Shown: piece after piece, positions 1-64,000 of the stretch | How positions within the stretch are numbered: position 1 is the stretch's first letter | How the letters are laid out: every line of letters starts with the position of its first letter | Assembly: GCA_965215275.1 (NCBI GenBank) | Contig: OZ244044.1 | Location: 560,855 to 624,854 of the forward strand | Direction: 5' to 3' | Origin: Thermodesulfobacteriota bacterium | GTDB taxonomy: Bacteria; Desulfobacterota_D; UBA1144; Nemesobacterales; JAJCZQ01 | DNA length: 64,000 bases | Program-made: the position numbers and the translations under genes | The notes under the pieces: model-generated | Database searches by the model: none | Told to the model about the DNA's origin: nothing | What the model saw: only the letters and a program-made list of their open reading frames with translations

Positions 1-2680
1 CCAGAACGGATAATCCGGCTTCTCCGGGGTGCGTGCCCTGAATGGGTTGCCCCAGCTGCATCTGATCCCCCACCAGAATGACGTTCTTGGTAGCACTGGA
101 CATGGCTACGACGTTGGCAGTGGAGACTTGCCCGGCTTCATCAATGAACAGGTAATCCAGCTTCCCATCGAAATGCAGTTTAGCAAATGTCCAGGCCGTT
201 CCGGCAAACAGGTCTGCGTTAAGGTCCATATCCCCGGTACTGGTCTCTGAGCAGATGAACTTCCCTTCAAAGACCGTCTCGTTATTGTTGATGGTGGCTT
301 TTTTGATACCACGGAAGCGTACGCTTTTTTCTGTAGCGACATCTTCGACTTTCCTCAGAATATTATGAATGGCCTTATGCGAGTTGGAGGCAATACCGAT
401 CTTTTTGCCGCGCTTTATCAAGTCCACGATAATGTGGCTGCTGGTATAGGTCTTACCTGCACCCGGAGGACCTTGTATAAAAATATAGCTGTTCTCCAGT
501 GCAGCAATGGCTTTCAGTGCATCACCCTGCAGATCATTTGAGGTAATAATGGCCTTGTCCGACTGTTTACCTTTAATACGTGGAACTTCGCGGTTCAGCA
601 GTTCCGTAGCGAGGTGAACCTTGCCAGGTGATTTCAACACATGATCCGCGTAGCGGTAAATGGCTGATCGGAGGTCATTAGCGTCGATAGGAGCATGTGG
701 ACCGATGGACAGGCTTTCCGGCAGCGGATCTCGACCGTTTCCGCGCTTGATCTTGACGATACAGTCAGAATCATCGATCTCGACGATGACGCCAGCTGGG
801 GCCATAACTGCGACATTATCTACATTCGAGTTGACCTTCAGCTTGTATTCCTGTGGCGGAAAGCTGTAGGTGTAGACCAGTGAGCGTTTTTCATGCTCGG
901 GACCACCAACTTGCTTCAGGCCGGCAAGGCATTCGATGTCATCGATCAACTCATCTTCAGGCTTGTTCTGCCGATCAAATCTACTCCACCATTGCGGCTT
1001 GGCTTCCCGTCTGTGAAACTCCAGCAAATGGGCCAGTTTCTCATTGATGGGTGGCGGGTTTTCTCCGGTCATGCCCAAATGGTTCTGGTAATCCTCATAT
1101 TGTATTTCCCAAGGCTTGCGCTCCACCGGTTTTTCTTCCCCGGCATCCTCCGTCAAGTCTTTTTTGGACCGCTGCGTACCCACGGTTTTGAGAGTTAAAA
1201 GCCAGTTTCGCAGTAAATGCGTGGAAACACAGTCCTTCTCGTTATACTCAACAATCTCCTGCAGTAACTCATCGTTACCAGTTTCACGCCATTTATTATA
1301 AACGACTATACTTTCTGCAGCCGTCTTCACCGCGTCGTCCCGCTCGTTCATGTAAAAGGTCTCAAGGTTCTTAAGGGAATAGCCCGGCTCTGAGGTGCGA
1401 ATGCTCTCGCGCACGACCGCATACAGATCGATGAACTTATGATAGCGCAGCAGATTGTCCATCTGCTCTTCACGCACTGCATAACGACAGGCCAGACGTT
1501 TAAGTGCCGTTGTTTCATAATGGTTGTAGTGATAGATATGAGCATTGGGATGTTTGGTCAGATGATTTTCCAGAAAGGCCATAAAGCGTTCAAAGGTCTT
1601 TTTCTCTTCCTTGTGATCATGTGCCCAGAACGGCTTGAATACCCCTGTACCGTTCTTTAAATAGTAAACCCCGAACAGGTATTCCAGGCCATTTGGATAA
1701 AGCGGGTCTCCCTCCATATCGAAGAACAGGTCTCCATTGTCCTGCACGGGTATGCGGTCAAAACCTTTTCCCGGCAGAACGACCTTAATAACCTCGTACT
1801 TATTTTCGCCCGTGGTCTTCTTGTGATGCTGCAAGACGGCTTGAGAGCGCAGGCGCGAGAACCCGTCACGGTTCAGGTCAGGGATCTTTGTATCCTCTGC
1901 CGTGGAAGCCAGATCAGCGACCGTCCGAACATCTGCCTTTCGTAGTTTGTCCATCTGCGACCGCCGAATATTGGCCACAAGGCTGAGATGATCGTCTTCC
2001 TCCCACTGTGCTTTACAGCGGTCCTGCCACTGGCAGAATTTACAGTGGCTGCAGGGCTCAGGATAGGAATCTGCAGGCAAGTTCTTTATGTAGTTCTCAA
2101 AGCGGTCCTTGGCACGGGCGTAATAGTAGCGGAAGTCATCCACCCGGAAACTGTGCTTCTCATTATTCCCCAGAAACAGGTGCATGTTCACCGGATGAAG
2201 CTCCTGCAAGGTGGTCAGCAGTTCGGAATAGACGCACAGTTGCATTATGTGCTTAGGTTCGGCATTCCGCTTCAGTTTAGTGTCCAGGACCTCATAGCTG
2301 AAATTACCCAAGCCGGACGGCGTATCGCACTTGATCAGAAAGTCTGCATCACCCCGCCACGGTGCAGCAAATAACACGGCCTGATATATCACGTCCGTGC
2401 CGGATTTCATGGCATTAAGCGTCAGTTCTGCCCGGTCCTTCAGTTCCCCGTCTTTGGGAATTTCAGCAACGGTCTTGCCTTCATCCTTCAGGAGCTGGAG
2501 GTAGGAATCCTCATGCTCCAAGCCTTTCTTCTGTATCAACTGGTTCGTTGGACTGTCCTCGGTGGTTGCTATATCCTCGTTCAGTGCCTTCACATGAAGA
2601 AAACTCGCATGGTGGCACCCTAAAAAGGTGACCAAGTCCGAAGGTGAATAGAGTATCTGTCCGTTACTGTCTTGCCGCAT
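1..2680 (-). CDS. Partial (5' part in window, continues past position 1) RecB/Cas4-like (TM0106-family) nuclease + RNase H-like exonuclease + SF1 DNA2/Upf1-like helicase fusion protein
   Basis: Not in the ORF track because the stop lies outside the window. Reverse-strand translation from ATG at 2680 is open to position 1 (>890 aa). It begins MRQDSNGQILYSPSDLVTFLGCHH. It has a Cas4/AddB-like Cys cluster CSHCKFCQWQDRC, a DEDD-like motif DLFFDMEGDP, Walker A IFIQGPPGAGKTYTSSHII, a DExx box YLFIDEAGQ and motif III VILVGDQMQLGQP. Confidence 0.75.
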   Translation of the reverse strand, partial: MRQDSNGQILYSPSDLVTFLGCHHASFLHVKALNEDIATTEDSPTNQLIQKKGLEHEDSYLQLLKDEGKTVAEIPKDGELKDRAELTLNAMKSGTDVIYQAVLFAAPWRGDADFLIKCDTPSGLGNFSYEVLDTKLKRNAEPKHIMQLCVYSELLTTLQELHPVNMHLFLGNNEKHSFRVDDFRYYYARAKDRFENYIKNLPADSYPEPCSHCKFCQWQDRCKAQWEEDDHLSLVANIRRSQMDKLRKADVRTVADLASTAEDTKIPDLNRDGFSRLRSQAVLQHHKKTTGENKYEVIKVVLPGKGFDRIPVQDNGDLFFDMEGDPLYPNGLEYLFGVYYLKNGTGVFKPFWAHDHKEEKKTFERFMAFLENHLTKHPNAHIYHYNHYETTALKRLACRYAVREEQMDNLLRYHKFIDLYAVVRESIRTSEPGYSLKNLETFYMNERDDAVKTAAESIVVYNKWRETGNDELLQEIVEYNEKDCVSTHLLRNWLLTLKTVGTQRSKKDLTEDAGEEKPVERKPWEIQYEDYQNHLGMTGENPPPINEKLAHLLEFHRREAKPQWWSRFDRQNKPEDELIDDIECLAGLKQVGGPEHEKRSLVYTYSFPPQEYKLKVNSNVDNVAVMAPAGVIVEIDDSDCIVKIKRGNGRDPLPESLSIGPHAPIDANDLRSAIYRYADHVLKSPGKVHLATELLNREVPRIKGKQSDKAIITSNDLQGDALKAIAALENSYIFIQGPPGAGKTYTSSHIIVDLIKRGKKIGIASNSHKAIHNILRKVEDVATEKSVRFRGIKKATINNNETVFEGKFICSETSTGDMDLNADLFAGTAWTFAKLHFDGKLDYLFIDEAGQVSTANVVAMSSATKNVILVGDQMQLGQPIQGTHPGEAGLSVL

Positions 2681-2814
2681 ATTTTTTTACAAAAACGCCA
2701 TTGCTGTATTTTTTATGGTTGAAGCACAAAGCATTCCATAATACTTTAATTTTAACAGCAATCAAATTACAGACGTTTTGTCAAGATGGCTAATATTCTG
2801 AAAAAGATGGCGGC

Positions 2815-3142
2815 ATGAGCAAAAAAATCGCAAAGCCTGACTATACAAGACGAAACCACCGAATTTCTTCTCTACACGGCTCCGGAGGGAGGAATAAAAG
2901 TTGAGGTTATTCTGAACAGCGAGACTATCTGGTTAACCCAGCAGCGTATGTCCGATTTGTTTGGAGTAAGTCGCACAAGTATTGGAAGGCATCTAAAAAA
3001 TATCTTTGCAGCAGGAAAATTAGACGAAGACGTGGTATGTGCAGAAATTGCACATACCACTAAGCACGGTGCAATTCCGGGCAAAACTCAAAAAAGATTG
3101 GGTGCGATTTATACCTTGCAATTTGCTCTGACTTGGTGCAAA
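2815..3142 (+). pseudogene. RhuM-family (virulence protein RhuM-like) N-terminal remnant, frameshifted near its start and truncated after ~100 residues
   Basis: An in-frame open stretch 2819..3142 reads DETTEFLLYTAPEGGIKVEVILNSETIWLTQQRMSDLFGVSRTSIGRHLKNIFAAGKLDEDVVCAEIAHTTKHGAIPGKTQ. This matches the conserved RhuM N-terminus (TxDG..K.EV..EnETvWLtQ.QmaELF......I.eHlKNIF.eGEL...s.C.eF..t...G...GKTQ). An ATG at 2815 (MSKKIAKPDY...) is in another frame, suggesting a frameshift. The homology ends where the ATPase begins. Confidence 0.45.
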
Positions 3143-4327
3143 ATGCAAGGTATGTTAAAAAGATGGATTACAAACAGGCTTCAGAGAAATATCGCACGGA
3201 ATCCGGCCGTGGTACTTCTTGGTGCACGTCAAGTAGGTAAAACGACGCTTGCTCAACATATATCTGAAAGCATGAACTCAATATACCTCGATCTGGAAGC
3301 TCAGGAAGATCTATTAAAGCTCAGTGACCCCACCAGTTTTTTAAAAAGTCATAGTGACAAACTTATAATACTTGACGAAATACAGCGTGCACCTGATCTG
3401 TTCATGGTTCTACGCGGACTGATCGATAAGAACCGTCAGCAGGGCCGCAATGCTGCACAGTTTCTTCTGCTAGGTTCAGCATCAATGGATTTGCTACGGC
3501 AATCCTCGGAAAGCCTTGCAGGTCGAATCAGTTACATCGAAATGACCGGTCTTAATGTACTTGAGATTGGTAAGGAAAAACAAAACATCCAGAGCGTATG
3601 GCTGCGCGGAGGATTTCCTATAAGCTATCTCGCACAAGACGATGATATGGCCATGGAATGGCTCGAAAACCTTATACGAACTTATCTGGAACGGGATGTT
3701 CCACAAATGGGTTTTAACGTCTCAGCCAGCAAGTTACGTCGTCTCTGGACAATGCTAGCGCACCTGCAAGGTGAAACGGTTAATGTGAGTAAGCTGGCTG
3801 CAAACCTTGAAGTGGGACGTTCAGCCATAAACCATTACATAGATATCCTTACCAACCTGTTACTGGTCCGGCGCATTGAACCGTGGCACGCCAACATCAA
3901 AAAGAGACTGGTGAGATCACCGCGATATTATGTACGTGATAGCGGCATCCTGCACCGCTTGCTGGGTATTGGAAATTACGATGCGTTGCTGTCCAATCCC
4001 ATACTTGGCAAAAGCTGGGAAGGGTTTGTCGTCGAGAACATCCATTCTGTACTGCCACCACTTGCCGAAACATATTTCTACCGTACATCAGCTGGAGCAG
4101 AAATCGATCTGGTCATCAAAATGCCAAATGCGGAAGTATGGGCTGTGGAAATTAAGCACGGCGTTGCTCCCAAGCTAGGCAAACATTACAGCCAGACGTG
4201 CAACGACGTCGGTGCCACGCATAAATACATCGTCTATGGTGGTGATGATGTATTTACTGTCGGAGATAGCATTACAGTTATTTCCCTGCCAAAGATCATG
4301 GAAAAGCTTATTTTCTGCCAGTCATGA
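3143..4327 (+). CDS. AAA+ ATPase of the COG1373 family (AAA_14 + DUF4143). The ORF is open in frame from 2948 (or 2819) through the RhuM remnant, so it may be a chimeric fusion
   Basis: Walker A AVVLLGARQVGKTTLAQ and Walker B KLIILDEIQRAPDLF are present. The C-terminal half (WHANIKKRLVRSPRYYVRDSGILHRLLGI...EGFVVENI) is typical of DUF4143 and carries a PD-(D/E)xK-like D...EIK core (EIDLV...AVEIKHG). Start ATG at 3143 (MQGMLKRW) was chosen by homology onset. The ORF track gives 2948..4327. Confidence 0.7.
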   Translation: MQGMLKRWITNRLQRNIARNPAVVLLGARQVGKTTLAQHISESMNSIYLDLEAQEDLLKLSDPTSFLKSHSDKLIILDEIQRAPDLFMVLRGLIDKNRQQGRNAAQFLLLGSASMDLLRQSSESLAGRISYIEMTGLNVLEIGKEKQNIQSVWLRGGFPISYLAQDDDMAMEWLENLIRTYLERDVPQMGFNVSASKLRRLWTMLAHLQGETVNVSKLAANLEVGRSAINHYIDILTNLLLVRRIEPWHANIKKRLVRSPRYYVRDSGILHRLLGIGNYDALLSNPILGKSWEGFVVENIHSVLPPLAETYFYRTSAGAEIDLVIKMPNAEVWAVEIKHGVAPKLGKHYSQTCNDVGATHKYIVYGGDDVFTVGDSITVISLPKIMEKLIFCQS

Positions 4328-4486
4328 TGCATTTGAAACATTCAGCGAGGAACAATTTTTGCCAATGCTATATTCCATATGGACTAGTTGTTTTTAGTTT
4401 GTCGGGAATCTCCACCTAACTGGAATAGTTTTTTCACTCTTGTAAATTTATAATATCTATGCTAAAAAACTATTTGGAGACTAACT

Positions 4487-6511
4487 ATGGATGAGTCGGC
4501 TAAAACAGGGGAACAACTGTTTCGAGAAGTTATAAAAGTCAACAACGAATCTGATATTCAAACCCGATTATATACTATTTTGTCTCATATTACGGGACAA
4601 GAGTGGTTAACAGAACATAATTATGGTACTGGACCCATTGATTTGCTCTGTCCTGCTTGGGGGATCGTTATTGAATGCAAGAAACGCGGTTCCGTTGATC
4701 CTAATCTTCCAGGACACAAAGGGAATGAGACTCAAAAAGGTCAACTTGAAAGATATTTATCAGATGTGGAAAAACCTTTATATAAATATCAGTTGGTGGG
4801 TTTTTTAACAGATGGTATCTCTTGGTGGGGATATAATTGGAGCGATTATGAAAGAAAAGCTATCCCACTTATCAATTATCCATCTCGAAAAGATATAAAT
4901 AGCTATGATGAACTCAAGGATTTTATGGAAAATATCCCTGAGTTAAAACAAAATAAATCGTCTGGTTACAAGGTTAAACCCCCTGAAAATCTTGGTGAGT
5001 TACTGTTCGACCCATTGACTAAAAAAATAACAGACATTCAAAGAAAAATGGAACAAAAAAAGGAATTCAAGACAAAGTTGATTCTCTGGGAAAATGTCTT
5101 AAAGGGTTCAGGAATTACTCCACCAGGCACACTGAAAAAATACGAAGTATTCGGATTGCACAGTCTTTTAGTTATTACTTCACGCTTACTGATTGGAATA
5201 TTGAACAATGAAAATGATGTAGAAAACTTGCTTACAACCAGTGGCGATGGTTTTCAGGGATGGCTGTTGGAAACGCATGAAGGCGAAAAATTAATAAAAG
5301 AAAAACTGTATAAGGAATTATTAAAATATGATTGGCAGGGTGTTACAAAAGATATATTAAAAGCAGTTTATCATTCACTTATAGATAAAGAACATCGTAA
5401 AGAGTTTGGAGAATACTATACACCTGATAACTTGGCAGAAATAGTAGTGGAGGAAGTATTAGATGATGACTGGTGCGATAATGCTATAAAACGAGTAGCA
5501 GATATACTTGATAATCCAAAAGAGGCAGATTCATCCCATCTGGGCATGCTTGATCCTTCTTGTGGTTCAGGAACATTTCTCTTTCATGCAGCACAACGTA
5601 TCTATAATAGAATTAGGGAAAAACATAGACACGAATTCCATAGAGCAGCTGAAATTACAGCAAGGCTTGTACACGGAATTGACATACATCCAGTAGCCGT
5701 GGAAATGGCTAAAGCTACTTTGTCTATGGCACTTCCAAATTCAAGGGATTTACATTTACGGGTAATACTGGCTGATGCTATGCAATCAGAAGAAGTTGGA
5801 GCATTGCCACTCGACATTACCATAGACCCATTTGGTAAAAAGGGGTTTATTTTCCCCCGTGCAATCATTACACATAAGAAGGCAAATCAAATTATAGAAT
5901 GTGTTGTATCTGCAGCAGTAAGAGAAGACGAAAAAAAACTAGAACAAGTCAGCTCTTTTGTTGAAGAATCATTAATTAAAAAGTTATATGGTAATCTGGT
6001 TGATTTAATCAGAAATGAGGGTAATCACGTATGGAACTGGTATTTATTGAATATAATAGCAAGTGCCAATTTGAATCGGTATGGAGTGGACCGTATAGTG
6101 GGTAATCCCCCTTGGCTGGTAGCAAATGATACTCCAGAGGGACAAAGAAAAGCTAAAATAGACCGCCTACGTAAAGAAGAAAGTGTTAAACCAAAATTCA
6201 ACAGTTCTGCAAAAGGAGACCTCGCAAGTGTGTTCACGGCACGAGTAACAGGACTGTATGCTTCAAAGGAAGGAACTCGTTATGGATGGATATTACCTGG
6301 GTCAGCTATTATTGGTCAAACTTGGAATAAGTGGCAAGAAGGGATATGGGGACATGCTAAAGTAAAACACGAGTTTGCATGGAGCTTAGATAAAATTGAA
6401 CCTCCTGTTTTTCCGCATTCTCCAAATGGAACCTGTGTTTTTATTGGACAAACCACTTCTCCCCCCCCCCCCCACAAAAAACTATTGTGCAGATATGGGA
6501 AGGTACTCTAG
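4487..6511 (+). CDS. Type IIG (MmeI-like) single-chain restriction-modification enzyme, N-terminal PD-ExK nuclease + gamma-class N6-adenine MTase part; reading frame ends just after a C13 tract
   Basis: Nuclease-like motif GPIDLLCPAWGIVIECKKRG (D...E.K). MTase motif X EYYTPDNLAEIVV, motif I MLDPSCGSGTFLFHA and motif IV IVGNPPWL are present in gamma-class order. GC (~35%) is far lower than the flanks. A stop follows 13 codons after the C13 tract at 6461..6473. Confidence 0.7.
   Translation: MDESAKTGEQLFREVIKVNNESDIQTRLYTILSHITGQEWLTEHNYGTGPIDLLCPAWGIVIECKKRGSVDPNLPGHKGNETQKGQLERYLSDVEKPLYKYQLVGFLTDGISWWGYNWSDYERKAIPLINYPSRKDINSYDELKDFMENIPELKQNKSSGYKVKPPENLGELLFDPLTKKITDIQRKMEQKKEFKTKLILWENVLKGSGITPPGTLKKYEVFGLHSLLVITSRLLIGILNNENDVENLLTTSGDGFQGWLLETHEGEKLIKEKLYKELLKYDWQGVTKDILKAVYHSLIDKEHRKEFGEYYTPDNLAEIVVEEVLDDDWCDNAIKRVADILDNPKEADSSHLGMLDPSCGSGTFLFHAAQRIYNRIREKHRHEFHRAAEITARLVHGIDIHPVAVEMAKATLSMALPNSRDLHLRVILADAMQSEEVGALPLDITIDPFGKKGFIFPRAIITHKKANQIIECVVSAAVREDEKKLEQVSSFVEESLIKKLYGNLVDLIRNEGNHVWNWYLLNIIASANLNRYGVDRIVGNPPWLVANDTPEGQRKAKIDRLRKEESVKPKFNSSAKGDLASVFTARVTGLYASKEGTRYGWILPGSAIIGQTWNKWQEGIWGHAKVKHEFAWSLDKIEPPVFPHSPNGTCVFIGQTTSPPPPHKKLLCRYGKVL
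6461..6473 (+). repeat. Homopolymeric C13 tract followed by A-rich run, at the junction of the two RM reading frames (putative slipped-strand phase-variation switch)
   Basis: Direct count gives cccccccccc ccc at 6461..6473, then acaaaaaa. The ORF1 frame terminates 39 nt downstream. A +1 (C14) or -2 (C11) change restores the full-length ORF. Confidence 0.9.
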
Positions 6512-7371
6512 ATGCTCCAACCATCTCTGAAAAATTCGTCAGAGAATCAAAAAAGTCTTATTATCTTGATAAATTTCGAAGAGGGGCAATGTCATCTCCT
6601 TATGCCCTTTTAATAATAATAAATTCGGAAGAAAAAAAGAACGGTCTTGTAAATGTTCAGTTCAACATAGGAACCAAGACCCCTTGGAAAGGTTTAAATA
6701 TGACAGCAACCGTAGAGAAAGATGCTTTATTATCTATTGTACGCAGTCAAGAACTCAAGGCTTTTAAGACAGAAACTAATAAGACTTTCTTTTTAGCACC
6801 TTTAGAAAAAGGTAAATTACTTTCTCCAGACAGGCAAAAATATAAAGATAACTATCCAAAAACATTAGATTATTGGAAACGGGCAGATAAGATATATAGA
6901 TGTCATCGCTCCAGTAAAGCAGGAGAAACCCTGTTTGATAATCTGGATTGGAAAGGGACTTTATCAACACAACTTGAACCTGCGAAAAAGGAACGTAAGT
7001 TCAAAGTTATATATAACAAATCAGGAAATATCCTACAAGGGGCAATTGTTTCAGGGAAACAAGTTGTCCATGAATCAGCTTATTATCTTGTAACTGATTA
7101 TATGGAGGAAGCTCTATATCTTTGTGGAATTATAAACGCACCTGTTATGCAGGATGTCTGGCAAGAGAGTAAAACATCAAAGATAGCTTTTGATAAAAGT
7201 CCTTGGAGGCATGTTCCTGTTCCCAGATATAAGCCAAATAATAAAGAACATAAGGCAATCGTCAGTGCGGCAAAAGAAGTAGAGCAAGCACAAAATCCAT
7301 CCGACAAACTGGATATATTGAACGAACCGGTTCAAACACTGTTACAAGATTTTCTTTTCAACAGCCCATAA
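6487..7371 (+). CDS. C-terminal (probable target-recognition domain) part of the same Type IIG enzyme, in the +1 frame relative to 4487..6511
   Basis: This frame is open from 6400 and also reads through the poly-C as ...NHFSPPPPQKTIVQIWEG. Adding one C makes a single ~965-aa ORF (...TTSPPPPPQKTIVQIWEGTLDAP...), the size of MmeI-family enzymes. It has the same low GC as the upstream part. The track start at 6487 is GTG; the true product is probably the fused protein. Confidence 0.55.
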   Translation: MQIWEGTLDAPTISEKFVRESKKSYYLDKFRRGAMSSPYALLIIINSEEKKNGLVNVQFNIGTKTPWKGLNMTATVEKDALLSIVRSQELKAFKTETNKTFFLAPLEKGKLLSPDRQKYKDNYPKTLDYWKRADKIYRCHRSSKAGETLFDNLDWKGTLSTQLEPAKKERKFKVIYNKSGNILQGAIVSGKQVVHESAYYLVTDYMEEALYLCGIINAPVMQDVWQESKTSKIAFDKSPWRHVPVPRYKPNNKEHKAIVSAAKEVEQAQNPSDKLDILNEPVQTLLQDFLFNSP

Positions 7372-7692
7372 TTAGCGTTTTATATAGCAGGGTTTTATTG
7401 CTCATATACAACACCATATTATGCATCTGGACAATATTGAAAATATAATAATGGGCAGAAAGAGATAACAACAGCAATAAACCTAATCCGTGTTGTAAGA
7501 TAAACCATTTATTAGAAAGTTAAGAATTAAAGGAAATTATAATATTTTGTCAATTTTCCTTAATAATTTCCCCAAAATTACTTGCAGGAAATGTTTTAGC
7601 TTAACAGATGATATCATATCTTCTTCCGTGAAGCAGAAAAATGCTATAAGAATCACTTCATTATAAGAGTTGCAGATAATGTTTTAAGGCAA

Positions 7693-7720
7693 TTGTCGGG
7701 AGACCATAAAAACAGCCTCC
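7693..7720 (-). terminator. Candidate hairpin downstream of the merT-like gene (tcgggag-N14-ctcccga)
   Basis: There is a perfect 7-bp inverted repeat at 7693..7720 just 3' of the minus-strand operon end (7729). The loop is long and there is no clear U-tract, so this is weak. Confidence 0.25.
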
Positions 7721-7728
7721 CGAACTGA

Positions 7729-8142
7729 TCAATAAAAAATATGGACCGCAATAAAGGCAAAAAAGAATCCCGCTATATATAAAAATCCAGCAACGCCTAA
7801 AATAATCCAGTTGACCTTACGCAGTCGACTGCACATTTTGGCTTTTGAGGGATTAACTGGACAAGGTGCATGACGTGCTCGCCACTGCATAAACGCTGCC
7901 AGCACTATAAGCACGCCTGACACTGCAAAAACCACACCTTTATAATCAGATATAGCAGTGATCCATGGTGCAGCACCGACCAGTCCAGCCAGAACCGACC
8001 CCATGCTGAGCGTCACCAGCAAAGCAGGCAACGCACAGCAGAGCAGCGTTCCAACGGAAGTGAAAAGGCTCAGTGACGGCAGAACCGTCTGCTGCCACAG
8101 GTAAGACCCATTATTATTCCCCATACCTGATCTCCCGTACAT
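7729..8142 (-). CDS. merT: MerT-like inner-membrane metal (mercuric-ion type) transporter
   Basis: TM1 carries a Cys pair, LLCCALPALL (MerT has ...SACCLGPL...). A second cytoplasmic-loop Cys pair is present, HAPCPVNPSKAKMCS. Size (137 aa) and 3-TM hydropathy pattern match MerT. Confidence 0.6.
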   Translation of the reverse strand: MYGRSGMGNNNGSYLWQQTVLPSLSLFTSVGTLLCCALPALLVTLSMGSVLAGLVGAAPWITAISDYKGVVFAVSGVLIVLAAFMQWRARHAPCPVNPSKAKMCSRLRKVNWIILGVAGFLYIAGFFFAFIAVHIFY

Positions 8143-8410
8143 TGTAGCCAGAATCAGTGATCAGCCGTGTGATAGTCCCATCGTCCAGTTTCTGACCTTC
8201 ATTAAAGTGAATTGTGATGACCTTTTCATTCAGATCAACCTCGATGGATTCCACAGCTTCCTGCTTTCCAAAGACTTTTTCTAAAGCACGAGCACAGAAA
8301 TCGCATACCATACCGTTCACATCGGCATAAACTGTACCACCGGGGTGAGCAGCAAAAGCTGGAACAGATAAAGAGATCAAAAGAACAGTTGTTAAGAATA
8401 TTTTTTTCAT
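8114..8410 (-). CDS. merP: Periplasmic heavy-metal-associated (HMA) domain protein, MerP/CopZ-like
   Basis: Signal peptide MKKIFLTTVLLISLSVPAFAA. Metal-binding motif GMVCDFCARALE (M-x-C-x-x-C). Length 98 aa. It overlaps the merT-like start. Confidence 0.6.
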   Translation of the reverse strand: MKKIFLTTVLLISLSVPAFAAHPGGTVYADVNGMVCDFCARALEKVFGKQEAVESIEVDLNEKVITIHFNEGQKLDDGTITRLITDSGYNVREIRYGE

Positions 8411-8424
8411 GATCGGTTGCCTCC

Positions 8425-9069
8425 TTAATATCTAAAAACGTAATTGAATAAAACTTCGCCACGATTGTTCACGCCAGCCTCTATCAGGTGAACATACTTG
8501 AAAAAGCGAACAAGCGGCGTAACGGTAAAGTCGTCGTCCGCCTCGGGCACATGCTTGACCTGCAGCATAAACCACGTATGAAGGTCGTCATAATCCCCTT
8601 TATAAGGAGCCCAGCCGACACGAGCGGATTGCTGAAAAAAATCATCGATCTTGCCAGCCTCGGTGTAGCGATTTTCATACGATACGAAATAACGACGGTT
8701 TTCCCAGTCAGCGGCAATTCCCGCAAAGCCCGCGGCACTGGTCTCTCCGTCAAATTCACCAGCATAACTGTAAGCCACACCAACGCCAGACTTGAGGTAA
8801 AGACTGGCCTGCGAATCCGGGTTGTTCCATCGCTTGAGGAGGTTATTCATCTGAACGGCATTTAAAGTAAACTCCTTGTCCCTCCAGTATTCAAACCTAT
8901 AACCCAGTGATGTCCTTACAGTGGGTGAGTAATGAACGTGGGCACTGTTTCTGTACCCGTCATTCATTAACATCAACGTCCAGCCGCCCGGATATGACAC
9001 CGGTCGTGCCTGAACAATACTTGGGATAATCAGCCCCATCCCAAGAAGGGCATATAATAGAAATCGCAT
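8425..9069 (-). CDS. Small outer-membrane beta-barrel protein (signal peptide, C-terminal aromatic residue), first large gene of the mer-like operon
   Basis: Signal peptide MRFLLYALLGMGLIIPSIVQA. It has an alternating amphipathic beta-strand pattern and a terminal ...LFNYVFRY. No specific family recognised. Confidence 0.4.
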   Translation of the reverse strand: MRFLLYALLGMGLIIPSIVQARPVSYPGGWTLMLMNDGYRNSAHVHYSPTVRTSLGYRFEYWRDKEFTLNAVQMNNLLKRWNNPDSQASLYLKSGVGVAYSYAGEFDGETSAAGFAGIAADWENRRYFVSYENRYTEAGKIDDFFQQSARVGWAPYKGDYDDLHTWFMLQVKHVPEADDDFTVTPLVRFFKYVHLIEAGVNNRGEVLFNYVFRY

Positions 9070-9132
9070 ATTGTTCTCCTGCTTTGCGATTAAAGTTAGC
9101 GCCGAAAAAATCGCAGCTTATGTAAGCAAAAA

Positions 9133-9492
9133 TCAGGAGATGTGTTTTGGAGGGGGTTTTGGTGGTATATGGATCAGAGATGCCAGTACGTCACTATCAA
9201 TTGAAAAGGACCGTTTGATCACCAAGGGAAGACTTATGCCTTCGCTTGGTTTCATAAAAAGAGAAGGGCTGGAGGAAATATGGGCACAGAAACATATTCC
9301 TTCGCAGTGCATGTTATCAGATTGCTGCTTCTCTTCAGTTTGGTGGCATGGGAAATTATCATCCATTGAAACTTCTTTGCTCACCGAGGATGAACTGTTC
9401 ATATCGTGCATGCATGGCTTATACCACGCAGACACGATGCTTGTGTTTGCAAGGAATAAGACTAACGATACAAAAACAAATACTTTCCTCAT
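9133..9492 (-). CDS. Small secreted Cys/His-rich protein (possible metal-binding accessory protein)
   Basis: Signal peptide MRKVFVFVSLVLFLANTSIVSA. Cys/His cluster HQTEEKQQSDNMHCEGICFCAH. It is co-oriented directly upstream of the OM barrel gene. Preferred over the overlapping + ORF 9071..9505, which lacks any feature. Confidence 0.3.
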   Translation of the reverse strand: MRKVFVFVSLVLFLANTSIVSAWYKPCMHDMNSSSSVSKEVSMDDNFPCHQTEEKQQSDNMHCEGICFCAHISSSPSLFMKPSEGISLPLVIKRSFSIDSDVLASLIHIPPKPPPKHIS

Positions 9493-9526
9493 AACATTAT
9501 TATAAACATATTAGTTTGAAAAATCA

Positions 9527-9781
9527 CTAACCATCGGAATCTTTATTGTGATCTGGGTTTCTGCCTTGATTCTTGCGGTAGGTAGCAAGCCGTTCAGCCT
9601 CTTTTTTCTTGGCTCCGTCTTTAGTCATCCGTCTTGATGTAACTTTCATGTGACCGAAATTCTTACCCTCTTTCCGATGCTGTCGCTCGCGTCTGTCTGG
9701 GTCATTGGTTGTGCCAACATAAAGAACCTTATTCCCTTGCTTTAATTCATAAGTAAACGTATCTCGTTTTTTCGCCATCAC
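9527..9781 (-). CDS. Mini GIY-YIG nuclease-domain protein (84 aa)
   Basis: TFTYELKQGNKVLYVGTTNDPDRRERQH fits the GIY-(x10)-YIG...R..xH core. The tail is lysine/arginine-rich. Confidence 0.45.
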   Translation of the reverse strand: MMAKKRDTFTYELKQGNKVLYVGTTNDPDRRERQHRKEGKNFGHMKVTSRRMTKDGAKKKEAERLATYRKNQGRNPDHNKDSDG

Positions 9782-10056
9782 AAAATTCTCCCAAATACGG
9801 TAATCATAACCTTGCAGGAGATAGGGACATCAAAGCCAAATCTCAATCTCCACTTGTCAGTGAAAAAAACGAATAAAATGGCATAATCTTGATCTTCCTG
9901 ATATTTGATTACAAAATTTTTATCATATCAACATATAATTATGGAACCTATAGGAATTATATATAATGTTACTCAAAATTTGATTTCTATAATAAGATAA
10001 AATATTATACAATGACAAGAGGTTAAAATATAAGAAATTAAAAAGATGAACAACCC

Positions 10057-10086
10057 TTCCACCCCCCCCCATCAACCCGGTATAAT
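10057..10086 (+). promoter_or_regulatory. Candidate promoter with a C9 homopolymer in or next to the spacer: poly-C 10062..10070, perfect TATAAT at 10081..10086, ~300 nt upstream of the defence operon
   Basis: Sequence ttccaccccccccc atcaacccgg TATAAT was read directly. The -35 is poor (TTCCAC). The surrounding 9.8..10.1 kb is very AT-rich. Confidence 0.3.
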
Positions 10087-10384
10087 ATAACAAAACACAG
10101 CTGGGGCACTGACTCATGCCCTTTAATAAGTAGCCGCCAGACGACCCCAGAAGTCGCTCCATTTTTCTTGGTAGATAATGACTTTCGCTGGCGTGTATGT
10201 GAGTACGACTGCAATCTTTCCTATTTTACTGACTTTGTTATCAACCGGGTATCCGAAGACCATAGTTTCAATGACCCGGAATACCATCTCTGGTTTAAGG
10301 TCCTCCAAGATCTCCGCAGCATAGAAAACCTGGTTATTGCTCCGGGCAGCAGCACGGACGAACAGGAACGACCAAAGGAGACCT

Positions 10385-13300
10385 ATGCTCAAATTTGAAG
10401 ACATTAAAAAAGACGCTCAAATCCGGGGTCTGGAAGGCGACAAGATCGTCCGGGTCGTCAGTTGTGAACTCGTTGGAACGGATGCCGTCAACATTTTCTA
10501 CGTAGACCCTGATGGTAAACCTGGAACCCAGATGCTGTTCCGTTCGGACGAGTCGCGGTTAGAACAGGCCAAAGCTGGTCGTCCCTGGTCATTTGATGCA
10601 CCGGGCGCTGAATTTAAACTCGGACTGGAAGCCTACCGCATCAGCCTGGCTCATCTGTTTGATCCGATGATGGCGGTACATACGTCCAGCATAGAACCGC
10701 TTCCTCATCAGATATCTGCAGTGTACGAGTCTATGCTGCCACGCCAGCCGCTGCGCTTTGTACTGGCCGATGATCCCGGCTCAGGTAAAACCATCATGAC
10801 CGGGCTTTACATTCGTGAACTGCTGATGCGCTCGGATGCAAAACGCATTCTTATAGTCTCGCCTGGTTTCCTGTCAGAGCAGTGGCAGGATGAACTGCTG
10901 GAAAAATTCGGCCTTCACTTCGAAATATTCAGCCGCGAGAAACAGGAACAATGTGCATCAGGTAACTTCTTCGAAGAGCAGAATCAGCTCATTGCCCGAC
11001 TGGATCAGTTATCCCGCAACAATGACTATCAGGAAAAACTCAAAGTCACCGACTGGGACCTGATCGTGGTGGATGAGGCACACAAGATGTCCGCCCATTA
11101 CTTCGGCAGCACGGTCAAAGAAACCCGCAGGTTCAAACTGGGCAAATTGCTGGGTTCCATAACACGGCATTACCTGCTGGTAACAGCCACCCCGCACAAC
11201 GGCAAGGAAGAAGACTTTCAGTTGTTCATGTCTCTGCTGGATGGCGACCGTTTTTACGGTAAATTCCGTGAAGGTGCACACAAGGTCGACATCGACGACA
11301 TGATGCGCCGCATGGTCAAAGAAAACCTGCGCAAATTCGATGGCACCCCGCTATTTCCTGAGCGCAGAGCCTATACGGCCAATTACGAACTCTCCGATCA
11401 GGAAGCAGCACTTTATGACGATGTGACAGAATACGTGCGCGAAGAAATGAACCGGGCAGACAAACTCGACGATAAGAAGAAAAACACCGTCGGTTTTGCA
11501 CTGACCCAGTTGCAACGCCGCCTGGCATCCAGCCCAGAGTCCATATATCAATCCCTCAAGCGCCGCCACAGAAAGCTGGAAGACCAACTCAAAGAGATGA
11601 AACTGGTCGCCAGGGGTCGATCGATCAATAAAAAGGGGGTTGCTGAAACCCTGGATGAATATGTCGTCAGAAAGCAGATAGATGTTCCCGACAATCTCGA
11701 CGAAGCCTACGATGAACTTACCGGCGAAGAATACGAAACTTTTGCTGAAGAAGTAGTGGACCAGTCCACCGCTGCTGCCACCATTCCAGAACTCGAAGCC
11801 GAGATCAGTATTTTGAAGAAACTGGAGCCCAAGGCGCACGAGGTCGTGCAATCTGGCAGCGACAAAAAATGGGAGGAGCTTTCCAGCCTGTTACAGGACT
11901 CTCCGGAAATGGGTATCAGCGTCCCACGGAACAAATCAGGTAATCGACTTAAACTAATCATCTTCACGGAATACAGAGATACTCTGACCTATCTGGTAGA
12001 CCGCATAAGAGGTTTGATCGGCCGCCCCGAGTCCGTGGTATCCATACAGGGCGGAACCAACCGTGATGACCGGCGCAAAATACAGGAAGAGTTCCGCAAC
12101 AATCCCGATGTACTGATCATGGTTGCCACCGATGCTGCTGGTGAAGGTGTGAACCTGCAAAATGCCCATCTGATGGTCAACTACGACCTGCCGTGGAATC
12201 CCAATCGCCTGGAGCAGCGTTTTGGTCGCATCCACCGTATCGGTCAAACTGAGGTCTGTCACCTCTGGAACATTGTCGCAGCCAAGACCCGCGAAGGTGC
12301 GGTATTTCAAAAACTGCTGGACAAACTGGACGTGGAGCGCGAAGCACTGGGTGGCAAAGTTTTCGATATTCTGGGTGAAGCCTTTGAAAATATCTCACTC
12401 AAGGATTTGTTGCTGGAAGCTATCCGCTATGGAGAGCAGCCAGAGGTCAAAGCCAAACTCTATAAGGTTATTGATAACGCACTGGACACCGCCCATCTGA
12501 AAGAGATTATTAAACGTAACGCACTGGTAGAGCAAAGCATCGGACTTGATCAGTTCTACGCAGTTAAAGAAGAGATGGAAAAGGCAGAGGCACGCAAGCT
12601 GCAGCCCTATTTCATCCGAGCCTTTTTTACCGAGGCCTTCGGTACCCTCGGTGGCAAGATGCACAACAGGGAAACCGGCCGCTTTGAAATCCGCCATGTG
12701 CCCGCATCCATTCGCGAGCGTGATCGGGTAATCGGTGAAACCCTCACCCCTGTACTGAAAAAATACGAACGCGTCTGTTTCGAGAAACAACACCTGAGCA
12801 TTCAAGGTAAGCCCATGGCCGACTTACTGCACCCGGGTCATCCGCTCATGCAATCAGTAACCGATATAGTACTTGAAGCACACAGAAAAAAACTGAAACA
12901 AGGTTCGGTGCTAGTTGACCCCAATGATAACGGCATTGAGCCAAAAGTACTCTTCATGATCGACCACAGCCTGCGTCAAAGTGTCAATGGAACAAGGAGC
13001 GGAAAAGATGTTGTCGTTTCCCGTCGATTGCAGTTTGTCGAAATTAATCAGCACGAAGAGGTCGTTAATGCAGGCTGGGCACCTCACCTTGATCTGCAGC
13101 CTATCGATGACAACGACCATGGTCTGGTTAAGGATGTTTTAGACGCACCATGGATCACCGACAACCTTGAAACACTGGCACTCAAGCATGCGTCAACCCA
13201 CCTAGTGCCAGAACACTATCAAGAGGTAAAAACACGACGCGAGGAACAAGTCGATAAGATCCATGCCGCTGTACGTGAACGCCTGGTTAAAGAGATCGGC

Positions 13301-13963
13301 TACTGGTCCGGGCGTTATATAAAACTCTCTGATGACGTTAAGGCTGGAAAGCAGCCACGTGTGCAGCCCGAGATGGCCAAGCGGCGATATGAAGAACTCA
13401 CCGCCAGGCTAGAACAACGGGAGAAAGAACTCATCGCCATGCGCAGCGTGGTTTCCGGCAGTCCAGTCGTAATAGGTGGCAGCCTGATCATCCCGCAGGG
13501 CATGCTGGCACAGCACAAAGGTGAGACCAATTTCACTGCTGATGCAGCCTCTCGTTCCCGTATTGAGCAAATCGCCATGGATGCCGTCATTAAAACGGAA
13601 AAAGCCTTTGGACATGAAGTCAAGAACATTGCAGCGGACAAATGCGGCTGGGACGTCACCGCAAGACCACCTGCTGTTAACGGCAAGCTGCTGGAGGACC
13701 GACATATTGAGGTCAAAGGCAGAGCTAAAGGCCAGAGCACAATAACGGTAAGCCGTAATGAGATCATATATGGGCTAAATCAAGCCGAAAAATTCATCCT
13801 GGCCATTGTGATCGTAGACGGCGATAGCTATGAAGAACCTTACTACATCAAATATCCGTTTTCTCAGGAACCGGGTTTTGGGGTGGCGAGTATCACTTTC
13901 GACCTAAAGGACTTGATATCCAAGGCAGTGGCACCAGAACAAACATTACAGGTGGTGGAATAA
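10385..13963 (+). CDS. SNF2/SWI2-family helicase with C-terminal DUF3883 (restriction-endonuclease-like) domain; first gene of the candidate defence operon
   Basis: Motif [15 protein letters not shown], motif [19 protein letters not shown], and the helicase-C block [16 protein letters not shown]...[22 protein letters not shown]. The C-terminus CGWDVTAR...[10 protein letters not shown]...ITVSRNEI...ILAIVIVDG is typical of DUF3883. GGAG RBS aaaggagacctATG at 10385. The track start 10337 adds 16 aa with no RBS. Confidence 0.8.
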
Positions 13964-16819
13964 ATGAGCACAAAAATTAAAACTCCAAAGAAACTCATTG
14001 AGGTGGCACTGCCATTAGATGATATTAGTTCAGCAAGTATTAAGGAAAAAAACGGATCCATAAAAGGGCATCCACGTGCACTTCATTTATGGTGGGCAAG
14101 ACGACCTTTGGCAGCAGCCAGGTCCATTCTGTTTGCACAACTGGTAAACGACCCTGGTGGATCATGTGGACATTATCCAGGTATGACGAAGGAAAAAGCC
14201 AGGATAGAGCGCGAAAGACTGTTTGATATCATGAGGCAATTAGCCAAATGGGAAAACATTAATAACGATGATCTTCTAAAAACCGCTCGACAGGAAATAC
14301 TGAAAAGTTGGGCCTCAACATGCAAAATAACAGGTGACGATCCAAATGTTATGCCTCCGGTCCTTGATCCTTTTGCCGGTGGTCATTCCATACCGATCGA
14401 AGCACAGAGATTAGGATTAAAGACCCTAGGTACTGACCTAAACCCGGTAGCAGTTACCATTGGCAAAGCATTAATTGAAGTTCCTGCCCGTTTCCATGAC
14501 AAGGAACCCATTGGTCCTCTTCCTGAAGGTTTAAAACAAAATGATCTACTCGACCAATGGAGTGGCACACAGGGTTTGTCCGAGGATATAAAAAGGTACG
14601 GCACGATGCTTTATGATCTGGCAAAGCAGAAGATCGGTCATCTTTATCCAGCCATAAAACTGCCTAAAGAACTTGGTTCAACTGAATCTAGCGTTATAGC
14701 ATGGATCTGGGCCAAGACAACTAAGTGTCCTAATCCAGCTTGTGGTGCAGAAGTGCCATTAATCAGGTCATTCGAACTTTCTGAAAAGAAAGGAAAAAAG
14801 GCAAGAATAGAGGCCGTGATAAACAGAGACACCGATCCTCCATCAATTTCTTTTAAGGTCCATATGGACGATCAGCCCGCCGAAGCAAGAAACATAAGCA
14901 GAGCAGGTGCGAAATGCCTGTGTTGTGGTTCTCTTGTACCACTGAAGAGTATTAAAAAACATGGTAAAGAAGGGGGCATCGGTACTCGACTTATCGCTAC
15001 TGTGTGTAATACAGAAAGTGGCCGAGTTTATGTGACACCAGACGCAACACAGGAAGAAACAGCTAAATCCGTTTCACCTCATAATTATCCTTATGATTAT
15101 CCTTCATCACAATTACCTGATAAAGCTATAAGTTTCAATGTCCAAATTTATGGCATTACCAGACACTCACAACTGTTTACAGATAGACAATTACTGCTAT
15201 TGGGGACTTTGTTCGAACTCCTTACTGATATTAGAGAACAGGTCTTAAAAGATGCAATAAGCAGTGGTTTTGAGCATGGGAATAGACTTTCAGAAGGTGG
15301 AACCGGTGCTGAAGCTTACGCTGATGCTATTATACTTTATCTTTCACTTTCTATTTCCCAATGCACGAGTTATCACTGTATAAATGCTCGTTGGGTAAAA
15401 CATAGCCAGCGTATTGCTCATGCCTTCGGACGCCAAGCAATCGTCATGAGTTGGGATTTTGCCGAGAGCAACCCTTTTTATGGACCTTTAACCATTACCA
15501 CTGCAGTCAAGCGGGTAGCTTCATCTTTGGCGAACGTGGACCCATATACATGTGGTTCGGTTTCACAACGAAATGCTAATAGTAATAACGACAAATTAAA
15601 GGACGTGATAATTTCTACCGACCCACCATACTATAACAACATTGGGTATGCAAACCTGTCTGACTTTTTTTACGTGTGGCTTCGCCTTGGGTTAAGAGAT
15701 GTTTTTCCAAGACTTTACTCAACCATTACAGTCCCAAAATCAGATGAATTAGTTGCTGAACCATATAGACATGGAGGCAAAAAGAATGCTGAATCCTTTT
15801 TTTTGGAAGGAATGACCGGAGCCATGTCAAATATGGCAGAGATATCCCATCCCGCATTCCCAGTAACAATTTACTACGGCTTTAAACAGTCCGAATCAAG
15901 TTCGGCAGGAACTGCTTCAACCGGATGGGATACCTTCTTGCAAGCCGTCATTTCTGCAGGTTTTACCATTACCGGAACATGGCCACTTAAGACGGAGAGT
16001 CCCACAAGGCTTCTGAGCCAAGGAACTAATACATTAACCTCATCTATCGTATTGGTATGTCGAAAAAGATCTACACACACCGAAGCAATTTCCAGACGTC
16101 AATTCCAGAGGGAATTACGTGAGGAGATGTCTGAAGCATTAGAAGAAATGATCGGTGGAAGCGAAGGCTCATCGCCAGTAGCTCCCGTAGATCTGGCACA
16201 AGCCGCAATTGGTCCTGGCATGGCAATCTTCTCCAGATACTCAGCGATCTTGAACCAAGATGGCTCACCTATGACCGTTCATGAAGCCTTAATTTTAATT
16301 AATCGAGAGATCACTGAATATCTAAACCCTGAAAGCGGCAGGTTTGATGAAGATACCTTGTTTTGCTCTTCATGGTTTGATCAGTACGGCTGGTCAGAGG
16401 GTAAATTCGGAGAAGCCGACACCTTGGCTCGAGCAAAGGGTACGTCCGTAGATGGCGTAAGGGATGCTGGTGTAATAGAATCAGGAGCTGGAAAAGTTCG
16501 ATTATACCGCTGGGAAGAGTATCCAGCAGAGTGGAACCCTTATCAAGACAATCGCACTCCCGTTTGGGAGGCACTCCATCATATAATCCGTGTCCTTAAC
16601 CAAAAAAGTGAATCAGATGCAGGTTTTTTACTTGCTCGTATGCCAGAGCGTGGTGAATCCATTCGCCAGCTTGCTTATCACCTCTACACACTATGTGAGC
16701 GTAAGAACTGGGCTGAGGAAGCCAGGGCTTATAACGAGTTAATTTCTGCCTGGCATGACATTGTCGCTGCATCACACAACGTTGGACATATCGGATCGCA
16801 AACCGAACTTGAGATTTAA
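13964..16819 (+). CDS. DUF1156 (COG1743) Zn-ribbon-containing DNA methyltransferase (N6-adenine/N4-cytosine type)
   Basis: N-terminus PKKLIEVALPLDDISSASIKEKNGSIKGHPRALHLWWARRPLAAARSILFAQL is the DUF1156 signature. SAM motif VLDPFAGGHSIPIEAQRLGL. Catalytic motif IV VIISTDPPYYNNIGYANLSDFFYVW. Zn-ribbon CPNPACGAEVP...CLCCGSLV. Its ATG abuts the stop of the helicase (gaaTAAATGagc). Confidence 0.8.
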   Translation: MSTKIKTPKKLIEVALPLDDISSASIKEKNGSIKGHPRALHLWWARRPLAAARSILFAQLVNDPGGSCGHYPGMTKEKARIERERLFDIMRQLAKWENINNDDLLKTARQEILKSWASTCKITGDDPNVMPPVLDPFAGGHSIPIEAQRLGLKTLGTDLNPVAVTIGKALIEVPARFHDKEPIGPLPEGLKQNDLLDQWSGTQGLSEDIKRYGTMLYDLAKQKIGHLYPAIKLPKELGSTESSVIAWIWAKTTKCPNPACGAEVPLIRSFELSEKKGKKARIEAVINRDTDPPSISFKVHMDDQPAEARNISRAGAKCLCCGSLVPLKSIKKHGKEGGIGTRLIATVCNTESGRVYVTPDATQEETAKSVSPHNYPYDYPSSQLPDKAISFNVQIYGITRHSQLFTDRQLLLLGTLFELLTDIREQVLKDAISSGFEHGNRLSEGGTGAEAYADAIILYLSLSISQCTSYHCINARWVKHSQRIAHAFGRQAIVMSWDFAESNPFYGPLTITTAVKRVASSLANVDPYTCGSVSQRNANSNNDKLKDVIISTDPPYYNNIGYANLSDFFYVWLRLGLRDVFPRLYSTITVPKSDELVAEPYRHGGKKNAESFFLEGMTGAMSNMAEISHPAFPVTIYYGFKQSESSSAGTASTGWDTFLQAVISAGFTITGTWPLKTESPTRLLSQGTNTLTSSIVLVCRKRSTHTEAISRRQFQRELREEMSEALEEMIGGSEGSSPVAPVDLAQAAIGPGMAIFSRYSAILNQDGSPMTVHEALILINREITEYLNPESGRFDEDTLFCSSWFDQYGWSEGKFGEADTLARAKGTSVDGVRDAGVIESGAGKVRLYRWEEYPAEWNPYQDNRTPVWEALHHIIRVLNQKSESDAGFLLARMPERGESIRQLAYHLYTLCERKNWAEEARAYNELISAWHDIVAASHNVGHIGSQTELEI

Positions 16820-16834
16820 AGGAGGATAAGAACA

Positions 16835-19669
16835 ATGACGATCAAACCCTGGCGTGAAATTATAAAACCTCACAAAGATGTGCTCGAGGGTACGTTCAAG
16901 CAATCTGAATTTGCAGCCGATATCTCTCAGGTGGCCTCCTGTACAGCAACCGATGAATACCAAGACCCAGAGAAGTTCTTTGCCCGCACATTCATTACGG
17001 AGGGCATGCGCCTGTTATTAATTTCCGTTGCTCAGCGACTGGCTGGTCAGGGTGGCGACCCTGTTATACAACTGCAAACCGCTTTTGGTGGTGGCAAGAC
17101 CCATACCATGCTGGCCGTGTTCCATATGGCTGATCGAAAAGTCAGCACCGATAAACTGGCAGGTATCCCTACTGTCCTTGATGAAGCAGGTATTTCTCAA
17201 TTGCCTCGTGCCAAGGTCGCCGTACTGGATGGTATTAAACTCTCCCCAAGCCAACCGCTTGATCACGATGGCCTGACCGTTAATACCCTGTGGGGTGAAC
17301 TGGCCTGCCAACTTCTAGGCAAAGCTGGATATAACAAAGTAGCACAAGCGGATCAGGATGGAACATCACCAGGTAAAGACGTTCTGGTGGATCTGCTGAA
17401 CGAAGCATCTCCATGTGTGGTACTGATCGATGAACTCGTTGCTTTCATCCGTCAGTTCGATATTGGTAAGCAGTTCAATGCCGGAACTTTCGACAGCAAT
17501 ATCTCGTTCATCCAGGCACTCACTGAAGCTATGAAATCGGTTCCTGATGCCATTCTTTTAGCCTCCCTACCCGCGTCTGATCTTGAGGTCGGTGGTAACA
17601 TGGGTCAAAGAGCATTGAACTCTCTTGAGCAATATTTTGCACGTGTGGAATCCGTCTGGAAACCGGTTGCCACCGAAGAAGCTTTTGAGATCGTCAGACG
17701 CCGTCTGTTCGATACCGTTGACGACAGCACTGAACTTGAAAACGTATGTAAGCGTTTCGCTGATCTCTACCGGGACAACAGCGACAAGTTCCCATCGGAT
17801 ACCCAGTCCAGTCACTATCAGGACCGACTACGTCAGTCCTATCCTATTCATCCGGAAATCTTTGACCGGCTGTATGAAGACTGGTCCACACTGGATAAAT
17901 TCCAGCGTACCCGTGGCGTATTGCAATACATGGCAATAGTTATCCATCACCTGTGGAATTCTGACAACCGTGACGCACTCATCATGCCTGGTTCTATTCC
18001 AATGTATGACGACAATGTAAGAACCAAGAGCATTCATTATCTGCCGCAGGGATGGGAACCTGTTATTGAGAAAGAAATTGATGGACCAAGATCAGAACCC
18101 TTTAATATTGACGGTCATGACACCCGGTTTGGCAGCGTACAGGCTGCTCGTCGTGCCGCACGTACTATTTTCCTTGGCAGTGCGCCATCGACTGGTGACC
18201 AGATGATCCGCGGGATCAAGGCAGATCAAATCCTGCTGGGAACTTTGCAGCCGGGACAGACGGCTGGTGTATTTGAAGACGTCCTGCGCCGCTTACGTGA
18301 CCGATTGCACCACCTCTACTCGAAAGAGGAGCGTTTATGGTTCGATACCAAACCGAACCTTCGGCGCGAAATGGAAAGCCGTAAGCAAAATATCAATGAT
18401 CAGAAGGAGGTACAACCACAACTCAAGGCTCGGGTCACCGGAGTCTTTGGGCGTAATAATTCCTTTGCCGGTATCCATGTATTCACACCATCCGCTGATG
18501 TGCCGGACGAATGGGGAACTGGTCCAAGGCTGGTCGTACTGTCACCAAGATCATCATACAGCCGTGGTGATGATGACAATATGGCCTGTGCTACCGAAGA
18601 GATACTACACAAACGTGGTGAACATCCCCGTCAGAAACAGAACCGTTTGATCTTCCTTGCTCCAGACTACGACGTTGTTAGCCGGTTAAGTGATCAGGCA
18701 AGAACCTATCTGGCATGGAAATCCATCCTTGATGATTTCCAGTCGGATAAACTGGTCTATCAAAGTAATCAGCTTGCCGAGGTTAAACGTGCCGTAGAAG
18801 GTGCCGAGCAAACGCTTCAGCGATTAGTCCGTGAAACCTACAAATGGCTGATCTGCCCCGTTGTGGAAGAACCCGTCCGTGGCAAACAACCACTTAAGTG
18901 GGAGACCATCTTGGTATCCCCCACCGCACAGAACCTTGTGCAGGAGATCGAAAACAAACTCCGCGAAGAAGATTGGCTGATATCAGAATGGTCACCCATA
19001 CACCTACGCAACATACTAAACAAGTGGTATTTCAAGGATGGCGTCACAGAGGTCAGTGCACTTAAGGTTTACCAAGACTGCTGCAATTACCTCTATTTGC
19101 CCCGACTACAAAATGACCAAGTGTTAAAGCGTTCCATTGAGCAAGGGCTGAAAACGGAAGACTTCTTTGGTTTCGCAAGAGGCAAGGAAGAAGGCAAATA
19201 CCTCGGATTTGTCTTTGGTAACAACACCATGGTTACTCTGGATGATTCAGAATTACTAATAGAACGTGATGCTGCCGCTGCGTACAAAGAAAGTATTAAG
19301 CCGCCACAGTCAGAACCAGATACCACGGGAGGTAGTGATCAGCCTGATAATACTATTCCACCAAGCGGAGGAACTGCCTCACAACCTGGAGATAAAGTAT
19401 CAGCAAAACCTACTCCGGGAGCAATGGTTAAAAAAGAGTTTTATGGCACGACCACGCTGGAACCTGTCGGTGCAACCATGGAGTTTCAGAAAATCGTGGA
19501 TGAAGTGGTCCAGCAATTTACTTCGAAACTGGGTGTTGAGGTCACAATTACAGTATATATCACAGCTAAATCCCGTGATGGTTTTGATGAATCCATGCAA
19601 CGTTCGATCAAGGAAAACTGTAACGTGCTCCAGTTCAGTAGTGCGGAATTTGAGGAAGGTGAGCAATAA
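16835..19669 (+). CDS. DUF499 (COG1483) AAA+ ATPase
   Basis: N-terminus [33 protein letters not shown]...[15 protein letters not shown] is the DUF499 signature. Walker [15 protein letters not shown] and Walker [15 protein letters not shown] aaggaggataagaacaATG. Confidence 0.8.
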
Positions 19670-19926
19670 TTGACTTTGCCTCGCTCTTAAATACTACAGA
19701 CAAGATCAATAAGGTGGATAAAATCACAAAAAAGCCGTTTAGCAGACAGGAGCAAAGGAACCAAAGTTTATTTGTTTTACAAATACACATAAATTAGAAT
19801 CAAAGAGAACATCTCCTCCACCATTACTGGAACTGTTAATATTCTATACAAGTGCACATCATGTTCTGGGATTGAGCATGGTAAAAACAATGAAAGACAC
19901 AGATAATCAGCAGTAAAGAGAATAGT

Positions 19927-20682
19927 GTGAACAAAAAAAACGTGACAAATAACAAGGTTTTAATGCCTGCTATTGAAAAGGTGGAACAATCTGATTCTGT
20001 CTATCCCAGTCGCTTGCTCACCGTATTGAAAAACAAAGCACCAACAACACTTTATTTACAAGGGAATATCAGCCTTCTGGAAATGGATGGAATCGGATTT
20101 TCCGGGTCCAGAAATTCCAGTCAAAATGGAATAGATACAGTCAGAGACTGTGCTGAGCAAGCTGCCAATGCCGGGCTCGCCGTAATCTCCGGCAATGCCG
20201 CAGGCATAGACCTTGAAGCACATTATCACGCGCTCTCCGCGAATGGCTCGACCATTCTCGTTATTCCAGAAGGAATTAACCATTTCCGAATAAAGCGTGC
20301 ACTGGTACCCGTCTGGGATTGGGAGCGTACACTCGTAATCAGTCAATTCAACCCTGACGATGCATGGAAAAATTATCGTGCTATGAAACGTAATCAGGTG
20401 ATCATTGGTTTAAGCAAAGCAATGATCGTCATCGAGGCTGGAGAAAAAGGCGGGACCATGAATGCCGGGATGGAGACACTTAAACGTGATACCCCTCTCT
20501 ACGTGGCTGAATACCAGGATATGTCAGTTGATGCTCGGGGCAACAAAAAACTACTTGAGCTTGGTGGAAAGCGGCTGGCTCGCAGCCGTTCAACAGTCCG
20601 TGCGAATATGAAAAATGTCTTTGATGATGTTACTAGAGACCCTGCAAACCAATCCCATCAAGATCAGACAGGACTTATTTAG
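19927..20682 (+). CDS. DprA/Smf-like (SLOG-superfamily Rossmann) protein, short form without obvious C-terminal wHTH
   Basis: DprA core GIGFSGSRNSSQNGIDTVRDCAEQAANAGLAVISGNAAGIDLEAHYHALSANGSTILVIPEGINHF...NQVIIGLSKAMIVIEAGEKGGTMNAGMETLKRDTPLYV. Track start is GTG at 19927; ATG at 19963 (MPAIEK) is an alternative. It is separated from the DUF499 gene by a 257-nt AT-rich spacer. Confidence 0.65.
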   Translation: MNKKNVTNNKVLMPAIEKVEQSDSVYPSRLLTVLKNKAPTTLYLQGNISLLEMDGIGFSGSRNSSQNGIDTVRDCAEQAANAGLAVISGNAAGIDLEAHYHALSANGSTILVIPEGINHFRIKRALVPVWDWERTLVISQFNPDDAWKNYRAMKRNQVIIGLSKAMIVIEAGEKGGTMNAGMETLKRDTPLYVAEYQDMSVDARGNKKLLELGGKRLARSRSTVRANMKNVFDDVTRDPANQSHQDQTGLI

Positions 20683-20752
20683 TTGTGAATTACTGATGTC
20701 TGAAGATAAACCGTCACAAGGTTATTAAAAGTATACAGTCCACTTTTTATTT

Positions 20753-20845
<93 letters not shown>

Positions 20846-20918
20846 TTTAAGCTAATTGAAATAATGGCACGTTAAAGTCTGCAGTTAAAGTTAAAACCCC
20901 GTGCTATATTTCCTGAGT

Positions 20919-21299
20919 TTACTTAGGACGGCACTTGCAGATATCAACCCTGATGTACTCAACTACGTTGGTTATATCTTCAGATGTAAGCGTGCCTTCC
21001 CATGGAGGCATCAGGAAAGACTTTCCAACTGAAGGACCTCCCTTGCTTATAACCTTTATAAGATGTGCGTCACTTAAACCAGACACGTAATCAGCACTGC
21101 TCAGGTCCCTCGGTTTTGGATTAAGGGCAGCTGCCGCCACACCATCACCTTTACCACCCATGCCATGACAGGAAGCACAGATGTTGTTATATATTACCTT
21201 GCCCTTTGAAGCATCGGCGGCGTGGCTATTTGAGGCAGTGGTAAAACTCAATCCTGAAAATATCAAAAACAATAAGATAGCACTTAATCCTTTATTCAA
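20919..21299 (-). CDS. Class I c-type monohaem cytochrome (c6/c552-like), secreted
   Basis: Signal peptide followed by haem motif ICASCHGMGGKGDG (CxxCH). Distal Met candidate ...FLMPPW. 126 aa. Confidence 0.75.
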   Translation of the reverse strand: MNKGLSAILLFLIFSGLSFTTASNSHAADASKGKVIYNNICASCHGMGGKGDGVAAAALNPKPRDLSSADYVSGLSDAHLIKVISKGGPSVGKSFLMPPWEGTLTSEDITNVVEYIRVDICKCRPK

Positions 21300-21390
21300 A
21301 ATCCTGCCTCCCGACTTTTTTCTAAATCCTAAACTTTACCACAAATTTATATTGGTAAAAAATTTTTATATGGGAATAATTATTTTAAAC

Positions 21391-21472
21391 GGGCGGGTGG
21401 CGGAATGGTAGACGCGACGGTCTCAAAAACCGTTGGGCTTTGCCCGTGAGGGTTCGACTCCCTCTCCGCCTA
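21391..21472 (+). tRNA. tRNA-Leu (anticodon CAA)
   Basis: GGGCGGGTGGCGGAATGGTAGACGCGACGGTCTCAAAAACCGTTGGGCTTTGCCCGTGAGGGTTCGACTCCCTCTCCGCCTA. Anticodon stem ACGGT/ACCGT with loop CUCAAAA (U33, CAA, A37). It has a variable arm, T-loop TTCGACT, and acceptor G-U wobbles at 1:72 and 7:66. No encoded CCA. Exact ends are +/- 2 nt. Confidence 0.75.
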
Positions 21473-21529
21473 TAAATTTATCTGGTAAGTTCTAAACGCA
21501 ATATATAATAAACCCCACTCATAATCACT

Positions 21530-22288
21530 ATGAAAATACTTGTTTCTAACGATGACGGTATAAGTTCCGAGGGATTAAATTCTCTTGTAGAAGTGGCAGA
21601 AGACCTTGCCGATGAAGTATTTGTCGTTGCTCCTGACAGAGACCAAAGTGCCGCAAGCCATTCCCTCAGCCTGCACACACCGCTCAGGGCGGTCAAGGTC
21701 GCAGAAAATGTTTACAGCGTAGAAGGAACACCAACTGACTGCATTAATCTTGCAGTCAACGGCTTATTTAAAGACAATAAACCTGATCTGATCATATCCG
21801 GCATTAACAAAGCGGCGAACATGGGAGACGATATAACTTATTCAGGAACCGTAAGTGCGGCAATAGAAGGCACCTTGCTGAAAGTTCCCTCAATTGCCTT
21901 CTCGCTCGCTTCACGAAACAACTTCAATTTCAAAACGGGTTCATATTATTCAAAAGTAGTTACAAAACACGTTATTGAAAATGGACTTCCTGAAGGGGTT
22001 CTTCTTAACGTGAACATCCCGAACCTTGATGTAGATGAAGTCAAGGGGATAAAGGTAACCAGACAGGGTAAAAGAGTGTACAACGAATCGATCGTAAGCA
22101 ATATAGACCCTCGGGGAAAAGAGTACTTCTGGATCGGAGGCAACGAGATCGCCTACGTAAATATAGAGGAATCGGACATTGTTTCTGTAAATGAAGGATA
22201 TGTGTCCGTAACGCCTATAAGACTGGATATGACCGACTATGACTACTTAAAGGAGCTGAGCGGCGTAAAGTTCAATGAACTGAAATAA
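21530..22288 (+). CDS. surE: 5'/3'-nucleotidase SurE
   Basis: MKILVSNDDGISSEGL...FVVAPDRDQSAASHSLSLHTPLR is the SurE signature N-terminus. Confidence 0.85.
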   Translation: MKILVSNDDGISSEGLNSLVEVAEDLADEVFVVAPDRDQSAASHSLSLHTPLRAVKVAENVYSVEGTPTDCINLAVNGLFKDNKPDLIISGINKAANMGDDITYSGTVSAAIEGTLLKVPSIAFSLASRNNFNFKTGSYYSKVVTKHVIENGLPEGVLLNVNIPNLDVDEVKGIKVTRQGKRVYNESIVSNIDPRGKEYFWIGGNEIAYVNIEESDIVSVNEGYVSVTPIRLDMTDYDYLKELSGVKFNELK

Positions 22289-22872
22289 TGTTGAAATCCC
22301 TTTATGATAAGATCCTTAAGTGGTGCGAAAATAAATACAGCGTGTACGTACTGGCTGGCGTCTCTTTTTTTGAAGCATCCATATTCCCGATCCCGCCCGA
22401 CCCTATCCTTATAACCATCTGCCTGAGCAAGCCAAAGAGGTCCCTTTACATCGCACTTGTATGCTCGGTTTTTTCAGTCCTTGGTGCGATCCTGGGTTAT
22501 TTTATCGGTTCAGCCCTATGGTCGGCAGTTGACGGTTTTTTCTTTGACTACATTTTCAGTGAGCAGGTTTTTCTGAACGTACGGGAGCTTTATCATGAAA
22601 ACTCCTTTACAGCTTTACTGGCAGCGGCGTTCACACCGATCCCGTACAAAGTCTTTACGGTCGCCGCGGGGGTCTTTCAAATAAGCCTGACAGACCTTAT
22701 CGCAGCATCGGCGATCGGCAGGTCCGCAAGGTTCTTTCTTGAAGGAGGACTGATATATTTCTTCGGAGCGGGAATAAAAACGTTCATAGACAGGTACTTT
22801 AATCTCTTAACGATAGCAGCTACCCTGCTTATAATAGCCTTGATAATAGTTTACAGATTACTGGACTGGTAA
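22288..22872 (+). CDS. YqaA/DedA-family membrane protein
   Basis: 194 aa with multiple TM segments. FEASIFPIPPDPILI and FTPIPYKVFTVAAG match the DedA/YqaA re-entrant loop motifs. Its start overlaps the surE stop (TAATG). Confidence 0.55.
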   Translation: MLKSLYDKILKWCENKYSVYVLAGVSFFEASIFPIPPDPILITICLSKPKRSLYIALVCSVFSVLGAILGYFIGSALWSAVDGFFFDYIFSEQVFLNVRELYHENSFTALLAAAFTPIPYKVFTVAAGVFQISLTDLIAASAIGRSARFFLEGGLIYFFGAGIKTFIDRYFNLLTIAATLLIIALIIVYRLLDW

Positions 22873-22951
22873 CTTGTACCATCTACTTTGCAGATTAAGC
22901 TGGTGTATATATTGATAGAAAATCCATATACCTTGGTCTATACTATAGGTT

Positions 22952-23869
22952 ATGAACAGGCATTACTATAAAGGTAAAACATCAATAAGAGATATATGCA
23001 TCTTCTGGTCAGTCTCCGTCCTGCTCCATATCCTGCTCCTGTTTGCTCTATCCTTTGATCCCATGTCTCAAGACCTTCACGTAGAAAAGCCTGCAAAGAC
23101 GGACTATTATGAAATAACCGAGTTCCCCGTTCCGGAAGATAAGGAAACAGAACCGCCCGAAGACTCAAAGCTCCTGGCGGAAAAAAACCGTAAAGTTGAA
23201 AAAGAATCAGCACCCGACACCAACACTAAACTGTCAAGACAGATAAGACAGACGGCACAGAAGCCCGCGTCTCCAAAAAAACCCGCGGTCGCAAAGACGG
23301 ACAGAGCAGAAAGGTCCAAAGCCAAACAGGAAAACGCCCTTGAAAAGACACAGGACAAAGTATCACTGCTTCCCCCAAAACAGAAATGGATAAAGAAAAA
23401 GACCGAAAAAGAGGCAGACAGACCAGCCAGGGATGAAAGGAAACTGGCTCGTGAAATGCCGGAGGTTCCTGCACCTTACAGATCGAAACTCCTGCCGGAA
23501 ATAGGGGCAGACCACCTTAAGAAGAAAGAAGACACCATTGATCTGAACACGAATCATTTTAAATACTATTCATATTTTATCGGCTTGAAAAAACAGATCG
23601 AAAACGTGTGGCACTATCCAAAAGACGCTGCAGTCAAAGGAAAACACGGAAAACTGAACCTGATATTCACGGTATCGAGCGACGGCGATCTGGAGAAATT
23701 AAAGGTCTTACGGTCTTCAGGCTACGCTTCTCTTGACGATGAAGCAGTAAGGGCCATAAAGGTCGCAGCTCCTTATCACCCTTTTCCGAAAAGCTGGGAA
23801 GGAATGGAAAGACTGAACATAAAAGCTTCCTTTGAATACCGCTCTTCAAGGTCCCTGTACGTCAGATAG
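22952..23869 (+). CDS. TonB-family energy-transducer-like protein (N-terminal TM anchor, Pro/Lys/Glu-rich linker, TonB C-terminal domain)
   Basis: TM anchor IFWSVSVLLHILLLFALSF. Charged proline-rich spacer. C-terminal LNLIFTVSSDGDLEKLKVLRSSGYASLDDEAVRAIKVAAPYHPFP resembles the TonB_C fold. Confidence 0.55.
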   Translation: MNRHYYKGKTSIRDICIFWSVSVLLHILLLFALSFDPMSQDLHVEKPAKTDYYEITEFPVPEDKETEPPEDSKLLAEKNRKVEKESAPDTNTKLSRQIRQTAQKPASPKKPAVAKTDRAERSKAKQENALEKTQDKVSLLPPKQKWIKKKTEKEADRPARDERKLAREMPEVPAPYRSKLLPEIGADHLKKKEDTIDLNTNHFKYYSYFIGLKKQIENVWHYPKDAAVKGKHGKLNLIFTVSSDGDLEKLKVLRSSGYASLDDEAVRAIKVAAPYHPFPKSWEGMERLNIKASFEYRSSRSLYVR

Positions 23870-23888
23870 GTCCTGAACTCGTGCAGAG

Positions 23889-24929
23889 CTACCCGTTCAG
23901 AAACTCTACCTTCGCGGGTCCCCGGGCTTTTACTACCTCCCCTATTATGCATGCCTTCTGATCCAGTTTACCCAGCCTGTTCAGCACTTTGTTCTTCTCG
24001 GAAGCAGGGACCACAAGTACCATGCCAATACCGCAGTTGAACGTTCTGAGCATTTCATCCTGGTCAACGTTTCCCAGTTCCTTTATAAGCTTCATGATCC
24101 TGGGCATCTTCCATAAAGACAGATCGATAATCGCCTTTGTGTGCTTTGGCATCACCCTCGGGATATTGTCGGTCAGTCCACCTCCGGTAACGTGAGCAAT
24201 GGCCTTAACCTCGTATTTACCTACGATATCCAGCACGGTCTTTACATAGATCCTTGTCGGCTTAAGCAGTTCTCTGTAAAGAGGGACCCTGAAACCCTTT
24301 GGTTTATGGTCTAATTTCAGTCTGGACCTTTTAAACAGGACCTTCCTTGCAAGCGAATACCCGTTAGAGTGCAGTCCGGAGGAACAAAGTCCTATCAGGA
24401 CGTCCCCATGACCTGCTTTACTGCCGTTAATGAACCTGCTTTTTTCAACGACCCCAACAGCAAATCCCGCAAGGTCAAATTCGTTCCTTTTATAAAAACC
24501 CGGCATCTCCGCCGTTTCTCCACCCAGAAGCACACACCCTGACTCTTTACATCCCCTGACGATACCTTTTATGACCTCAGCGTGCTGGCTCGGAACCAGT
24601 TTTGAGGTCGCCAGATAATCAAGGAAGAACAGCGGCTCCGCTCCGCAGGTCACAACGTCGTTAACGGACATTGCAACAAGGTCTATCCCGACCGTGTCAA
24701 GTATCCCGGAATCGAACGCGAGTTTCAGTTTTGTGCCAACGCCGTCAGTGGAAGACACGAGCAGAGGCTGCCTGTATTTGCGGGATAGTGAAAAAGCTCC
24801 GGAAAAACCCCCTATCTCCGTACCGGAATATACGTTGTGCGTGGATCTGACCAGAGGTCTTATAAGCCGTACAAATTCGCTGCCTGCATCAATATCAACA
24901 CCTGAACTCTTGTACGTGGATTTACTCAC
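23889..24929 (-). CDS. purM: Phosphoribosylformylglycinamidine cyclo-ligase (AIR synthetase)
   Basis: YKSSGVDIDAGSEFV...GGFSGAF...DGVGTKLKLA...GIDLVAMSVNDVVTCGAEPLFFLDY are conserved PurM blocks. Confidence 0.9.
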   Translation of the reverse strand: MSKSTYKSSGVDIDAGSEFVRLIRPLVRSTHNVYSGTEIGGFSGAFSLSRKYRQPLLVSSTDGVGTKLKLAFDSGILDTVGIDLVAMSVNDVVTCGAEPLFFLDYLATSKLVPSQHAEVIKGIVRGCKESGCVLLGGETAEMPGFYKRNEFDLAGFAVGVVEKSRFINGSKAGHGDVLIGLCSSGLHSNGYSLARKVLFKRSRLKLDHKPKGFRVPLYRELLKPTRIYVKTVLDIVGKYEVKAIAHVTGGGLTDNIPRVMPKHTKAIIDLSLWKMPRIMKLIKELGNVDQDEMLRTFNCGIGMVLVVPASEKNKVLNRLGKLDQKACIIGEVVKARGPAKVEFLNG

Positions 24930-24958
24930 TTAAGATCATCGCCCTGACCTGCGATCAG

Positions 24959-25603
24959 TTACTCATCTTCCAAGATCTTAACAGACCTTATAACCACGGA
25001 CGTTGTTGGAACATCACTGAAATGCTCCACGACCCCCGTTTCCACCGCACCTATTTTATCAACCACGTCCATACCTTCCACCACCTCACCAAAGACGGCG
25101 TATCCATAATCCCTCTGTCCATGATCTAAAAAACCGTTGTCTGCCAGATTGATAAAGAACTGCGAGGTGGCACTGTTAATGTCCGAGGTCCTTGCCATGG
25201 CGAGGGAACCTCTCTTATTTAAAAGGCCGTTCTTAGCTTCATTGTCGATCGGCTGCCTGGTCGGCTTCTGGACCATACCTTCGGTAAAGCCGCCCGTCTG
25301 TATCATAAAACCGGGTATCACCCTGTGAAATATAACGCCGTCGTAAAAACCCTCCCTTGCATAAGCAAGGAAGTTATCCACCGTAACCGGTGCTTTTTTC
25401 CCGTTCAGTTCTACTTTTATATCGCCGAGATTCGTCGAGATCAGTACCATTGAAATTACTCCTTTACCGCTGGTTTTTTGCATTTCCTTTTCTTTCTTTT
25501 TCACAAAAGTATCACAGGCAGATAGTGCAGCAGTAAATACCACTGCCATCAGCACCAAAATGATCTTATAACACATGCTTGAACGAACATTCATATTAGT
25601 CAT
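24959..25603 (-). CDS. Cyclophilin-type peptidyl-prolyl cis-trans isomerase, lipoprotein/periplasmic
   Basis: Lipobox ...AALSAC. Cyclophilin core [21 protein letters not shown]. Confidence 0.85.
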
Positions 25604-25684
25604 TTCCCTTTATCTGTTAGTTAAACCGAAAATATAGTGTATCATATAGGGTCTGGTTTCAAAACAGCTTTTTGAGGAAAAAGT

Positions 25685-26620
25685 ATGAGCAAGATCGAAT
25701 TCGGAGTTATGCTGCGGCAGCAAAAGATAGACTTCTCGGATATACGCGAGGCGGCGCAGCTTTGCGATAAACTGGGATATGATTCCATATGGTTTTACGA
25801 CCACGTTCTCGGGCAAGGCATTATCGGCATTGACATTTTGGAACCCTGGACACTTATGTCGGCACTTGCACCTGTAACCGAACGGATTAGGATCGGGACC
25901 ATGGTGCTGTGCAACGGGTTCAGACATCCTCCGCTGCTGGCAAAAATGGCCTCAACCCTTGATCATATATCCACAGGCAGACTTGAACTTGCCATCGGCG
26001 CAGGCTGGTTCGAAGAAGAGTTCAAAGCGTATGGGTACGACTTCCCGGATGCAAAGACCAGAATAGAGATGCTCAGGGAATCAGTTGAGATATTAAAACT
26101 TTTATGGATAGAGGAAAAAGCAAATTACAACGGAAAATACTATAAAGTAGAAGAGGCCTTATGTAATCCCAAACCCGTTCAGAAACCTCACATTCCCGTT
26201 ATAATCGGAGGAGCCGGGGAAAATCATCTGTTAAAAGTCGTTGCTGCGGTGGCCGATGAATGGAACTGTCCCGCAACCCACTCGGTTGAATTCGACAGGA
26301 AATACCTGGCACTGAAACGGCACTGTAATGACCTGCAAAGAGATATTGAGACAATACGCATATCCGAGCAAACCGTGTGCGTGCTGGTCGGCAGGGAAAA
26401 CGAACTTGCGGAAAAGCTCGAGAAAGCTCAACGCAGATACTCGTTCTTTGGAGACGTGGAAAAGCTGGGAATAGTTGGAACGCCGGATCAATGTATCAAA
26501 AAAATAAACGCCAATAAGGAAAAAGGCATAACAAAATACACGATCTTTTTTTCAGACGTAATGAATAAAGAAACCCTTGAACTGTTTGCAAAAGAAGTTA
26601 TACCGGAGTTTGATCGTTAG
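25685..26620 (+). CDS. LLM-class (luciferase-like) flavin-dependent oxidoreductase
   Basis: GYDSIWFYDHV...RIRIGTMVLCNGFRHPPLLAKMASTLDHISTGRLELAIGAGW is a typical LLM TIM-barrel signature. Confidence 0.7.
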   Translation: MSKIEFGVMLRQQKIDFSDIREAAQLCDKLGYDSIWFYDHVLGQGIIGIDILEPWTLMSALAPVTERIRIGTMVLCNGFRHPPLLAKMASTLDHISTGRLELAIGAGWFEEEFKAYGYDFPDAKTRIEMLRESVEILKLLWIEEKANYNGKYYKVEEALCNPKPVQKPHIPVIIGGAGENHLLKVVAAVADEWNCPATHSVEFDRKYLALKRHCNDLQRDIETIRISEQTVCVLVGRENELAEKLEKAQRRYSFFGDVEKLGIVGTPDQCIKKINANKEKGITKYTIFFSDVMNKETLELFAKEVIPEFDR

Positions 26621-26668
26621 CAGGATCATGCTGATGTTATATGGAACTCTCAAAATGATCTTGAAAAT

Positions 26669-27298
26669 ATGACCGATAAAAGACCTTATACTCGCGAGAA
26701 ACTTATTTATAAAAGATTTGTCTCACGTTTTAGTCCTACTAGTGTAGAGAGATATGTCCCTAACAGGCGAGGTTTAGAAGGTTTATTTGTAATCAGAGAG
26801 GTCGACCTGTGGAACAAGGGTATTGAAGAAATATATATAGTCGTTGATGCTTCTTCATCGTTTGATGAAAAGAAATTATCATCTGTTATTCACCACATTT
26901 ACAAACTTTTAGTCAGAGACAGAGTTGACGTTAAATGGAATATACTGATCTTTGCCACCAAGGCTGAACTGATCAAAAAAGTTAAAATAAAAAACGCTGA
27001 TACCGTCTGTGAGATCATTAATGAAAACCGGGATAAAGTTGGCAGTACTGCTGAATTTGCACCAGTCGAAAGCATTTTAAGGAAGAATTTTGGAAATATA
27101 ACAGGGATAATTTTTGTTAGTGACTACGATTTTACAGAAGAGGACAGAAAGAATTTTTATCAGTTCGTTATTAAAAAATCACTTGCTGGATTTAAAGTTC
27201 CAATGCTGGTAATTGAGGTCGGTGGTGCCGTTCAGGAAGAAGTTATACAGACTTTCAGTAAAAAATCACACATAGACCTTTGCATTTTTAACTATTGA
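26669..27298 (+). CDS. Hypothetical protein, low GC; weak vWA-like MIDAS motif
   Basis: IYIVVDASSSF fits DxSxS. No other recognisable motif. AT-rich codon usage differs from its neighbours. Confidence 0.3.
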   Translation: MTDKRPYTREKLIYKRFVSRFSPTSVERYVPNRRGLEGLFVIREVDLWNKGIEEIYIVVDASSSFDEKKLSSVIHHIYKLLVRDRVDVKWNILIFATKAELIKKVKIKNADTVCEIINENRDKVGSTAEFAPVESILRKNFGNITGIIFVSDYDFTEEDRKNFYQFVIKKSLAGFKVPMLVIEVGGAVQEEVIQTFSKKSHIDLCIFNY

Positions 27299-27311
27299 TC
27301 AACGGTCCTGC

Positions 27312-28097
27312 TTACTTGATCTCTATTTCCCGCTCGGTAGCGTTCCAGTCCGCCTGAATTAACTTACCGTCCTTGTCCAGCACCTCTAACCTGATATGGT
27401 AGGTGCCAGTACTGAGACCAGATACAAAAGCTGGTGTCCATTCGTCAGTTTCAAAAATATATTCACGGGTGTCACCTTTTTTACGGACCCTGTACCTTGC
27501 CGTATTCCCGTCGGCACTCAGTTCCACGTTGTTTAAATAAAAATCCAGCATGATCTTTTTTGCAGCATCACCAGCATAAACCCCTTTAGGACGGCTATAA
27601 ACAACAAAAGGACTTCCTGTTCTTACAGGCTGAAATTCCAATCTGTTACCAGTCAGCTTAAAACTGACCACGCTGCCTGCACCCGGCGTCTTGACGCTTT
27701 CATGATAGGAACGGCCTGGAAATGCAAACAGCGTGTGCTGTCCTTCCGTTACTTCCTTTATATGTACCAGGTTATCCTTACCGTGCCTGTAAATCGCCAG
27801 ATATGGCTTATTATCTATGATCAGATGAACGTGCTGCCCTCTTGGGGAATTTGCTATCTCCGCCGCTCTCGGCGTCTTTGTCTGAATACCTAACACAAAA
27901 TCATCCACGTCCAGTTCCACGTCAATCCCGTTACCCTTCCTGGTGATATTTACGATCCTTACATTAGGTTTTCCCGAAACTGCAGGTGACCTTTCTGCCT
28001 TGCTGATAACCACACCCGTTTTATTCCAGCAACCGGCCGCAAACGTTAATGCAGTTATAACAGAAATAAAAAGAACTTTAACTCGTTTAATCTTCAT
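27312..28097 (-). CDS. Hypothetical lipoprotein
   Basis: Signal plus lipobox LTFAAGC. 261 aa, beta-rich. No family recognised. Confidence 0.4.
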   Translation of the reverse strand: MKIKRVKVLFISVITALTFAAGCWNKTGVVISKAERSPAVSGKPNVRIVNITRKGNGIDVELDVDDFVLGIQTKTPRAAEIANSPRGQHVHLIIDNKPYLAIYRHGKDNLVHIKEVTEGQHTLFAFPGRSYHESVKTPGAGSVVSFKLTGNRLEFQPVRTGSPFVVYSRPKGVYAGDAAKKIMLDFYLNNVELSADGNTARYRVRKKGDTREYIFETDEWTPAFVSGLSTGTYHIRLEVLDKDGKLIQADWNATEREIEIK

Positions 28098-28163
28098 TTT
28101 TTCAACCCGCTTAAAAATTTCAGTTATGATTTATATCAAGTAGTATTATAACACCAGAGAAAA

Positions 28164-29192
28164 ATGAAAAGAAGACCGTCTCAAACCGTTCCCCATGAGG
28201 ACATAGCAGGTCTGGACGTTCCCAGCAGACCAAGAAGGAACAGAAAGTCCGAGAGTATCAGAAAGCTGATACGAGAATCCCATCTTACACCGGGTGACCT
28301 CATTTATCCCCTGTTTATACACGATAAGGATACCGATGAAGATATAAGTTCAATGCCCGGATGTAAAAGGTTTGGCATAAAAGGACTGCTGAACGAAGTA
28401 AGAACGTCCCTTAAGCTCGGAATTTCGGCATTCGTGCTGTTCCCTGCAATCAAGGAAGATCTGAAGTCCTCTTTATGCGAGGAGTCGTATAACAAGGATG
28501 GACTGGTTCAAAGGGCCGTCAGATCGATCAAGGAAAATATCCCCGAGGCCACGGTCATAACCGACGTCGCCCTTGATCCCTATAACAGCGATGGACACGA
28601 CGGAGTTGTATCTCCCAAGGGTGAAATACTGAACGACTACACGGTTGAGGTGCTGTGCAAGCAGGCACTCTCACACGCACGGTCCGGGGCAGACGTCGTT
28701 TCACCAAGCGATATGATGGACGGAAGGATAGGTGCTATCAGAGAGACGCTTGACGAAGAGGAGTTTACAGGCGTTTCAATTATGTCCTACACGGCAAAAT
28801 ACGCATCGTCGTTTTACGGGCCATTTCGTGGTGCACTGGATTCCGCTCCCAAATCAGGTGATAAGAAAACCTATCAGATGGACCCTGCCAATTCCCGTGA
28901 GGCGTTAAGGGAACTTATGCTCGATGAAGAGGAAGGTGCCGATATAGTGATGGTCAAGCCCGCCGGATACTATCTTGACCTTGTACATCTCTTTAAAGAA
29001 AACACGGAACTCCCGGTTGCCTCATATCAGGTAAGTGGTGAGTATCTGATGATCAAGGCAGCTTCGGCTTCAGGATGGTTAGATGAAGATAAGGCCGTTT
29101 TAGAAAGCCTGATGAGCATAAAACGAGCAGGTGCTGATATGATACTGACGTATTTTGCACCAAAAGCGGCTTTACTTCTGAGAGATACTTAA
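28164..29192 (+). CDS. hemB: Porphobilinogen synthase (delta-aminolevulinic acid dehydratase)
   Basis: PRRNR...IYPLF...GADIVMVKPAGYYLDLV...MILTYFA are conserved HemB blocks. Confidence 0.9.
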   Translation: MKRRPSQTVPHEDIAGLDVPSRPRRNRKSESIRKLIRESHLTPGDLIYPLFIHDKDTDEDISSMPGCKRFGIKGLLNEVRTSLKLGISAFVLFPAIKEDLKSSLCEESYNKDGLVQRAVRSIKENIPEATVITDVALDPYNSDGHDGVVSPKGEILNDYTVEVLCKQALSHARSGADVVSPSDMMDGRIGAIRETLDEEEFTGVSIMSYTAKYASSFYGPFRGALDSAPKSGDKKTYQMDPANSREALRELMLDEEEGADIVMVKPAGYYLDLVHLFKENTELPVASYQVSGEYLMIKAASASGWLDEDKAVLESLMSIKRAGADMILTYFAPKAALLLRDT

Positions 29193-29360
29193 CGATCAGA
29201 GGTATATTTAACAGAACTGCAGAGCGTTAAGGTCCGTATGCTCAGATCCGACAGGAAAGAACACGGACAAAGATATCAGCTAAATGTATTATCGTTCTCT
29301 TTACAATTCCACAGACTTTTGATACAATGTTTTGTTTACGATTTATGAGGTGAAAAAAGT

Positions 29361-29639
29361 ATGAAAAAAGGCATACACCCTGAATACAATTACGTGGTCT
29401 TTAAAGACGCCTCCTCTGATTTTGCAGTGCTGACAAGATCGACCAGGACCTCCGAAGAGAAGATCAAATGGACAGATGGTAATGAATATCCGCTCATTAC
29501 GGTCGAGATATCAAGTGGTTCCCATCCCTTTTACACCGGAAAGGAAAAGTCCTACGAGAAAGAAGGCCGCGTGGAACGATTCATGAAGAAATACGGCAAA
29601 GCGACTAAAAAATCAGAAACGCAGGAAAAAAACACCTGA
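29361..29639 (+). CDS. rpmE: 50S ribosomal protein L31 (type B, no Zn-ribbon)
   Basis: MKKGIHPEY...HPFYTGK. Confidence 0.85.
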
Positions 29640-30389
29640 TCAGAATACCATTTCCTCACCGTCCCGGGGAATTAACAGTCTGTCGGGGCTGATATTTTCC
29701 CTGTCGGCAAGTTTTCTCAGATCCGCTCTTGTTATCTTGTAGTGATCAAGGCTTTCCATGTGGACCGCCACGACCTTTGCCTCAGGTGCGAACTTACACG
29801 TGCTCACGGTCTGAAAACCGTCCATGACTATCGGTTCGGAATTACCCAGCCTTGCACCACTTGAATGAGTAATGATAACGTCGGGCTTATGCTCAAGAAT
29901 TACGCTTTCTACCCCGTCGTACCATATAGTATCACCAGCCCAGTAAACCGTTGGCTCATTTTCAGCTTTAAAGACAAAGCCCGATACCTTTCCCATTGAC
30001 TGTGCCCATACCCCTACCCCGTGCTGACCTGCGACCCTGGTTATTTCGATACCTTCCCATACGGATGAGCTCTCGACCGGACGCACGTTCGTAAAACCGG
30101 TGCTCCCGATCATCGGTTCATCGCCCGGCTGACAGAATATGGTCAGGTCCCTGGGCATGACCTCCTGGGCTTTTGGATCAAAATGATCTATATGAAGATG
30201 TGAAACGATGCAGAGTTCAACACCTGACAGTACCTCTTCGATCGGTACCGGCATATCCTCGAGTGGATTAGGGGACCGGCCGATAAAAGTTTCGTAAGCA
30301 TACTTTCCTGCAAGCATAGGGTCCGTTAAAACCGTCCTTCCAGCATACTCAATCTTCATCGTGGCATTTCTTATAAGTCGTAATTTCAT
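29640..30389 (-). CDS. MBL-fold metallo-hydrolase
   Basis: HLHIDHFD is the HxHxDH motif. The N-terminus MKLRLIRNATMKIEYAGRTVLTDP resembles the MBL start. The track ORF extends to 30425 (MQGPETEPGATE...) and would overlap the Fic gene. Confidence 0.7.
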   Translation of the reverse strand: MKLRLIRNATMKIEYAGRTVLTDPMLAGKYAYETFIGRSPNPLEDMPVPIEEVLSGVELCIVSHLHIDHFDPKAQEVMPRDLTIFCQPGDEPMIGSTGFTNVRPVESSSVWEGIEITRVAGQHGVGVWAQSMGKVSGFVFKAENEPTVYWAGDTIWYDGVESVILEHKPDVIITHSSGARLGNSEPIVMDGFQTVSTCKFAPEAKVVAVHMESLDHYKITRADLRKLADRENISPDRLLIPRDGEEMVF

Positions 30390-30411
30390 TTCGGTCGCTC
30401 CCGGTTCAGTT

Positions 30412-31002
30412 TCAGGACCTTGCAAATTTTATAAGCGGTTCAAAGTTAAATTTATCAGCTTCCTTCAATGCCTTGATATATACTTTCCTTATCTTGCCTT
30501 TCTGGATCAAACTGACTCCCCCACCCCAGGTGAACCTTTTCCGCTTAAGTACGTTCTCAAGAAGAATATCCGCCATCAGCCTTGAAGTCCTGCCGTTACC
30601 ATTACTGAAAGGATGGATAAAGACCAGGCGATGATGAAGTCTCGCGGCTATTTCATCCGGGGGATAGGTGTTACTTTCTATCCATATCTCCACGTCTCTG
30701 CACATATTCCTTACGGAAGAAGATATCTCCCACCATGATACCCCGATGTTCGTATCCTGTTTTCTGAAATAACCGGCGTTTTTCCATACCTGACCGAACA
30801 TCCTGCGATGCAGGTCCCTTATAAACTTTCCGCTCAGGATATTATCAGGTTTTACCTTTTTCAGCCAGATCAATGCCTCTTTAATGTTCTGATATTCCCA
30901 TCTGTTCAAATCTTCACGGTTAGTAACATGGATCAATAAAAGCTCTCTTGCCTCGTCCGGGTCGATCGGGGTTGATCCCATTGGGGCTTTATTTTTGCTC
31001 AT
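30412..31002 (-). CDS. Fic-family protein ('mobile mystery protein B')
   Basis: Fic motif HPFSNGNGRTSRL (HPFx[DE]GNGR). ~196 aa. Paired with the upstream HTH gene. Confidence 0.8.
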   Translation of the reverse strand: MSKNKAPMGSTPIDPDEARELLLIHVTNREDLNRWEYQNIKEALIWLKKVKPDNILSGKFIRDLHRRMFGQVWKNAGYFRKQDTNIGVSWWEISSSVRNMCRDVEIWIESNTYPPDEIAARLHHRLVFIHPFSNGNGRTSRLMADILLENVLKRKRFTWGGGVSLIQKGKIRKVYIKALKEADKFNFEPLIKFARS

Positions 31003-31005
31003 TGA

Positions 31006-31464
31006 CTAATCCCACAGGTCTCTGGGCATATCGTTCATTATGCCTTCCACGTCTTCTGAAAATAAATTTTTCAAATTCTTATCCTTTATTTTCTGCTTTT
31101 CAAGGACCATTGTCTGATCAACTATTTTCAGTCTTTCTCTTGCGACCTCTTCAGCTCTCTTTCTTACGGTGTCCTCCAGACTGGTCCGAGGAATAAGGCT
31201 ATAGACAAGAACACAGTCCAGACTTTCAGCAACCTTTCTGAGGGTTTTTATCGTTATGGAACCCACGACCTCATCCTGCTCAAGCCTGGCAACGCTCTGC
31301 TTGGACGTATTCAGCCTCCTGGCAAGCTGCCTTCCGCTCATTCCCAGCCCTTCCCTTATTGAACGTATCCAGCCAAGTGGAGGAGTTCTGAGCTTTTTCA
31401 GCAAAGCGAACCCGGACAAAGCCCCGTCTATCTGTTCTCTTACGATCTTTTTTTTCGTCTTCAT
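31006..31464 (-). CDS. XRE-type HTH regulator ('mobile mystery protein A'), probable antitoxin/regulator of the Fic protein
   Basis: HTH LGMSGRQLARRLNTSKQSVARLE. It sits 4 nt upstream of Fic in the same orientation. The ATG at 31464 is preferred; the track starts at TTG 31473. Confidence 0.65.
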   Translation of the reverse strand: MKTKKKIVREQIDGALSGFALLKKLRTPPLGWIRSIREGLGMSGRQLARRLNTSKQSVARLEQDEVVGSITIKTLRKVAESLDCVLVYSLIPRTSLEDTVRKRAEEVARERLKIVDQTMVLEKQKIKDKNLKNLFSEDVEGIMNDMPRDLWD

Positions 31465-31466
31465 AA

Positions 31467-31522
31467 TTGACAATATATATTATGACTTTTATTTTTATAT
31501 GACAATATATATATTGTCATAT
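31467..31522. promoter_or_regulatory. Operator/promoter with a perfect 20-bp palindrome TGACAATATATATATTGTCA (31500..31519) and a second TGACAATATATAT half-site overlapping the start codon
   Basis: Read directly. On the minus strand, TTGTCA then 17 nt then TAATAT gives a sigma70-like promoter embedded in the palindrome. Confidence 0.5.
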
Positions 31523-31692
31523 CTCCACGACCCTGTCAAGTTCCAATGTAAGTTATTTTACTACTTCTGGATCGTTAAAGTCAATTATCAGGAGTTCACA
31601 GGTGTTTCGAACGAACGTGGACGACCGAGCAGCAGCTCAGGCAAAACGGACCGAGAACTTCCAGGGTTACAGTATTTACGGACCTGTAGGGT

Positions 31693-32595
31693 TCAATCAG
31701 CTGCCTTTGACAGCAGGGATTCTGCCAGACGCTTACCCATATCTTCGGCTTCCTGCCTGCTGCCATCTGACCTTTCAGTTACAAGATCCCTGCCAAGTTC
31801 ATCAGATACAAACCCTACTGCGCTCATGCCTTCCCCTGACGCTCTGGCATAGCAACCGGCGGGAACGTTGCAGTCACCTTCCAGGTGCTTCAGGAAAGAC
31901 CTTTCAAGTAAGGTCTCGTACAGCGTCTCCGGATGGTTTATATCATCCAGTATATCGCTGATATACTTATCGTCTTCTCTGGATTCCATGGCGATAGTTC
32001 CCTGACCCGGTGCAGGGATGAAAACGTTTGGGTCCAGGACCTGAGAGATCTTATGCTGAAGGTCCATCCTGTTCAGTCCGGCTCTGGCAAGGATCACGGC
32101 GTCAAGGTCCTCAAGGTACAGCTTTTTAACCCTTGTATCCACGTTCCCTCTGATAGGAACGACTTCAAGGTGTGGATAATAGTGCAGTATTTGTGCCTTT
32201 CTTCTAACGCTTCCGGTCCCGACCCTGGAACCGGGGATCAGATCATCAAGGTGACGGTTTTTTTTTGAAACGACCGCGTCCTCGGGATGATCCCTTTCAG
32301 AGACCGCTCCGATCTTAAGCCCGTCAGGAAGTTCCGATGGAAGGTCCTTTAAACTGTGCACGGCAACATCGACCTCTTCGTTCAGGAGCGATACTTCGAT
32401 CTCCCTGACAAAAGCACCCTTACCTCCTATATCAGAAAGAGAAGACGCGGACATCCTGTCTCCGCGGGTTTTTATAATGGATATCTGAACATCGGTATCA
32501 GGGAGACGCTCCAGCAGTGCGGACCTTACAGAACCGGCCTGCCAAAGTGCCAGTTTACTTCCCCTGGTTCCAACTATTAACGTTCTCCTCGTCAC
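31693..32595 (-). CDS. hemC: Hydroxymethylbilane synthase (porphobilinogen deaminase)
   Basis: LIVGTRGSKLALWQA... conserved HemC blocks. The N-terminal 58 aa of the track ORF (start 32769) lie inside hemA and are not HemC-like. GTG at 32595 (VTRRTLIVGTRGS) with GGAG 10 nt upstream gives a 300-aa product and a 41-nt overlap with the hemA 3' end. Confidence 0.8.
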   Translation of the reverse strand: MTRRTLIVGTRGSKLALWQAGSVRSALLERLPDTDVQISIIKTRGDRMSASSLSDIGGKGAFVREIEVSLLNEEVDVAVHSLKDLPSELPDGLKIGAVSERDHPEDAVVSKKNRHLDDLIPGSRVGTGSVRRKAQILHYYPHLEVVPIRGNVDTRVKKLYLEDLDAVILARAGLNRMDLQHKISQVLDPNVFIPAPGQGTIAMESREDDKYISDILDDINHPETLYETLLERSFLKHLEGDCNVPAGCYARASGEGMSAVGFVSDELGRDLVTERSDGSRQEAEDMGKRLAESLLSKAAD

Positions 32596-33886
32596 TTTGC
32601 GGGATCTCCAGCTTTTCACCCAGACCGTAAAGCCTCTGGATAGTTTCAGAATAAAGCATTCCGACCGAGGTCGAGGATTCTCTTTTAAGTCCTGAAATCG
32701 GTCCGTGAAGCACCTTGGCAATGATCCTGTCAGCCAAATTATCAATAACCTTCTTCTGTTCCTGCTCAAGATGACCGAGCTTGCCGTACGCCCGTTCGAG
32801 TTCCCCGGTCTTTATATCTTCCATCTTGTCCTTCAGTTTTATTATCGTTGGAACTCCCTTTAAACCGTTGATCCAGTTTATAAACCTTGAAGTGTGTTCC
32901 TCCACGATCCTCTCGGCCTCTGCCGCACTTTCTTCTCTCTTGTTGATATTCTGGTCCAGTACGCTCTGAAGGTCGTCAATATCATAGAGATATACACCTG
33001 AAATATCGTTCACCCTTGGGTCAATGTTCCTCGGTACCGCAAGGTCAACAAAGAACATCAGTTCGTTCCTTCTGAGCCTGAGCGCCTGCAGGACGTGCTC
33101 GGACTTAAAGATAAAATCACTGGAACCGGTCGCGGTAACCACTATATCGACGTCAGTGAGCTTATAATATATATCTTCAAATCTGACCGGCGTGCCGTGA
33201 AGCCGGCGTGCGAGAATTTCCGCGTTCTCATGGTTCCTGCTGGCTATGTACAGGTCCTTTATTCCAGATCTTATCAGATTTCTTGCAGTCAGTTCAGCTA
33301 TCTCTCCGGTACCTATGAGCAGCACGCTCCTGTTGTCAAGGTCGTCAAATATCCTCTTTGACAGCTTAACCGCAAGATAACCAACTGATACCGACAGGGA
33401 ACCTATGTTCGTGTCGGAACGAACTCGCTTGGCCACGGAAAAGGCGTATTGAAAAAGTCTGTGAAGTATTATCCCCGCTGCTCCGCTCTGAAGGGAACCG
33501 TTGTACGATTCTTTGACCTGACCGAGTATCTGTGGCTCACCTATCAGCATGGAATCAAGGCTGCAGGATACTCTGAGCAGATGCCTTACGGCCTGAGCGT
33601 TGGAGTAGCTGTAAAAATTATCGTCTATGATCTTTCTGTTCAGGCCATTTTCAGAAATAAAATATTCCTGTACGTCGTCTATAAACGAGTCGTGATCATC
33701 AGTAACGGCGTATATCTCAGTACGGTTGCACGTCGATATTATGACACACTCGTTTATGCTTTTCCTTTCCCTGAACTTTGTAACGGGATCAGCCGAACTG
33801 ACGCCCAGTGCGATCTGTTCCCTTATGTGCACCGGAGCGGTTTTGTGGCTAATTCCATATACTATTAATTGATACATAGCTGTCAA
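32555..33886 (-). CDS. hemA: Glutamyl-tRNA reductase
   Basis: GISHKTAPV..REQ..., Cys active-site region IISTCNRTEIY and NADPH motif LLIGTGEIAELTARNL. Confidence 0.9.
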   Translation of the reverse strand: MTAMYQLIVYGISHKTAPVHIREQIALGVSSADPVTKFRERKSINECVIISTCNRTEIYAVTDDHDSFIDDVQEYFISENGLNRKIIDDNFYSYSNAQAVRHLLRVSCSLDSMLIGEPQILGQVKESYNGSLQSGAAGIILHRLFQYAFSVAKRVRSDTNIGSLSVSVGYLAVKLSKRIFDDLDNRSVLLIGTGEIAELTARNLIRSGIKDLYIASRNHENAEILARRLHGTPVRFEDIYYKLTDVDIVVTATGSSDFIFKSEHVLQALRLRRNELMFFVDLAVPRNIDPRVNDISGVYLYDIDDLQSVLDQNINKREESAAEAERIVEEHTSRFINWINGLKGVPTIIKLKDKMEDIKTGELERAYGKLGHLEQEQKKVIDNLADRIIAKVLHGPISGLKRESSTSVGMLYSETIQRLYGLGEKLEIPQSDEENVNSWNQGK

Positions 33887-33905
33887 ACCTGCATAAGAAC
33901 GGTCA

Positions 33906-34475
33906 TTACTTGAACCTGTGTTCGCTCTTGTGACTGATCAGGCTCAGAAGTTCCATCCTTGTTCTCTCGTCCTTTCTGAACGAACCGAGCATGGAGCTTG
34001 TGAGCATGTTGGCATCTGATTTCATTATTCCTCTCATCGCCATACACAGATGAAAACCGTTAACAACTACAGCAACGCCCTTTGGATCTAACGCATCGTT
34101 CAGAAAATTCGCTATCTGCACCGTCATGTTCTCCTGCACCTGAAGCCTTTTGGCGTAAATATCCACAATTCTTGGTATTTTGCTGAGCCCTATTACCTTT
34201 CCATTCGGAACATACGCAACGTGACACTTGCCGAAAAAAGGAAGTATATGATGCTCGCAAAGACTGTAAAACTCAATATCCTTTACAATGATCATCTCGT
34301 CATAATCAATATCATATATAGCTTCGTTTATGGTATCTTTCGGACATTCCTTATAGCCACGGGTAAGTTCTCCGTACAGTCTTGCAACCCTTTCAGGAGT
34401 GCCTTTCAGTCCTTCCCTGTCAGGATCTTCCCCTATTGATCCCAGGATCTCCCTAACGGCATTTTCCACGCTCAT
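33906..34475 (-). CDS. folE: GTP cyclohydrolase I
   Basis: [13 protein letters not shown]...[20 protein letters not shown]... Confidence 0.9.
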
Positions 34476-34891
34476 CTGATCTCCTCCTTGTAATACTCAA
34501 AACAGCTTCTGTCATTTTCCCATACTTTCACGTACTTAAGTGCACCATTGAACCTGCCGGACAGACAATTCCAGATATAAACCGCGATATTCTCCACCGT
34601 GGACTGGTTCTTCCGAAAGTACTCGACCTCCTGGTCTATCCTTCTGTGATCAAGGCTGTTCTTTATCTCGTTAACGCCGTCCTCGATCGCCGGTCTTTCC
34701 ATTATCATACCCGTGCTTTCCGATATGTCCGATGAAACCCTGAACTCGACCTTATAATCATGTCCATGACCCTGCGGATTTGCACATTTATCAAAGATCT
34801 TAAGATTTTCCTCCTCGCCCATACCTTCCACAAAGAGCCTGTGTCCCGCGGAAAAATCAAAGACCCTGGTAAGAAAGACCTTTTCCATCAC
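34472..34891 (-). CDS. queD: 6-carboxytetrahydropterin synthase QueD / PTPS
   Basis: [15 protein letters not shown] (Cys + HGH). 139 aa. Confidence 0.7.
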
Positions 34892-35316
34892 TCCTTCCAG
34901 TAATCAACGTAGAGATCATCCGTCTCATAAAGTCTGACCTTAAAAAGCCTGCAGTCGGCACCCCTTTGGCTCAGCTCATCCTCAATATCGCTCCACAACG
35001 TCCTGGCAATGTTCTCAGGCGTTGGTATAAGGGTCCTGAACGCTTCAACGTCCTCGTTTAAAAATTTATGGTCGTACTTTTCCAGAACGGTATTCAATAT
35101 GGATTTCAGGTCAAAGATGTTTATAACCATTCCCGTCTGTTCATCGATCTCTCCGGTAACCGTTGCCTCGACCTTGAAATTATGACCATGTCCCAAGGGA
35201 AAGGTGCTCTTGCCAAATATCTTTTTATTGGTGTCCTCGTCCCAGCTGGTGTTCCAGTACCTGTGAGAAGCTGAGAACTCAGCTTTTTGCGTTATCAGAT
35301 TTTTATGCACCGTCAT
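34888..35316 (-). CDS. PTPS/QueD-family paralog lacking the catalytic Cys
   Basis: FGKSTFPLGHGHNFKVEATV (Ser in place of Cys). Its start overlaps the queD stop. Confidence 0.65.
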   Translation of the reverse strand: MTVHKNLITQKAEFSASHRYWNTSWDEDTNKKIFGKSTFPLGHGHNFKVEATVTGEIDEQTGMVINIFDLKSILNTVLEKYDHKFLNEDVEAFRTLIPTPENIARTLWSDIEDELSQRGADCRLFKVRLYETDDLYVDYWKE

Positions 35317-36902
35317 TTAAGTTTAACCGATCTCAATATATTTTCTTCCAGGTCGGTCGCTTCCCGTGCTGCACTGGCCCTGTCCGCCAAAAGCTTATTG
35401 AAGGCAGGTCCTATCCTGTCAAGCGTAGGCTCTATCTTATCAAGAAAAGGTTTTGGATAAACGCCCATTATTATGATCATCACGGCTATCGGGAGCATGG
35501 ACACGGATTCCCTTACGTTCATATCCGAGAGTCCCCTGTTCTGTCCTTTATCCAGTGGACCGAACATGACCCTCTGATAAGCCCAGAGCATATACACTGC
35601 CCCCAGCACGAGCCCGGTCGCTCCAAAGGCCGCAAGGACGTAACTTTCCTTGAATACTCCAAGCAGGATCAGAAACTCTCCAATAAAACCATTAAGGAGA
35701 GGCAGTCCTATGGAGGCAAGCATCGCGAGCATAAAAAACGCCGCAAACACCGGCATTACCTTCGCAATACCGCCAAAATCCACGATCTTTTTAGTATGGC
35801 GACGATCGTATAACATCCCGACCAGCAAGAACAACGCACCGGTCGAAAGTCCGTGAGACACCATATGATAGACAGCTCCTTCCACTCCCTGTAAGTTCAA
35901 GACGAATATACCGAGCATGATCAATCCGAGATGACTCACGCTTGAATAGGCAACCAGTTTTTTCAAGTCTTTCTGTGCAAAAGCGACCATAGCAGCATAG
36001 ATCACACCTATGATGGCAATTATGGATAAAATGGGGACGTAAGCGATCGTTGCCTCAGGAAAGAAAGGTATCAGAAACCTTAAAAAACCATACACTCCCA
36101 TTTTAAGCAGAACACTTGCAAGGATCACGCTCCCGGCCGTTGGAGCTTCAACGTGTGCATCGGGAAGCCACGTGTGGAACGGGAACATCGGCACTTTGAT
36201 CGCAAACGCGAGAAAAAAGGCAAAAAAGCAAAGGCCTTGAGGACTTAAGAACCCTGAGAACGGCAGCGTTACGTTGTACAGGTCGTATATGTTCATTGAA
36301 GCAAAACCCATCTGCCCTTTATGTGCGAAGTAAAGATAGAGGATCGCAACAAGCATCAGACCGCTTCCCAGTGCCGTGTAAATAAAAAACTTTATCGCCG
36401 CGTAAATCCTTCTCTCTGTACCCCATATACCTATAATGAAGTACATCGGTATAAGCACCGCTTCCCAGAATACAAAGAAAAGTATCAGATCGAGTGCCGC
36501 AAAGGTTCCGATCAAAGCAGTTTCCAGAAGGAGGATAAGGCTCAGCATTTCCCCCAGTCCTTTCTGAATGGAGTTCCATGTACACAAAAGCGTAACAGGG
36601 ACTATGAAGGTCGTAAGGAGTACCAGAAGAAGACTTATGCCATCCAGACCCACGTGATAACTGATCCCCAGATCGGTCAGCCACTCCACTTTCTGTTCAA
36701 ACTGGATACCACCAAATGAACTTTTAAAATTGATGAATAAAGGAATTGAGATCAAAAACTCGATCGCGGAAACGGCAAACGCTCCAATTTTTATGTATTG
36801 CTCCGACTTTTTGAACAACAGAGAGCAAAACAGAATAAAAACGATCCCGATCAAAGGGAAAAAGATCAGCAGGCTAAGATTTACCGGAAAAAATGCGTCC
36901 AA
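35313..36902 (-). CDS. nuoM: Complex I NuoM/ND4-family proton-pumping antiporter-like subunit (529 aa, ~14 TM)
   Basis: Polytopic membrane protein with the conserved NuoM/MnhD-type core (...WLPDAHVEAPTAGSVILASVLLKMGVYGFLRF...). No other nuo genes are adjacent in the window. Confidence 0.65.
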   Translation of the reverse strand: MDAFFPVNLSLLIFFPLIGIVFILFCSLLFKKSEQYIKIGAFAVSAIEFLISIPLFINFKSSFGGIQFEQKVEWLTDLGISYHVGLDGISLLLVLLTTFIVPVTLLCTWNSIQKGLGEMLSLILLLETALIGTFAALDLILFFVFWEAVLIPMYFIIGIWGTERRIYAAIKFFIYTALGSGLMLVAILYLYFAHKGQMGFASMNIYDLYNVTLPFSGFLSPQGLCFFAFFLAFAIKVPMFPFHTWLPDAHVEAPTAGSVILASVLLKMGVYGFLRFLIPFFPEATIAYVPILSIIAIIGVIYAAMVAFAQKDLKKLVAYSSVSHLGLIMLGIFVLNLQGVEGAVYHMVSHGLSTGALFLLVGMLYDRRHTKKIVDFGGIAKVMPVFAAFFMLAMLASIGLPLLNGFIGEFLILLGVFKESYVLAAFGATGLVLGAVYMLWAYQRVMFGPLDKGQNRGLSDMNVRESVSMLPIAVMIIIMGVYPKPFLDKIEPTLDRIGPAFNKLLADRASAAREATDLEENILRSVKLK

Positions 36903-36950
36903 ATTTTGGTCCTCTTGGGTTAATGTGCGAAAAAACAGTTCAATTATACT

Positions 36951-37565
36951 TTATAGGCTGGTTTTCTCAAAACCCAAAATTACAGGTTCATATATTTCTT
37001 CTGTGAACTCAAATAGCAGGTTGGCAAGTTCATTAGCAAACTCACTCCTGTTGTGAGGTAATATCCGTTTAAGGGTTTCCATCTGTTCAAGGGTTCCCCT
37101 TGTTTGAAAATCATAGCCTGTATTTTCACAGACGGCGAGATACCACTTGTTATCAGTTATTTCTCTGTCGTCTTCAAGGTTTTTTCTAATATTTTTAATT
37201 TCTTCAGTATACTGCCTTATTTTCTCTTCAAACCTTTCCTTCTTTCTTTCATTAATCCACAGCCCATAGCAAAGATTATACCCTTCGCTGCCAGATAGCC
37301 TCTCAAAAATTACTCTAATATCACCATCTGCAAAGCAAAATCCCAACTTAGACCATTTGTTCTTAGTATAGTCTTTTTCTATCTTCCATCCTTTTTTCCC
37401 TTCTTCCACTTTTCTTTTTAATTCTCCCTTTACCTCTTCCCAGAATTCCTCTACCAACCGATCTTTAATTTTTGGAAAATTCTCTGAAATCTCACAAGCC
37501 GCAGAAAAGTTCTCCTCTGTTTCGGTTAAAAATTCAAAAACCTTTTCGTCATACTTGCTCGTCAT
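36951..37565 (-). CDS. Hypothetical protein, copy 1 of a tandemly duplicated gene (low GC)
   Basis: 204 aa MTSKYDEKVFEFLTETEENFSAACEISENFPKIK... It is about 60% identical to 38211..38789. Acidic, no recognisable catalytic motif. Confidence 0.5.
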   Translation of the reverse strand: MTSKYDEKVFEFLTETEENFSAACEISENFPKIKDRLVEEFWEEVKGELKRKVEEGKKGWKIEKDYTKNKWSKLGFCFADGDIRVIFERLSGSEGYNLCYGLWINERKKERFEEKIRQYTEEIKNIRKNLEDDREITDNKWYLAVCENTGYDFQTRGTLEQMETLKRILPHNRSEFANELANLLFEFTEEIYEPVILGFEKTSL

Positions 37566-38215
37566 TTCATTCTCCTTACTTTCATAAAAACTATAAACTA
37601 ATTATCACTTCTATATATGTTTTCAGTAAATATTTAACCTTGGATGCCCCAATCTTTCTTACATTCTCTCAGCCAATCTTTAATATATTTTTACAGCTAA
37701 TACTACATAAAACATTGTTGTCCTTTAGATACTCTCTTTTTCCTTACACATTGAAGTATTTGAAGCATCCTTGCTTCCAACCGTCAGGAAATTTATAGTT
37801 TAGCTCTAATTGATCTGATTGATCATAAGCATGTATTTTATTCTCTATCACGATAACAAATCTCTTTTGGGATTAATCAAGTGCTGCGAAGGTACTTATA
37901 AAGGCAATCTCCAGAAGAATAATCTTTAACACTTCCCCAAGCCTTTCTGAATGGAATTCCAGGTACACAAAAGCGTAACAGGAACTATAAAAGTCGTAAG
38001 GAGTACCAAAAAATTTATCCCTTATAAAACCAAATAATAACTGATTCCCAAATTAGTCAATCAATCTACTTTTTTTCAAACAACAGAGAGTAAAACAGAA
38101 TGAAAACGACCCCGATCAAGGGAAAAATCAGCAGACTAAGGTTTCCCGAAAAAATGCGTCCAAATTTTGGTCCTCTTTGGGTTGATATGAAAAAACGGTG
38201 CAATTATATTTCACG
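37566..38215. repeat. Decayed duplicate segment: 37566..37880 is a partial copy of 38790..39150 (3' end of the nuclease-family gene), and 37920..38215 is a degenerate copy of the nuoM 5' end/leader (36560..36950)
   Basis: Direct alignment by eye, for example cctttctgaatgga(a/g)ttcca(g/t)gtacacaaaagcgtaacagg and ttcattctccttactttcataaaaactataaactaat, shared between the two loci. Confidence 0.6.
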
Positions 38216-38789
38216 AGTTAGTTTTATCAGGACCTGTAATCCCCCGAATTATAGGTTCTTCTATCTCTTCTGTGAACTCAAATAGCAGGTTAGCAAGTTC
38301 ACTAGCAAATTCACTCCTGTTGTGAGGTAAGATCCGTCTAAGGGTTTCCCTTGTTTTAAAATCATAGCCTGTATCTTTATAGGCAAGCCGCCAATCGTTA
38401 CTAATCATTTCTTTGTCGTCTTTAAGTTTTTTAATCTCTGAATCGTACAGTTCTATTTTTTCTTTAAACTCTTCCTTGTTGTCGTAATTTCTCCACAGCC
38501 CATAATAGTTGCTTTTTTCACTTGATAGCCCCCCGAAAATTACTCTAATGTCACCACCTGCAAACCAAAATCCCAGATTAGCATTTTTGTTCATAGTATC
38601 GCCTTCTTTTTTTATATCCCATCCTTTTTCATTTTTTCTTTCTAATTCTCCCTTTACCTCTTCCCAGAACTCTTTTATAAATCGTTCTTTAATTTTTGGA
38701 AAGTTCTCTGAAATCTCACAAGCCGCAGAAAAGTTCTCCTCTGTTTCGGTTAAAAATTCAAAAATTTTTTCGTCATATTTGCTCGTCAT
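38211..38789 (-). CDS. Hypothetical protein, copy 2 of the duplicated gene
   Basis: 192 aa paralog of 36951..37565, with the same N-terminus MTSKYDEKIFEFLTETEENFSAACEISENFPKIKE and C-terminus RILPHNRSEFA(S/N)ELANLLFEFTEEI. Confidence 0.5.
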   Translation of the reverse strand: MTSKYDEKIFEFLTETEENFSAACEISENFPKIKERFIKEFWEEVKGELERKNEKGWDIKKEGDTMNKNANLGFWFAGGDIRVIFGGLSSEKSNYYGLWRNYDNKEEFKEKIELYDSEIKKLKDDKEMISNDWRLAYKDTGYDFKTRETLRRILPHNRSEFASELANLLFEFTEEIEEPIIRGITGPDKTNS

Positions 38790-38814
38790 TTCATTCTCCT
38801 TACTTTCATAAAAA

Positions 38815-39558
38815 CTATAAACTAATGATTACTTCTATATATGCTTTCAGTAAATATTTAACCTTGGATGCCTCAACATCTTTCATACATTCTTCCAGCC
38901 AAGTTTTAATATCGTTTTTATAACTAATATCACGTAATACATCTTTACCCTTTAGTTCATTTTCTAATTCCTGCTTGATTGTATAATCTGAAGCATCTTT
39001 TCCTTGAACCGTCAGATAAAATAATGCCATTTGTTCATCTTTATACCTTTTGCTTAGAAATTCATGGTATCGCTTTAATTGATCTTCTTGATCAGAGGCA
39101 TATATTTTATTCTCTATCACGATACCAAATCTCTTTTGGGGATCATTGGAATGAACGTACAGGTCTAATCTGCCCCATCCCGTGTGATACTCTTTACCGA
39201 CTATATAGCCGCTTTCCTTTTCAAGTTTAAAATGTTCCCTTTTTTCTTCCGAAATAAACCTGTCAATGAAGGACCGTAAGAATAAACCACCTTGTCCATG
39301 CGTGCCGTCCGGCTGTAACAGGTCTTTCAAAAATAGGGTATGTGTTTTTTCAGAAGTACTGACATCTATGATCTTAAAAATATTGTAATCAAATGCCTCT
39401 TTTTTATTGCACTCCGCAAACTTAGACCTAAAAGTATTATAATGTCCCAGCAGTGCCTGGAAATTCTGCTTAAACTCATCCACCCTTTCATCTGCAGTTT
39501 CTTCGGAAAACCGTCTGTAACGGTCTAAAAAGGATGATATTCGTTCTGTTTCATTCAT
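38815..39558 (-). CDS. PD-(D/E)xK nuclease-family protein
   Basis: GWGRLDLYVHSNDPQKRFGIVIENKIYASDQEDQLKRY gives a D...E-x-K catalytic triad arrangement. Low GC. It is adjacent to tRNA-fMet. Confidence 0.45.
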   Translation of the reverse strand: MNETERISSFLDRYRRFSEETADERVDEFKQNFQALLGHYNTFRSKFAECNKKEAFDYNIFKIIDVSTSEKTHTLFLKDLLQPDGTHGQGGLFLRSFIDRFISEEKREHFKLEKESGYIVGKEYHTGWGRLDLYVHSNDPQKRFGIVIENKIYASDQEDQLKRYHEFLSKRYKDEQMALFYLTVQGKDASDYTIKQELENELKGKDVLRDISYKNDIKTWLEECMKDVEASKVKYLLKAYIEVIISL

Positions 39559-39633
39559 AGATAAACTAACCTAAACTTACCCGTAACTTGACATACTTTA
39601 TCTATCAAATACACTCTAAAAAGTATTTTCAGG

Positions 39634-39710
<77 letters not shown>

Positions 39711-39728
39711 TTACCAGTTTCGTAAATT

Positions 39729-40793
39729 TCATTTCTGAACTGCAAAAGTCTCTATCTCTTTAACGAGTTCATCCACGATCTGGCTTTCCTTAAAAGAGCG
39801 GACAAGTTTTCCATCCTTGTAAAGCATGCCTTTTCCCCTGCCCCCGGCTATTCCTATATCAGCCTCCGAAGCCTCACCCGGACCATTTACCACGCAACCG
39901 AGTATCGCCACTTTTACCGGTTTGGGCAGTTCAATACCGTGAACTCTCTTTTCAACGTCGTTGACGAGTTTCACAAGATCGATCTCCAGCCTTCCACAGC
40001 CGGGACATGATATAAGTTCAATACCGTTGTTTCTTATCCCCAGGGATTTAAGGATGTTTATACCCGCTATGACCTCATTGACCGGATCACCCGTTAGTGA
40101 CACTCTGATAGTATCCCCTATGCCATCCACCAAAAGAGTTCCTATACCAATTGAGGATTTTACCACCCCCATTTTGGGGGTTCCTGCCTCGGTTACGCCA
40201 AGATGGAGCGGATATTCTGTCTTTTCCGCAAGAAGTCTGTACGCTTTTACCATCTTTCTTACGTCGGTGGATTTAACCGAGATCTTAATGTCATAAAAGT
40301 CAAAATCCTCCAGAATACTTACGTGTCTGAGAGCACTTTCAACTAAGGCCTCGGCCGTGGGACTTCCATGCTTTTTCAGTATGTCTTTTTCAAGCGAACC
40401 GGAATTAACGCCGATCCTGATCGGGATGCCTCTCTCCTTCACGGCATCCACAACGGTTTTTATCCTGTATCTTGCACCTATGTTACCGGGATTGATCCTC
40501 ATACCGTCAACGCCCTGGTTAACTGCTTCAAGAGCAAGTTTGTAGTCAAAGTGAATATCTGATATCAGCGGGATATTTATCTGCTTTTTTATTTCTCCTA
40601 TTGCTTTGGCCGCGTAAATATCCGGAACTGCCACGCGTACTATATCGCAGCCAGCGTCCTCCAGCTCGCGTATCTCGGCAACCGTAGCATCTACGTCCCT
40701 CGTATCCGTTATCGTCATTGACTGAACGGACACGGGAGCACCGCCTCCTATTTTTATGTTTCCAACCGAGATCTGCCTGGACTCTCTGATCAT
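39729..40793 (-). CDS. ispG: 4-hydroxy-3-methylbut-2-en-1-yl diphosphate synthase (flavodoxin)
   Basis: ISVGNIKIGGGAPVSVQSMT... and the C-terminal Cys motifs ISCPGCGR... Confidence 0.9.
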   Translation of the reverse strand: MIRESRQISVGNIKIGGGAPVSVQSMTITDTRDVDATVAEIRELEDAGCDIVRVAVPDIYAAKAIGEIKKQINIPLISDIHFDYKLALEAVNQGVDGMRINPGNIGARYRIKTVVDAVKERGIPIRIGVNSGSLEKDILKKHGSPTAEALVESALRHVSILEDFDFYDIKISVKSTDVRKMVKAYRLLAEKTEYPLHLGVTEAGTPKMGVVKSSIGIGTLLVDGIGDTIRVSLTGDPVNEVIAGINILKSLGIRNNGIELISCPGCGRLEIDLVKLVNDVEKRVHGIELPKPVKVAILGCVVNGPGEASEADIGIAGGRGKGMLYKDGKLVRSFKESQIVDELVKEIETFAVQK

Positions 40794-40986
40794 ATCAGGG
40801 GACTATCCTATACAAAACCGTCTCTGGTTTCAACTATATTAACCACTTTCTGGCAATACACGAACTATCTTTACACTGAAAAGGACCAATGAACGTAATA
40901 CTTTGAAAAAAGTTTTAAAGCTGTATATTTTAGTTTATTTTAAATCGTTCATACGTTAAGGCAATCAACGGAGGTTTCAGCTAAAC

Positions 40987-42537
40987 ATGGAAATTGACGG
41001 GTCAAAATTGTTAGAAGATCATAAGATTAAAAACACAGGAAAGGTATATTACAACCTTTCCATTCCTGAACTTTACGAAGAGGCAATAAGACGAGGCGAG
41101 GCACAAATTGGACAAGAAGGTACATTGATCGGGGATACAAGACCGCACACGGGAAGATCGCCCAAGGACAGATTTATAGTTAAAGAACCTTCGACAGAAG
41201 ATAAAATCGACTGGGGTCAGGTAAATCAACCGATCTCACCCGAGGCATTCGATTCTCTTTACAACAAGGTCGTAAATTACTTTGAAAGTAAGGACGTTTT
41301 TGTAAGGGACCTCTGTGTTTGTGCTCATGAGAACTATAAAACGAACGTCAGGGTGATAAACGAGTTTGCATGGCATAACGTTTTTGTAAATAATCTTTTT
41401 ATAAGACCTAACGCAGATGATCTGCCCCATAAAAATGTTGACTTTACAGTTATTTCCGCTCCCGGATTCAAAGCTGACCCTGAAACGGATTCCACAAGAA
41501 CAGAAACCTTTATAATCCTGAACCTGCAAAAAAGAATAGCCCTGATAGGTGGGACCAAATACGCAGGTGAGATGAAAAAATCCGTGTTCGCCGCTATGAA
41601 TTTCCTGTTACCTGAAAAGAACGTGTTTCCCATGCACTGCTCCGCCAACGTCGGCAAAAAAGGTGATGTTGCCTTGTTCTTCGGACTGTCAGGAACTGGA
41701 AAGACAACATTATCAGCGGACCCGGAGAGAAAGCTTATAGGCGACGACGAACACGGGTGGTATGATCAGGGGGTATTTAACTTTGAAGGTGGATGCTATG
41801 CCAAGGCAATCAAGTTAAGTCCGAAGACGGAACCTGAAATTTATAACGCAACTCTGCGTTTCGGGTCGGTTGTAGAAAACGTGGAACTTGATCCGAAAAC
41901 AAGAAAAATAGATTTCAACAGCGATAAATTTACCGAAAATACAAGAAGTGCATATCCGCTTACTTCATTAAATGGAACTGTTGAAAATGGATTAGGAAAT
42001 ATCCCTTCAACAATTTTTATGCTTACCTATGATGCGTTCGGTGTTCTGCCTCCCATATCTAAACTAACTCCTCAGCAGGCAATGTATTTCTTTCTACTTG
42101 GCTATACTGCAAAAGTGGCAGGAACGGAGAGAGGCGTGAGCGAACCTCAGGCAACGTTCAGTTCTTGCTTTGGAGCTCCTTTTCTTCCACGACCGCCAAA
42201 GTTTTACGGTGAGATGTTAAAAAATAAAATGGAGAAGCACAAGGTTGAGATATGGCTGCTTAACACTGGTATATGTGGAGGACCTTATGGTATCGGACAA
42301 AGAATGCCACTTCCATCAACCAGAGACCTGGTCACCGCGGCAATGAATGGAACTTTGAACAAATCCGAATTTGTGGAAATTCCCATTCTTGGACTCAAGG
42401 TTCCAGCAAAGTGCCAGAGCGTCGCTTCAAACCTTTTACAACCCAGGCTTTCGTGGAGCAATCCTGAAGAATATGACGCAAAGGCAAATGAATTAAAAAA
42501 ACTGTTTGAAGAAGAATATAACAAATATCGGAAATAA
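40987..42537 (+). CDS. pckA: Phosphoenolpyruvate carboxykinase (ATP)
   Basis: FFGLSGTGKTTLSADP...IGDDEHGW... kinase-1a motif. Confidence 0.9.
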   Translation: MEIDGSKLLEDHKIKNTGKVYYNLSIPELYEEAIRRGEAQIGQEGTLIGDTRPHTGRSPKDRFIVKEPSTEDKIDWGQVNQPISPEAFDSLYNKVVNYFESKDVFVRDLCVCAHENYKTNVRVINEFAWHNVFVNNLFIRPNADDLPHKNVDFTVISAPGFKADPETDSTRTETFIILNLQKRIALIGGTKYAGEMKKSVFAAMNFLLPEKNVFPMHCSANVGKKGDVALFFGLSGTGKTTLSADPERKLIGDDEHGWYDQGVFNFEGGCYAKAIKLSPKTEPEIYNATLRFGSVVENVELDPKTRKIDFNSDKFTENTRSAYPLTSLNGTVENGLGNIPSTIFMLTYDAFGVLPPISKLTPQQAMYFFLLGYTAKVAGTERGVSEPQATFSSCFGAPFLPRPPKFYGEMLKNKMEKHKVEIWLLNTGICGGPYGIGQRMPLPSTRDLVTAAMNGTLNKSEFVEIPILGLKVPAKCQSVASNLLQPRLSWSNPEEYDAKANELKKLFEEEYNKYRK

Positions 42538-42740
42538 TATACTTTAGTAAACAAGATATTCAGAAAATTATATATACTAGTGCCTTCTATCGCATCTCTT
42601 ATTGTCTCAATTATTTTTCCGTAGTAATGAACTTCTCACTTCATAGACCGTTTGTCCTGTTTTTCAACTCGTTCAGAATATCAAGGGCAGTTCAATACAC
42701 AGTAATACACCCGTTCAATGCTTCTGAAAGGACCGCATTG

Positions 42741-45700
42741 CTACGTCTTTATCTGATATCTTCTCTTCCTTCTGATAGCTACTGACACGGGTATAAGTAT
42801 CAGACATGCCATTACTCCAAGCAGATCAGGAACAACGTTGCTCTGATCTGAGACAGCACATCCTCCTCCACCTCCACCTGCTTCAGTATCTGGTGCTGGT
42901 CTTGGTCTTGGATTTGGTGGTGGCGGCGGAGCAGGAGGAGCCTCTACAATAAGTATGAAACTCACCTCATCCGTATCTCCATTCCTGTCCGTTACTATAT
43001 ACCTGTAAGTATCAGTCGATGCTCTCGTCGGTGTGCCACTTATTTCTCGGGTAACTTCGTTAAAACTCAATCCAGCTGGCAGATCAGGAGTTATACTGTA
43101 AGTAACTGGTGGATTCCCTCCCGTTGCCTCTGGCAGCGTTATTGGTCTCCCTGCTGTGTACTCCATTTGAGTAGAAATTGTCGTACCGTCAAGGTCTGGA
43201 GTGCTGTCTTCTTCTATTGTTATTCTGAACATCAACTCAGCTGTATCTCCATCTACATCTGTAACACTCCATGTATAAGGAGTTTCATGCATCGCAGTAG
43301 TGGGTGTACCGCTTATTTCTTGAGTAGCTGAGTTAAAACTCAATCCAGTTGGCAATGCAGGCGTTATACTGTACCTTAATCCTCCATTCCCTGATGTTGC
43401 TGCAGGCAGCGTTACCGGTGTTATTGAACTCCCTGCTATATATTCCTTATCATCTATCGTCTCACCACTAAAAGTTGGCATTGCGTCTGCTAATATTGTG
43501 ATCCCGAACATCAACTCAGCTGTATCTCCATCTACGTCAGTTACAGTATATGTATAAACTGTTCTGCTCGCTGCAGTAGTCGGTGTCCCGCTTATCTCGC
43601 GGGTAGCAGGGGTAAAAATCAATCCAGCAGGTAATCCAGGTGTTATACTGTAAGTTAATGTTCCGTTCCCTCCCGCTGCTGCAGGCAGCGTTACCGGAAG
43701 GTTTATTGTTTTCCCTGCTATGTACTCCTGATCATCTATCATATCACTGAAGGTTGGTTCTTCATTTGCAGTTACAGTGATACCGAACGTCAACTTTGCA
43801 GTATCTCCATCTATGTCTTCTACCGTATATGTATAAGTATCCTTACTCATTGCAGTAGCCGGTGTCCCACTTATCTCGCGGGTATTTTCGTTAAAATCCA
43901 ATCCAGTTGGTAACTTAGGTGTTAAACTGTAAGTTAATGTTCCATTCCCTCCTGCTGCCTCAGGCAGCGTTACTGGAATGTTTATTGTTTTCCCTGCTAT
44001 GTACTCCTGATTAGCTATCGTATCACTGAAACTTGGTTCTTCGTTTGCAGCTACTGTGATACCGAAACTCAAATCAGCCGTATCTCCATCTATGTCTTCT
44101 ACCGTATATGTATAAGTATCCTTACTCATTGCAGTAGCCGGTGTCCCACTTATCTCGCGGGTAGCAGAGGTAAAGATTAATCCAGTCGGTAATGCAGGCG
44201 TTAAACTGTAAGTTAATGGAGCATTTCCTCCCGCTGCTGCAGGCAGTGTCACCGGAAGGTTTGTCGTTTTCCCTGCTATATACTCCTGATTAGCTATCGT
44301 ATCACTGAAACTTGGTTCTTCGTTTGCAGCTACTGTGATACCGAAACTCAAATCAGCCGTATCTCCATCTTTGTCTCTTACCGTATACGTGTAAGTACCA
44401 GATGATGCACTCGCAGGTGTGCCGCTTATCACTCGGGTAGATGCGTTAAAATACAATCCAGTTGGTAACTTAGGTGTTAAACTGTAAGTTAATGGAGCAT
44501 TCCCTCCCGCTGCTGCAGGTAATGTTACAGGAAGGTTTGTTGTTTTCCCTGCTATGTACTCCTGATCGGTTATCGCATCACTGAAGGCTGGTTCTTCGTT
44601 TGCAGCCACTGTGATACCGAAACTCAATTCATCCGTATCCCCGTCTTCGTCCGTTACTGTATATGTATAAACTGTTCTGCTCGCTGCAGTAGTCGGTGTC
44701 CCGCTTATCTCGCGGTGGGGGGGGGTAGATGCGTTAAAATTCAATCCAGTTGGTAATGTTGGGGTTATACTGTATCTTAATGCTCCATTCCCTCCCGTTG
44801 CCTCAGGTAGTATTTCCGTTACTGCGATACCCGTCAGATACTCCTTATCAGCTATCATCTCACCGCCAAAAGTCGGTTCTGTGTCTGCTTCTACCGTGAT
44901 CCCAAACCTTAACTCAAACCTATCTCCGTCTTTGTCTCTTACCGTATACGTGTAAGTACCAGATGATGCACTCACAGGTGTGCCGCTTATCACTCGGGTA
45001 GATGCGCTAAAATTTAATCCAGCAGGTAATATAGGTGTTATACTGTAAGTTAATGGAGCATTCCCTCCCGCTGCTGCGGGCAGTGTTACCGGAAGGTTCG
45101 TTGCCGTCCCTGCTACGTACTCCTGATCATCTATCGTCTCACTGAAAGTTGGTCTGTCGTCTGCAGCTACTGTGATCCCGAACATCAGATCATCCGTATC
45201 TCCGTCTTTATCTGTTACCGTATACGTGTAAGTATCCTCAGGCATTGCAGTAGTGGGTGTGCCACTTAGCACTCGGGTAATTTCGTTCAAATCCAATCCA
45301 GCAGGTAAAGCAGGCGTTATAGTATATCTTAATGTTCCATTCCCTCCCGTTGCCTCAGGCAGCGTTACAGGAAGGTTTGTTGTTTTCCCTGCTATGTACT
45401 CCTGATCACCTATCATCTTACCGCCAAAGTCCGGCAGGCTGTCTGCTTCTACCGTGATCCCGAATGTCAAATCATCCGTATCTCCGTCTTTGTCTCTTAC
45501 CGTATACGTGTAAGTATCCTTAGGCATTGCAGCAGTGGGTGCGCCACTTATCTCTCGGGTAGCAGGGGTAAAGATCAATCCAGCAGGTAAAGAAGGATTT
45601 AAACTGTATATTAAATCTCCATTCCCTCCCGTTGCCTCAGGCAGCGTTACAGGAAGATTTGCTGTTTTCCCTGCTACGTACTCCTTATCAGCTATCATAT

Positions 45701-48700
45701 TACCGCCAAAGTCCGGCATGCTGTCTGCTTCTACCGTGATCCCGAACGTCAGATCATCACTATCTCCGTCTTTGTCTGTTACAGTATATGTATACATTCT
45801 CTTATTCGTTGCAGTAGTGGGTGTGCCACTTATCTCTCGGGTGGTTTCGTCAAAATCCAATCCAGCAGGTAAATCAGGTGTTATAGTGTATCTTAATGTT
45901 CCATTCCCTCCCGTTGCTTCAGGCAGCGTTACTGGAAGATTTGTTGTTTTCCCTGCTACGTACTCCTTATCAGCTATCATATTACCGCCAAATTCCGGCA
46001 TGCTGTCAGTTTCTACTGTGATCCCGAACGTCAGATCAGCTGTATCTCCTTCTTCGTCTCTTACCGTATACGTGTAAGTACCAGATGATGCACTCTCAGG
46101 TGTGCCACTTAGCACTCGGGTAGCAGGGGTAAAGATCAATCCAGCTGGTAAAGCAGGTGTTATACTATAGGTTAATGCTCCATCCCCTCCCACTGCAACA
46201 GGTAGAGTTTCCGTTATTGCTGTATCCGTAACATACTCCTTATCAGATATAGTCTCGCCGCTAAAGGTCGGCACATCAGATCCTACAGTGATCCCGAACT
46301 TTATTTGATCTGTATCTCCATCACCATCGATAACAGTATATGTATACATGGTCTTACTCGTTACAGTAGTGGGTGTTCCACTTATCTCTCGGGTGGTTTC
46401 GTCAAAATCCAATCCATCTGGTAAAAAAGAGAATATGACGGGTATATCAGAAGGAGCTAAACTGTACGTTAAGGTTCCATTCCCTCCCGTTGCAGCAGGT
46501 AGTATTTCCGTTACTGCGACACCCGTCAGATACTCCTTATCAGCTATCATATTACTGCCAAAGTCCGGCATTCTGTCAGCTTCTACCGTGATCCCGAACG
46601 TCAACTCATCCGTATCTCCTTCTTCGTCTTCTGCTGTATACGTGTAAACAGTCTTACTCATTGCAGTAGTGGGTGTTCCGCTTATCTCTCGGGTAGCAGG
46701 GGTAAAGATCAATCCAGTTGGTAAAGCAGGTGTTATACTATAGGTTAATGCTCCATCCCCTCCCACTGCAACAGGTAGAGTTTCCGTTATTGCTGTATCC
46801 GTAACATACTCCTTATCAGATATAGTCTCGCCGCTAAAGGTCGGCACATCAGATCCTACAGTGATCCCGAACTTTATTTGAGATGTATCTCCTTCATCAT
46901 CAGTAGCAGCATATGTATACATGGTCTTGCTCGTTACAGTAGTGGGTGTCCCGCTTATCTCTCGGGTGGCTTCGTCAAAATCCAATCCATCCGGCAAAGC
47001 AGGTGTTAAACTATAAATTAATGTTCCATTCCCTCCCGCTGCCTCAGGCAGTGTTTCCGTTACTGCAATACCCGTCAGATACTCCTTATCAGTTATCATA
47101 TTACTGCTAAAGCTTGGTACTGTATCGTCACTCCTATGACCATAGACTTTGATACTCCACGAGTGCAAGGTCCCGACATCTCTAGAAGCAGTATCAGAGA
47201 TATTAAGGGTCCATTCTCCAGCAGGATCTTCTCCTAGGTGTTTAGCTGAACCAAAACGATGAGTGTAATTGGTATAAGAGGTACGTGTTCCAAAAAGAAA
47301 AGCAAAGACCATAGCTCCCTGTACATGCTCCTTTGAAAGTTTCGACACGGTACCGTCAGGGGAGGTTATCTGTATCTCCAGATCTGCAAAGAAAGTGTGA
47401 GTGAACCTGAGATTGATCTCTACAAATTCCGTAAAAAGGTCAGTATCGGATATGTTCAGGCTGGAAATAATTTCTCCGTCTGCTCCACCTGTGTGATCGG
47501 GGATCGCTGTATTAATATTACCCGAGGAAGCAGTCAGGGTTTTCATCTGTGCAACCCGGTTCCAATTTTCGGCAAGTTCCACTGCCGCTTCAGCATCTAC
47601 TACGCCAAAACCGTACTTTGGATTGTAATTATAACTGTCTGTATCAGAACCGTATTTAAGTGCTCCCGTTTCCCAGCCCGGGTCGGTCGGGTCGTTCCTG
47701 CGAGCTGAAGCTGCCAGTATCAACTTCAGGTCCCTCCAGCTCAGATCACCGTTTACCTCTCTCATCAGTGCTGCTACACCTGAAACGGCCGGAGCGGAAA
47801 ATGATGTTCCTTCCTCTCTAAAACCATAGCGGTCGTTATTAGCGGTCGTTGTAATAAACGAACCTGGAGCACATATCCATAGACTTACTCCCTCTTCTGA
47901 AAAGGAACTTTTCCTGCCGAAACCGTCTACTGAACAGACAGAAGTTACGGCGTAGTAATTAGAATACTCTTCAAAATTAGCTTGGTCGTATAAAGTATGT
48001 CCATTTCCAGCCGACCAGACATAAAAAACTCCTTTACCACCAAACCCTTCCCTGATACCCGTTTCCACTGCCAGTTCCCAGGCTCTCCCGGAATTATGAA
48101 GACTGGGACGATCTGTTGCTCCCCAGCTGTTGCTGGATACCGCTGTTATAACGTGATTACGGGTCATAGCGTCTGCTATATTAGCTGAAGTACCATTACT
48201 CCCATCTAACAAGTTATAACTGTAGATACTTGCCTGAGGTGCTACCCCTCTCACGCCCAGTTCATTATCACCCACTGCCGCTATAACGCCCCCTGTTCGT
48301 GTACCATGACCTAAAGGACTGAATACATTATCGTTTCCGGAGTAATCATGATTGAGGTCGGAATTCACATTGTCAGCAAGGTCCTCATGATCGGAGTCTA
48401 TACCATCATCGACCACCGCAACGTTAATGCCACTCGCCAATATTTCATCATTCCAGACCCCCTCCACGTTTATATCCTCTCCGGCGGTTATTCTCTGCCC
48501 GTTAAATCTCCACTGCCCCGTATTGTTCAGATGCCACTGACAACCGTATAAAGGGTCGTCGGGAAAACCGGTGATAAGGTCCTCACAATCAGAGGAAGAA
48601 GTATTATCTCTGGTATCCGTTATAACCTGAAGCTGGTACTGGTCGGCACCACTGCTTCCCACGACGATATAGTACGTTCCCGGAACGAGAGGAGCTGAAA

Positions 48701-49019
48701 TATTCCGATTATCGTTGCTGTCACTTGCTATCAGGTCATCACTGCTGTCACACAACTGTAAACTGTAATCGAGATTATTACTGGTAAAGACTGTCCTTAT
48801 AATGACGTCAATATCGGACGCCGGGTCCATCTGAAAGTAATGCAGCCCGCCGGCACTTTCAAAACTCCCATCGTGTGCCGCTCCGTCCACTGTCAACGTG
48901 GCTTCGGTCACTGCACCGGAGTCACAGTTATTATCACTGGTCTGACCATAGGCAGCTATGGACGTTAAAAAGCACAGCATAAAAAAGATAAAGGGAATTA
49001 TATGCATAACTTCATACAC
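42741..49019 (-). CDS. Giant (2092 aa) secreted subtilisin-like (S8) serine protease with P-domain, ~14 tandem ~97-aa He_PIG/dystroglycan-cadherin-like repeats and a GlyGly-CTERM-like C-terminal sorting tail
   Basis: Signal peptide. S8 triad regions VAVVDDGID, GHGTRTGGVIAA and GTSFSAPAVSGVAALM. Repeats of the form LPEATGGNGTLTYSLTPALPAGLDFDETTREISGTPTT. C-terminus PPAPPPPPNPRPRPAP..GGGGGGCAVS + TM helix + RRKRRYQIKT. Confidence 0.8.
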   Translation of the reverse strand: MYEVMHIIPFIFFMLCFLTSIAAYGQTSDNNCDSGAVTEATLTVDGAAHDGSFESAGGLHYFQMDPASDIDVIIRTVFTSNNLDYSLQLCDSSDDLIASDSNDNRNISAPLVPGTYYIVVGSSGADQYQLQVITDTRDNTSSSDCEDLITGFPDDPLYGCQWHLNNTGQWRFNGQRITAGEDINVEGVWNDEILASGINVAVVDDGIDSDHEDLADNVNSDLNHDYSGNDNVFSPLGHGTRTGGVIAAVGDNELGVRGVAPQASIYSYNLLDGSNGTSANIADAMTRNHVITAVSSNSWGATDRPSLHNSGRAWELAVETGIREGFGGKGVFYVWSAGNGHTLYDQANFEEYSNYYAVTSVCSVDGFGRKSSFSEEGVSLWICAPGSFITTTANNDRYGFREEGTSFSAPAVSGVAALMREVNGDLSWRDLKLILAASARRNDPTDPGWETGALKYGSDTDSYNYNPKYGFGVVDAEAAVELAENWNRVAQMKTLTASSGNINTAIPDHTGGADGEIISSLNISDTDLFTEFVEINLRFTHTFFADLEIQITSPDGTVSKLSKEHVQGAMVFAFLFGTRTSYTNYTHRFGSAKHLGEDPAGEWTLNISDTASRDVGTLHSWSIKVYGHRSDDTVPSFSSNMITDKEYLTGIAVTETLPEAAGGNGTLIYSLTPALPDGLDFDEATREISGTPTTVTSKTMYTYAATDDEGDTSQIKFGITVGSDVPTFSGETISDKEYVTDTAITETLPVAVGGDGALTYSITPALPTGLIFTPATREISGTPTTAMSKTVYTYTAEDEEGDTDELTFGITVEADRMPDFGSNMIADKEYLTGVAVTEILPAATGGNGTLTYSLAPSDIPVIFSFLPDGLDFDETTREISGTPTTVTSKTMYTYTVIDGDGDTDQIKFGITVGSDVPTFSGETISDKEYVTDTAITETLPVAVGGDGALTYSITPALPAGLIFTPATRVLSGTPESASSGTYTYTVRDEEGDTADLTFGITVETDSMPEFGGNMIADKEYVAGKTTNLPVTLPEATGGNGTLRYTITPDLPAGLDFDETTREISGTPTTATNKRMYTYTVTDKDGDSDDLTFGITVEADSMPDFGGNMIADKEYVAGKTANLPVTLPEATGGNGDLIYSLNPSLPAGLIFTPATREISGAPTAAMPKDTYTYTVRDKDGDTDDLTFGITVEADSLPDFGGKMIGDQEYIAGKTTNLPVTLPEATGGNGTLRYTITPALPAGLDLNEITRVLSGTPTTAMPEDTYTYTVTDKDGDTDDLMFGITVAADDRPTFSETIDDQEYVAGTATNLPVTLPAAAGGNAPLTYSITPILPAGLNFSASTRVISGTPVSASSGTYTYTVRDKDGDRFELRFGITVEADTEPTFGGEMIADKEYLTGIAVTEILPEATGGNGALRYSITPTLPTGLNFNASTPPHREISGTPTTAASRTVYTYTVTDEDGDTDELSFGITVAANEEPAFSDAITDQEYIAGKTTNLPVTLPAAAGGNAPLTYSLTPKLPTGLYFNASTRVISGTPASASSGTYTYTVRDKDGDTADLSFGITVAANEEPSFSDTIANQEYIAGKTTNLPVTLPAAAGGNAPLTYSLTPALPTGLIFTSATREISGTPATAMSKDTYTYTVEDIDGDTADLSFGITVAANEEPSFSDTIANQEYIAGKTINIPVTLPEAAGGNGTLTYSLTPKLPTGLDFNENTREISGTPATAMSKDTYTYTVEDIDGDTAKLTFGITVTANEEPTFSDMIDDQEYIAGKTINLPVTLPAAAGGNGTLTYSITPGLPAGLIFTPATREISGTPTTAASRTVYTYTVTDVDGDTAELMFGITILADAMPTFSGETIDDKEYIAGSSITPVTLPAATSGNGGLRYSITPALPTGLSFNSATQEISGTPTTAMHETPYTWSVTDVDGDTAELMFRITIEEDSTPDLDGTTISTQMEYTAGRPITLPEATGGNPPVTYSITPDLPAGLSFNEVTREISGTPTRASTDTYRYIVTDRNGDTDEVSFILIVEAPPAPPPPPNPRPRPAPDTEAGGGGGGCAVSDQSNVVPDLLGVMACLILIPVSVAIRRKRRYQIKT
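44717..44725. repeat. G9 homopolymer (C9 in sense orientation) inside one protease repeat, in frame
   Basis: cgcggtgggggggggtagatg. It encodes the unique ASTPPHREISG insertion; other repeats have ASTR(E/V)ISG. Confidence 0.8.
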
Positions 49020-49233
49020 GAATAAGTCGTCAGCATCCCGCTTTGCATGAAAAGCGGTCTCAACGACGTATCAGGATATCCGTTATAACGGTACAGTCGC
49101 TGACTGCTTTGTTTTATATTCATCAGATCCGGACTTACCCGTTTTACTGATAAGGTTACCGGTTTTTCATAAAGTAAACCTCTGATCCCTGACGTAACGT
49201 CCATGAGTTGATTTCAGCTCACCTGATCTTCCA

Positions 49234-50034
49234 TTACCGGCTGTCCAGTAACTTTATTTCAAAAACCTTCGGCCAAAGTTTACCGGTTACAAATATCCTG
49301 CCCTTCTGCTTATCAAAGGCAATACCATTGAGAACCCCGACCTTACCGCCTGCCTTGACCATGTAATGAAGATTTGACAGGTCGTACCGGTCAATGACCT
49401 TTCCCGTACCGGGGTCTACAGAGATTATTTTATTAGATTTCCATATATTTGCATAAATTTTTCCGTTTATGTATTCAAGTTCGTTAAGCAGGTTCACCGC
49501 CCTGCCATTGTAAGAGACCGTAATTACCCTGGCTTGCTCCAGGGATACAGGATCGTAAAAGAAAAGTCTGTCCGTGCCATTACTTATTATAAGGCTTTCT
49601 CCATCGTTGGTTATTCCCCACCCCTCAAAAGGATAATCAAAATAGCCAACTATATTGAAGTCCTCAATATCATATATTATCCCGGTCATCGCCTTCCAGG
49701 TCAGCTGGTAGATCATGTCGTTCAACACGGTTATTCCTTCACCAAAAAGGTCACGCGGGAGATCGTGGATCTTTTCGACCCTGCCAGTTCGCAGATCGAT
49801 CTTACGCAGTGACGACCTGCCGTACAGACCAGTGCCTTCATACAGATTACCGTTGTAAAATACAAGCCCCTGTGTAAACGCATCCTCACTATGAGGATAT
49901 GATCTGATCACCGATACGCTTTTTATGGTGGATAAAGCAGATGCACTCCCTGCATATGACGCACACGGAACTGTCAGGACAAACGCCAGTACGGTAAAGA
50001 CAGCGTGATCGGCCCCTGAGCTAAACAACCTCAT
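49234..50034 (-). CDS. Glutaminyl-peptide cyclotransferase (bacterial/plant-type beta-propeller QC), secreted
   Basis: YPHSEDAFTQGLVFYNGNLYEGTGLYGRSSLRKIDLRTG...GEGITV...GWGITNDG. Start chosen at MRLFSSG... (signal peptide). The track ORF starts at 50100. Confidence 0.75.
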   Translation of the reverse strand: MRLFSSGADHAVFTVLAFVLTVPCASYAGSASALSTIKSVSVIRSYPHSEDAFTQGLVFYNGNLYEGTGLYGRSSLRKIDLRTGRVEKIHDLPRDLFGEGITVLNDMIYQLTWKAMTGIIYDIEDFNIVGYFDYPFEGWGITNDGESLIISNGTDRLFFYDPVSLEQARVITVSYNGRAVNLLNELEYINGKIYANIWKSNKIISVDPGTGKVIDRYDLSNLHYMVKAGGKVGVLNGIAFDKQKGRIFVTGKLWPKVFEIKLLDSR

Positions 50035-50285
50035 TTGAAGGTAAATTAAATACTTCCTGAAAAAACTGCAAATCATACGGTTAAGCACCAATGCTCTCAA
50101 TAATTTTTTAATTTTCTTGTCTTATCCTGAAAATTTAGGTATAGTTAAAAATATTATTAGTATACATAAATAAATTTTTATGCTTTACAAAAATATTATT
50201 CAGTCAGTTTTAGTTTTACAAGAAGTCATTTATTAAACGGCGGGTTCTCATAATAACAGTTGCCGATGATCCGGAGATAATAAAG

Positions 50286-50951
50286 ATGCTTACTCGATCA
50301 ATAGAAGATTATTTAAAGGTCATTTATGAAGTTCAGCAGGAGAACGAAAAAGTTACAACTAACTCCCTGTCCAGGAAGTTAAACGTGGCACCTGCTTCGG
50401 TTACCGGCATGATCAAGAGACTGTCGTCAAGAAAGCTGATCACTTATAAGAAATACCAGGGGGTAAATCTAACTCCCTCAGGGGAAAAGATAGCTCTGGA
50501 AATAATAAGACATCACAGGCTCATTGAGCTTTATCTTAAGGAGGCACTTGGTGTGACCTGGGACAAGGTTCACGAGGAAGCAGAAAAACTGGAGCACGTA
50601 ATATCAGAGGATATAGAGAACAGAATGGATGAATTCCTTGGTCATCCGACCTCAGACCCGCACGGGTCCCTGATCCCGGGAAGGAACGGGGAACTCATTG
50701 AAAGAGAATGTACAAGACTGATAGAGGTAAAACCCAGATGCACGGCCGTGGTAGCGGAGGTCAGTGACCATGACCCCGATCTGCTCAGATATCTGGGAAA
50801 GCTCGGTTTTTATCCGGGGACGGTCATCAGGATCGATTCCATTGAACCTTTTGACGGACCAATGAAGATAGAGATCAACGACAGGACCGAGTTCATAGGC
50901 GTGGAAGTAGCCAGGTATATATCAGTAACGGAAGTTCAAATAGCACAGTAA
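50286..50951 (+). CDS. DtxR/MntR-family metal-dependent transcriptional repressor with FeoA-like C-terminal domain
   Basis: SIEDYLKVIYEV...LSRKLNVAPASVTGMIKRL...HHRLIELYL. C-terminal SH3-like domain GTVIRIDSIEP. Confidence 0.8.
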   Translation: MLTRSIEDYLKVIYEVQQENEKVTTNSLSRKLNVAPASVTGMIKRLSSRKLITYKKYQGVNLTPSGEKIALEIIRHHRLIELYLKEALGVTWDKVHEEAEKLEHVISEDIENRMDEFLGHPTSDPHGSLIPGRNGELIERECTRLIEVKPRCTAVVAEVSDHDPDLLRYLGKLGFYPGTVIRIDSIEPFDGPMKIEINDRTEFIGVEVARYISVTEVQIAQ

Positions 50952-50963
50952 ACAAGAAAGCCG

Positions 50964-51905
50964 ATGAGACCAGTCGTACCGATCCTGATAATTTTTTCAC
51001 TGCTGTCCTGTTTTCAGAGCAGCGGTCCGGGCACTGAAGAAGATATATCACAGAAGATCAACGTTGTAACGACGACCGGGATGATAAATGACGTCGTTCT
51101 CAATCTGGGCGGAGACAAGGTCAGCACGCGATCCCTTATGGGACCAGGCGTTGACCCTCATCTTTACAAGGCGAGTGCATGGGACGTTCAGACATTGCTG
51201 AAAGCCGACGTTATCCTGTACAACGGACTGAACCTTGAAGGCAAAATGACCGAAGTGTTCAGGAACATGTCCAGGCGTGGTATTTCCACTACAGCCGTTG
51301 CCGAGGAACTGGAAAGATCCAGACTCCAGAGGCCCGAATCCCTTCAAGGCTATTATTACGACCCGCACATATGGTTTGACGTGGAACTCTGGACGGACGT
51401 GGTAAAGGTCATAAAGGACGTGTTGATCAGACAGGACCGTCAGAACAGCAAGATCTACACGGCCAACGCGGAAATCTATAAAAACAAACTAAAAGACCTG
51501 CAGGGATACGTACATGAAAGGACACATGCACTGCCCGGAGAAAAAAAAGTGCTCGTCACCGCACATGACGCGTTCGGATACTTCGGGACCGCCTACGGTT
51601 TCGAGGTTATAGGACTTCAGGGTATCAGCACTGATTCAGAGGCAGGCGTGGCAGACGTGCAGGGATTATCAAAGTTAATAGCTGAAAGAAAGATCCCCGC
51701 CATATTCGTTGAGTCATCCGTTTCACCAAAGTACATCGAGGCCGTAAAAAAGGCCGTAAAGGCAAGAGGATTTGACGTCAGGATCGGAGGGACGCTGTAT
51801 TCTGACGCCCTGGGAGATCCGGGAACGCCTGAGGCGGAATATATAGGTATGTTCAAGCACAACGTAGACACGATCGTGGACGCTCTAGGTCATGAAGGAA
51901 GATAG
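50964..51905 (+). CDS. Metal (Mn/Zn/Fe) ABC transporter substrate-binding lipoprotein, TroA/ZnuA/MntC family
   Basis: Lipobox LLSCF. Conserved DPHIWFD and HDAFGYF motifs. Confidence 0.8.
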   Translation: MRPVVPILIIFSLLSCFQSSGPGTEEDISQKINVVTTTGMINDVVLNLGGDKVSTRSLMGPGVDPHLYKASAWDVQTLLKADVILYNGLNLEGKMTEVFRNMSRRGISTTAVAEELERSRLQRPESLQGYYYDPHIWFDVELWTDVVKVIKDVLIRQDRQNSKIYTANAEIYKNKLKDLQGYVHERTHALPGEKKVLVTAHDAFGYFGTAYGFEVIGLQGISTDSEAGVADVQGLSKLIAERKIPAIFVESSVSPKYIEAVKKAVKARGFDVRIGGTLYSDALGDPGTPEAEYIGMFKHNVDTIVDALGHEGR

Positions 51906-52656
51906 ATCAGCATTAAACGTTACGGACCTGACGGTTGCTTATGATAACAAACCCGCCTTGTGGGATATTGACCTTAACGTTCCCAGAGGCGTCCTAATGG
52001 CGATCATAGGTCCGAACGGTGCAGGTAAGACAACGCTGATAAAAGCGATCCAGGGTCTGGTGCCAATTACGGCAGGAAGGGTGCTGATCTTTGGAAAACC
52101 GTATCATGAAAACAGAAAACTGGTCTCATACGTCCCGCAGCGCGGAAGCGTTGACTGGGACTTTCCGACAAGCGTGCTTGACGTTGTCAAGATGGGTACG
52201 TACGGCTCCCTGGGATGGTTCAGACGTCCCGGTAAAAAGGAGCACTTACTCGCACTTGAAGCTCTTGAAAAGGTCGGAATGACCGAGTTTCAGAACAGAC
52301 AGATAAGCAAACTCTCGGGCGGACAGCAGCAGAGGGTCTTTCTTGCAAGAGCACTGGTGCAGAACGCTGAAATATATATAATGGACGAACCCTTTCAGGG
52401 AGTTGACGCCACTACGGAAAAAGCGATCATCTCCATTCTGAAGGAGATCAGATCGCTGGGAAAGACCCTTCTGATCGTTCATCACGACCTGCAGACCGTC
52501 AGGGAATATTTCGACAGCGTCGCACTTCTGAACGTCAGATTGATCGAGAGCGGGAACGTGCAGGACGTCTTTAACCCGGAAAAACTGGCCAACACCTACG
52601 GAGGCAGTATCAAGTACATTGAGAAAAAATTCAATCAGATAAGTTCGGTTTTTTAA
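51892..52656 (+). CDS. Metal ABC transporter ATP-binding protein
   Basis: Walker A GPNGAGKTTL, signature LSGGQQQRV, Walker B IYIMDEP. Confidence 0.85.
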   Translation: MKEDRSALNVTDLTVAYDNKPALWDIDLNVPRGVLMAIIGPNGAGKTTLIKAIQGLVPITAGRVLIFGKPYHENRKLVSYVPQRGSVDWDFPTSVLDVVKMGTYGSLGWFRRPGKKEHLLALEALEKVGMTEFQNRQISKLSGGQQQRVFLARALVQNAEIYIMDEPFQGVDATTEKAIISILKEIRSLGKTLLIVHHDLQTVREYFDSVALLNVRLIESGNVQDVFNPEKLANTYGGSIKYIEKKFNQISSVF

Positions 52657-52658
52657 TT

Positions 52659-53777
52659 ATGGTCCTTGAAGAGCTCATATTTGATTACACGTTAAGGAAC
52701 ATAGCTTTCGGGTCAGGCGTACTGGGTATCGTAAGCGGCTTTCTGGGTACCATAGTCGTGCTCCGAGAACAAAGTCTGCTGGGAGATACGATGTCCCACG
52801 CCGCTCTTCCCGGTATTGCGGCAGCGTTCCTGATATTCAGCACCAAGCACACCTTCGTTCTTATTCTCGGGGCAGGGACGGCAGCTTTGCTGGCAACTCT
52901 CTGTATCCACGTGACCGTTAATTATTCCAAGATAAAGTTCGATTCCGCACTTGCGATCTGGCTTTCGACTTATTTCGGTCTGGGGCTCGTTCTGCTGACG
53001 ATGATACAGCATCTTCCAAACGCCAATCAGGCGGGTCTGGACAAATTCATTTTCGGACAAGCCGCTGCCCTGACCCACGACGACCTGAGAACGATGATAA
53101 TATTAGGGGTGATCTCCATTCTTGTTACACTTCTGCTCTGGAAAGAGATCAAGATACTGATCTTCGACCCAACGTACGCAAAAAGCCTGGGAATAAACGT
53201 CACTCTTATCAGTTCAGTTCTGATAGTCCTGATCGTCATAGCAATAATGATCGGACTTCAGACGGTCGGGGTCATTCTGATGAGCTCAATGCTCATTGCC
53301 CCGGCATTAGCTGCAAGGCAGTGGACCGACCGTTTCAGTCTGATGGTCGTACTTGCAGCCGTTTTCGGATCGACCGCCGGAATGCTCGGTTCCGTTCTGA
53401 GCAGTAAGGTCACGCAACTGCCGACCGGACCGGCAATAATAGTATGTGCGTCAGCAATAGTGCTCCTTTCCATAGCCTTTTCTCCCAAATACGGTCTGAT
53501 CTCCAGAAAAGTGAAGGACTACCAAGGAAAAAGAAAGATCAGATTAGACACCATACTGGTTAACCTGCTTAAACTTTCCGAAAATCACAACGACCCGTTC
53601 CATCCCCATTCGATCGGCGTTCTGAGAACGATGGACGAAGATCGGACGCACGTGGACGCAGGGCTGAAAAAACTGCAGAAACAAAGACTCGTTACAAGTA
53701 TCGGAGAGGACGAGTGGGCTCTCACGAGGCTGGGGTACGACAGGGCAAGGAACGACCTAAGGATCCTGGAAAGATGA
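52659..53777 (+). CDS. Metal ABC transporter permease (ABC-3 family) with ~90-aa C-terminal winged-helix-like extension
   Basis: ABC-3 permease TM core. The C-terminal HSIGVLRTMDEDRTHVDAGLKKLQKQRLVTSIGEDEWALTRLG resembles a DtxR/MarR-type wHTH. Confidence 0.75.
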   Translation: MVLEELIFDYTLRNIAFGSGVLGIVSGFLGTIVVLREQSLLGDTMSHAALPGIAAAFLIFSTKHTFVLILGAGTAALLATLCIHVTVNYSKIKFDSALAIWLSTYFGLGLVLLTMIQHLPNANQAGLDKFIFGQAAALTHDDLRTMIILGVISILVTLLLWKEIKILIFDPTYAKSLGINVTLISSVLIVLIVIAIMIGLQTVGVILMSSMLIAPALAARQWTDRFSLMVVLAAVFGSTAGMLGSVLSSKVTQLPTGPAIIVCASAIVLLSIAFSPKYGLISRKVKDYQGKRKIRLDTILVNLLKLSENHNDPFHPHSIGVLRTMDEDRTHVDAGLKKLQKQRLVTSIGEDEWALTRLGYDRARNDLRILER

Positions 53778-54886
53778 ACGCCGCTCAGATAGAAATACTT
53801 ATAATCGCCGTTCTTGTATCTTCCTCATGCGCGGTAATAGGTAATTTTTTAATACTGAGGTCCATGGCAATGATGTCAGATGCAATAAGTCATTCGGTCC
53901 TGCTTGGGATCGTTCTTGTATTTTTTATCGTACAAAGCCTGAACTCGCCATTTCTGATCATAGGAGCCACGCTCAGCGGCCTGGCGACCGTCCTGCTGGT
54001 AGATATTTTCAATCGGAAAAAGTACATAAAGAAAGATGCCGCGATCGGACTCGTGTTCCCCCTTCTGTTCAGTATAGCGATCATAATCATCTCCAGGTAC
54101 GCAAGGAACGTACACATTGATATAGACACCGTTCTGCTTGGTGAACTCGCGTTTGCCCCTTTTAACAGATTTGTGGTATATGGGATTGATATAGGACCAA
54201 AATCCCTCCTCGTTATGGCGACCTTGTTCGTTGTTAACGTTATGTTCGTCACCGCTTTTTACAAGGAACTTAAAATAACCACCTTTGACCGGGCCTTATC
54301 AAAGTCGTTCGGATTCCTGCCCTCCCCTATCAATCTCGGATTGATGACAATGGTATCGGTTACGTGCGTGGCCGCTTTTGACGCCGTAGGTTCCGTGCTC
54401 GTTATCGCCTATATGATAATCCCTCCGGCAACCGCGTTCTTGATAACTGAAAGATTATCCCTTATGATCCTTATCAGCGTAGTGGTTGGAGTACTTGCGT
54501 CTTTTACCGGCTTTCTTCTGGCAAATTTAATAAACGCCAATATTGCGGGAACCATATCGGTCGTCTGTGGAGCGCTTTTTATCCTGACGATGCTTTTTTC
54601 ACCCAGGAACGGAATAATATTCAATATGAGAGAAAAGGTCAGAAAAAGATGGATCTTTGCACAAAACCTGCTTCTTTTTCACCTCTCAAACCATGAAGGA
54701 GAGCCGGATTATGATCGTGAATCAAGGATTTCACATCTATATGACCATATGCTCTGGAGCGAAAAATTCGGGAAAAAGGTCATAAGTATGGCCCAGAAGA
54801 ACGGATTTATCTTGATATCGGACGAGAACCTGGTCCTGACGGCAAAAGGGAAAAACCACGTTAAGGACATAGACCTGTCTTATTGA
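53774..54886 (+). CDS. Second metal ABC transporter permease (ABC-3 family), also with C-terminal extension
   Basis: Start ATG overlaps the upstream stop (ATGA at 53774). The track start 53714 adds 20 aa inside the upstream gene. The C-terminal ~85 aa (...HLYDHMLWSEKFGKKVISMAQKNGFILISDENLVLTAKG) is wHTH-like. Confidence 0.75.
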   Translation: MNAAQIEILIIAVLVSSSCAVIGNFLILRSMAMMSDAISHSVLLGIVLVFFIVQSLNSPFLIIGATLSGLATVLLVDIFNRKKYIKKDAAIGLVFPLLFSIAIIIISRYARNVHIDIDTVLLGELAFAPFNRFVVYGIDIGPKSLLVMATLFVVNVMFVTAFYKELKITTFDRALSKSFGFLPSPINLGLMTMVSVTCVAAFDAVGSVLVIAYMIIPPATAFLITERLSLMILISVVVGVLASFTGFLLANLINANIAGTISVVCGALFILTMLFSPRNGIIFNMREKVRKRWIFAQNLLLFHLSNHEGEPDYDRESRISHLYDHMLWSEKFGKKVISMAQKNGFILISDENLVLTAKGKNHVKDIDLSY

Positions 54887-54956
54887 AACCCCCTACCGCA
54901 ATGAAACCAACGAAACGGATCTCATAACTCCGTTTATCCTGGGTCGCTGAAGGGAC

Positions 54957-55859
54957 CTAGGTAGAAAAACCTTCCCTGGACAGCCAGGATAAGATCACAT
55001 CGACCGTACTTTCAGGGTTTTCCATACAGTCATGTCTGGCATTGGGAATGTACCTGAGTATAACGTTCTCGTTTCCGGCTTTATTGAGTATCTCCTTCAG
55101 GTCCTTTGGTTCCCAGAGGTCGACTATATCGTCGCTTTCACCATGGATAAACAGAATGGGGACCTTAACCTTTGATATATGCCTGTAGGTCTTGGCAAGG
55201 TCAGCCTCGGGACTTCTCATAAACCACCACGTTCTGTAAGAGAACATCTCTATATCGCCCGGACCGTAAGAATTTCCCCATGCCTTGTAAACTATAAACA
55301 GCTGGTCGTTCTTACTGCTGTCAGGGTCCTGGCCGAGGATCTGCTTCGCCCGTTTGTATATATCATCGTACTGGGGAACGCTGTTGAATTTCTTCAGTCT
55401 CCTTTTCTGTGAATCAGGTAACGAATAGGAACATCCTTCAAGTATCAGTCCTTTTATATCCTCACCACCGCTTTGGGTCACGTAATACACCGCCAGATTG
55501 GCACCAAGACTGTAGCCCAGAACGTATATGTTCTCAAACCCGTTCCTTATGAGAAGCTTCACGGACTCTTCTATATCCTGTCCGGCTTCATGATAGATGC
55601 CTTCACCAAATATCTGTCCTAAAAACCCCATTCTCGTGTTAATGGAAAGCGTGCTTATACCCCTTTCAAGTAACATGGGTGGAAGTATCTGAGGAGTACC
55701 CCGTGCGAGAAAATTGCCCAGTACCCCGTGTACATTGATAATTATCGGCTTCCTGAACATCTCCTTACTGTTTTTAAATTCAGGAGTGGTTAAAAGAGCG
55801 TTAATTTCAAATCCGTCCGGGGCGTTATAAGTTAATAATCTACGCTGTTTAGCTATCAT
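54957..55859 (-). CDS. Alpha/beta-hydrolase fold protein (esterase/lipase-type)
   Basis: Nucleophile elbow VLGYSLGANLA (GxSxG). His near the C-terminus (NARHD). Confidence 0.7.
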   Translation of the reverse strand: MIAKQRRLLTYNAPDGFEINALLTTPEFKNSKEMFRKPIIINVHGVLGNFLARGTPQILPPMLLERGISTLSINTRMGFLGQIFGEGIYHEAGQDIEESVKLLIRNGFENIYVLGYSLGANLAVYYVTQSGGEDIKGLILEGCSYSLPDSQKRRLKKFNSVPQYDDIYKRAKQILGQDPDSSKNDQLFIVYKAWGNSYGPGDIEMFSYRTWWFMRSPEADLAKTYRHISKVKVPILFIHGESDDIVDLWEPKDLKEILNKAGNENVILRYIPNARHDCMENPESTVDVILSWLSREGFST

Positions 55860-56786
55860 CTAATTTCTGAATCTTCTATCCAGCCACCTGACTATAATAT
55901 CTCCCAGTTCCTCTTCCTTACCCGAAAGCTGATGACCCGTGTTCAGATAAAAGGCGGACACGTCGTCATTACCGGCTTCAATAGCGACCTGGGCCAGATC
56001 GTGCATCTCGTGAGAGCGTACGAACTCGTCGCTCCAGCCCTGTATAAGCAAGATCGGTTTGGTTATGTTCCTTATCTGAACGTACCCCTTTGCATCCTCG
56101 GCTTCCGGACCTGCCAGATACCACCAGGTCCTGTAGGTGTAAACCTCGGTATGATGCGGTCTGAAAGTATCTCCCCTTGCCTTATATATCAGTATCGTTC
56201 TGTCATGGTCCGGCGCCTTTGGTCTTGACTTCAGTATCTGTTTCGCTTCCTCATAAACCTCATCGTACGAAGGTTTGCTGCCGTAATGATCCCAGCGCCT
56301 TTTGATGGAGTCGGGCATTGAATAAGGCGTTGCCAGAGCTATAACGCCTTTTAATGCTTTCAGATCATTTCTGGCCGAGGAATATTTAATAACTATACTT
56401 CCGCCAAGACTGTAGCCGGAAACGATTATTTTAGTATAGCCACTTTTTTCAAGATAGCGGATAACCCCGTCTATTTGAGGAATGGTATCCTCCAGAATGC
56501 CGTAGCCGAAGAACAGGCCAAAATTGGCCATCCTGGTATTTATAGCAATCGAAGAATAACCAGCTTTTGCAAGTATAGGTGGCAGAAACCGCTGACTTCC
56601 GTCAAGGAAGTTTCCCAAAAAACCATGAACGTGAACCACGATCGGTTCCTTGTCTTCAGTATCACTGTGTTTGAGAGCTTTGTAAAAAAGAGCGTTTACC
56701 TTACTTTTGCCAACTGGAATAGAGATCAGCTCCTGTTCCATATACTTCATGTTAACTGCCTCATCGGTCATAGAAAGATCTGCCAC
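55860..56786 (-). CDS. Alpha/beta-hydrolase fold protein, tandem paralog of 54957..55859
   Basis: VSGYSLGGSIV (GxSxG). Same architecture and about 35-40% identical by eye. Confidence 0.7.
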   Translation of the reverse strand: MADLSMTDEAVNMKYMEQELISIPVGKSKVNALFYKALKHSDTEDKEPIVVHVHGFLGNFLDGSQRFLPPILAKAGYSSIAINTRMANFGLFFGYGILEDTIPQIDGVIRYLEKSGYTKIIVSGYSLGGSIVIKYSSARNDLKALKGVIALATPYSMPDSIKRRWDHYGSKPSYDEVYEEAKQILKSRPKAPDHDRTILIYKARGDTFRPHHTEVYTYRTWWYLAGPEAEDAKGYVQIRNITKPILLIQGWSDEFVRSHEMHDLAQVAIEAGNDDVSAFYLNTGHQLSGKEEELGDIIVRWLDRRFRN

Positions 56787-56820
56787 GATACAAGTTCTAA
56801 TATGGAACAGATTACAACAA

Positions 56821-57241
56821 TTATATGATATTTTCCAACACGGCGTGGTCGCTTCTTATATCGTCAGCATGTGATTTTGCCTCTTCCCATGTCTTACATT
56901 TGCAGTACTCGGCAACCCTTTCAGAACGAGAGGACTTCAATAACAACGTGTCAGATTTTGAATCCCAGATGATCTGCCAGTTATCCTCCTTGAAGTTCCT
57001 CACCCATCCAAACGGAAATGACGCTGCAAGTCCAATTCCACGCTCGTTTTTCATTGACGTTCCTGACAACCTCACCGGCACCAAAGTACCCTTTAAATCT
57101 GGCTCCAACAAGACTGCATTCTATCTTTGCAGTACATGTTCCAGGGTACCTCACGGCATCCGTCCCTGATGACCGGTTTCTGTCCTGCATTTCACTTTTA
57201 TACCCTCTGTGAAAGACAAACAGATACCATGCTGCTGCCAA
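56821..57241 (-). pseudogene. Possible frameshifted small hypothetical gene (two overlapping minus-strand ORFs in different frames)
   Basis: ORFs 56981..57241 and 56821..57111 overlap by 130 nt on the same strand. No family recognised. Confidence 0.2.
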
Positions 57242-57523
57242 GCGGATAAAACAAAAATATAAACTGGAACACGGGTTTAAATGGGCTTTTCACAGCACAA
57301 ACACCAGCCGGTCATCAGCTTAGGGGTTCATATACTCTATCAGACAAATCCTTGTAACTGCTTGCTTTTCTTATTTTTCTTTGGGAATTACACCGAATAG
57401 CTGACAACCCACGGATCATTCCTCTTTTTCCTCTCCATAATACCCTGTTCAAGATCCGTTTTACCCATAAGGAACTTAATAACGCTGTCAGACGCTGTCT
57501 CGTTCATTATCTGATCCCTTATG

Positions 57524-58015
57524 TTATTGTACGTATTTACCTTCTTTTTTAGTACTGTCTCTAGCGTCTTTTAAAACCTTTAATTCTCCTTTCATAAACT
57601 TTTTACCACTTTCATCCAAAAGATCCTTATTACTTAACATGTCTTCCGCTATTTCTATTAACTCATTTACTATCTTTAAAGAAAAATCCCTGTTATCCTG
57701 AGCTACTTCTGATTCCGGATCAATTTCTAACGCCTTATTAAAATCCATAAGCGCCTCTTCATGATGTCCGAGCTTTACTTTACCAAACCCCCTGTTGGTA
57801 TAGATCTCTGCCAGATAAGAACATCTTAATGATTCATCTTCTTTGTTAATTAAGTGACTGAGCTCTATAGCCTTGGTAAGGTCCTCAACTGCCTCTTCAT
57901 ACTGCTCCGTTTCAAGTTTAATACAACCTCTATAACTGTATGCTTCTTGACATTGAGGATTCTGCTCTATAGCTTTATCAAGTTTTTTAATAGCTTCTTT
58001 CTGCTTTTTAGTCAT
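57524..58015 (-). CDS. Tetratricopeptide-repeat protein
   Basis: Repeated A/Y/L pattern (AYSYRGCIKL..., AEIYTNRGFGKVKLGHHEEALMDFNKALEIDP). Confidence 0.6.
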   Translation of the reverse strand: MTKKQKEAIKKLDKAIEQNPQCQEAYSYRGCIKLETEQYEEAVEDLTKAIELSHLINKEDESLRCSYLAEIYTNRGFGKVKLGHHEEALMDFNKALEIDPESEVAQDNRDFSLKIVNELIEIAEDMLSNKDLLDESGKKFMKGELKVLKDARDSTKKEGKYVQ

Positions 58016-58098
58016 TACTTACCCCTTTATCTTTTACCAACCTGTTCATTATAATTCCCTTTCAGTTCATTACAGGAACGGACCGATCAGAGGTTTGT

Positions 58099-58536
58099 TC
58101 AGCCCTGTTTATTAACCGTTATTTTCCCTGTGGTTACTAACTCATTGAGCAGTGAAGTCAGTTCCGCCTTCTGCTGAGCAAATTTTTGATCAAACCTTGC
58201 ATCTTGCTCAGCGAACTTTGCATCTTGCTGATCAAATCTTGCATCTTGCTTTTTAGCAAAACTATCTACTATGCTTTCAACGTCCTGTCTGAATTCTTTA
58301 CCCATTTCCTTCTCCTTAATACTTAACTGGTTATCTATATATACTCTGACAAAGAAAAACGCAGTTGCAACTATTGACGTTGCTAATAATACGAACGCAA
58401 CTAAATTCGTTCTTAATTTGTCATAATAATTATCATAAGTAGATATACCAAAAACACATATACCAAGCACAAGGTATATAAATATTAAAGCAGTTAACCA
58501 ACCATCTATTTTACGTTTAATATCTTCTCTTTCCAT
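58099..58536 (-). CDS. Membrane protein with two N-terminal TM helices and a C-terminal QDARFDQ/QDAKFAE repeat region
   Basis: TM helices WLTALIFIYLVLGICVFGI and LVAFVLLATSIVATAFFFV. Repeats DARFDQQDAKFAEQDARFDQKFAQQKAEL. Confidence 0.4.
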   Translation of the reverse strand: MEREDIKRKIDGWLTALIFIYLVLGICVFGISTYDNYYDKLRTNLVAFVLLATSIVATAFFFVRVYIDNQLSIKEKEMGKEFRQDVESIVDSFAKKQDARFDQQDAKFAEQDARFDQKFAQQKAELTSLLNELVTTGKITVNKQG

Positions 58537-58733
58537 AGTAAATTTATATCAGACCGAGAATGTTTAGTCAACATTTTTAGCTAATTAATTCCTCGTATTT
58601 TAGCCTCTTACCTTCTAATCCTTTAACAATGTTCTCCATCTGATCCATAAGCAGGTAAAGGTCCGTTGTTATGCCGTCCAGCATAATCATCAACATGGCG
58701 TTACAGGTGTTTCTTGCTCATCTTGAAGTTTAT

Positions 58734-59384
58734 TTATGCCACTTTATGGTATGAAGGACAGATATTTCCTATTTTACACCGGTCGCAAAGGGGCTTTCTT
58801 GATCTGCATATTGATCTTCCATGATCGCCAAGTGCGTTTGAAAAGAACGTACAACTGCTTTCAGGAACGATCTTTCTGAGATCAGACTCTATCCTGACCG
58901 CGTCGGTACTTCTGGTAAGACCCAATCTTCTGCTAAGTCTTCCCACGTGGGTATCTACGATAATTCCAGGCTTGCCATAATAGTTCCCTATGATCACGTT
59001 GGCGGTCTTTCTGCCAACCCCTTTTAACTTTACCAGTTCCTCAATAGTGTCTGGTGGTTCTCCATTGTGATCCTTAACAAGCGATCTGGTACATTCTATA
59101 ATGGACCTTGCCTTGGCGTTATAAAACCCTGCTGACCTTATATCGTTCTTCAGTACCTCTATATCGGCTACAGAAAGCTCATGAGCATTTGGATACTTCT
59201 TAAAAAGGTCCTTCGTTATCTTGTTGACCCTTGCGTCCGTGCACCGTGCAGATAATATAGAACCGATCAGCAACTCGAAGGCGTTTTTAAAGTTCAGGTG
59301 GCACCTGGCGTTCGGGTACTCTTTTTTAAGGAAGGCAAGAACCTTCGTTAATCTCTCTTTTCTTTGTGACAAATCGACCTTCAA
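58734..59384 (-). CDS. nth: Endonuclease III
   Basis: HhH-GPD motif LVKLKGVGRKTANVI. [4Fe-4S] cluster CRSRKPLCDRCKIGNIC (C-x6-C-x2-C-x5-C). Confidence 0.85.
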   Translation of the reverse strand: MKVDLSQRKERLTKVLAFLKKEYPNARCHLNFKNAFELLIGSILSARCTDARVNKITKDLFKKYPNAHELSVADIEVLKNDIRSAGFYNAKARSIIECTRSLVKDHNGEPPDTIEELVKLKGVGRKTANVIIGNYYGKPGIIVDTHVGRLSRRLGLTRSTDAVRIESDLRKIVPESSCTFFSNALGDHGRSICRSRKPLCDRCKIGNICPSYHKVA

Positions 59385-59511
59385 CGCTGCACGGAAAGTA
59401 ACAGAGGAACCTGATCAGCGTCAACCTCGTACTGAACGGAAAACGGCAGATACGTTTGAAACAAACCACCTTTATAAGGTCACACCTTATATGAACAGGT
59501 ATTAACAGTAA

Positions 59512-59781
59512 CTAATCGTCTTTACGTGCGGGTTCCAGACCTTCTTTTCCGTCAAAGAAATCTTTGTTCATATCAATGAATTTCTGCCACTTTTCAGGAA
59601 GTTCATCTTCATGGTAGATAGCATCAACAGGACAGGGGTCCACGCATGCCCCACAGTCTATACATTCCTCAGGATGAATAAAAAGCTGATCATCACCTTC
59701 ATAAATGCAATCAACGGGACATGCCTCAACGCAGGCTTTATCTTTAACGTTGATACACGGTTCAGCAATTATGTATGCCAT
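59512..59781 (-). CDS. fdxA: 7Fe ferredoxin (FdxA type: [3Fe-4S] + [4Fe-4S])
   Basis: [14 protein letters not shown] (Cx7Cx3CP) and [12 protein letters not shown] (CxxCxxCxxxCP). Confidence 0.8.
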
Positions 59782-59867
59782 CTAACAGTACCTCTCCAAT
59801 GCAGTAATTAAGTGATCTAACCGTAGAAATAATACTTTATTTGTCAAGAATAAAAAGATTCTGTGTA

Positions 59868-60329
59868 TTATTTACTTTCAGGAACTTTACTTTTCATCTG
59901 ACCGTCAGGCTTTCTATTCCTGTTCAGTCCGGCCTCCGGCGTGCCAGGTCCATCCGGAGCAACGGGAGATTCCATTAAAAAGTCCACGTCCGTACCTTCA
60001 TCCACGTCAGTATCCGAAACGGGGGCTTCCCGATCGTCAGAAATGATCTCCTGGATCTCCGACGTTCCTTCAATTACGGAAGACTGTGTCTTCTGAATGG
60101 AAAAATACCCTAAGGATAAAGAAGTAATAAAGAAAACCACGGCAAGCAGTCTGGTCAGTTTTGCCAGGAAAGGGACCGCACCACTCGCGCCAAAAACCGA
60201 TTCCGAGGTCCCTCCTCCAAAGACCGAGCCCAGATCACCAGACTTCCCGGGCTGCAGAAGTACCACGAGTACCAATATCAAACTCACTAATATATGAACT
60301 ATTTCCACTACCGGTATTATAAACTGCAC
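59868..60329 (-). CDS. secG: Preprotein translocase subunit SecG with extended acidic C-terminal tail
   Basis: LVLVVLLQPGKSGDLGSVFGGG...FLAKLTRLLAVVFFITSL. Confidence 0.75.
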   Translation of the reverse strand: MQFIIPVVEIVHILVSLILVLVVLLQPGKSGDLGSVFGGGTSESVFGASGAVPFLAKLTRLLAVVFFITSLSLGYFSIQKTQSSVIEGTSEIQEIISDDREAPVSDTDVDEGTDVDFLMESPVAPDGPGTPEAGLNRNRKPDGQMKSKVPESK

Positions 60330-60335
60330 TGTAAA

Positions 60336-61094
60336 CTAACTCCCTATGATCTCGATCAGATTTATAAACGACTCGGCATTAAGACTGGCCCCGCCGATCA
60401 ACGCCCCTTTGGCGTCCTGTGCCTTAAGTATTAAGTTAATATTATCCTGATTAACGCTCCCACCGTAAATTATCCTTATATTATCCGCATCCTTGCCGAA
60501 TAGTTCAATTAATTTATCCCTTATCTCTTTATGTGACCGCTCGATCTCCTCAGGAGTGGCATTATTACCCGTTCCGACCGCCCATATCGGTTCATAGGCA
60601 ACAACTATATTTTCTGCATTATCACCCTTGACGTCCTGAAGTGCACTTTCTATCTGACGTCTTAAAACGATCGGCGTCATCCCTTTTTCTCTCTGTACCA
60701 GGGTTTCACCTATACAGATGATCGTCTTTAATCCCGCACTCAGGGACGCAAGGACCTTCTTTCTTACGTCGTAGTCTGTTTCACCAAGGATCTGTCTCCT
60801 TTCCGAATGCCCAACGATCACCCAGGAGCAGCCTATATCCACCAGCATCGCGGGAGATATCTCTCCAGTATAAGCTCCGGAGTCTTCCCAAAAAACGTTC
60901 TGTGCTCCCAGTGACACGTCCGTATGGTTTATGACCCTGTGAACGATCTCCATGTTCGTAAACGGAGGGGCCAGGACGATCTCAAATTTCAGATGTGCAG
61001 GACTTACCATGTTTAAAATAGATTTCGTCAAGAACTCAGCTTCTTCTCTAAGAAGGTTCATCTTCCAATTAGCCACTATTAACTTTTTCTTCAT
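60336..61094 (-). CDS. tpiA: Triosephosphate isomerase
   Basis: VANWKMN...IVGHSERR...AYEPIWAVGTG... Confidence 0.9.
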   Translation of the reverse strand: MKKKLIVANWKMNLLREEAEFLTKSILNMVSPAHLKFEIVLAPPFTNMEIVHRVINHTDVSLGAQNVFWEDSGAYTGEISPAMLVDIGCSWVIVGHSERRQILGETDYDVRKKVLASLSAGLKTIICIGETLVQREKGMTPIVLRRQIESALQDVKGDNAENIVVAYEPIWAVGTGNNATPEEIERSHKEIRDKLIELFGKDADNIRIIYGGSVNQDNINLILKAQDAKGALIGGASLNAESFINLIEIIGS

Positions 61095-61305
61095 TTAAAA
61101 CTCGGATCGGGTGGATTTTAATAATGTAACGCTCTTTTACAGGTACCGTGTCGATAATAATAACAGAGAAAAAAAGTAATTAAAGAACTCTCACTATACA
61201 CACCTTCTCAAAAAGGTAAAAAACTTTTTTCATAACTGCAGACACTTAACGATCAGAACGTTTAAGTTCAGGCCGAAGCGGCACAGGCCGCCAAGGTCGT
61301 CCGGT

Positions 61306-62451
61306 CTACCGTCCAGGCTGATCAAAATACTCTTTCAGTCGTCCCATTCCTTTCTGTATCATTTCCACGGAAGTTGCATACGAGAACCTTATATAGCCTT
61401 CACCTCCGCCGCCAAAATCGATCCCGGGAGCAACGCCGACCCCGGCCCTGTTTAAAATATCAAACGCAATTGCCTTGGAGTCCATGCCTATTTCTGAAAC
61501 GTTTAAAAATATATAAAAGGCCCCGTCCGGCTTATAACTGAGAGCAAAGCCCAGTTCCTCTATACCTTTGAGCATCTCTATCCTTCTCCTGTTAAAGACC
61601 TCCACCATGTTCATGTCTTCCAGACCGACCCCCTGCAGTGCCTCTACTCCAGCTCTTTGAACAAAAGGATTTGCCGAGATAAAGAGATTTTGCTGGAGTT
61701 TCTGAACAAAACGAACAAAGCCGGCAGGTGCGATAATATAGCCAAGCCTCCAGCCCGTCATTGCATATAACTTGGAAAATCCGTTTATCACAAAGGCATT
61801 ATCGGTAAATTCCAGGATCGATCTTGCTTTTTTACCGTATTCCAGCCCGTGATAGATCTCGTCTGAAATCACCATAATCCCCATATCCGCGATCTTGCTG
61901 ATCAGGAACGGGTCCATCGTAACGCCCGTCGGGTTCGCAGGGGAATTTATAATAACGGCTTTCGTTCTTTTCGTTATCGCCTTTTTCACGTCAGATATTT
62001 CCACCTGAAATCCATTTTCCTCATATATCCTTACTTTTTTAGGCACTCCTCCCGCGACCTTGATTATCTGGGGATAGCACGAGTAATGAGGGTCGGTGAT
62101 AATTATTTCATCACCGGGATCTATGACCGCCGTTACAGCAAGGAACAGTGCCGGGGAACTTCCAAGCGTGACAATAACGTTCTCAGGACCTATACTCCGT
62201 CCATAAGCACCTTTATAGCTGCTGACGATGGCATCTCTGAGCTCCGATATCCCGACGCTCTCCGTATATTTGGTCTCGCCCCTTTTGATCGATTCTATTG
62301 CGGCGCTGCATATATCATCGTGAGTTGCAAAATCAGGTTCCCCAACCTCAAAATGTATGATGTCTTTCCCTTCTCTTTCAAGCCTTTTTGCACGTTCAAG
62401 GACCTCCATGACGTAAAAGGGGGAAAGATGCTTTGCCAGTTTGGAAGGCAT
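61306..62451 (-). CDS. Class I/II PLP-dependent aminotransferase (aspartate aminotransferase-like)
   Basis: FSKLYAMTGWRLGY (PLP lysine region), NPTG. Confidence 0.85.
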   Translation of the reverse strand: MPSKLAKHLSPFYVMEVLERAKRLEREGKDIIHFEVGEPDFATHDDICSAAIESIKRGETKYTESVGISELRDAIVSSYKGAYGRSIGPENVIVTLGSSPALFLAVTAVIDPGDEIIITDPHYSCYPQIIKVAGGVPKKVRIYEENGFQVEISDVKKAITKRTKAVIINSPANPTGVTMDPFLISKIADMGIMVISDEIYHGLEYGKKARSILEFTDNAFVINGFSKLYAMTGWRLGYIIAPAGFVRFVQKLQQNLFISANPFVQRAGVEALQGVGLEDMNMVEVFNRRRIEMLKGIEELGFALSYKPDGAFYIFLNVSEIGMDSKAIAFDILNRAGVGVAPGIDFGGGGEGYIRFSYATSVEMIQKGMGRLKEYFDQPGR

Positions 62452-62462
62452 AAGATAACCGG

Positions 62463-62972
62463 TTATTTAAGGATCAGAGCTTTTTTGATCTTTCTTTTAA
62501 ACAGCTGCTTTTTAAGTCCTGACATCCTGTCAAAGAACATTATTCCGTCCAGATGATCTATTTCATGCTGTAAAACCCTGGAAAGAAAATCAGAAGCTTC
62601 AACCACCACTGTATTACCATTTCTGTTAAAAGCCTCCACGACGATGCTTGCTTTCCTTTTAATGGTGCTTTTAAAACCCGGCAGGCTCAGACACCCTTCT
62701 TCGCTCATCTGAGAACCATCTGACCGGATAATCTCAGGGTTGATGAACTCCTGGGTATTTTTCCTGCCATCTCCCACAAAATCAACGTCAACGACCACTG
62801 CCCTGATGTTCTCACCTACCTGCGGTCCCGCCAGTCCGACGCCTTGTGCCTTGTACATTGTCTCTGCCATATCATCGAGCAGTCTGTGAAGAACGCCGTC
62901 GAAACTATTGACCGAGGCAGACCTTTTTGTCAGTCTGCGGTCAGGATAAACCAGTATTTCACGTAAAGACAT
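62463..62972 (-). CDS. def: Peptide deformylase
   Basis: GVGLAGPQVG, EGCLS, HEIDHLDG. Confidence 0.9.
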   Translation of the reverse strand: MSLREILVYPDRRLTKRSASVNSFDGVLHRLLDDMAETMYKAQGVGLAGPQVGENIRAVVVDVDFVGDGRKNTQEFINPEIIRSDGSQMSEEGCLSLPGFKSTIKRKASIVVEAFNRNGNTVVVEASDFLSRVLQHEIDHLDGIMFFDRMSGLKKQLFKRKIKKALILK

Positions 62973-63068
62973 TATAACTTTGAAAGATAATATATAAATA
63001 ACCGTCTCAAGGCTGAAACCGGGACCCGTCCGGGACAGTCAAGACCTGGCTTTACCCGAAGTGAACGA

Positions 63069-63344
63069 TCAGCCGTTTATTCGCTTAACGAGTTCTCTGC
63101 TCACTTTGAAACGAGGGAGTTTCTTGTCAGGTACGTGAACGTGCTCGCCGGTCCTTGGGTTCCTGCCTTCGTACGAGCGGTATCCTTTAGTGAAGAAACT
63201 GCCGAATTCCCTGATCTCAATGCGCCCATCTTTTTTAAGAACGTCCAACATGCTCTCTATAAGAACGTTCAATATGCTCTCAGACTGCTCCGGCTGTAAT
63301 TCAAACTTTTCAGCGATTTCCTTTTCTATATCAGACTTTCTCAT
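63069..63344 (-). CDS. HU/IHF-family DNA-binding protein
   Basis: ...GRNPRTGEHVHVP... arm motif. 91 aa. Confidence 0.85.
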   Translation of the reverse strand: MRKSDIEKEIAEKFELQPEQSESILNVLIESMLDVLKKDGRIEIREFGSFFTKGYRSYEGRNPRTGEHVHVPDKKLPRFKVSRELVKRING

Positions 63345-63490
63345 CCGATCTCACGCTACCAGTAAACGGTTTTGTAAACTATTTGCTTTAAATCCGTTTG
63401 TCAAGTATATGTTTTCAGGTCCATTGGATCTTTTCAGATAAATTACAGGTCCTAAAACGCGAGGTAAGTCGGCCAGAAGACAGATAACTG

Positions 63491-63967
63491 ATGAGCAAGG
63501 TTGAAAAATTCCTGAACGAAGCTGAACGACTTAAAGAAGATGGTAAATTTGCCGAGGCACTGTCCACGCTGAACAAGGCCAATAAGATCTCTCCCAACAA
63601 CCCCTGCGTGTTCCTGTCATACGCGGTCACCTATGATATGATGAACCAGCTTGAAAGTTCAGCGGGATATTTTTCCAAGGCACTGAAACTGGAACCGGAC
63701 AACCCCACGATATTAACCCATTACGGTATAACGCTCTGTAAGACACACAAGTACGAAGAGGCGATCGTTACCTTTAAAAAAGCACTTCACACGGACCCTG
63801 ACCACTCCTTTGCAAAATGGCATTTAGGGATCACCTACAGAACGATCGGACTTTATGAAGACGCCACCAGGCTGATGAAGGAGTGTCTGGCCTCCGATCA
63901 TGAGGACTTTGCAGACGAGATACACTACCAGCTGGGTTCAGGTTATTACGACATGGGATGGACCTAG
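63491..63967 (+). CDS. Tetratricopeptide-repeat protein
   Basis: TPR pattern (AEALSTLNKANKISPNN...SAGYFSKALKLEPDNP...AIVTFKKALHTDPDH). Confidence 0.6.
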   Translation: MSKVEKFLNEAERLKEDGKFAEALSTLNKANKISPNNPCVFLSYAVTYDMMNQLESSAGYFSKALKLEPDNPTILTHYGITLCKTHKYEEAIVTFKKALHTDPDHSFAKWHLGITYRTIGLYEDATRLMKECLASDHEDFADEIHYQLGSGYYDMGWT

Positions 63968-64000
63968 GAGGCGATCAGGGAGTTCAAGGCCCATCTTGAG

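Follow-up and report, generated by a model that had tools for sequence, protein, structure and literature searches.

Hma (helicase-methylase-ATPase) systems were defined by Payne et al. 2021 (PMC8565338) and were later re-described, with an RM-like model, as the Type-1 DUF499-centred BREX-related (BR) systems (NAR 2026, PMC12839542). They are found in about 1,500-2,400 genomes or taxa, and in many phyla the three genes are inherited together as a tight operon. At a finer scale, HmaA of Type-1 BR systems is reported to contain an inactive REase besides an N-terminal TUDOR domain; HmaB ends in an HTH triad and HmaC in an RRM (PMC12839542). In E. coli, hmaA from Halomonas is sufficient by itself for protection against T4, an activity that depends on the nickase residues of its NOV_C domain (PMC11232893). 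In the ShosTA and PsyrTA systems, a DprA-like antitoxin of the ssDNA/RecA-binding kind holds a phosphoribosyltransferase (PRTase) toxin in check; ShosA binds both ssDNA and RecA, and PsyrTA has been reported inside a BREX locus.

Here we analysed a stretch of 64,000 nucleotides (the window), in which an intact Hma system of three genes, that is, a Type-1 DUF499-centred BR system, occupies positions 10385-19669. Considered together with the DNA that follows it, the locus very probably combines an intact RM-like Hma system with a separate PRTase/DprA-like module that has been reduced to an orphan antitoxin-like gene. The features are as follows.

10385..13963, plus strand: hmaA, 1192 aa, Swi2/Snf2 helicase with a C-terminal NOV_C (DUF3883) PD-(D/E)xK nuclease
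13964..16819, plus strand: hmaB, 951 aa, DUF1156-type DNA methyltransferase of the N6-adenine class
16835..19669, plus strand: hmaC, 944 aa, DUF499 AAA+ (ORC/Cdc6-like) ATPase
19705..19916, plus strand: pseudogene remnant of a phosphoribosyltransferase-like (PsyrT/ShosT/ComF-like) partner gene, located by DNA alignment to the related locus L001
19927..20682, plus strand: DprA-like (PsyrA/ShosA-like) Rossmann-domain protein, 251 aa, GTG start, intact
20755..20845, minus strand: tRNA-Ser(GGA), found with ARAGORN and Rfam

The preliminary description had reported three co-directional genes followed by a DprA-like gene, and both the coordinates and the junctions were as claimed. The four ORFs contain no internal stops. 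The three hma genes, each present in one copy, are tightly packed on a single strand and have the operon structure originally proposed: the stop codon of hmaA abuts the start of hmaB (TAAATG, 13961-13966), and the 15 nt separating hmaB from hmaC contain the ribosome binding site AAGGAGG. The ATG of hmaA at 10385 is preceded by AAAGGAGA. While an alternative TTG lies upstream at 10337, the HmaA profile alignment begins at position 1, and the ATG is therefore the correct start.

All three proteins matched the PADLOC Hma profiles over their full length. HmaA scored 2110 bits (protein residues 1-1187 aligned to profile positions 1-1175 of 1176), HmaB scored 1336 and 1270 bits, and HmaC scored 1537 bits (1-941 of 941). 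Pfam assigned SNF2-rel_dom, Helicase_C and NOV_C (1e-19) to HmaA, DUF1156 (1e-22) to HmaB and DUF499 (2e-34) to HmaC, thereby bearing out the domain calls made earlier. The motifs were likewise in place. HmaA carries GSGKT132, DEAH230, GWDV1088 and IEVKG1108, with the nuclease residues D1090, E1109, K1111 and E1126 intact. The methyltransferase core of HmaB retains motif I (DPFAGG135) and motif IV (DPPY553), separated by a large insert that is the most variable portion of the protein among close relatives. This insert contains two cysteine pairs, and here the earlier reading of two CxxC pairs did not hold, as they are CPNPAC (Cx4C, aa 255) and CLCC (aa 318). HmaC begins its DUF499 N-terminal signature at residue 4 and combines a deviant Walker A motif (FGGGKT85) with the Walker B motif LIDE197. 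Compared with L001, a relative that is 94-96% identical, the hma genes are under purifying selection (dN/dS 0.12-0.24).

The presence of NOV_C, together with the lack of PLDc/HKD, DUF3780 or HEPN matches, places the locus in Type-1 rather than Type-2. Pfam profiles detected neither PLDc nor DUF3780 at the locus, the HmaA helicase has no N-terminal HKD/PLD nuclease, and no HEPN domain was found on HmaC with Pfam or PADLOC profiles. Both PLDc and DUF3780 were seen in the Type-2 loci of relatives. The view that a helicase/DUF1156/DUF499 triad represents a predicted BREX-like, methylation-based defence system was thus correct, since it corresponds to Hma/Type-1 BR. The triad is, however, neither novel in kind nor unnamed: it is already the PADLOC Hma system, and experiments have been carried out on its helicase-nuclease, with the Halomonas homologue.

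Other named systems were rejected. An overlap with MADS had been proposed, but no model from mad1 to mad8 occurred among the best 25 PADLOC matches of HmaA, all 15 of HmaB or both of HmaC; the sole mad match, a weak one to mad2 (7e-13), belonged to the Type IIG gene next to the triad. A scan of ten ORFs from 2948 to 20682 gave no match to PglZ, BrxA, BrxB, BrxC, BrxL or PglW, arguing against BREX, and the BREX likeness of the triad is limited to partial BrxHII and PglXI similarity. For DISARM, the matches of HmaA to the DrmD and DrmA profiles are confined to the Snf2 core that these helicases have in common, the score of 376 against the NCBIfam DrmD model being below the cut-off of 610, and no DrmA, DrmB or DrmC protein was found among the ten ORFs.

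The 257-nt stretch preceding the DprA-like gene was found not to be empty but to contain the remnant of a partner gene, which we read against the intact 275-aa partner of L001. Window positions 19670-19818 align to L001 9125-9274 at 76-77% DNA identity and positions 19852-19921 align to L001 9926-9995 at 97%. In the remnant the ATG has become ATC, a 1-nt deletion shifts the frame, a premature TAG follows and ~650 nt of the core are gone, while the last ~20 codons are retained. In relatives the partner is ~275 aa (275-290 aa) and contains the invariant PRPP loop DD.YQSG. PADLOC models match it weakly: PsyrT aligns with its C-terminal domain (7e-9), covering only positions 532-687 of the 689-position profile, and ShosT reaches 4e-5. 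The AlphaFold model of the partner (pLDDT 95) gave the ComF and ShosT crystal structures as best matches, followed by generic type-I PRTases. The predicted structure therefore suggests a ComF/ShosT-like phosphoribosyltransferase fold, in a gene layout resembling that of PsyrTA/ShosTA. Judged from the weak sequence matches, the lack of a RecQ helicase and its own N-terminal domain of ~120 aa, the family is not a clean member of either ShosT or PsyrT.

The intact downstream protein matches Pfam DNA_processg_A (3e-41) and the PADLOC profiles PsyrA (181 bits, 8.9e-54) and ShosA (115 bits, 1.1e-33); in PDB, its best sequence match is DprA 3uqz (4e-16), with ShosA 9vzo at 1.4e-11. To assess how the gene is organized elsewhere, 79 species-representative loci were surveyed, and in 56 of them the encoded protein shares at least 44% identity with that of the window. 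Of the 53 among these whose upstream DNA extended over 900 nt or more, 49 had a full-length partner homologue directly upstream on the same strand. The DprA-like gene had been put forward as a potentially novel accessory component; it proved not to be free-standing but to be one half of a conserved pair whose other half is a pseudogene here. We propose that it belonged to a separate two-gene PRTase + DprA-like module of the PsyrTA/ShosTA kind, which would have been added 3′ of hmaC in this lineage. Since the PRTase gene is destroyed in the window, the DprA-like gene is left as an orphan and, by analogy, would be the surviving antitoxin-like half of a toxin-antitoxin-type module.

At its right-hand end the variable block is marked by tRNA-Ser(GGA), 72 nt past the end of the DprA-like gene. 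The 3′ end of this tRNA is not repeated elsewhere in the window and no recombinase-type Pfam family was detected among the ORFs scanned, a subset of those in the window, so that the tRNA-bounded island of the preliminary description is only half shown. The adjacent Type IIG RM gene that it listed is present, although split by a frameshift. The nearest relatives of the lineage are marine sulfur-oxidiser or symbiont-type MAGs.

For Hma, an RM-like mechanism seems the most likely. HmaB would place N6-adenine methyl marks on host DNA, its variable insert reading the target motif. HmaC, as an ORC/STAND-like AAA+ ATPase, would assemble or license the complex on unmarked DNA. HmaA would translocate on DNA with its Snf2 motor and nick or cut it with its C-terminal PD-(D/E)xK domain. 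Of these three steps, that of HmaA is the one with experimental support, obtained with a Halomonas homologue.

The same Halomonas study sits uneasily with the RM-like division of labour, for hmaA alone blocked T4 in E. coli, a protection that collapsed at an MOI of 10 and that the authors call a non-canonical Abi, and T4 grown in an HmaB-overexpressing host was unaltered in sensitivity (PMC11232893). HmaA could accordingly be a self-sufficient helicase-nickase acting in an Abi-like or dormancy defence, with HmaB and HmaC regulating it or acting separately and no methylation-based self/non-self discrimination; hmaB or hmaC is indeed missing beside 15-20% of HmaA homologues. We regard this as a rather unlikely reading of the system, though one to be taken seriously. 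T4 provides a poor test of protection by adenine methylation because its DNA is glucosyl-hydroxymethylated. Moreover, hmaABC is inherited together in many phyla, the DPPY/DPFAGG core of HmaB is intact, and the variability of the insert is as expected for a specificity domain. That Hma itself is no longer functional, the whole block being a decaying island, appears very improbable: while the neighbours are broken (a Type IIG gene with a frameshift, the pseudogene of the PRTase, an ORF-free 2.9 kb at the left end), and relatives come from symbiont-type MAGs, none of the three hma ORFs is truncated, all the catalytic motifs that were checked are retained, and the dN/dS values are the low ones given above.

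The DprA-like gene raises a separate question. We give almost no credence to its being a housekeeping DprA/Smf of natural transformation that lies beside the island by chance. Despite the strong Pfam match and a best PDB sequence match to a true DprA, the protein falls under the NCBIfam equivalog cut-offs (TIGR00732, 126.7 vs 191; NF008007, 83 vs 495). It is only 251 aa long, and its matches fall inside longer chains and models (residues 78-238 of the 288-residue 3uqz; positions 75-244 of the 374-position NF008007), whose flanking parts therefore have no counterpart here. The family is also almost always paired with a PRTase-like gene, in variable, defence-rich contexts. A true Hma accessory, for example one that loads RecA to repair self-nicks made by HmaA or senses phage ssDNA, would account for an intact gene on the same strand directly after hmaC, and ShosA binds the corresponding partners. 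In 7 of the 11 contexts from the closest relatives, the pair stands at the 3′ end of a DUF499 system, Type-1 as well as Type-2 being represented, and the partner gene and the stop codon of hmaC overlap in L004 and L089. We nevertheless consider this explanation improbable, as only one of the 79 species representatives across the wider family has Hma next to the pair, whereas the PRTase partner is seldom missing, L085 has an Hma locus without the pair at similar HmaC identity, and unrelated defence cassettes are known to cluster at Hma and BREX loci. The description of the gene as an unusual accessory earns partial credit for the recurrence of the pair beside DUF499 systems in the closest relatives, but fails across the family. 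Constraint on the gene (dN/dS 0.30 vs L001, a figure with few substitutions behind it; all 39 columns invariant across alignment A1, window protein included), together with its position beside DUF499 systems, makes some functional tie to Hma conceivable. In a more novel version, the pair would be a dedicated back-up/repair module of Hma/BR, recruited to Type-1 and Type-2 3′ ends, and its DprA-like half might have outlived the toxin because it serves Hma, for instance by RecA-dependent repair of self-nicks or by ssDNA sensing; this, too, we think quite doubtful. The reading that we favour remains an intact Hma system next to the orphaned half of a separate module.

The locus therefore adds one more intact Hma/Type-1 BR system, with its annotation corrected to Hma, neither MADS nor new, and the supposed DprA accessory is re-annotated as the remnant of a PsyrTA/ShosTA-like module. 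The latter draws attention to a family in which a PRTase of about 275 aa that has no helicase is paired with a DprA-like protein of about 250 aa, and which recurs beside DUF499 systems in one clade. The occurrence of the pair at the 3′ end of both DUF499 system types in closest relatives is a minor new point; the main text of two comparative papers makes no mention of such a link. In addition, a compact Hma copy without embedded genes offers a convenient construct for probing HmaB methylation and the roles of HmaC.

Compared with ComFC and DprA of natural transformation, the module has the same pairing of a PRTase fold with a DprA fold, since the partner matches H. pylori ComF best in fold and the DprA-like protein matches DprA best in sequence, but it differs in its defence-island contexts, its sub-equivalog dprA scores and its lack of a link to competence genes. 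As in PsyrTA (RqlHI) and ShosTA, the DprA-like gene of relatives directly follows a PRTase-domain gene, and the partner's best fold matches include ShosT crystal structures. Unlike PsyrT, the 275-290-aa partner has no RecQ helicase domain, and the DprA-like protein is ~250 aa compared with profile lengths of 398 (PsyrA) and 303-327 (ShosA); in the window a DprA-like antitoxin counterpart is present, whereas the toxin-like gene is a pseudogene and the system is incomplete.

With Type-3 BREX (BrxC, PglXI, BrxHII) and DISARM, the triad shares a proposed methylation-based logic: HmaA matches BrxHII at 288 bits and the PADLOC DrmD profile at 383 bits, and HmaB matches PglXI weakly, while the active C-terminal nuclease and the DUF1156 head are specific to Hma. 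HmaA of Halomonas meridiana (PMC11232893) has the same architecture, with D1084/E1104/K1106/E1121 corresponding to D1090/E1109/K1111/E1126 here, but comes from another host lineage, has Septu embedded between its hmaA and hmaB and was assayed against T4, whereas the window copy is known from its sequence. Closest of all are the Hma/Type-1 BR systems, which have the same full-length helicase-NOV_C, DUF1156 N6-methyltransferase and DUF499 AAA+ ATPase in a tight one-strand operon, likewise without a DUF3780 gene or an HKD domain. Embedded genes, present in about 63% of Hma loci, are absent here, HmaC lacks the N-terminal HEPN borne by many Type-1 HmaC proteins, and the PRTase/DprA module is appended 3′ of the operon. 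In substance, this copy is the same as the known Hma systems.

All four open reading frames recognised in the preliminary description were found on the plus strand, and a gene remnant lies between the third and the fourth.

10385-13963, plus strand: hmaA (gene 1), 1192 aa; Pfam SNF2-rel_dom, Helicase_C and NOV_C
13964-16819, plus strand: hmaB (gene 2), 951 aa; Pfam DUF1156
16835-19669, plus strand: hmaC (gene 3), 944 aa; Pfam DUF499
19705-19916, plus strand: phosphoribosyltransferase (PRTase) pseudogene, from DNA alignment to the intact partner gene of L001 (the closest relative's locus; gene at L001 9160-9987)
19927-20682, plus strand: DprA-like gene, 251 aa, GTG start; Pfam DNA_processg_A

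The gene junctions read as first reported: the hmaA stop abuts the hmaB start in TAAATG (13961-13966), and the 15 nt separating hmaB from hmaC contain AAGGAGG. The ATG at 10385, with AAAGGAGA immediately 5′, is the correct hmaA start because the HmaA profile alignment begins at profile position 1. The motifs named earlier were likewise located in HmaA (GSGKT132, DEAH230, GWDV1088, IEVKG1108), HmaB (DPFAGG135, motif I; DPPY553, motif IV) and HmaC (GGGKT85, LIDE197), where the Walker A motif has the deviant form FGGGKT. The two CxxC pairs ascribed to the methylase HmaB had been misread; the actual cysteine pairs are CPNPAC and CLCC. A C9 run (10062-10070) lies in AT-rich intergenic sequence ~315 nt 5′ of the hmaA start and could affect expression. 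Between 9.5 and 21.5 kb, promoter and terminator sites were no more numerous than in shuffled sequence, which leaves that scan uninformative on whether transcription continues past hmaC into the DprA-like gene.

The PADLOC HmaA, HmaB and HmaC profiles cover the three proteins end to end (2110, 1336 and 1537 bits, respectively), and by these matches the triad at 10385-19669 is an already known Hma (helicase, methylase, ATPase) system. Profile searches had been proposed as a check on the domain reading; with Pfam, NOV_C (DUF3883), DUF1156 and DUF499 were all assigned. Hma was named by Payne et al. in 2021 from 1,638 instances in 26 phyla (PMC8565338), and a later study from the same group reported that in ~63% of loci the hma genes are interspersed with further defence genes. 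A 2026 comparative study renamed Hma-type loci DUF499-centred BREX-related (BR) systems and traced the neighbourhood of DUF499 systems to notes from 2013 and 2020 (PMC12839542). The earlier proposal of a defence system with BREX-like logic holds, but its novelty and its tentative mapping to MADS do not. Among the best 25 PADLOC matches of HmaA, all 15 of HmaB and both of HmaC there is no MADS model, and the weak mad2 match belongs to the neighbouring Type IIG gene only. Membership of BREX or DISARM was also rejected, since similarity to BrxHII, DrmD and PglXI is confined to common helicase or methylase cores and falls under curated cut-offs.

Within the BR classification, Type-1 denotes the plain triad, with a helicase carrying an extra C-terminal active PD-(D/E)xK nuclease (PMC12839542). 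Pfam placed NOV_C on the window HmaA; with Pfam and PADLOC, neither a PLD/HKD domain on the helicase nor a DUF3780 gene was found at the locus, and HmaC gave no HEPN match. By its domain content the locus fits Type-1 BR.

The DprA-like protein is a member of a conserved ~250-aa family; an exact-sequence look-up returned no record. It scored 181 bits against PsyrA and 115 bits against ShosA in PADLOC, and a PDB sequence search matched DprA (3uqz, 4e-16) and ShosA (1e-11). A canonical DprA was rejected, the score lying under the NCBIfam true-DprA cut-offs and the context being against it. PsyrTA and ShosTA are toxin-antitoxin defence systems in which a toxin with a PRTase domain is matched by a DprA-like antitoxin; ShosT disturbs purine and PRPP metabolism, and ShosA acts against it via ssDNA and RecA, without binding ShosT.

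In the closest relatives a gene of 275-290 aa, here called the partner, always stands 5′ of the DprA-like gene across a gap of 13-15 nt, and Pfam gave this partner no assignment. A neighbourhood survey covered 79 loci from species-representative genomes. In 56 of the 79 the DprA-like protein is at least 44% identical to that of the window, and 53 of these 56 loci extend 900 nt or more upstream of the gene; a full-length partner homologue lies directly upstream on the same strand in 49 of the 53. Hma adjoins the DprA-like gene at a single locus of the 79 (L007). The gene had been put forward as a potentially new accessory of the triad; it is instead the orphan of a PsyrTA/ShosTA-like pair.

Sequence comparison gave the partner faint matches throughout: 7e-9 to the PADLOC PsyrT profile (C-terminal domain), 4e-5 to ShosT, sub-threshold scores with Pfam Pribosyltran and the NCBIfam PRTase models, and weak or non-significant PRPP-loop matches in the PDB (best E 0.0086 with a single sequence, 0.045 with a profile). 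The PRPP loop itself, LIDDKYQSGTT, is invariant. For a confident AlphaFold model (54 homologues; pLDDT 95, pTM 0.92), the best-matching solved structures are ComF of H. pylori and three entries for ShosT, followed by generic type-I PRTases. As modelled, the partner is a phosphoribosyltransferase-fold protein, a point settled by the fold search.

In the window, the 257-nt interval separating hmaC from the DprA-like gene is more than spacer and holds a remnant of this partner. Positions 19670-19818 align with L001 9125-9274 at 76-77% identity, covering 35 nt 5′ of the partner start and its first ~38 codons, and positions 19852-19921 match the last ~20 codons and a short spacer at 97%. Some 650 nt of the core, PRPP loop included, are absent. 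The start codon reads ATC for ATG (19705-19707), and a 1-nt deletion after codon 9 is followed by TAG. Given the deletion, lost start and frameshift, the window therefore holds a PRTase pseudogene and an intact DprA-like gene, the pattern expected after toxin loss from a toxin-antitoxin pair. The dN/dS of the DprA-like gene against L001 is 0.30, from few substitutions; this is somewhat more relaxed than for the hma genes, yet constrained. At L054, another locus, a 46-aa partner piece (9766-9903) survives 5′ of an intact DprA-like gene, and toxin loss with the antitoxin kept may be recurrent.

Eleven contexts were compared, each with the window gene or a gene for a protein at least 73% identical to its product.

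Position of the pair (partner and DprA-like gene) relative to DUF499 systems
At the 3′ end of a Type-1 Hma locus: the window, L001-3, L004 and L089; L007 shows HmaC alone upstream
At the 3′ end of a Type-2 BR locus: L086 (Ca. Sedimenticola endophacoides) and L087/88
No DUF499 system directly upstream: L005, L006/L090, L008 and L009

The Type-2 order, in L086 1-10756 and in L087 1-10756, from a related contig, is DUF499, DUF3780, DUF1156, PLD-Snf2 helicase, an Mrr-like nuclease gene and the pair. At L004 and L089 there is an 8-nt overlap between the hmaC stop and the start of the partner, and L005 carries a 553-aa DUF499 fragment ~4 kb downstream on the opposite strand. A metagenome scan with HmaC yielded one locus, L085, from which the share of pair-bearing Hma loci is not measurable; this Hma locus (63% HmaC identity) has embedded genes and no pair. 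The main text of the comparative Hma and BR studies does not mention DprA or a PRTase beside either system, and a Halomonas genome table lists PsyrTA inside a BREX locus (PMC11232893). Most simply read, DUF499 and BREX loci serve other defence cassettes as landing sites, as reported before, and the pair is one of these cassettes; a dedicated functional link between the pair and Hma is unlikely. At L089 gene calling splits the hmaB position (3323-6250) into four genes of 234, 140, 99 and 447 aa, with DUF1156 on the first only; hmaA, hmaC and the PRTase/DprA pair there look intact.

The surroundings of the block contain the following features.

2948 onwards, left of the Type IIG gene: AAA_14/DUF4143 ATPase (Pfam), matching PADLOC candidate PDC-S01
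4487-7371: Type IIG restriction-modification gene, split into overlapping ORFs 4487-6511 and 6487-7371 in different frames
9527-9781: GIY-YIG gene, left flank
20755-20845, minus strand: tRNA-Ser(GGA), 72 nt past the block end

Right of tRNA-Ser lie a cytochrome c gene, tRNA-Leu and housekeeping genes common to L001; leftward of the GIY-YIG gene are small ORFs of membrane or metal-binding type, judged by eye. The Type IIG frame break coincides with a C13 run at 6461-6473, which looks like either slipped-strand phase variation, switching the gene on and off, or an error in sequencing the homopolymer; the 64-kb window has two other G or C runs of at least 8. The first ~50 residues of the ATPase ORF (2948-3150) match the C-terminal ends of PADLOC PDC-S05 models. 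This head is probably left over from an upstream gene and joined in frame to the ATPase, whose true start likely lies further in. The ~2.9 kb at 1-2900 (50% GC) have no Rfam match and, on both strands, listed ORFs of at most 128 aa (those running off the left edge being unlisted), and look like decayed coding sequence. Across the whole window Rfam returned three tRNAs and nothing else.

The block had been called a tRNA-bounded island. Its right border does lie at tRNA-Ser; with the tRNA-Ser 3′ end unrepeated in the window (no att-type repeat) and no recombinase-type family among the ORFs scanned, that description is only half shown. L001 has ~660 additional AT-rich bases between hmaC and the partner (8465-9124), and an additional N6_N4 methyltransferase with an IS1595 transposase beside the tRNA region (11435-14104). 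Just beyond the end of shared sequence (L001 19397, window 26653) it encodes a 1648-aa Csx12/Cas9-like protein from 19446, where the window has a 209-aa ORF (26669-27298) instead. Window 36900-39600 (GC 34-39%) may be a second small insertion: alongside a PDDEXK_4 nuclease-family gene (38815-39558, minus strand) it contains two ORFs without family match, and it adjoins tRNA-Met (39634-39710). The product of a minus-strand gene at 42741-49019, which has a G9 run at 44717-44725, is 2092 aa long and combines a subtilase domain with a proprotein-convertase P-domain and ~15 He_PIG Ig-like repeats.

All three Hma proteins are intact and maintained, with nuclease residues conserved and methyltransferase motifs intact. 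The comparison was made with L001, the closest public relative, which derives from a MAG and shares 94-96% DNA identity with the hma genes; dN/dS values of 0.12-0.24 show that the three genes are maintained. HmaB is the least conserved Hma protein between close relatives (89% versus 96%; window 13964-16819 against L001 2751-5609). Most of its amino-acid changes lie within residues 150-500; this insert separates motif I from motif IV and occupies the expected position of a target-recognition domain, as if target specificity were diverging.

In the mechanism we propose, HmaB would methylate adenine in a host motif, HmaC would license or assemble the complex on unmarked DNA, and HmaA would translocate and then cut. 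The main rival has HmaA acting alone, in an Abi-like manner, instead of the triad acting as a restriction-modification-like unit. T4 DNA is heavily modified, making T4 a poor probe for protection by adenine methylation. The HmaA of Halomonas meridiana by itself shields E. coli from T4, which requires the Snf2 domain together with D1084, E1104, K1106 and E1121, and its isolated nuclease domain nicks supercoiled plasmid (PMC11232893). These data fit HmaA-alone action; of the proposed RM-like steps they support the last, in a homologue. The window triad is the previously described Hma, or Type-1 BR, system and nothing novel, and its HmaA carries the same four residues as the Halomonas protein, at D1090, E1109, K1111 and E1126.

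Follow-up and report, generated by a model that had tools for sequence, protein, structure and literature searches.

An intact DprA-like gene beside a decayed PRTase toxin gene downstream of an Hma operon, probably the orphaned antitoxin of a ShosTA/PsyrTA-class cassette

The stretch of DNA analysed here (the window, 64 kb from a Thermodesulfobacteriota genome) carries three genes with full-length matches to the Hma system of PADLOC, all of them upstream of a short DprA-like gene, which is followed by a tRNA-Ser gene on the opposite strand (Table 1). An earlier reading, made without database searches and referred to here as the sequence-only reading, had placed the DprA-like gene between a DUF499 gene and a tRNA, in a defence context, and both the position and the context were confirmed, the DUF499 gene being hmaC. 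The same reading considered the tRNA to bound the island, which was not demonstrated, given that the searches returned no att-like direct repeat of the tRNA-Ser 3' end and, in the region upstream of Hma, no integrase. When the locus was compared with plasmids by blastn, the tRNA alone was matched.

Table 1. Features of the Hma and DprA-like locus, in positions of the window.
Feature	Position	Strand	Evidence
HmaA, SNF2 helicase with NOV_C nuclease-like C-terminus	10337..13963	+	PADLOC full-length E 0; Pfam
HmaB, DUF1156 N6-adenine methyltransferase	13964..16819	+	PADLOC E 0; PF06634
HmaC, DUF499 ATPase	16835..19669	+	PADLOC E 0
PRTase toxin pseudogene	19666..19916	+	tblastn, three-frame translation, DNA alignment, sister-locus blastn, partner HMM
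DprA-like (PsyrA/ShosA-class) antitoxin gene; intact, GTG start, 251 aa	19927..20682	+	ORF and translation
tRNA-Ser(GGA), 72 bp 3' of the DprA-like stop	20755..20845	-	ARAGORN; Rfam tRNA

The DprA Rossmann core, which the sequence-only reading had attributed to the 251-aa product, was recovered by every approach, that is, in the translation, where the quoted motif GSRNSSQNGIDTVRDCAEQAANAGLAVISGNAAGIDLEAH is present, in the Pfam scan, where PF02481 (DNA_processg_A; E 2.9e-41, residues 19-214) is the sole domain, and in the AF2 model and its Foldseek matches. The model, built from 48 homologues (pLDDT 91, pTM 0.88), shows a single Rossmann-type domain that begins at residue 17, after which come two short C-terminal helices and a disordered tail, and the Pfam scan detected neither a DprA_WH nor a SAM domain in the protein, which bears out the claim that the C-terminal wHTH is lacking. 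As modelled, the protein is a minimal form, consisting of the Rossmann fold alone. Structure prediction had been proposed as a check, and it returned a DprA/ShosA fold, since the Foldseek matches in the PDB were S. pneumoniae DprA (3UQZ, E 8e-17) and ShosA (8ZVA, 1e-15), with further matches to the DprA proteins of R. palustris (3MAJ being among the DprA matches) and H. pylori (4LJR), and MoCo-carrier/LOG proteins of the SLOG superfamily ranking after them.

At the level of sequence profiles, the view that this is not a competence DprA also held, given that the protein scores below the cut-offs of the NCBIfam equivalogs TIGR00732 (126.7 bits against 191.15) and NF008007 (83.4 bits against 495). 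Its best PADLOC models are instead PsyrA (PDLC03927; E 8.9e-54, 181 bits, profile positions 97-310 of 398) and, with a lower score, ShosA (E 1.1e-33, 115 bits), while the Hma models are not among them. The homology search returned a well-conserved family of proteins of ~250 aa, whose alignment has 37 invariant positions, and the window protein keeps all 37, among them R62 and R155, which do not vary across 48 family members and align to R139 and R234 of ShosA, in an alignment that spans only ShosA residues ~103-260. The C-terminal tail of the family, ending in ...Q-x-x-L-L, is conserved and disordered, and may be a counterpart, by analogy, of the C-terminal instability element of ShosA (PMC11961720). 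When the exact sequence of the window protein was looked up with the V, M, and M13 starts, no record matched, and the scan of viral contigs returned no phage-borne members of the subfamily.

The genomic company of this family was established in 79 loci fetched from species-representative genomes, in which ORFs were called, 77 of them being assessable for a partner. In the large majority of the 79, a gene of ~270-300 aa (typically ~289 aa) lies directly upstream on the same strand, and these genes are homologous to each other; the partner HMM places an adjoining PRTase-domain gene in about 70 of the 77 assessable loci, although in distant actinobacterial members the partner is sometimes divergently oriented. 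In the all-against-all clustering of the 79 loci, the PRTase partner is the only conserved neighbour, every other family being present in four loci or fewer. The DprA-like family is thus half of a two-gene cassette made up of a PRTase and a DprA-like protein, which is widespread in Proteobacteria, Acidobacteria, Actinobacteria, and Chloroflexi.

The partner has an N-terminal domain of ~130 aa, followed by a PRTase domain with an invariant PRPP loop (hhhhDDxxQSG), and no helicase, and its database copies are mostly labelled “hypothetical protein”. Its matches to PF00156 are weak, and its sequence links to ShosT and PsyrT are weak overall (E 1e-4 to 5e-10), with the PADLOC PsyrT model matching over its PRTase portion (profile positions 537-686 of 689), and the ShosT model matching weakly, again in the PRTase part only (E 2e-6 to 5e-4). 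The AF2 model of the partner (pLDDT 92.6) has H. pylori ComF as its best PDB match, then ShosT (8ZVC, 8ZVB, and 8ZVD), and lower down PurF, PRPP synthetases, and other PRTases, with E-values of only ~1e-4 (about 3.5e-4 for 8ZVC and 8ZVD, TMq 0.39-0.42), and a sequence-only profile search against the PDB gave sub-threshold matches at the PRPP loop only, the fold being recognised through structure prediction.

In the window, the stop of hmaC and the start of the DprA-like gene are separated by 257 bp, with no ~289-aa gene between them. When the partner protein of the L002 locus was used as the tblastn query, two matches in one frame were obtained within this spacer, covering residues 19-52 (at 19728-19829) and 270-289 (at 19851-19910), and the partner HMM matched the spacer alone (19743-19913, E 5e-8), with no second copy of either the toxin or the antitoxin elsewhere in the 64 kb. 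Translation of the spacer yields the segments AKEPKFICFTNTHKLESKRTSPP and AHHVLGLSMVKTMKDTDNQQ, the latter closed by a stop codon, with stop codons and a frame change lying before them. The 5' remnant, from 19666 to about 19845, has lost its start through an ATG to ATA substitution and bears an indel or frameshift and in-frame stops, while the 3' remnant (19849-19916) encodes the terminal segment. The core missing between them has ~625 bp, or roughly codons 55-270, the PRPP-binding loop included, and ~650 bp are absent from the window when it is aligned, as DNA, with L002 and L001, where the gene is intact. The substitution in the start codon is also the source of the present TAA stop of hmaC (TAATG in L002, CAATAA in the window), and this stop now lies across what used to be the start of the toxin gene.

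An assembly artefact was considered as the cause of the deletion and rejected, given that the remnant bears the start-codon loss, the indel, and the stop codons in addition to the deletion. No metagenome contig contained a 30-mer that spans the junction of the deletion. No RNA element was detected in the 257-bp spacer (Rfam scan; folding z = 0.67), and the promoter and terminator scan of positions 19300-21000 gave nothing above the shuffle expectation, with neither signal predicted between hmaC and the DprA-like gene, which is probably co-transcribed with hmaABC by read-through from hmaC. The 257 bp on the 3' side of hmaC had been overlooked by the sequence-only reading, and they hold the remnant of the partner gene rather than plain spacer.

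The arrangement that preceded this decay is preserved in a sister genome (GCA_964348445.1, locus L080), which was recovered through a DprA-like protein 94% identical to that of the window. The two loci are collinear, with 94-96% nucleotide identity, over HmaA, HmaB, and HmaC, the DprA-like gene, tRNA-Ser, cytochrome c, SurE, VTT, TonB, and more, and the sister locus carries an intact PRTase gene of 275 aa, with a neighbouring DprA-like gene that has 96% nucleotide identity to that of the window. The blastn comparison aligned window positions 19669-19840 with L080 positions 9124-9297, and window positions 19849-21366 with L080 positions 9923-11435, so that positions 9298-9922 of L080 are missing from the window. 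Given the collinearity, the intact PRTase gene, and this missing segment, the features at 19666-19916 and 19927-20682 are read, respectively, as a toxin pseudogene and, most probably, an orphaned antitoxin gene. The order hmaABC-PRTase-dprA-like is the ancestral arrangement, which is still intact in the sister genome, and the pair of loci offers a clean natural case of toxin-first decay, in which the sister provides the “before” state. The 5' remnant has only 76% identity to the sister gene, a divergence greater than the neutral expectation from dS (about 0.06-0.23), which suggests either that the remnant is older or arose by recombination, or that 174 bp are too short for a reliable estimate.

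The decay of the toxin is not restricted to the window. For example, with the DprA-like gene intact, the toxin is reduced to a C-terminal remnant in L049, frameshifted in L054 and L010, and absent from L003, L006, and L089, while L095 retains no more than fragments of the two cassette genes. The recurrent loss of the toxin with retention of the antitoxin is expected, given that toxin loss is tolerated in a toxin-antitoxin pair.

In the literature, the pairing of a PRTase toxin with a DprA-like antitoxin is an established class of toxin-antitoxin and anti-phage modules (Millman et al., preprint 10.1101/2022.05.11.491447; Rousset et al., PMC9122126; Russell and Mulvey, PMC4670107; Pu et al., PMC11961720; Yang et al., PMC12961424). 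The best profile match of the window protein belongs to PsyrTA/RqlHI, where PsyrA is the RqlI antitoxin and PsyrT the RqlH toxin, and where the toxin gene also comes first and the antitoxin gene second, with close or overlapping junctions. The toxicity of RqlH resides in its PRTase domain (PMC4670107), which corresponds to the portion of PsyrT matched by the partner, and genomes with the RqlI antitoxin only are likewise known, in 1.2% of strains (PMC4670107). On the other hand, PsyrA/RqlI has ~400 aa, with an N-terminal region needed for function (PMC4670107) and a C-terminal HTH, both of which are lacking in the window protein, and PsyrT/RqlH is a RecQ-like helicase-PRTase fusion of ~690 aa, whereas the partner described here is far shorter, without the helicase and with a different N-terminal domain. 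In the known PsyrTA/RqlHI systems, RqlH and RqlI bind each other physically.

The ShosTA system of E. coli APEC O1 (ShosA, PDB 8ZVA and 9VZO; ShosT, 8ZVB-D) likewise joins a PRTase toxin to a DprA-like antitoxin, with ShosA matching the window protein in both fold and sequence, and ShosT ranking near the top when the partner model is compared with known structures. The two arginines of ShosA kept in the window protein (R139 and R234) are essential, being needed for ssDNA binding and antitoxin activity (PMC12961424). [quoted passage not shown] ShosT combines a PPase-like N-terminal domain with a non-canonical PRTase, and the matches of the partner to it lie in the PRTase.

With canonical DprA/Smf (TIGR00732; 3UQZ, 4LJR), the window protein has in common the Rossmann-type fold and the GSR and RN ssDNA-binding motifs, and probably also, by analogy, dimerisation and the interaction with RecA; it differs in its sub-threshold equivalog score, the lack of SAM and wHTH domains, the defence-island context, and the pairing of its family with a PRTase. 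The Hma system, a type-1 DUF499-centred BREX-related system, adjoins the DprA-like gene and is probably co-transcribed with it, in the window and in close relatives, but Hma is by definition a helicase-methylase-ATPase triad, and the DprA-like gene lies outside it and is unlinked to it beyond one close clade. The window protein is therefore neither a canonical DprA nor a ShosA or PsyrA/RqlI in the strict sense, and the cassette represents a third, shorter architecture of the known class, the details of whose action could differ, given the lack of the SAM domain and of an N-terminal region such as RqlI needs.

In the light of this evidence, the window protein is read, with a probability of roughly 0.8, as the antitoxin of a two-gene PRTase-toxin/DprA-like-antitoxin cassette of the ShosTA and PsyrTA/RqlHI class, orphaned by the decay of its toxin. 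The assignment to the “A” half follows from the fact that the PRTase is the only conserved neighbour, and that Hma, or any gene of a DUF499 system, is beside the cassette in just one of the 79 species-level loci (L002). The toxicity of the partner and its neutralisation by the DprA-like protein are both presumed from homology, with indirect support from the repeated decay of the toxin beside a retained antitoxin, and the class is that of type IV toxin-antitoxin and abortive-infection defence, so that the locus would hold a decayed module of this kind, and not a new Hma part. Among the three options of the sequence-only reading, that of an unrelated cargo gene comes closest, although the cargo is a defence one that lost its partner; a free-standing sensor, a role that this reading had mentioned for such domains, does not agree with the adjoining partner, nor does a fourth Hma component with the scarcity of Hma.

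In ShosTA and RqlHI, the PRTase binds PRPP and perturbs purine metabolism, which leads to DNA damage and filamentation (PMC11961720, PMC12961424, PMC4670107). In ShosTA, the DprA-like protein counteracts this damage by binding ssDNA and RecA, and not the toxin, and it is labile, such that the shut-off of host expression or the presence of phage ssDNA releases the toxicity (PMC11961720, PMC12961424, PMC4670107). By homology with ShosA, the DprA-like protein described here would be a dimeric ssDNA-binding protein that acts with RecA and repairs or prevents the damage that the PRTase toxin inflicts on DNA, without binding the toxin itself. In an intact cassette, infection would then free the toxin, either through the loss of the labile antitoxin or through phage ssDNA, and the infection would be aborted. 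Once the toxin was lost, as in the window, abortive infection would no longer be possible, given that its effector is gone, although the orphan may remain able to bind ssDNA and RecA. Its persistence could reflect either a recent loss of the toxin or some benefit, such as the neutralisation of related PRTase toxins or assistance in recombination.

A closer tie to the neighbouring operon would arise if the DprA-like protein, whether by itself or jointly with the PRTase, were an accessory or fourth Hma component, for example a sensor that recognises ssDNA or is coupled to RecA, or a reserve abortive-infection arm connected to the DUF499 machinery. This is very unlikely, even though the close relatives lend it some weight. 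In these relatives (73-94% identity, metagenome assemblies), the cassette repeatedly follows the two DUF499 systems that a recent survey treats as the type-1 (Hma) and type-2 BREX-related systems (PMC12839542), being located 3' of the Hma triad in L080-82, L084, L088, L092, and L002, and 3' of a DUF499-DUF3780-DUF1156-PLD-helicase(-Mrr) system in L083, L085/86, and L091, always with the PRTase gene separating the DprA-like gene from the DUF499 system. The cassette directly follows HmaC in four of these loci, with a stop-start overlap in L002, L084, and L088 and an overlapping or abutting junction in L092, while the gap in L080 is of about 0.7 kb, and the lack of a predicted terminator or promoter after hmaC in the window points in the same direction. 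Elsewhere, the cassette shares a stop/start overlap with the gene of a type III-like methyltransferase (L017, L020, L033, and L045) or lies 3' of BrxL (L015) or of type IIG enzymes (L042 and L046), and a PsyrTA is located inside a BREX locus of Halomonas (PMC11232893, Table 1). The overlaps with DUF499 systems in the closest relatives leave room for functional coupling, although coupling to BREX-related systems is not needed for the data. Against a fourth component stand the single species-level locus in 79 with Hma nearby, the definition of Hma as three genes in PADLOC and the literature, with HmaA alone shown to be the effector (PMC11232893), and the fact that the lineage of the window discarded the PRTase yet kept Hma. 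At many loci the cassette is autonomous, given that it comes after housekeeping genes (IF-2/NusA, IleRS, or GcvP) or behind divergent ones, with gaps of 100-400 bp. Moreover, the BREX-related survey lists many auxiliary nuclease effectors, and mentions neither a PRTase nor a DprA (PMC12839542). The co-occurrence with DUF499/DUF1156 loci, which the sequence-only reading had put forward as a check, thus holds among close relatives and fails at the species level. The simplest reading is that of an autonomous and mobile cassette that accumulates in defence islands, often fused to the 3' side of restriction-like operons. It is improbable, in a similar degree, that the short cassette is a dedicated backup abortive-infection arm, and more than a passenger, recruited through translational coupling by BREX-related (type-1 and type-2), BREX, and type III-like restriction operons; in that event, the DprA-like half would have been kept since it also serves Hma, for example, in the sensing of phage ssDNA, or alternatively in the RecA-dependent repair of self-damage by the HmaA nuclease-helicase. 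As a separate observation, these cassettes are repeatedly joined to BREX-related operons, a physical linkage that does not feature in the PMC12839542 survey.

Two further explanations concern the gene itself. An N-terminal SAM domain and/or a C-terminal winged helix are accessory features of most DprA proteins, but not all. It is conceivable that the gene encodes an ordinary DprA/Smf recombination mediator, active in transformation or RecA loading, which neighbours the island by chance, given its DprA fold, the S. pneumoniae DprA as its best match among solved structures, the conserved ssDNA-binding arginines, the H. pylori DprA, which likewise has no extra domains, and the relative in L089, which lies directly 3' of recR. 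This account is highly improbable, however, in view of the sub-threshold scores in both equivalog models, the higher score of the PsyrA defence model, and a patchy distribution across phyla at about 50-90% identity and in contexts that vary, as is usual for mobile cargo, together with the almost constant pairing with a PRTase gene, a remnant of which lies beside the window copy itself. Less remote, but still doubtful, is the prospect that the orphan is a functionless relic heading for decay, free of selection since the toxin disappeared and intact only because that loss is recent. Its dN/dS in relation to the sister gene (0.30) is the highest of the 11 shared genes (0.07-0.24 in the others), the branch to the window, polarised with three outgroups, has eight non-synonymous and three synonymous changes, against seven and seven on the sister branch, and the changes on the window branch include K63N, K67N, L113I, and T154K, at well-conserved positions, while in L095 both the toxin and the antitoxin gene are fragmentary. 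The 8:3 ratio hints at relaxed constraint, but the contrast is not significant and the counts are too small to tell relaxed from maintained selection. On the other hand, the dN/dS is well below 1, the reading frame runs its full length without a frameshift and keeps every invariant residue, and orphans with an intact DprA-like gene recur in other lineages. In addition, constraint on the DprA-like gene is suggested by the fact that the 5' toxin remnant fell to 76% identity and the gene itself stays at 96%.

As the orphaned antitoxin is the preferred reading, the appropriate annotation would be that of an orphan antitoxin of the PsyrA/ShosA class beside a PRTase-toxin pseudogene, and neither that of a DprA nor that of a fourth Hma gene. 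The cassette to which it would belong has a minimal architecture, in which the toxin has no helicase and probably no ShosT-like N-terminal domain, and the antitoxin neither the SAM nor the HTH domain, and this could help to define which parts of ShosA and RqlI are truly needed for the action of the antitoxin.

At the junction of HmaC with the toxin gene, comparison with L002, an Hma-linked locus in which the toxin gene is intact, reveals that the toxin start codon changed from ATG to ATA in the window, and that the present HmaC stop codon arose by the same mutation. The CAATAA found here is an altered form of the ancestral TAATG stop/start overlap and, given this change, HmaC is one codon (Gln) longer in the window than in L002.

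The methyltransferase HmaB is far more diverged between the window and the sister-genome locus L080 (89% amino acid identity, dS of 0.23, dN/dS of 0.24) than are HmaA and HmaC, which share 96% amino acid identity, with a dS of about 0.14. Judging from these sequence comparisons, the excess divergence of HmaB is consistent with either the diversification of specificity or recombination within the island.

L080 also contains two insertions, both absent from the window. The first is an AT-rich segment of 659 bp with an ORF of 61 aa on its minus strand, and the second, of 2.7 kb, carries a methyltransferase (N6/N4) as well as a transposase (IS1595). Because the collinear alignment of the two genomes stops at window position 26653, the content of the window beyond this point, where L080 has a Csx12-domain gene, may differ from that of L080. 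This large Cas9-like gene directly follows a luciferase-like gene.

In several close relatives, the DprA-like gene is followed on the same strand by a conserved ORF of 152 aa, the copies of which are 82-95% identical and have no Pfam domain. This ORF is missing from the window and L080, where a tRNA-Ser occupies the place after the DprA-like gene, and it could represent a third gene of the cassette within its sub-clade of close relatives. At another locus, L089, recR is followed after 93 bp by an orphan DprA-like gene (75% identical) in the same orientation, which has neither a PRTase gene nor a remnant of one beside it. Two genes related to RecA loading are thereby placed side by side, an intriguing juxtaposition.

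The PRTase/DprA-like cassette also occurs in fusion variants. In two proteins, of 836 and 961 aa, the DprA-like domain is N-terminal and the PRTase C-terminal, and another DprA-like gene comes after each. Two further loci have one ORF, of 552 aa and 494 aa respectively, in which the PRTase is apparently fused to the DprA-like part, and in an 897-aa protein the PRTase is fused with PDC-S15-like and TPR regions. A further PRTase/DprA-like pair lies inside a BREX-type operon: PsyrTA is annotated within the BREX-1 locus of Halomonas meridiana SCSIO 43005, between PglX and BrxC (PMC11232893, Table 1), which parallels the BrxL-adjacent cassette in the homologous locus L015.

Coordinates of the features in the window and the compared loci
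Feature	Locus	Coordinates
Further defence-type genes, upstream of Hma	window	2948-9781
AAA_14/DUF4143 ATPase	window	2948-4327
Type IIG/Eco57I-like methyltransferase	window	4487-6511
Small GIY-YIG ORF	window	9527-9781
HmaB	window	13964-16819
HmaB	L080	2751-5609
HmaC-toxin junction	window	19664-19669
HmaC-toxin junction	L002	2774-2778
Insertion 1, between HmaC and toxin gene	L080	8465-9123
Insertion 2, between cytochrome c and tRNA-Leu/SurE	L080	11436-14103
Counterpart of insertion 2 site (junction)	window	near 21359-21366
Csx12-domain gene	L080	19446-20756
recR with orphan DprA-like gene	L089	590-2029
152-aa ORF	L002	4427-4885
152-aa ORF	L083	10770-11228
152-aa ORF	L087	10758-11216
152-aa ORF	L090, L092, L093	
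Cassette fusion	L008	7456-9966
Cassette fusion	L014	5453-8338
Cassette fusion	L026	1202-2860
Cassette fusion	L053	170-1654
Cassette fusion	L004	7261-9954

Among the defence-type genes found upstream of Hma in the window, that of the type IIG/Eco57I-like methyltransferase is overlapped by an ORF of 294 aa, and the GC content is low (36-39%) across positions 4000-8000. The GIY-YIG ORF is kept in the Hma-carrying locus L084, approximately 5 kb downstream of the cassette, with 76% nucleotide identity.

Follow-up and report, generated by a model that had tools for sequence, protein, structure and literature searches.

A chromosomal, vertically inherited mobile mystery protein A/B operon as a probable Fic-type toxin–antitoxin-like module with phased predicted operators

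The gene pair A–B described here is best explained, with a probability that we put at about 65%, as a chromosomal and vertically inherited operon that is type II toxin–antitoxin-like and of class I among Fic modules, with protein A as an antitoxin fused to its own DNA-binding domain and protein B, a Fic enzyme, as the putative toxin. The locus is an ordinary member of the mobile mystery A/B family, which has already been named by annotation pipelines, and Xre–Fic pairs were earlier predicted to be toxin–antitoxin systems (PMC2701414). No experimental report on the mobile mystery A/B family was found in the literature; a paper on a Coxiella plasmid toxin–antitoxin system was considered as a description of the pair and set aside, as it concerns HigB2/HigA2. 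Below, the window is the whole 64-kb stretch of DNA that was analysed, the clade is the window together with six relatives (L001–L006), and coordinates are collected in Table 1.

Table 1. Genes, predicted operator boxes and candidate promoters at the A–B locus
Feature	Position in window	Strand	Basis
Gene A, mobile mystery protein A, 152 aa	31006..31464	-	TIGR02612 and PF01381
Gene B, mobile mystery protein B, 196 aa, single-domain Fic enzyme	30412..31002	-	TIGR02613 and PF02661
MBL-fold hydrolase gene, neighbour of B	29640..30389	-	PF12706 and PF13483
O1, perfect 26-bp palindrome ATATGACAATATATATATTGTCATAT	31497..31522	.	Unique in window; conserved in clade
O2, degenerate 20-bp box, AGTCATAATATATATTGTCA on gene strand	31468..31487	.	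Repeat of O1; nearly invariant in clade
Candidate promoter TTGTCA-17-TAATAT, over both boxes	31477..31505	-	Consensus scan, 9/12 matches
Alternative candidate promoter TTGACT-18-TAAAAT, ~90 nt upstream	31555..31584	-	10/12 matches, better fit

RESULTS

The A–B pair and its genomic setting

The initial annotation had recognized a 'mobile mystery protein' pair, and this identity holds, since each of the two proteins matches its family profile (A or B) from end to end with a score far beyond the curated cut-off. Protein A scored 172.3 bits against TIGR02612 (cut-off 122.6), with residues 5–152 aligned to profile positions 2–149 of 150, and protein B scored 240.5 bits against TIGR02613 (cut-off 124.4), covering profile positions 2–186 of 186, and 56.6 bits against PF02661. 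The description of a Fic gene with an XRE-HTH partner is likewise confirmed by the family profiles, but the spacing of 4 nt given for the two genes has to be corrected: the stop codon TAG of A at 31008..31006 is separated from the ATG of B by a gap of 3 nt, and both genes are read from the minus strand. The start of A was set by family alignment at the ATG at 31464; a TTG at 31473, proposed by the ORF tool, was rejected, as it lies upstream of the family Met1.

In gene order (A, then B), common strand and close spacing the pair is like others of the family, where A immediately precedes B in most of 84 loci (B is absent from 11). The family was named for its occurrence on mobile elements, whereas the copy in the window is chromosomal, lies amid core genes and is vertical within the clade. 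As had been described, an MBL-fold hydrolase gene follows the pair downstream and hemC–hemA lie upstream; the neighbourhood in the window consists of haem, ribosomal and queuosine/folate genes, and an Rfam search of 27000–35000 gave no match. The hydrolase gene starts 22 nt downstream of the B stop codon on the same strand with no terminator predicted in between, and is probably co-transcribed with A–B. It is, however, a clade-specific neighbour outside the A–B module: the linkage was seen only in L001–L006 and in none of the 78 other A loci. A functional trio of A, B and the hydrolase was considered and rejected, because the link is clade-specific and the hydrolase is degraded in L006.

Palindromic boxes upstream of gene A

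The perfect 20-bp palindrome reported directly upstream of the pair is real, and is embedded in a larger perfect palindrome of 26 bp (O1). The 20-bp core box, TGACAATATATATATTGTCA (31500–31519), is centred 46 nt before the A start codon. Within the 64-kb window, no other perfect palindrome without a spacer has arms of at least 8 nt, and arms of 13 nt occurred in none of 200 dinucleotide-preserving shuffles, in which the longest arm was 11 nt. The second half-site, said to overlap the start codon, is also present, as a copy of TGACAATATATAT at 31468–31480 within a degenerate full box (O2), but it abuts the ATG without overlapping it, for both the copy and O2 end 3 nt upstream. The centre of O2 is 32 bp from that of O1, and O2 takes in the TAATAT/TATATT -10-like hexamers and stands at the usual position of a ribosome-binding site.

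All three occurrences of the exact 11-mer TGACAATATAT in the window fall in the O1/O2 region, and no other exact-core box was found in the 64 kb. Degenerate matches to the box across the whole window number 3 against 4.2 expected, which is not above chance; the significance of the predicted operator rests on the exact palindrome and its position. Both boxes are conserved in the seven clade sequences while the remaining intergenic region varies, and the left half of O1 is invariant in all seven.

The same arrangement extends beyond the clade. Upstream of A genes, the motif CAATAT-N2-ATATTG (with at most 2 mismatches) has a density of 4.18 per kb, compared with 0.049 per kb elsewhere in the loci, an enrichment of ~85-fold, and is found in 33 of the 84 loci, from many phyla. 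Related boxes recur in 81 distinct upstream regions, mostly 32–33 bp apart; among direct repeats with at least 11 of 14 matching positions, a spacing of 32–33 bp was found in 42/62 upstream regions compared with 6/75 in shuffles. Moreover, the type of box tracks the recognition helix of A: helices with SKQS/TKQR go with (T/A)G(A/T)CAATAT, those with SQPR go with AAATAAT, and those with S(K/R)SQ..QMER go with AGGCTATAT.

Conservation in the clade, enrichment, phasing and co-variation of box and recognition helix back the proposal of an autoregulated module, here at the level of sequence: A carries an XRE HTH, and the predicted operators overlap promoter-like hexamers, as in autoregulated type II systems. 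In HipB (hipBA) and HigA2 systems, palindromic operators likewise lie over the antitoxin's own promoter and recur in phase. The window pair differs from these in its toxin partner, which is a Fic enzyme and not a HipA kinase or HigB RNase, and in its box consensus, (T/A)G(A/T)CAATAT-N2-ATATTG(T/A)C(A/T), with a repeat of 32–33 bp.

Promoter-like sequences at the boxes

The initial annotation had also pointed to embedded -35/-10-like hexamers, and sigma-70-like pairs do overlap the boxes. In the first of these, the -35-like hexamer TTGTCA is supplied by the promoter-proximal arm of O1, and the geometry of TTGTCA/TAATAT is kept in the clade alignment. The transcription start predicted from this pair lies only ~5 nt before the ATG of A, and no Shine–Dalgarno sequence is visible upstream of A. 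From these features we infer that TTGTCA/TAATAT may serve as a promoter. A second sigma-70-like pair that overlaps the boxes is ATGACA-18-AAAAAT.

The alternative upstream candidate, TTGACT-18-TAAAAT, is conserved in the window, L001, L002, L004 and L006 and is absent from L003 and L005. If this were the promoter, the boxes would lie in the 5′ leader and a bound protein would act as a roadblock. Three sigma-70 consensus matches thus compete, and the predicted boxes themselves resemble promoter hexamers.

Protein B has a Fic fold with a non-canonical motif

The Fic motif of B, HPFSNGNGRTSR, spans residues 130–141 (H130-P-F-S-N134-G-N-G-R138-T-S-R141). H130, G135-N-G-R138 and R141 are invariant in 46 B homologues, and both the Fic fold and the anion nest are present. 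In a Foldseek search the B model matched FICD, the VbhT FIC domain (TM 0.61), CdFic and NmFic, and of these the VbhT FIC domain resembled it most in size and fold. Residues 81–93, where the beta-hairpin flap is expected, have pLDDT <50 and no strands assigned in the model. An internal (S/T)xxxE(G/N) inhibitory motif is absent from the window B and from 106 of 120 homologues.

Motif position 5 of B is Asn134 and not Asp/Glu, and Asn is found there in 117 of 118 homologues. In canonical AMP-transferases, HxFx(D/E)GNGRxxR, the Asp/Glu at this position coordinates Mg2+, and departures from the consensus have been taken to signal other activities (PMC3667792). The name 'Fic toxin' presumes AMPylation, and the signature of B reads as non-canonical. 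Because B has Asn at this position, the group that it transfers may not be AMP.

A candidate inhibitory glutamate in protein A

Protein A consists of an N-terminal helix pair, a five-helix XRE-type HTH (residues ~32–81), an extended linker and a C-terminal module of two helices, 96–121 and 128–145 (AlphaFold model, pLDDT 84). Its HTH domain is nearest in fold to HipB and HigA2, two antitoxins that bind operators. At the end of helix 96–121 lies T118-M-V-L-E122-K-Q124, and in the family alignment M119, L121, E122 and Q124 are invariant within an otherwise variable C-terminal half; P147 and W151 are invariant as well, and the C-terminal tail MPRDLWD is conserved. The first position of this (S/T)MxLE motif is S/T in most members, not all, and the last position of the canonical (S/T)xxxE(G/N) motif is variable in A (Lys in the window; A, N, G, D or E elsewhere). 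EcFicA has SRRLEG at a helix end that matches the position of (S/T)MxLE in A (PMC5033356). By this analogy, (S/T)MxLE is a candidate for the position of the inhibitory glutamate of FicA/VbhA antitoxins.

The distribution of Glu122 is consistent with such a role. Glu122 and the catalytic His of the Fic motif occur together in 67 of the 68 readable A–B pairs. The sole pair without Glu122, that of L018 (TMLLGAQ), is also the sole pair without the catalytic His (Fic motif YPFVNGNGRHAR), this double change being a single case from a metagenome-assembled genome. The other four A proteins that lack Glu122 stand without a B partner (Fisher p = 0.003). When the C-terminal module was searched as a profile against PDB and Pfam, neither FicA nor VbhA was returned, and the only matches (MO25 and assorted DUFs) were chance ones. 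The sequence SEDVEG (A residues 136–141), an exact fit to (S/T)xxxE(G/N), was considered as the inhibitory motif and rejected as a chance match, since it is kept only in relatives of at least 76% identity and is replaced by LEDVER, EEDIKK or AAVEEL elsewhere.

Vertical inheritance within the clade

The pair had been taken for an inserted mobile cassette, and comparison of the hemC-proximal region in relatives was proposed as a check. The comparison goes against a recent insertion, as A–B is present in every available relative, beside the same hydrolase gene or its remnant in 6/6. Four relatives (L001, L002, L003 and L005) have the same order as the window, hemA–hemC–A–B–MBL–rpmE–hemB; L004 keeps A–B–MBL after an upstream rearrangement, and L006 keeps A–B and both boxes intact beside an MBL remnant of 75 aa. 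Identities of A in the six relatives are 98, 84, 78, 77, 69 and 57%, and the amino-acid divergence of A–B parallels that of hemA, hemC and hemB. In L001 and L002, A and B have the same dS as the genes on either side; dN/dS of A–B is 0.05–0.22, and GC and GC3 equal the window values. No direct repeats flank the pair, no integrase or tRNA lies beside it, and B found no match in the phage genomes searched.

At large, the family is found on mobile DNA: B homologues occur on 255 PLSDB plasmids, including those of Agrobacterium, Rhizobium, Coxiella, Vibrio and Rickettsia, the A–B family is scattered over unrelated phyla, and the mobile mystery family is listed among Tn7 cargo (PMC8649781). The next-nearest MBL orthologue, in L085 outside the clade (72–73% identity), has no A–B. 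The 1.1-kb gap upstream of that hydrolase was considered as a possible A–B remnant and rejected, as it holds a frameshifted ATPase-like gene. Given L085 without the pair and the family on so many plasmids, an old acquisition by the lineage is plausible. A–B is here an old inherited chromosomal resident and not a recent insertion, and such long vertical inheritance with dN/dS at a housekeeping level is unusual for a selfish toxin–antitoxin module.

DISCUSSION

In the toxin–antitoxin-like reading that we favour, a dimer of A would bind the two 20-bp boxes; their 32-bp spacing corresponds to about three helical turns, so both would face the same side of the DNA. Since the boxes overlap promoter hexamers and abut the start codon, binding of A would repress transcription of A and B, and probably also of the hydrolase gene. 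The C-terminal two-helix module of A would embrace B, with Glu122 entering the active site of B and pairing with R141, the second Fic-motif arginine, which would block nucleotide binding as in FicA and VbhA. Upon depletion or displacement of A, B would be released to modify a presumed cellular target, possibly with a group other than AMP given the Asn at its metal-binding position.

This arrangement resembles the class I Fic modules VbhT/VbhA, EcFicT/EcFicA and Fic-1/AntF, in which the Fic gene is preceded by a partner gene and the Fic protein itself carries no inhibitory helix and has an invariant second motif Arg, as in B. The antitoxins EcFicA and VbhA have ~55–60 aa. Compared with such small FicA-type antitoxins, A is 152 aa long with an XRE HTH, the G/N residue of the motif varies in A, and A has no detectable sequence homology to FicA/VbhA; moreover, the motif of B has Asn instead of Asp/Glu.

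Among the alternatives, it is possible, and we hold it as a tentative second reading, that A–B is a domesticated regulatory enzyme, in which B would be a mild or reversible, or non-AMP, modifier of a host protein with A as its dedicated regulator, and the pair would be retained because it serves the physiology of the host, in the manner of EcFicT/EcFicA, which enterobacteria inherit vertically. EcFicTA offers a precedent on several counts, being vertically inherited, with a degenerate motif and no adenylylation (PMC5033356). The near-universal Asn in the motif of B homologues points the same way, as does the conservation of B, which is at least that of hemA and hemC across the clade (94, 85 and 85% compared with 86, 76 and 77% for hemA), together with dN/dS of 0.05–0.15. 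FICD, EfFic and Fic-1–AntF are reported to act as deAMPylases, and this too would suit a regulatory enzyme. A plasmid-rich and patchy family, however, fits a selfish or defensive element better, and the joint retention of catalytic His and Glu plug implies an activity in need of restraint.

An unlikely role, in our judgement, is anti-phage defence by abortive infection, in which A would hold B inactive and infection would free it, along the lines put forward for Fic defence proteins of the SoFic type. B matches the PADLOC candidate PDC-S04 over nearly its full length (E 2.5e-20, in a library without a curated cut-off) and also the SoFic model (E 7e-14); elsewhere, A-family genes adjoin subunits of type I restriction–modification systems or a zeta-toxin-like kinase. 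SoFic-type proteins are described as having a small antitoxin and serving in defence as AMPylators that are toxic (PMC12249575). However, PDC-S04 is a candidate only, the context in the window is that of haem biosynthesis and ribosomal genes with no defence island, and stable vertical inheritance under strong purifying selection is unlike the rapid turnover typical of defence genes. B also differs from SoFic in build: the SoFic model has 361 positions and SoFic is a class II Fic protein with its own N-terminal inhibitory helix (PMC3667792), whereas B consists of a Fic domain alone, 196 aa long, with a separate HTH partner; SoFic is also reported to have a C-terminal domain (PMC12249575). Defence by abortive infection is compatible with a toxin–antitoxin mechanism.

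That the pair is a selfish addiction module, recently landed as a mobile cassette between the hydrolase gene and hemC, is improbable: the mobility of the family at large, on plasmids, as Tn7 cargo and patchily across phyla, and the lack of A–B in L085 would agree with it, but synteny in six relatives, divergence and dS like those of the flanking genes, purifying selection, native composition and the lack of repeats, integrase, tRNA or phage match all argue against it. Least probable is that A serves chiefly as a transcription factor for the hydrolase or haem genes, with the palindrome as their operator and the Fic gene incidental, for even though A, B and the hydrolase stay together in the rearranged L004 and the hydrolase gene follows B closely with no predicted terminator, the hydrolase is missing from the 78 A loci outside the clade, L006 keeps A–B and the boxes despite its hydrolase remnant, the box type accompanies A genes in different phyla irrespective of gene neighbourhood, and the window holds no other exact-core box.

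Returning to the toxin–antitoxin-like reading, the family comparison gives the uncharacterized mobile mystery A/B family a testable mechanism, whose elements are an operator consensus with 32–33 bp phasing, a candidate inhibitory E122 and a fixed Asn in the Fic motif; the last of these questions the AMPylation assumed for B. A bolder generalization, which we regard as doubtful, is that the whole family forms a distinct class of Fic modules, in which a repressor carries a FicA-type Glu plug, two to three operators at 33 bp couple promoter occupancy to the toxin:antitoxin ratio, and the fixed-Asn enzyme does not carry out standard Mg2+-dependent AMPylation, the module having become, in this lineage, a domesticated host regulator with stable inheritance. 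A–B also shows that a family can, despite the name 'mobile', be kept by vertical descent while strong purifying selection acts on it, which is relevant to the question of whether modules of this type are selfish or of use to the host.

Gene layout and inheritance of the pair

The gene order confirms that the pair lies between an MBL-fold hydrolase gene and hemC-hemA, and the initial observation is confirmed with small corrections: the HTH gene (A) and the Fic gene (B) are adjacent, but separated by 3 nt rather than the 4 nt first claimed. For the start of A, an ORF tool gives TTG 31473, and the family alignment places Met1 at ATG 31464. The motif HPFSNGNGRTSR, by which B was initially described, corresponds to residues 130-141 of the protein.

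Features of the A-B locus and its surroundings
Feature	Position	Strand	Remark
hemA	33886..32555	minus	
hemC	stop at 31693	minus	228-nt spacer separates it from A
Palindrome O1	31497-31522		perfect, 26 bp; contains TGACAATATATATATTGTCA at 31500-31519
Box O2	31468-31487		degenerate, 20 bp; contains second TGACAATATATAT copy at 31468-31480
Gene A	31464..31006	minus	152 aa
Gene B	31002..30412	minus	196 aa; 3-nt gap after A
MBL-fold hydrolase gene	ATG 30389, end 29640	minus	22 nt past B
rpmE, hemB		opposite	beyond hydrolase
Low-GC segment	26400-27400		GC 0.34-0.39 vs window mean 0.446; spans 209-aa ORF (26669..27298)

The pair had been read as an inserted mobile cassette. As a recent event this reading does not hold: comparison with relatives found A-B in all six recovered (L001-L006), the outcome named beforehand as refuting it, the composition is native (for GC and GC3, A and B agree with the window mean and with the neighbours' GC3), and no direct repeats bracketing A-B were found. 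The order hemA-hemC-A-B-hydrolase-rpmE-hemB is identical in L001, L002, L003 and L005. In L004 (A identity 69%) A-B-hydrolase is kept, with gidB as upstream neighbour instead and hemC 9 kb off, and in L006 (A identity 57%, labelled Candidatus Dadabacteria) the upstream genes differ.

Amino acid identity to the window (%) in the four relatives with identical gene order
Gene	L001	L002	L003	L005
hemA	97	86	76	77
hemC	94	85	72	71
A	98	84	77	78
B	98	94	85	85
Hydrolase	98	91	85	86
hemB	99	92	88	88

Values of dN/dS were 0.10-0.22 for A, 0.05-0.15 for B and 0.06-0.24 for neighbouring genes, and A and B had the same dS as the flanking genes in L001 and L002. Based on synteny, matching divergence and dS, low dN/dS, native composition and the lack of flanking repeats, A-B was probably acquired once by an ancestor of the clade, and it has since been inherited vertically under purifying selection. 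Around hydrolase orthologues at ∼73% identity or below (L085 onward, 80 metagenome loci), no A-B was found nearby.

Between the window and L003 or L005, dS is lower for A and B (0.55-0.64) than for the genes on either side, the hydrolase, hemC and hemB (0.90-1.17); codon constraint, noise from saturation or within-clade exchange are possible reasons. Clade labels disagree: the closest relative in the genome collection, L005 (full synteny, A 78% identical), is named ‘uncultured Spirochaetia bacterium’, and others bear the label Candidatus Dadabacteria or Thermodesulfobacteriota.

Because the hydrolase is absent at 78 other A loci and degraded in L006 beside an intact A-B, it is a clade-specific neighbour and no part of the module. 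In L006 it is cut down to a 75-aa C-terminal remnant (L006:2965-3855), and between B and this remnant the opposite strand carries a gene that resembles beta-carbonic anhydrase by eye. The nearest hydrolase orthologue outside the clade is preceded by a gene split over two frames (L085:4180-4760), one starting MKKKAVFSWSTGKDSALAL and resembling an ATP-binding N-type pyrophosphatase by eye; the split stems either from a frameshift in a pseudogene or from faulty assembly.

A and B also share a reading frame, with one stop and one sense codon between them in 7/7 clade sequences (TAG+NNN in the window, L001, L002, L003 and L005; TAA+NNN in L004 and L006), so that read-through would yield an A-B fusion.

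Family membership and other partners of A

A scores 172 bits against TIGR02612 (mobile mystery protein A; cut-off 122.6) and carries an XRE-type HTH domain (PF01381), and B scores 240 bits against TIGR02613 (mobile mystery protein B; cut-off 124.4) and carries a Fic domain (PF02661), bearing out the identity first proposed. A followed by B is the usual arrangement among 84 loci, B being missing in 11. B homologues are carried by 255 plasmids, and none was found in the phage genomes searched. Some genomes hold two A-B copies (L012 and L024 on one contig, JBDRQE010000023.1; L020 and L021 within one MAG, likewise L061 and L074). Xre-Fic pairs were listed in 2009 as predicted toxin-antitoxin systems (PMC2701414). 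Our literature search found no experimental study of mobile mystery A/B, the family name occurring only in four genome papers and the TIGR numbers in three, and no solved structure belongs to either TIGR family. The locus is a further member of a named, experimentally uncharacterised family.

The Fic partner is absent beside A in L040, L032, L053, L046, L049 and L065. Judged by eye, the gene 8 nt past A in L040 encodes a 208-aa zeta-toxin kinase-like P-loop protein, and the gene after A is a 924-aa helicase-like restriction subunit in L032 and a type I methyltransferase-like gene in L053. A adjoins a membrane-fused spermidine-synthase-like gene in L046, L049 and L065 (the latter two labelled Krumholzibacteria). 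These last three loci have lost the M-x-L-E-x-Q motif of A and kept upstream TGACA..TGTCA boxes.

Phased boxes upstream of A

The perfect palindrome reported upstream of the pair is real, and 26 bp rather than 20 bp long. No other spacer-less perfect palindrome in the 64-kb window has arms of at least 8 nt, and arms of 13 nt were reached in 0/200 dinucleotide-preserving shuffles. The second half-site is likewise present, as part of O2, whose centre lies 32 bp from that of O1; its supposed overlap with the start codon is refuted, as it ends 3 nt before the ATG. In the clade alignment, both boxes are conserved blocks within an otherwise variable spacer.

Upstream of A, CAATAT-N2-ATATTG (≤2 mismatches) occurs in 33/84 loci from many phyla, at 4.18 per kb versus 0.049 per kb elsewhere in the loci, frequently in arrays (e.g. 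-99/-66/-33). When 81 distinct upstream regions were screened without bias for 14-nt direct repeats at spacings of 20-46 bp, 62 had a repeat of at least 11/14, with a spacing of 32-33 bp in 42 of these and of exactly 33 bp in 34, whereas shuffled sequences gave a flat spacing distribution (32-33 bp in 6/75). The box sequence differs among A sub-families with different recognition helices, being (T/A)G(A/T)CAATAT with SKQS/TKQR, AAATAAT with SQPR, AGGCTATAT with S(K/R)SQ..QMER and TTAAT-type with S(A/P)PRIT, and the spacing is unchanged. In the A model, the HTH domain is nearest in fold to two autorepressing antitoxins, HipB and HigA2. We infer, on good comparative evidence, that A binds the boxes on one DNA face, and comparison supports the proposal of a putative autoregulated, toxin-antitoxin-like module.

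The promoter-like hexamers noted at the boxes are also present: consensus matches overlap both, and the candidate promoter TTGTCA-17-TAATAT gives a predicted transcription start ∼5 nt before the ATG of A. A better match, an alternative candidate promoter ∼90 nt upstream, is conserved in 5/7 clade sequences. No Shine-Dalgarno sequence is visible before the ATG in 7/7 clade sequences (window 31465-31490), the proximal box fills the ribosome-binding-site position in this clade, and a -10-like TATATT lies 7 nt ahead of the ATG, which suggests that A mRNA may be leaderless or near-leaderless.

A candidate inhibitory glutamate in A

[quoted passage not shown] A conserved element in the C-terminal half of A, (S/T)118-M-x-L-E122-x-Q124, has invariant M, L, E and Q, and the tail MPxxLW is likewise conserved. 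In the A model (pLDDT 84), the E122 motif ends helix 96-121, followed by a loop and helix 128-145, matching the published topology of EcFicA. In the A family, however, the G/N position of the canonical Fic inhibitory motif is variable, and no sequence similarity of A to FicA or VbhA was detectable. B contains no inhibitory motif, and its R141 is invariant. SEDVEG (A residues 136-141) matched an inhibitory motif exactly but is not conserved, and was discarded.

Glu122 and the catalytic His of B occur together in 67 of the 68 pairs with both sites readable. In the single exception, L018 (L018:2600-3650, a Desulfobulbaceae MAG), A reads TMLLGAQ, with Gly for Glu, and the Fic motif reads YPFVNGNGRHAR, with Tyr replacing the catalytic His; both frames are intact, and the pair looks naturally disarmed. 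The other A proteins without the Glu (L046, L049, L050 and L065) all lack B (Glu motif versus presence of B, Fisher p = 0.003). The double change in L018 and the loss of Glu in B-less loci support a link between Glu122 and B, and we put at about even odds that A restrains B in the manner of EcFicA, through Glu122 at the end of helix 96-121.

Predicted activity of B

B has the Fic fold, with Foldseek hits on FICD and on the FIC domain of VbhT (TM 0.61), and the catalytic His, GNGR nest and both arginines are all present. Whereas an Asp/Glu coordinates Mg2+ in AMP-transferases, the B family has Asn there in 117/118 homologues. Deviating Fic motifs have been taken as a sign of other activities (PMC3667792), and the flap region of the B model is poorly modelled. 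Thus, the name ‘Fic toxin’ is acceptable for the fold, but AMPylation and toxicity are putative. B may act in defence: it also hits PDC-S04, a defence candidate in PADLOC (E 2.5e-20), and the SoFic model, but the housekeeping gene context here lends this role no support.

The interest of the locus lies mainly in family-level hypotheses, namely phased operator arrays, a candidate inhibitory Glu122, a non-canonical Asn motif and long vertical persistence.

What the first reader, a model, noticed from the sequence alone, without database searches (positions are those of the whole stretch)
36540..39560. Low-GC islet by tRNA-fMet with a decayed tandem duplication that copied the 5' end of nuoM
Two paralogous hypothetical genes (36951..37565 and 38211..38789) share an N-terminus (MTSKYDEK(V/I)FEFLTETEENFSAACEISENFPKIK) and a C-terminus. 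Between them, 37566..37880 is a deleted copy of the 3' end of the PD-(D/E)xK gene (38815..39558), and 37920..38215 is a mutated copy of the nuoM start region (36560..36950). The duplicated unit was therefore [nuclease 3' part - hypothetical gene - nuoM 5' part], with one copy of each broken gene decaying. The islet (~35% GC) lies between the nuoM-like gene and tRNA-fMet. The nuclease-family protein plus a small acidic partner could be a toxin/immunity or defence pair.
Basis: seen in the sequence. Interest (0 to 1): 0.55.

Follow-up and report, generated by a model that had tools for sequence, protein, structure and literature searches.

The report
Duplicated half of split defence nuclease
A small AT-rich islet next to the initiator tRNA gene carries a candidate anti-phage nuclease that is split into two genes, and an old, genuine tandem duplication has given it a second copy of the non-catalytic half that differs sharply between otherwise near-identical strains.

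Summary
Window 36489..37875 and 37876..39140 are head-to-tail copies of a ~1.39 kb unit, about 80% identical. The unit is [nuclease 3' part - 'hypothetical' gene - nuoM promoter and 5' part]. One broken nuclease copy and one broken nuoM copy have decayed. It is not an artefact. Two other assemblies (L001, L090) carry the same junction and the same remnant deletions. A sister species (L002) keeps the single-copy state.

The new result is that the 247-aa PDDEXK_4 nuclease and the ~200-aa 'partner' are the N- and C-terminal halves of one protein family. PADLOC lists this family as the untested single-gene defence candidate PDC-S26. The split two-gene form is widespread.

Both copies of the C-half gene are kept intact: all indels are in frame and the ribosome-binding site is identical. 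The adjacent remnants, by contrast, collect frameshifts and stops.

The nuclease-proximal copy is 97% identical (protein) between strains. The nuoM-proximal copy is only 62% identical although flanking genes are 98-100% identical. Its central part diverges about 2.7 times faster than the neighbouring pseudogene remnants.

Best reading: one catalytic half is served by two alternative regulatory or recognition halves, one of them diversifying. This function is inferred, not shown. Overall it is a new variant of a known candidate kind, of moderate interest.

The parts
35313..36902 (-). Functional stand-alone nuoM-like gene (529 aa). Its first ~414 nt (36489..36902) lie inside duplication copy A.
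   Evidence: Pfam Proton_antipo_M E 6e-80. NCBIfam TIGR01972 NDH_I_M E 2e-179. 98.3% identical in L001.
36489..37875 (-). Duplication copy A (nuoM-proximal unit): nuoM 5' part, hypA and the nuclease 3' remnant.
   Evidence: BLASTN and MAFFT self-alignment.
36943..36970 (-). Promoter-like site (TTGAGA-16-TATAAT, 11/12) upstream of nuoM, overlapping the end of hypA.
   Evidence: Consensus scan. Site counts in the region are not above shuffles, so this is only suggestive.
36951..37565 (-). hypA: nuoM-proximal paralogue of the C-terminal-half gene (204 aa). Intact and strain-hypervariable.
   Evidence: PADLOC PDC-S26 profile positions 216-406/413, E 6e-13. Only 62% aa identity to its L001 counterpart while flanks are 98-100%. 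All indels are multiples of 3.
37566..37875 (-). Pseudogene remnant of the last ~350 nt of the nuclease gene, plus the intact 25-nt spacer with AAGGAG (37566..37590) in front of hypA.
   Evidence: 80.7% identical to 38815..39140, with a 41-nt deletion and 1-2-nt indels. Stops in all frames. The same 41-nt deletion is in L001.
37876..38210 (-). Pseudogene remnant of the nuoM 5' end (37876..38203) with its upstream region.
   Evidence: About 80% identical to 36489..36950 with a 115-nt deletion and frameshifts. The same deletion is in L001.
38203..38230 (-). Copied nuoM promoter-like site (CTGATA-16-TATAAT, 10/12) overlapping the nuoM remnant's upstream region and the end of hypB. It could drive transcription through the remnants into hypA.
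   Evidence: Consensus scan. Function is inferred only.
37876..39140 (-). Duplication copy B (nuclease-proximal unit): nuoM 5' remnant, hypB and the 3' part of the functional nuclease gene.
38211..38789 (-). hypB: nuclease-proximal C-terminal-half gene (192 aa), the copy in the ancestral position.
   Evidence: PADLOC PDC-S26 positions 216-408/413, E 4e-14. 97.4% identical in L001. AF2 model pLDDT 95.
38790..38814 (-). 25-nt spacer between the nuclease stop and the hypB start, carrying the Shine-Dalgarno AAGGAG. It is 100% identical to the copy in front of hypA.
38815..39558 (-). N-terminal (catalytic) half: PDDEXK_4 nuclease, 247 aa.
39634..39710 (+). tRNA-fMet (CAT) bounding the islet. The islet lies on its 5' side.
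   Evidence: ARAGORN. Rfam tRNA 61.6 bits. C1xU72 mismatch and three G:C pairs in the anticodon stem, read.

Best explanation
SHOWN. The islet encodes a two-gene (fissioned) version of a PDDEXK_4 / PADLOC PDC-S26-type nuclease. It comprises a 247-aa catalytic half with an intact D...ExK motif. Twenty-five nt downstream, behind its own Shine-Dalgarno sequence, lies a ~190-aa gene for the domain that forms the C-terminal half of the 360-420-aa fused family members.

One illegitimate recombination joined a point inside the nuclease gene to a point ~414 nt inside nuoM. This produced a ~1.39-kb tandem duplication. The event is older than the split of the two sampled strains and younger than the split from the sister species. 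It left one nuclease gene, one nuoM gene, two decaying stubs and two intact C-half genes.

Selection has kept both C-half genes open. The copy in the ancestral position (hypB) and the nuclease are almost frozen between strains. The extra copy (hypA) has diverged to 62% aa identity, mostly in its central alpha/beta part.

INFERRED. The C-half docks on the nuclease half through its conserved N-terminal helices and C-terminal helix. It then acts as the regulatory or recognition module, either as a sensor or an auto-inhibitor that licenses cleavage. The duplication therefore supplies one effector with two alternative modules. The spare one can diversify, by positive selection and/or exchange of old alleles between strains, as expected for a locus in conflict with phages or other mobile DNA. 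hypA is probably transcribed by read-through from nuc-hypB and/or from the copied nuoM promoter.
For: Duplication.

Real and old: L001 and L090 share the same junction, the same 41-nt and 115-nt remnant deletions and the same gene order. L002 is single-copy. Informative sites group the copies 86 'by copy' against 1 'by genome'.

Fission: the nuclease hits PDC-S26 profiles at positions ~10-209 and hypA/hypB hit the same profiles at 216-406. Fused homologues contain the hyp N-terminal motif (...ENFQTAALVASNFQEIKKQIV...). A profile built from nuclease homologues that include fused ones hits hypA/hypB at positions 228-400, E 1e-6 to 4e-7.

Fission is widespread. 294 clusters at 50% identity match the hyp profile, and nearly all of the best 150 are stand-alone proteins of 172-222 aa. 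In L083/L084, L085/L086, L088 and L089 the homologue sits directly after a 241-256-aa PDDEXK_4 gene.

Selection on both copies: all 5-9 indels per pair inside the hyp CDS are multiples of 3. Remnant indels are mostly not, and the remnants carry stops in every frame. The spacer with its SD is 100% identical.

Hypervariability, window vs L001: flank dS is 0.04-0.12 and dN <= 0.007. hypB dN is 0.013. hypA dN is 0.223, and 0.363 for codons 44-165. The neutral yardstick from the two remnants is 0.125-0.14. Central hypA against the remnants gives Fisher p = 5e-7.

Independent recurrence: the fused relative P0027 carries two tandem C-modules that are 82% identical.

Against: No experiment exists for any PDDEXK_4 or PDC-S26 protein. 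Steczkiewicz et al. 2012 list the function as 'Unknown' (PMC3424549). The PDC systems are 145 untested candidates (bioRxiv 10.1101/2024.01.29.577857).

Here the islet is flanked by housekeeping genes, not by defence systems.

Pairwise omega never exceeds 1: 0.7 over the whole gene and 0.83 over the central part. Positive selection therefore rests on the comparison with pseudogene remnants. It can equally be explained by import of a divergent allele, because synonymous differences in same-amino-acid codons are 11% against 6.5% in the flanks.

Confidence: 0.6

Rival explanations
1. Neutral by-product. The duplication is an accidental illegitimate-recombination event with no functional consequence. 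hypA is a redundant spare evolving under relaxed constraint on its way to becoming a pseudogene.
For: omega for hypA between strains is 0.7, and 0.83 for the central part, close to neutrality. The other two pieces of the duplicated unit have already decayed. The variable positions coincide with the positions that are least conserved in the family at large.
Against: hypA is intact in both allele lineages, despite 18.5% nucleotide divergence between them (25% in the central part). It has 5-9 indels per comparison, all in frame. Remnants of half the length alongside it have frameshifts, large deletions and stops. Its divergence (0.31 per site in the central part) exceeds the neutral rate estimated from the remnants (0.125-0.14). 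Pure relaxation cannot produce that. The SD and spacer are perfectly conserved.
Confidence: 0.2
2. Toxin-antitoxin reading. The C-half is an antidote that neutralises the nuclease half. The second copy is an extra or orphan antitoxin, for example protecting against related incoming nucleases.
For: The C-half proteins are small, acidic (pI about 4.9) and encoded immediately downstream of the nuclease. The bicistronic arrangement is conserved in distant lineages. This overlaps with the best explanation if 'regulatory module' means an inhibitor.
Against: In most described family members (PADLOC profiles of 358-451 positions, and fused homologues of 365-423 aa) the same domain is covalently part of the nuclease protein. 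That fits an integral domain better than a separable labile antitoxin. Pfam/NCBIfam gave no significant (antitoxin or other) match and the fold search no informative neighbour.
Confidence: 0.15
3. The strain difference in hypA reflects homologous recombination that imported an old, divergent allele, or a balanced polymorphism. It would not then be in-situ accelerated evolution.
For: Coalescence depth is strongly heterogeneous over 2 kb. There are 0 differences over about 850 nt of nuc-hypB (39250..38400). The remnants differ by about 12%. Central hypA differs by 25% (raw; 0.31 corrected). Synonymous differences in conserved codons of hypA are 11% (16% central) against 6.5% in the flanks. Tree arithmetic on dN places the split between the two A alleles close to the duplication itself.
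Against: The remnants directly adjoining hypA on the same unit are only about as diverged as neutral expectation for these two strains. Any imported tract must therefore be short and end near the gene borders. Both A alleles share derived states (KRKV, QYTEEI) and the same remnant deletions.
Confidence: 0.4
4. Assembly artefact, or a site-specific integrative island (tRNA-associated, or carrying a replacement nuoM 5' end).
For: The locus is next to a tRNA gene and has low GC.
Against: The copies are only about 80% identical, so reads cannot have been collapsed or doubled. Two other assemblies reproduce the structure. There is no integrase in the islet and no repeat of any part of the tRNA. The islet lies on the 5' side of the tRNA. 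The repeated unit is colinear over three genes, as in a plain tandem duplication.
Confidence: 0.02

Closest known systems
PADLOC PDC-S26 (single-gene 'phage defence candidate') = Pfam PDDEXK_4 (PF14281) proteins of ~360-450 aa
   Same: The N-terminal PDDEXK_4 nuclease domain has the conserved D...ExK motif. The C-terminal ~190-residue domain is homologous to hypA/hypB. Together the two window genes cover profile positions ~10-406 of 413.
   Different: Here the protein is split into two genes with their own SD, and the C-half gene is present twice. The locus is not embedded in BREX, DISARM or RM type I. No member of the family has a demonstrated function.
Fused toxin-antitoxin / sensor-effector defence proteins with a variable C-terminal sensing domain (e.g. 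CapRel-type), and Shedu (SduA)-type PD-(D/E)xK effectors with variable accessory domains. Named from my own knowledge as a lead only.
   Different: No sequence or specific structural relationship was found. The role of the C-half as a sensor is inference.
Heterodimeric / multi-subunit restriction enzymes with separate catalytic and specificity subunits (R.BspD6I small subunit; Type I HsdS duplication and variation)
Ordinary tandem segmental duplication by illegitimate recombination, followed by pseudogenisation of truncated gene copies
   Same: There are head-to-tail colinear copies and a chimeric junction (nuoM interior joined to nuclease interior at about 37875/37876). The truncated copies have decayed, and a relative retains the single-copy ancestral state.
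   Different: Nothing differs mechanistically. The unusual aspect is the fate of the fully duplicated gene.

Membership tests
Tandem segmental duplication | Two adjacent, colinear, same-orientation copies with a novel junction | tested here: met
   36489..37875 and 37876..39140 abut directly. BLASTN E 0.0 and MAFFT about 80% identity.
Tandem segmental duplication | Reproducible in independent data and absent (single copy) in a relative | tested here: met
   L001 and L090 have the same junction and remnant deletions. L002 is single-copy.
PD-(D/E)xK nuclease superfamily / Pfam PDDEXK_4 | Significant match to PF14281 above the gathering score | tested here: met
   124.1 bits against a cut-off of 22.3, E 8e-36, profile 1-182/183.
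PD-(D/E)xK nuclease superfamily / Pfam PDDEXK_4 | Catalytic D ... (D/E)xK residues present | tested here: met
   D132, E149 and K151 are invariant in a 20-sequence alignment. The fold search returns PD-(D/E)xK nucleases.
PD-(D/E)xK nuclease superfamily / Pfam PDDEXK_4 | Nuclease activity | not testable with these tools
   No biochemical data exist for any family member.
PADLOC PDC-S26 | Both halves of the profile (nuclease and C-terminal domain) present | tested here: met
   The nuclease covers positions 10-209 and hypA/hypB cover 216-406/408 of PDLC04983.
PADLOC PDC-S26 | Single-gene architecture (one ~360-450-aa protein) | tested here: not met
   There are two genes separated by a stop and a 25-nt spacer in a different frame. 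The arrangement is conserved in L001 and L002. The locus is therefore related to, but not a canonical member of, PDC-S26.
PADLOC PDC-S26 | Embedded in or adjacent to BREX, DISARM or RM type I (the basis on which PDCs were proposed) | tested here: not met
PADLOC PDC-S26 | Anti-phage activity | not testable with these tools
   PDCs are explicitly untested.
tRNA-associated integrative genomic island | Integrase gene and direct repeat of the tRNA 3' end at the far border | tested here: not met
   There is no integrase ORF in 36951..39633 and no repeat involving 39634..39710. The islet lies on the 5' side of the tRNA.
tRNA-associated integrative genomic island | Deviant base composition | tested here: met
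   GC 0.347 against 0.446 for the window.
Diversity-generating retroelement (as the cause of hypA variability) | Adenine-specific mismatches between template and variable repeat | tested here: not met
   Mismatches between the copies involve all four bases (A 0.16-0.17, C 0.25-0.28, G 0.22-0.31, T 0.13 per base).
Diversity-generating retroelement (as the cause of hypA variability) | Nearby reverse transcriptase | not tested
   No dedicated search for a reverse transcriptase was run. The islet holds only the three genes and the two remnants.
Bacterial initiator tRNA (tRNA-fMet) | CAT anticodon, 1:72 mismatch, three consecutive G:C pairs at the bottom of the anticodon stem | tested here: met
   ARAGORN gives Met(CAT). 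C1xU72 and G29-31:C39-41 were read from the sequence. The near-identity to E. coli tRNAfMet is recalled from memory.

The most novel reading that the evidence does not exclude
The PDDEXK_4/PDC-S26 family is a modular immune nuclease. Its uncharacterised C-terminal domain has no Pfam model and no close solved fold, and it would be the target-sensing or licensing module. Gene fission lets that module be duplicated and swapped as a cassette. One nuclease half would then be armed with several alternative sensors that diversify between strains. The window (two C-half genes) and the independent fused protein P0027 (two C-modules in one chain) would be two snapshots of the same evolutionary strategy.
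Probability: 0.25. Interest if true: 0.6.

Novelty: new variant of a known kind. Interest (0 to 1): 0.4.

Why it matters
PDDEXK_4 / PDC-S26 is one of many candidate defence genes with no known mechanism. This work shows that its C-terminal half is an autonomous, widely detached domain, found in at least 294 sequence clusters. That domain folds confidently on its own (pLDDT 95). It is kept under selection when duplicated, and it is the part that varies between near-identical strains. Together these points identify which part to test as the specificity or regulatory determinant. They also provide natural allele pairs (hypA against hypB, and window against L001) for swap experiments. The locus is also a clean, datable example of how a segmental duplication sorts its contents: truncated genes decay while the complete gene is retained and diversifies. 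None of this overturns current views, and the duplication itself is ordinary.

Tried and rejected
- Searching the species-representative genomes with hypA found no relative. The window's species is evidently not in that collection.
- The nuoM query there returned only relatives at 71% identity or less (Ca. Dadabacteria and 'Thermodesulfobacteriota' MAGs), and none of them carries the islet genes.
- A JGI metagenome scan with the hyp alignment found nothing.
- The look-up of encoding contigs has neither the window's nuclease nor hypA on record.
- The third word-index protein search, with the alignment, added no new close alleles.
- The afdb50 fold library was unavailable.
- PDB sequence searches were empty.
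- Pfam and NCBIfam gave nothing significant for hypA or hypB. PHROGs gave only marginal hits for hypA/hypB and none for the nuclease.
- tblastn of hypB against plasmids gave no match.
- Rfam found only the tRNA in 35000..41000.
- Promoter and terminator scans were not above shuffles.
- A DGR-type mechanism was considered and not supported, because the mismatch spectrum is not adenine-specific.
- A tRNA-integrating island and an element carrying a replacement nuoM 5' end were rejected, because there is no integrase and there are no att repeats.
- I first read the cluster of hypB differences between strains as gene conversion from hypA. Polarising with L002 showed they are mostly window-specific derived changes, so I dropped that claim.
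- The stretch from the nuclease 3' end to the hyp N-terminus (alignment columns 226-450) has only 4 copy-specific sites. That may reflect an old conversion tract or constraint. This is unresolved.

Full report
**1. Observation.**
- Three minus-strand ORFs lie between a nuoM-like gene (35313..36902) and a plus-strand tRNA-Met(CAT) at 39634..39710. They are 36951..37565 (204 aa, 'hypA'), 38211..38789 (192 aa, 'hypB') and 38815..39558 (247 aa).
- Self-BLASTN of the region gives two colinear direct matches. They are 36808..37871 against 38073..39140 (809 bits, E 0.0) and 36489..36702 against 37876..38081 (E 3e-36).
- The repeat finder resolves the same thing into 13 colinear families spaced 1224-1383 nt apart.
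- In a global alignment of the two units, every segment is about 80% identical over ungapped columns: nuclease 3' part 80.7%, hyp gene 79.8%, hyp-nuoM spacer 78.7%, nuoM 5' part 80.3%. The 25-nt spacer that carries the AAGGAG ribosome-binding site in front of each hyp gene is 100% identical.
- The two copies abut directly at about 37875/37876, so the unit was ~1.39 kb.

**2. The broken copies are decaying.**
- Relative to the functional gene, the nuclease stub (37566..37875) has a 41-nt deletion and 1-, 1- and 2-nt indels.
- The nuoM stub (37876..38203) has a 115-nt deletion and several 1- and 3-nt indels.
- Both have stop codons in all three frames.

**3. Not an artefact, and old.**
The hyp protein family has only four close clusters among 5.8 billion, and these led to the orthologous locus in other assemblies.
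- L001 (ENA ERZ21848999) is a conspecific strain. Its flanking proteins are 98-100% identical and flank dS is 0.04-0.12.
- L001 has the same gene order, the same chimeric junction, the same 41-nt deletion in the nuclease stub and the same ~115-nt deletion in the nuoM stub.
- L090, from a sibling sample, is a third assembly with the same structure. It differs from L001 by 1 nt in 10.9 kb.
- L002 (Logan SRR23261226) is a sister species (nuoM 92% aa, dS about 0.47). It has the undisrupted single-copy order PDDEXK_4 - hyp - nuoM.
- Informative sites group the sequences 'by copy' 86 times and 'by genome' once.
- Both copies are closer to each other than to L002.
- The duplication was therefore a single event. 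It occurred after the split from the L002 lineage and well before the two strains separated.
- The exact breakpoint is blurred by later substitutions. A short GAT(C) microhomology is possible.

**4. What the genes are.**
- The 247-aa protein is a PDDEXK_4 nuclease (PF14281, E 8e-36). D132, E149 and K151 are invariant in the family.
- The key result came from PADLOC. The nuclease matches the PDC-S26 profiles over positions ~10-209 of ~413 (E 7e-51). hypA and hypB match the same profiles over positions 216-406 (E 6e-13 and 4e-14).
- Fused homologues of 365-423 aa contain the hyp N-terminal motif right after the nuclease domain. An example is ...IVDLMANQENFQTAALVASNFQEIKKQIV....
- A profile built from nuclease homologues that include fused ones hits hypA/hypB at its positions 228-400.
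- The 'partner' is thus the detached C-terminal domain of the same protein family.
- The fission is conserved in L001 and L002 and is common elsewhere. An exhaustive profile search found 294 clusters at E <= 1e-3, and nearly all of the best 150 are stand-alone proteins of 172-222 aa.
- In all four distinct distant loci inspected (six contigs: L083/L084, L085/L086, L088, L089) the homologue lies directly downstream of a 241-256-aa PDDEXK_4 gene.
- Function is unknown. Steczkiewicz et al. 2012 list PDDEXK_4 as 'Unknown' (PMC3424549). The PDC systems are 145 untested candidates proposed by 'guilt-by-embedding' (bioRxiv 10.1101/2024.01.29.577857).

**5. The C-half fold.**
- With a 72-sequence alignment, hypB folds with pLDDT 95. 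The model has two N-terminal helices, a five-stranded antiparallel sheet with two helices, and a long C-terminal helix.
- There is no viral match, no PDB sequence match and no Pfam family.
- I draw no function from the fold.

**6. Fate of the two complete copies.**
- Every indel within the hyp coding sequence, in every pairwise comparison (5-9 per pair), is a multiple of three. Both copies keep the identical spacer and SD.
- This contrasts with the stubs beside them and indicates selection for both open reading frames.
- Between the window and L001 the nuclease is 99% identical and hypB is 97% identical (aa).
- There are no nucleotide differences at all over about 850 nt spanning 39250..38400.
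- hypA is only 62% identical, with dN 0.223 against 0.013 for hypB and <= 0.007 for flanking genes.
- The differences concentrate in codons 44-165, the sheet and its helices, where dN is 0.363. The terminal helices are conserved.
- The two pseudogene stubs, used as a local neutral yardstick, differ by 0.125-0.14 per site between the strains. Central hypA differs by 0.31 per site (Fisher p = 5e-7).
- hypA therefore changes faster than neutral DNA next to it.
- Two explanations remain open. One is positive diversifying selection. The other is replacement by an old, divergent allele through recombination.
- The import explanation is favoured by two observations: synonymous differences in conserved codons are 11% against 6.5% in the flanks, and coalescence depth across the locus is extremely uneven.
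- Pairwise omega stays below 1 (0.7 overall, 0.83 central). I therefore do not claim proven positive selection.
- A DGR-like mechanism is not supported, because mismatches are not adenine-specific.

**7. An independent parallel.**
- The closest fused relative is P0027 (653 aa, L087). It carries the nuclease domain followed by two tandem C-modules that are 82% identical.
- Again the C-terminal helix is identical and the differences sit in the first two-thirds of the module.
- Caveat: that contig is a 6x long-read assembly.

**8. The islet.**
- GC is 0.347 for 36951..39633, against 0.446 for the window and 0.44-0.46 for the flanks.
- The tRNA has a C1xU72 mismatch and three G:C pairs in the anticodon stem, which are initiator features read.
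- The islet lies on the tRNA's 5' side. It contains no integrase, and no part of the tRNA is repeated. A classical tRNA-integrating island is therefore not supported.
- In more distant relatives (Ca. Dadabacteria-like MAGs, nuoM 57-71% identical) the islet genes are absent.
- In those relatives the position upstream of nuoM holds other accessory genes: a TnpB in L008 and a DUF6997/DUF7226 protein in L005. This hints at a variable spot.
- No empty site could be defined, because synteny on that side is not conserved.

**9. Mechanism, with the steps marked.**
Shown:
- A split nuclease gene.
- One duplication event.
- Decay of the truncated pieces.
- Retention of both C-half genes.
- Strain-level hypervariability of the extra copy.

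Inferred:
- The C-half binds the nuclease half through its conserved terminal helices and acts as a regulatory or recognition module.
- The duplication gives one effector two alternative modules.
- hypA is expressed by read-through and/or from the copied nuoM promoter-like site at 38203..38230. Its original is at 36943..36970, and site counts are not above shuffles.

Rivals:
- hypA is a drifting spare copy.
- The C-half is a classical antitoxin.
- The hypA difference reflects pure allele import.
- The structure is an artefact or an integrative element. This one is rejected.

**10. Verdict.**
The added value is the identification of the pair as a fissioned PDC-S26/PDDEXK_4 protein, and the contrast between a frozen and a hypervariable C-half paralogue. 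This is a new variant of a known but functionally untested kind. The duplication mechanism itself is ordinary. Interest is moderate.

Noticed in passing
window 10337..19669 (+), next to tRNA-Ser 20755..20845 (-) and tRNA-Leu 21391..21472 (+): Three large consecutive ORFs: an SNF2/ResIII helicase with a NOV_C (DUF3883) end (1208 aa), a DUF1156 protein (951 aa) and a DUF499 protein (944 aa). This looks like a DNA-modification-type defence cluster. The window would then hold a second, larger defence-like locus.
   Followed up: no
window 42741..49019 (-): A 2092-aa ORF with a subtilase domain, a proprotein-convertase P-domain and about 15 He_PIG Ig-like repeats.
   Followed up: no
window 30412..31473 (-): An HTH_3 gene followed by a Fic/DOC gene, a possible toxin-antitoxin-like pair. 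It is conserved in L001, L002 and L090.
   Followed up: no
window 35313..36902 (-) and loci L003-L012: The nuoM-like gene stands alone. No other nuo gene is adjacent, and it is followed by two PTPS genes and folE. The nuoM-PTPS-PTPS linkage is kept in most of the distant Dadabacteria-like relatives (L003-L012). It may therefore not be a complex I subunit in the usual sense.
   Followed up: partly
window 39250..38400 vs L001 4547..5397: There are zero nucleotide differences over about 850 nt (3' half of the nuclease gene plus most of hypB) between two strains whose flanking genes have dS of about 0.09. This suggests a very recent transfer or sweep of this segment, or an unusual constraint.
   Followed up: partly
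L087 6001..7962 (protein P0027): A fused PDDEXK_4 protein with two tandem C-modules. It also has a ~30-residue internal repeat inside the nuclease part (KFVP.YKKDSFNLADKNDYCIKEEK twice). It comes from a 6x long-read contig, so errors are possible.
   Followed up: partly
L008 6684..7907 and L005 6948..7844 (immediately upstream of the nuoM orthologue): Different accessory genes occupy the position of the islet in relatives. L008 has a TnpB (OrfB_IS605 plus Cas12f-like TNB). L005 has a DUF6997/DUF7226 protein. This may be a hotspot for insertions.
   Followed up: partly
window 38066..38203 (-): The nuoM stub still contains a 45-aa ORF (TTG start) encoding the first transmembrane helix of nuoM, behind the copied promoter-like site and leader. 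It is probably meaningless, but a small membrane peptide could be made.
   Followed up: no
L088 5842..6654: In one distant split PDDEXK_4 locus the next gene downstream is an S-AdoMet lyase family protein, with a Cas4-like/DUF2779 protein and an REase-ARP protein nearby.
   Followed up: no
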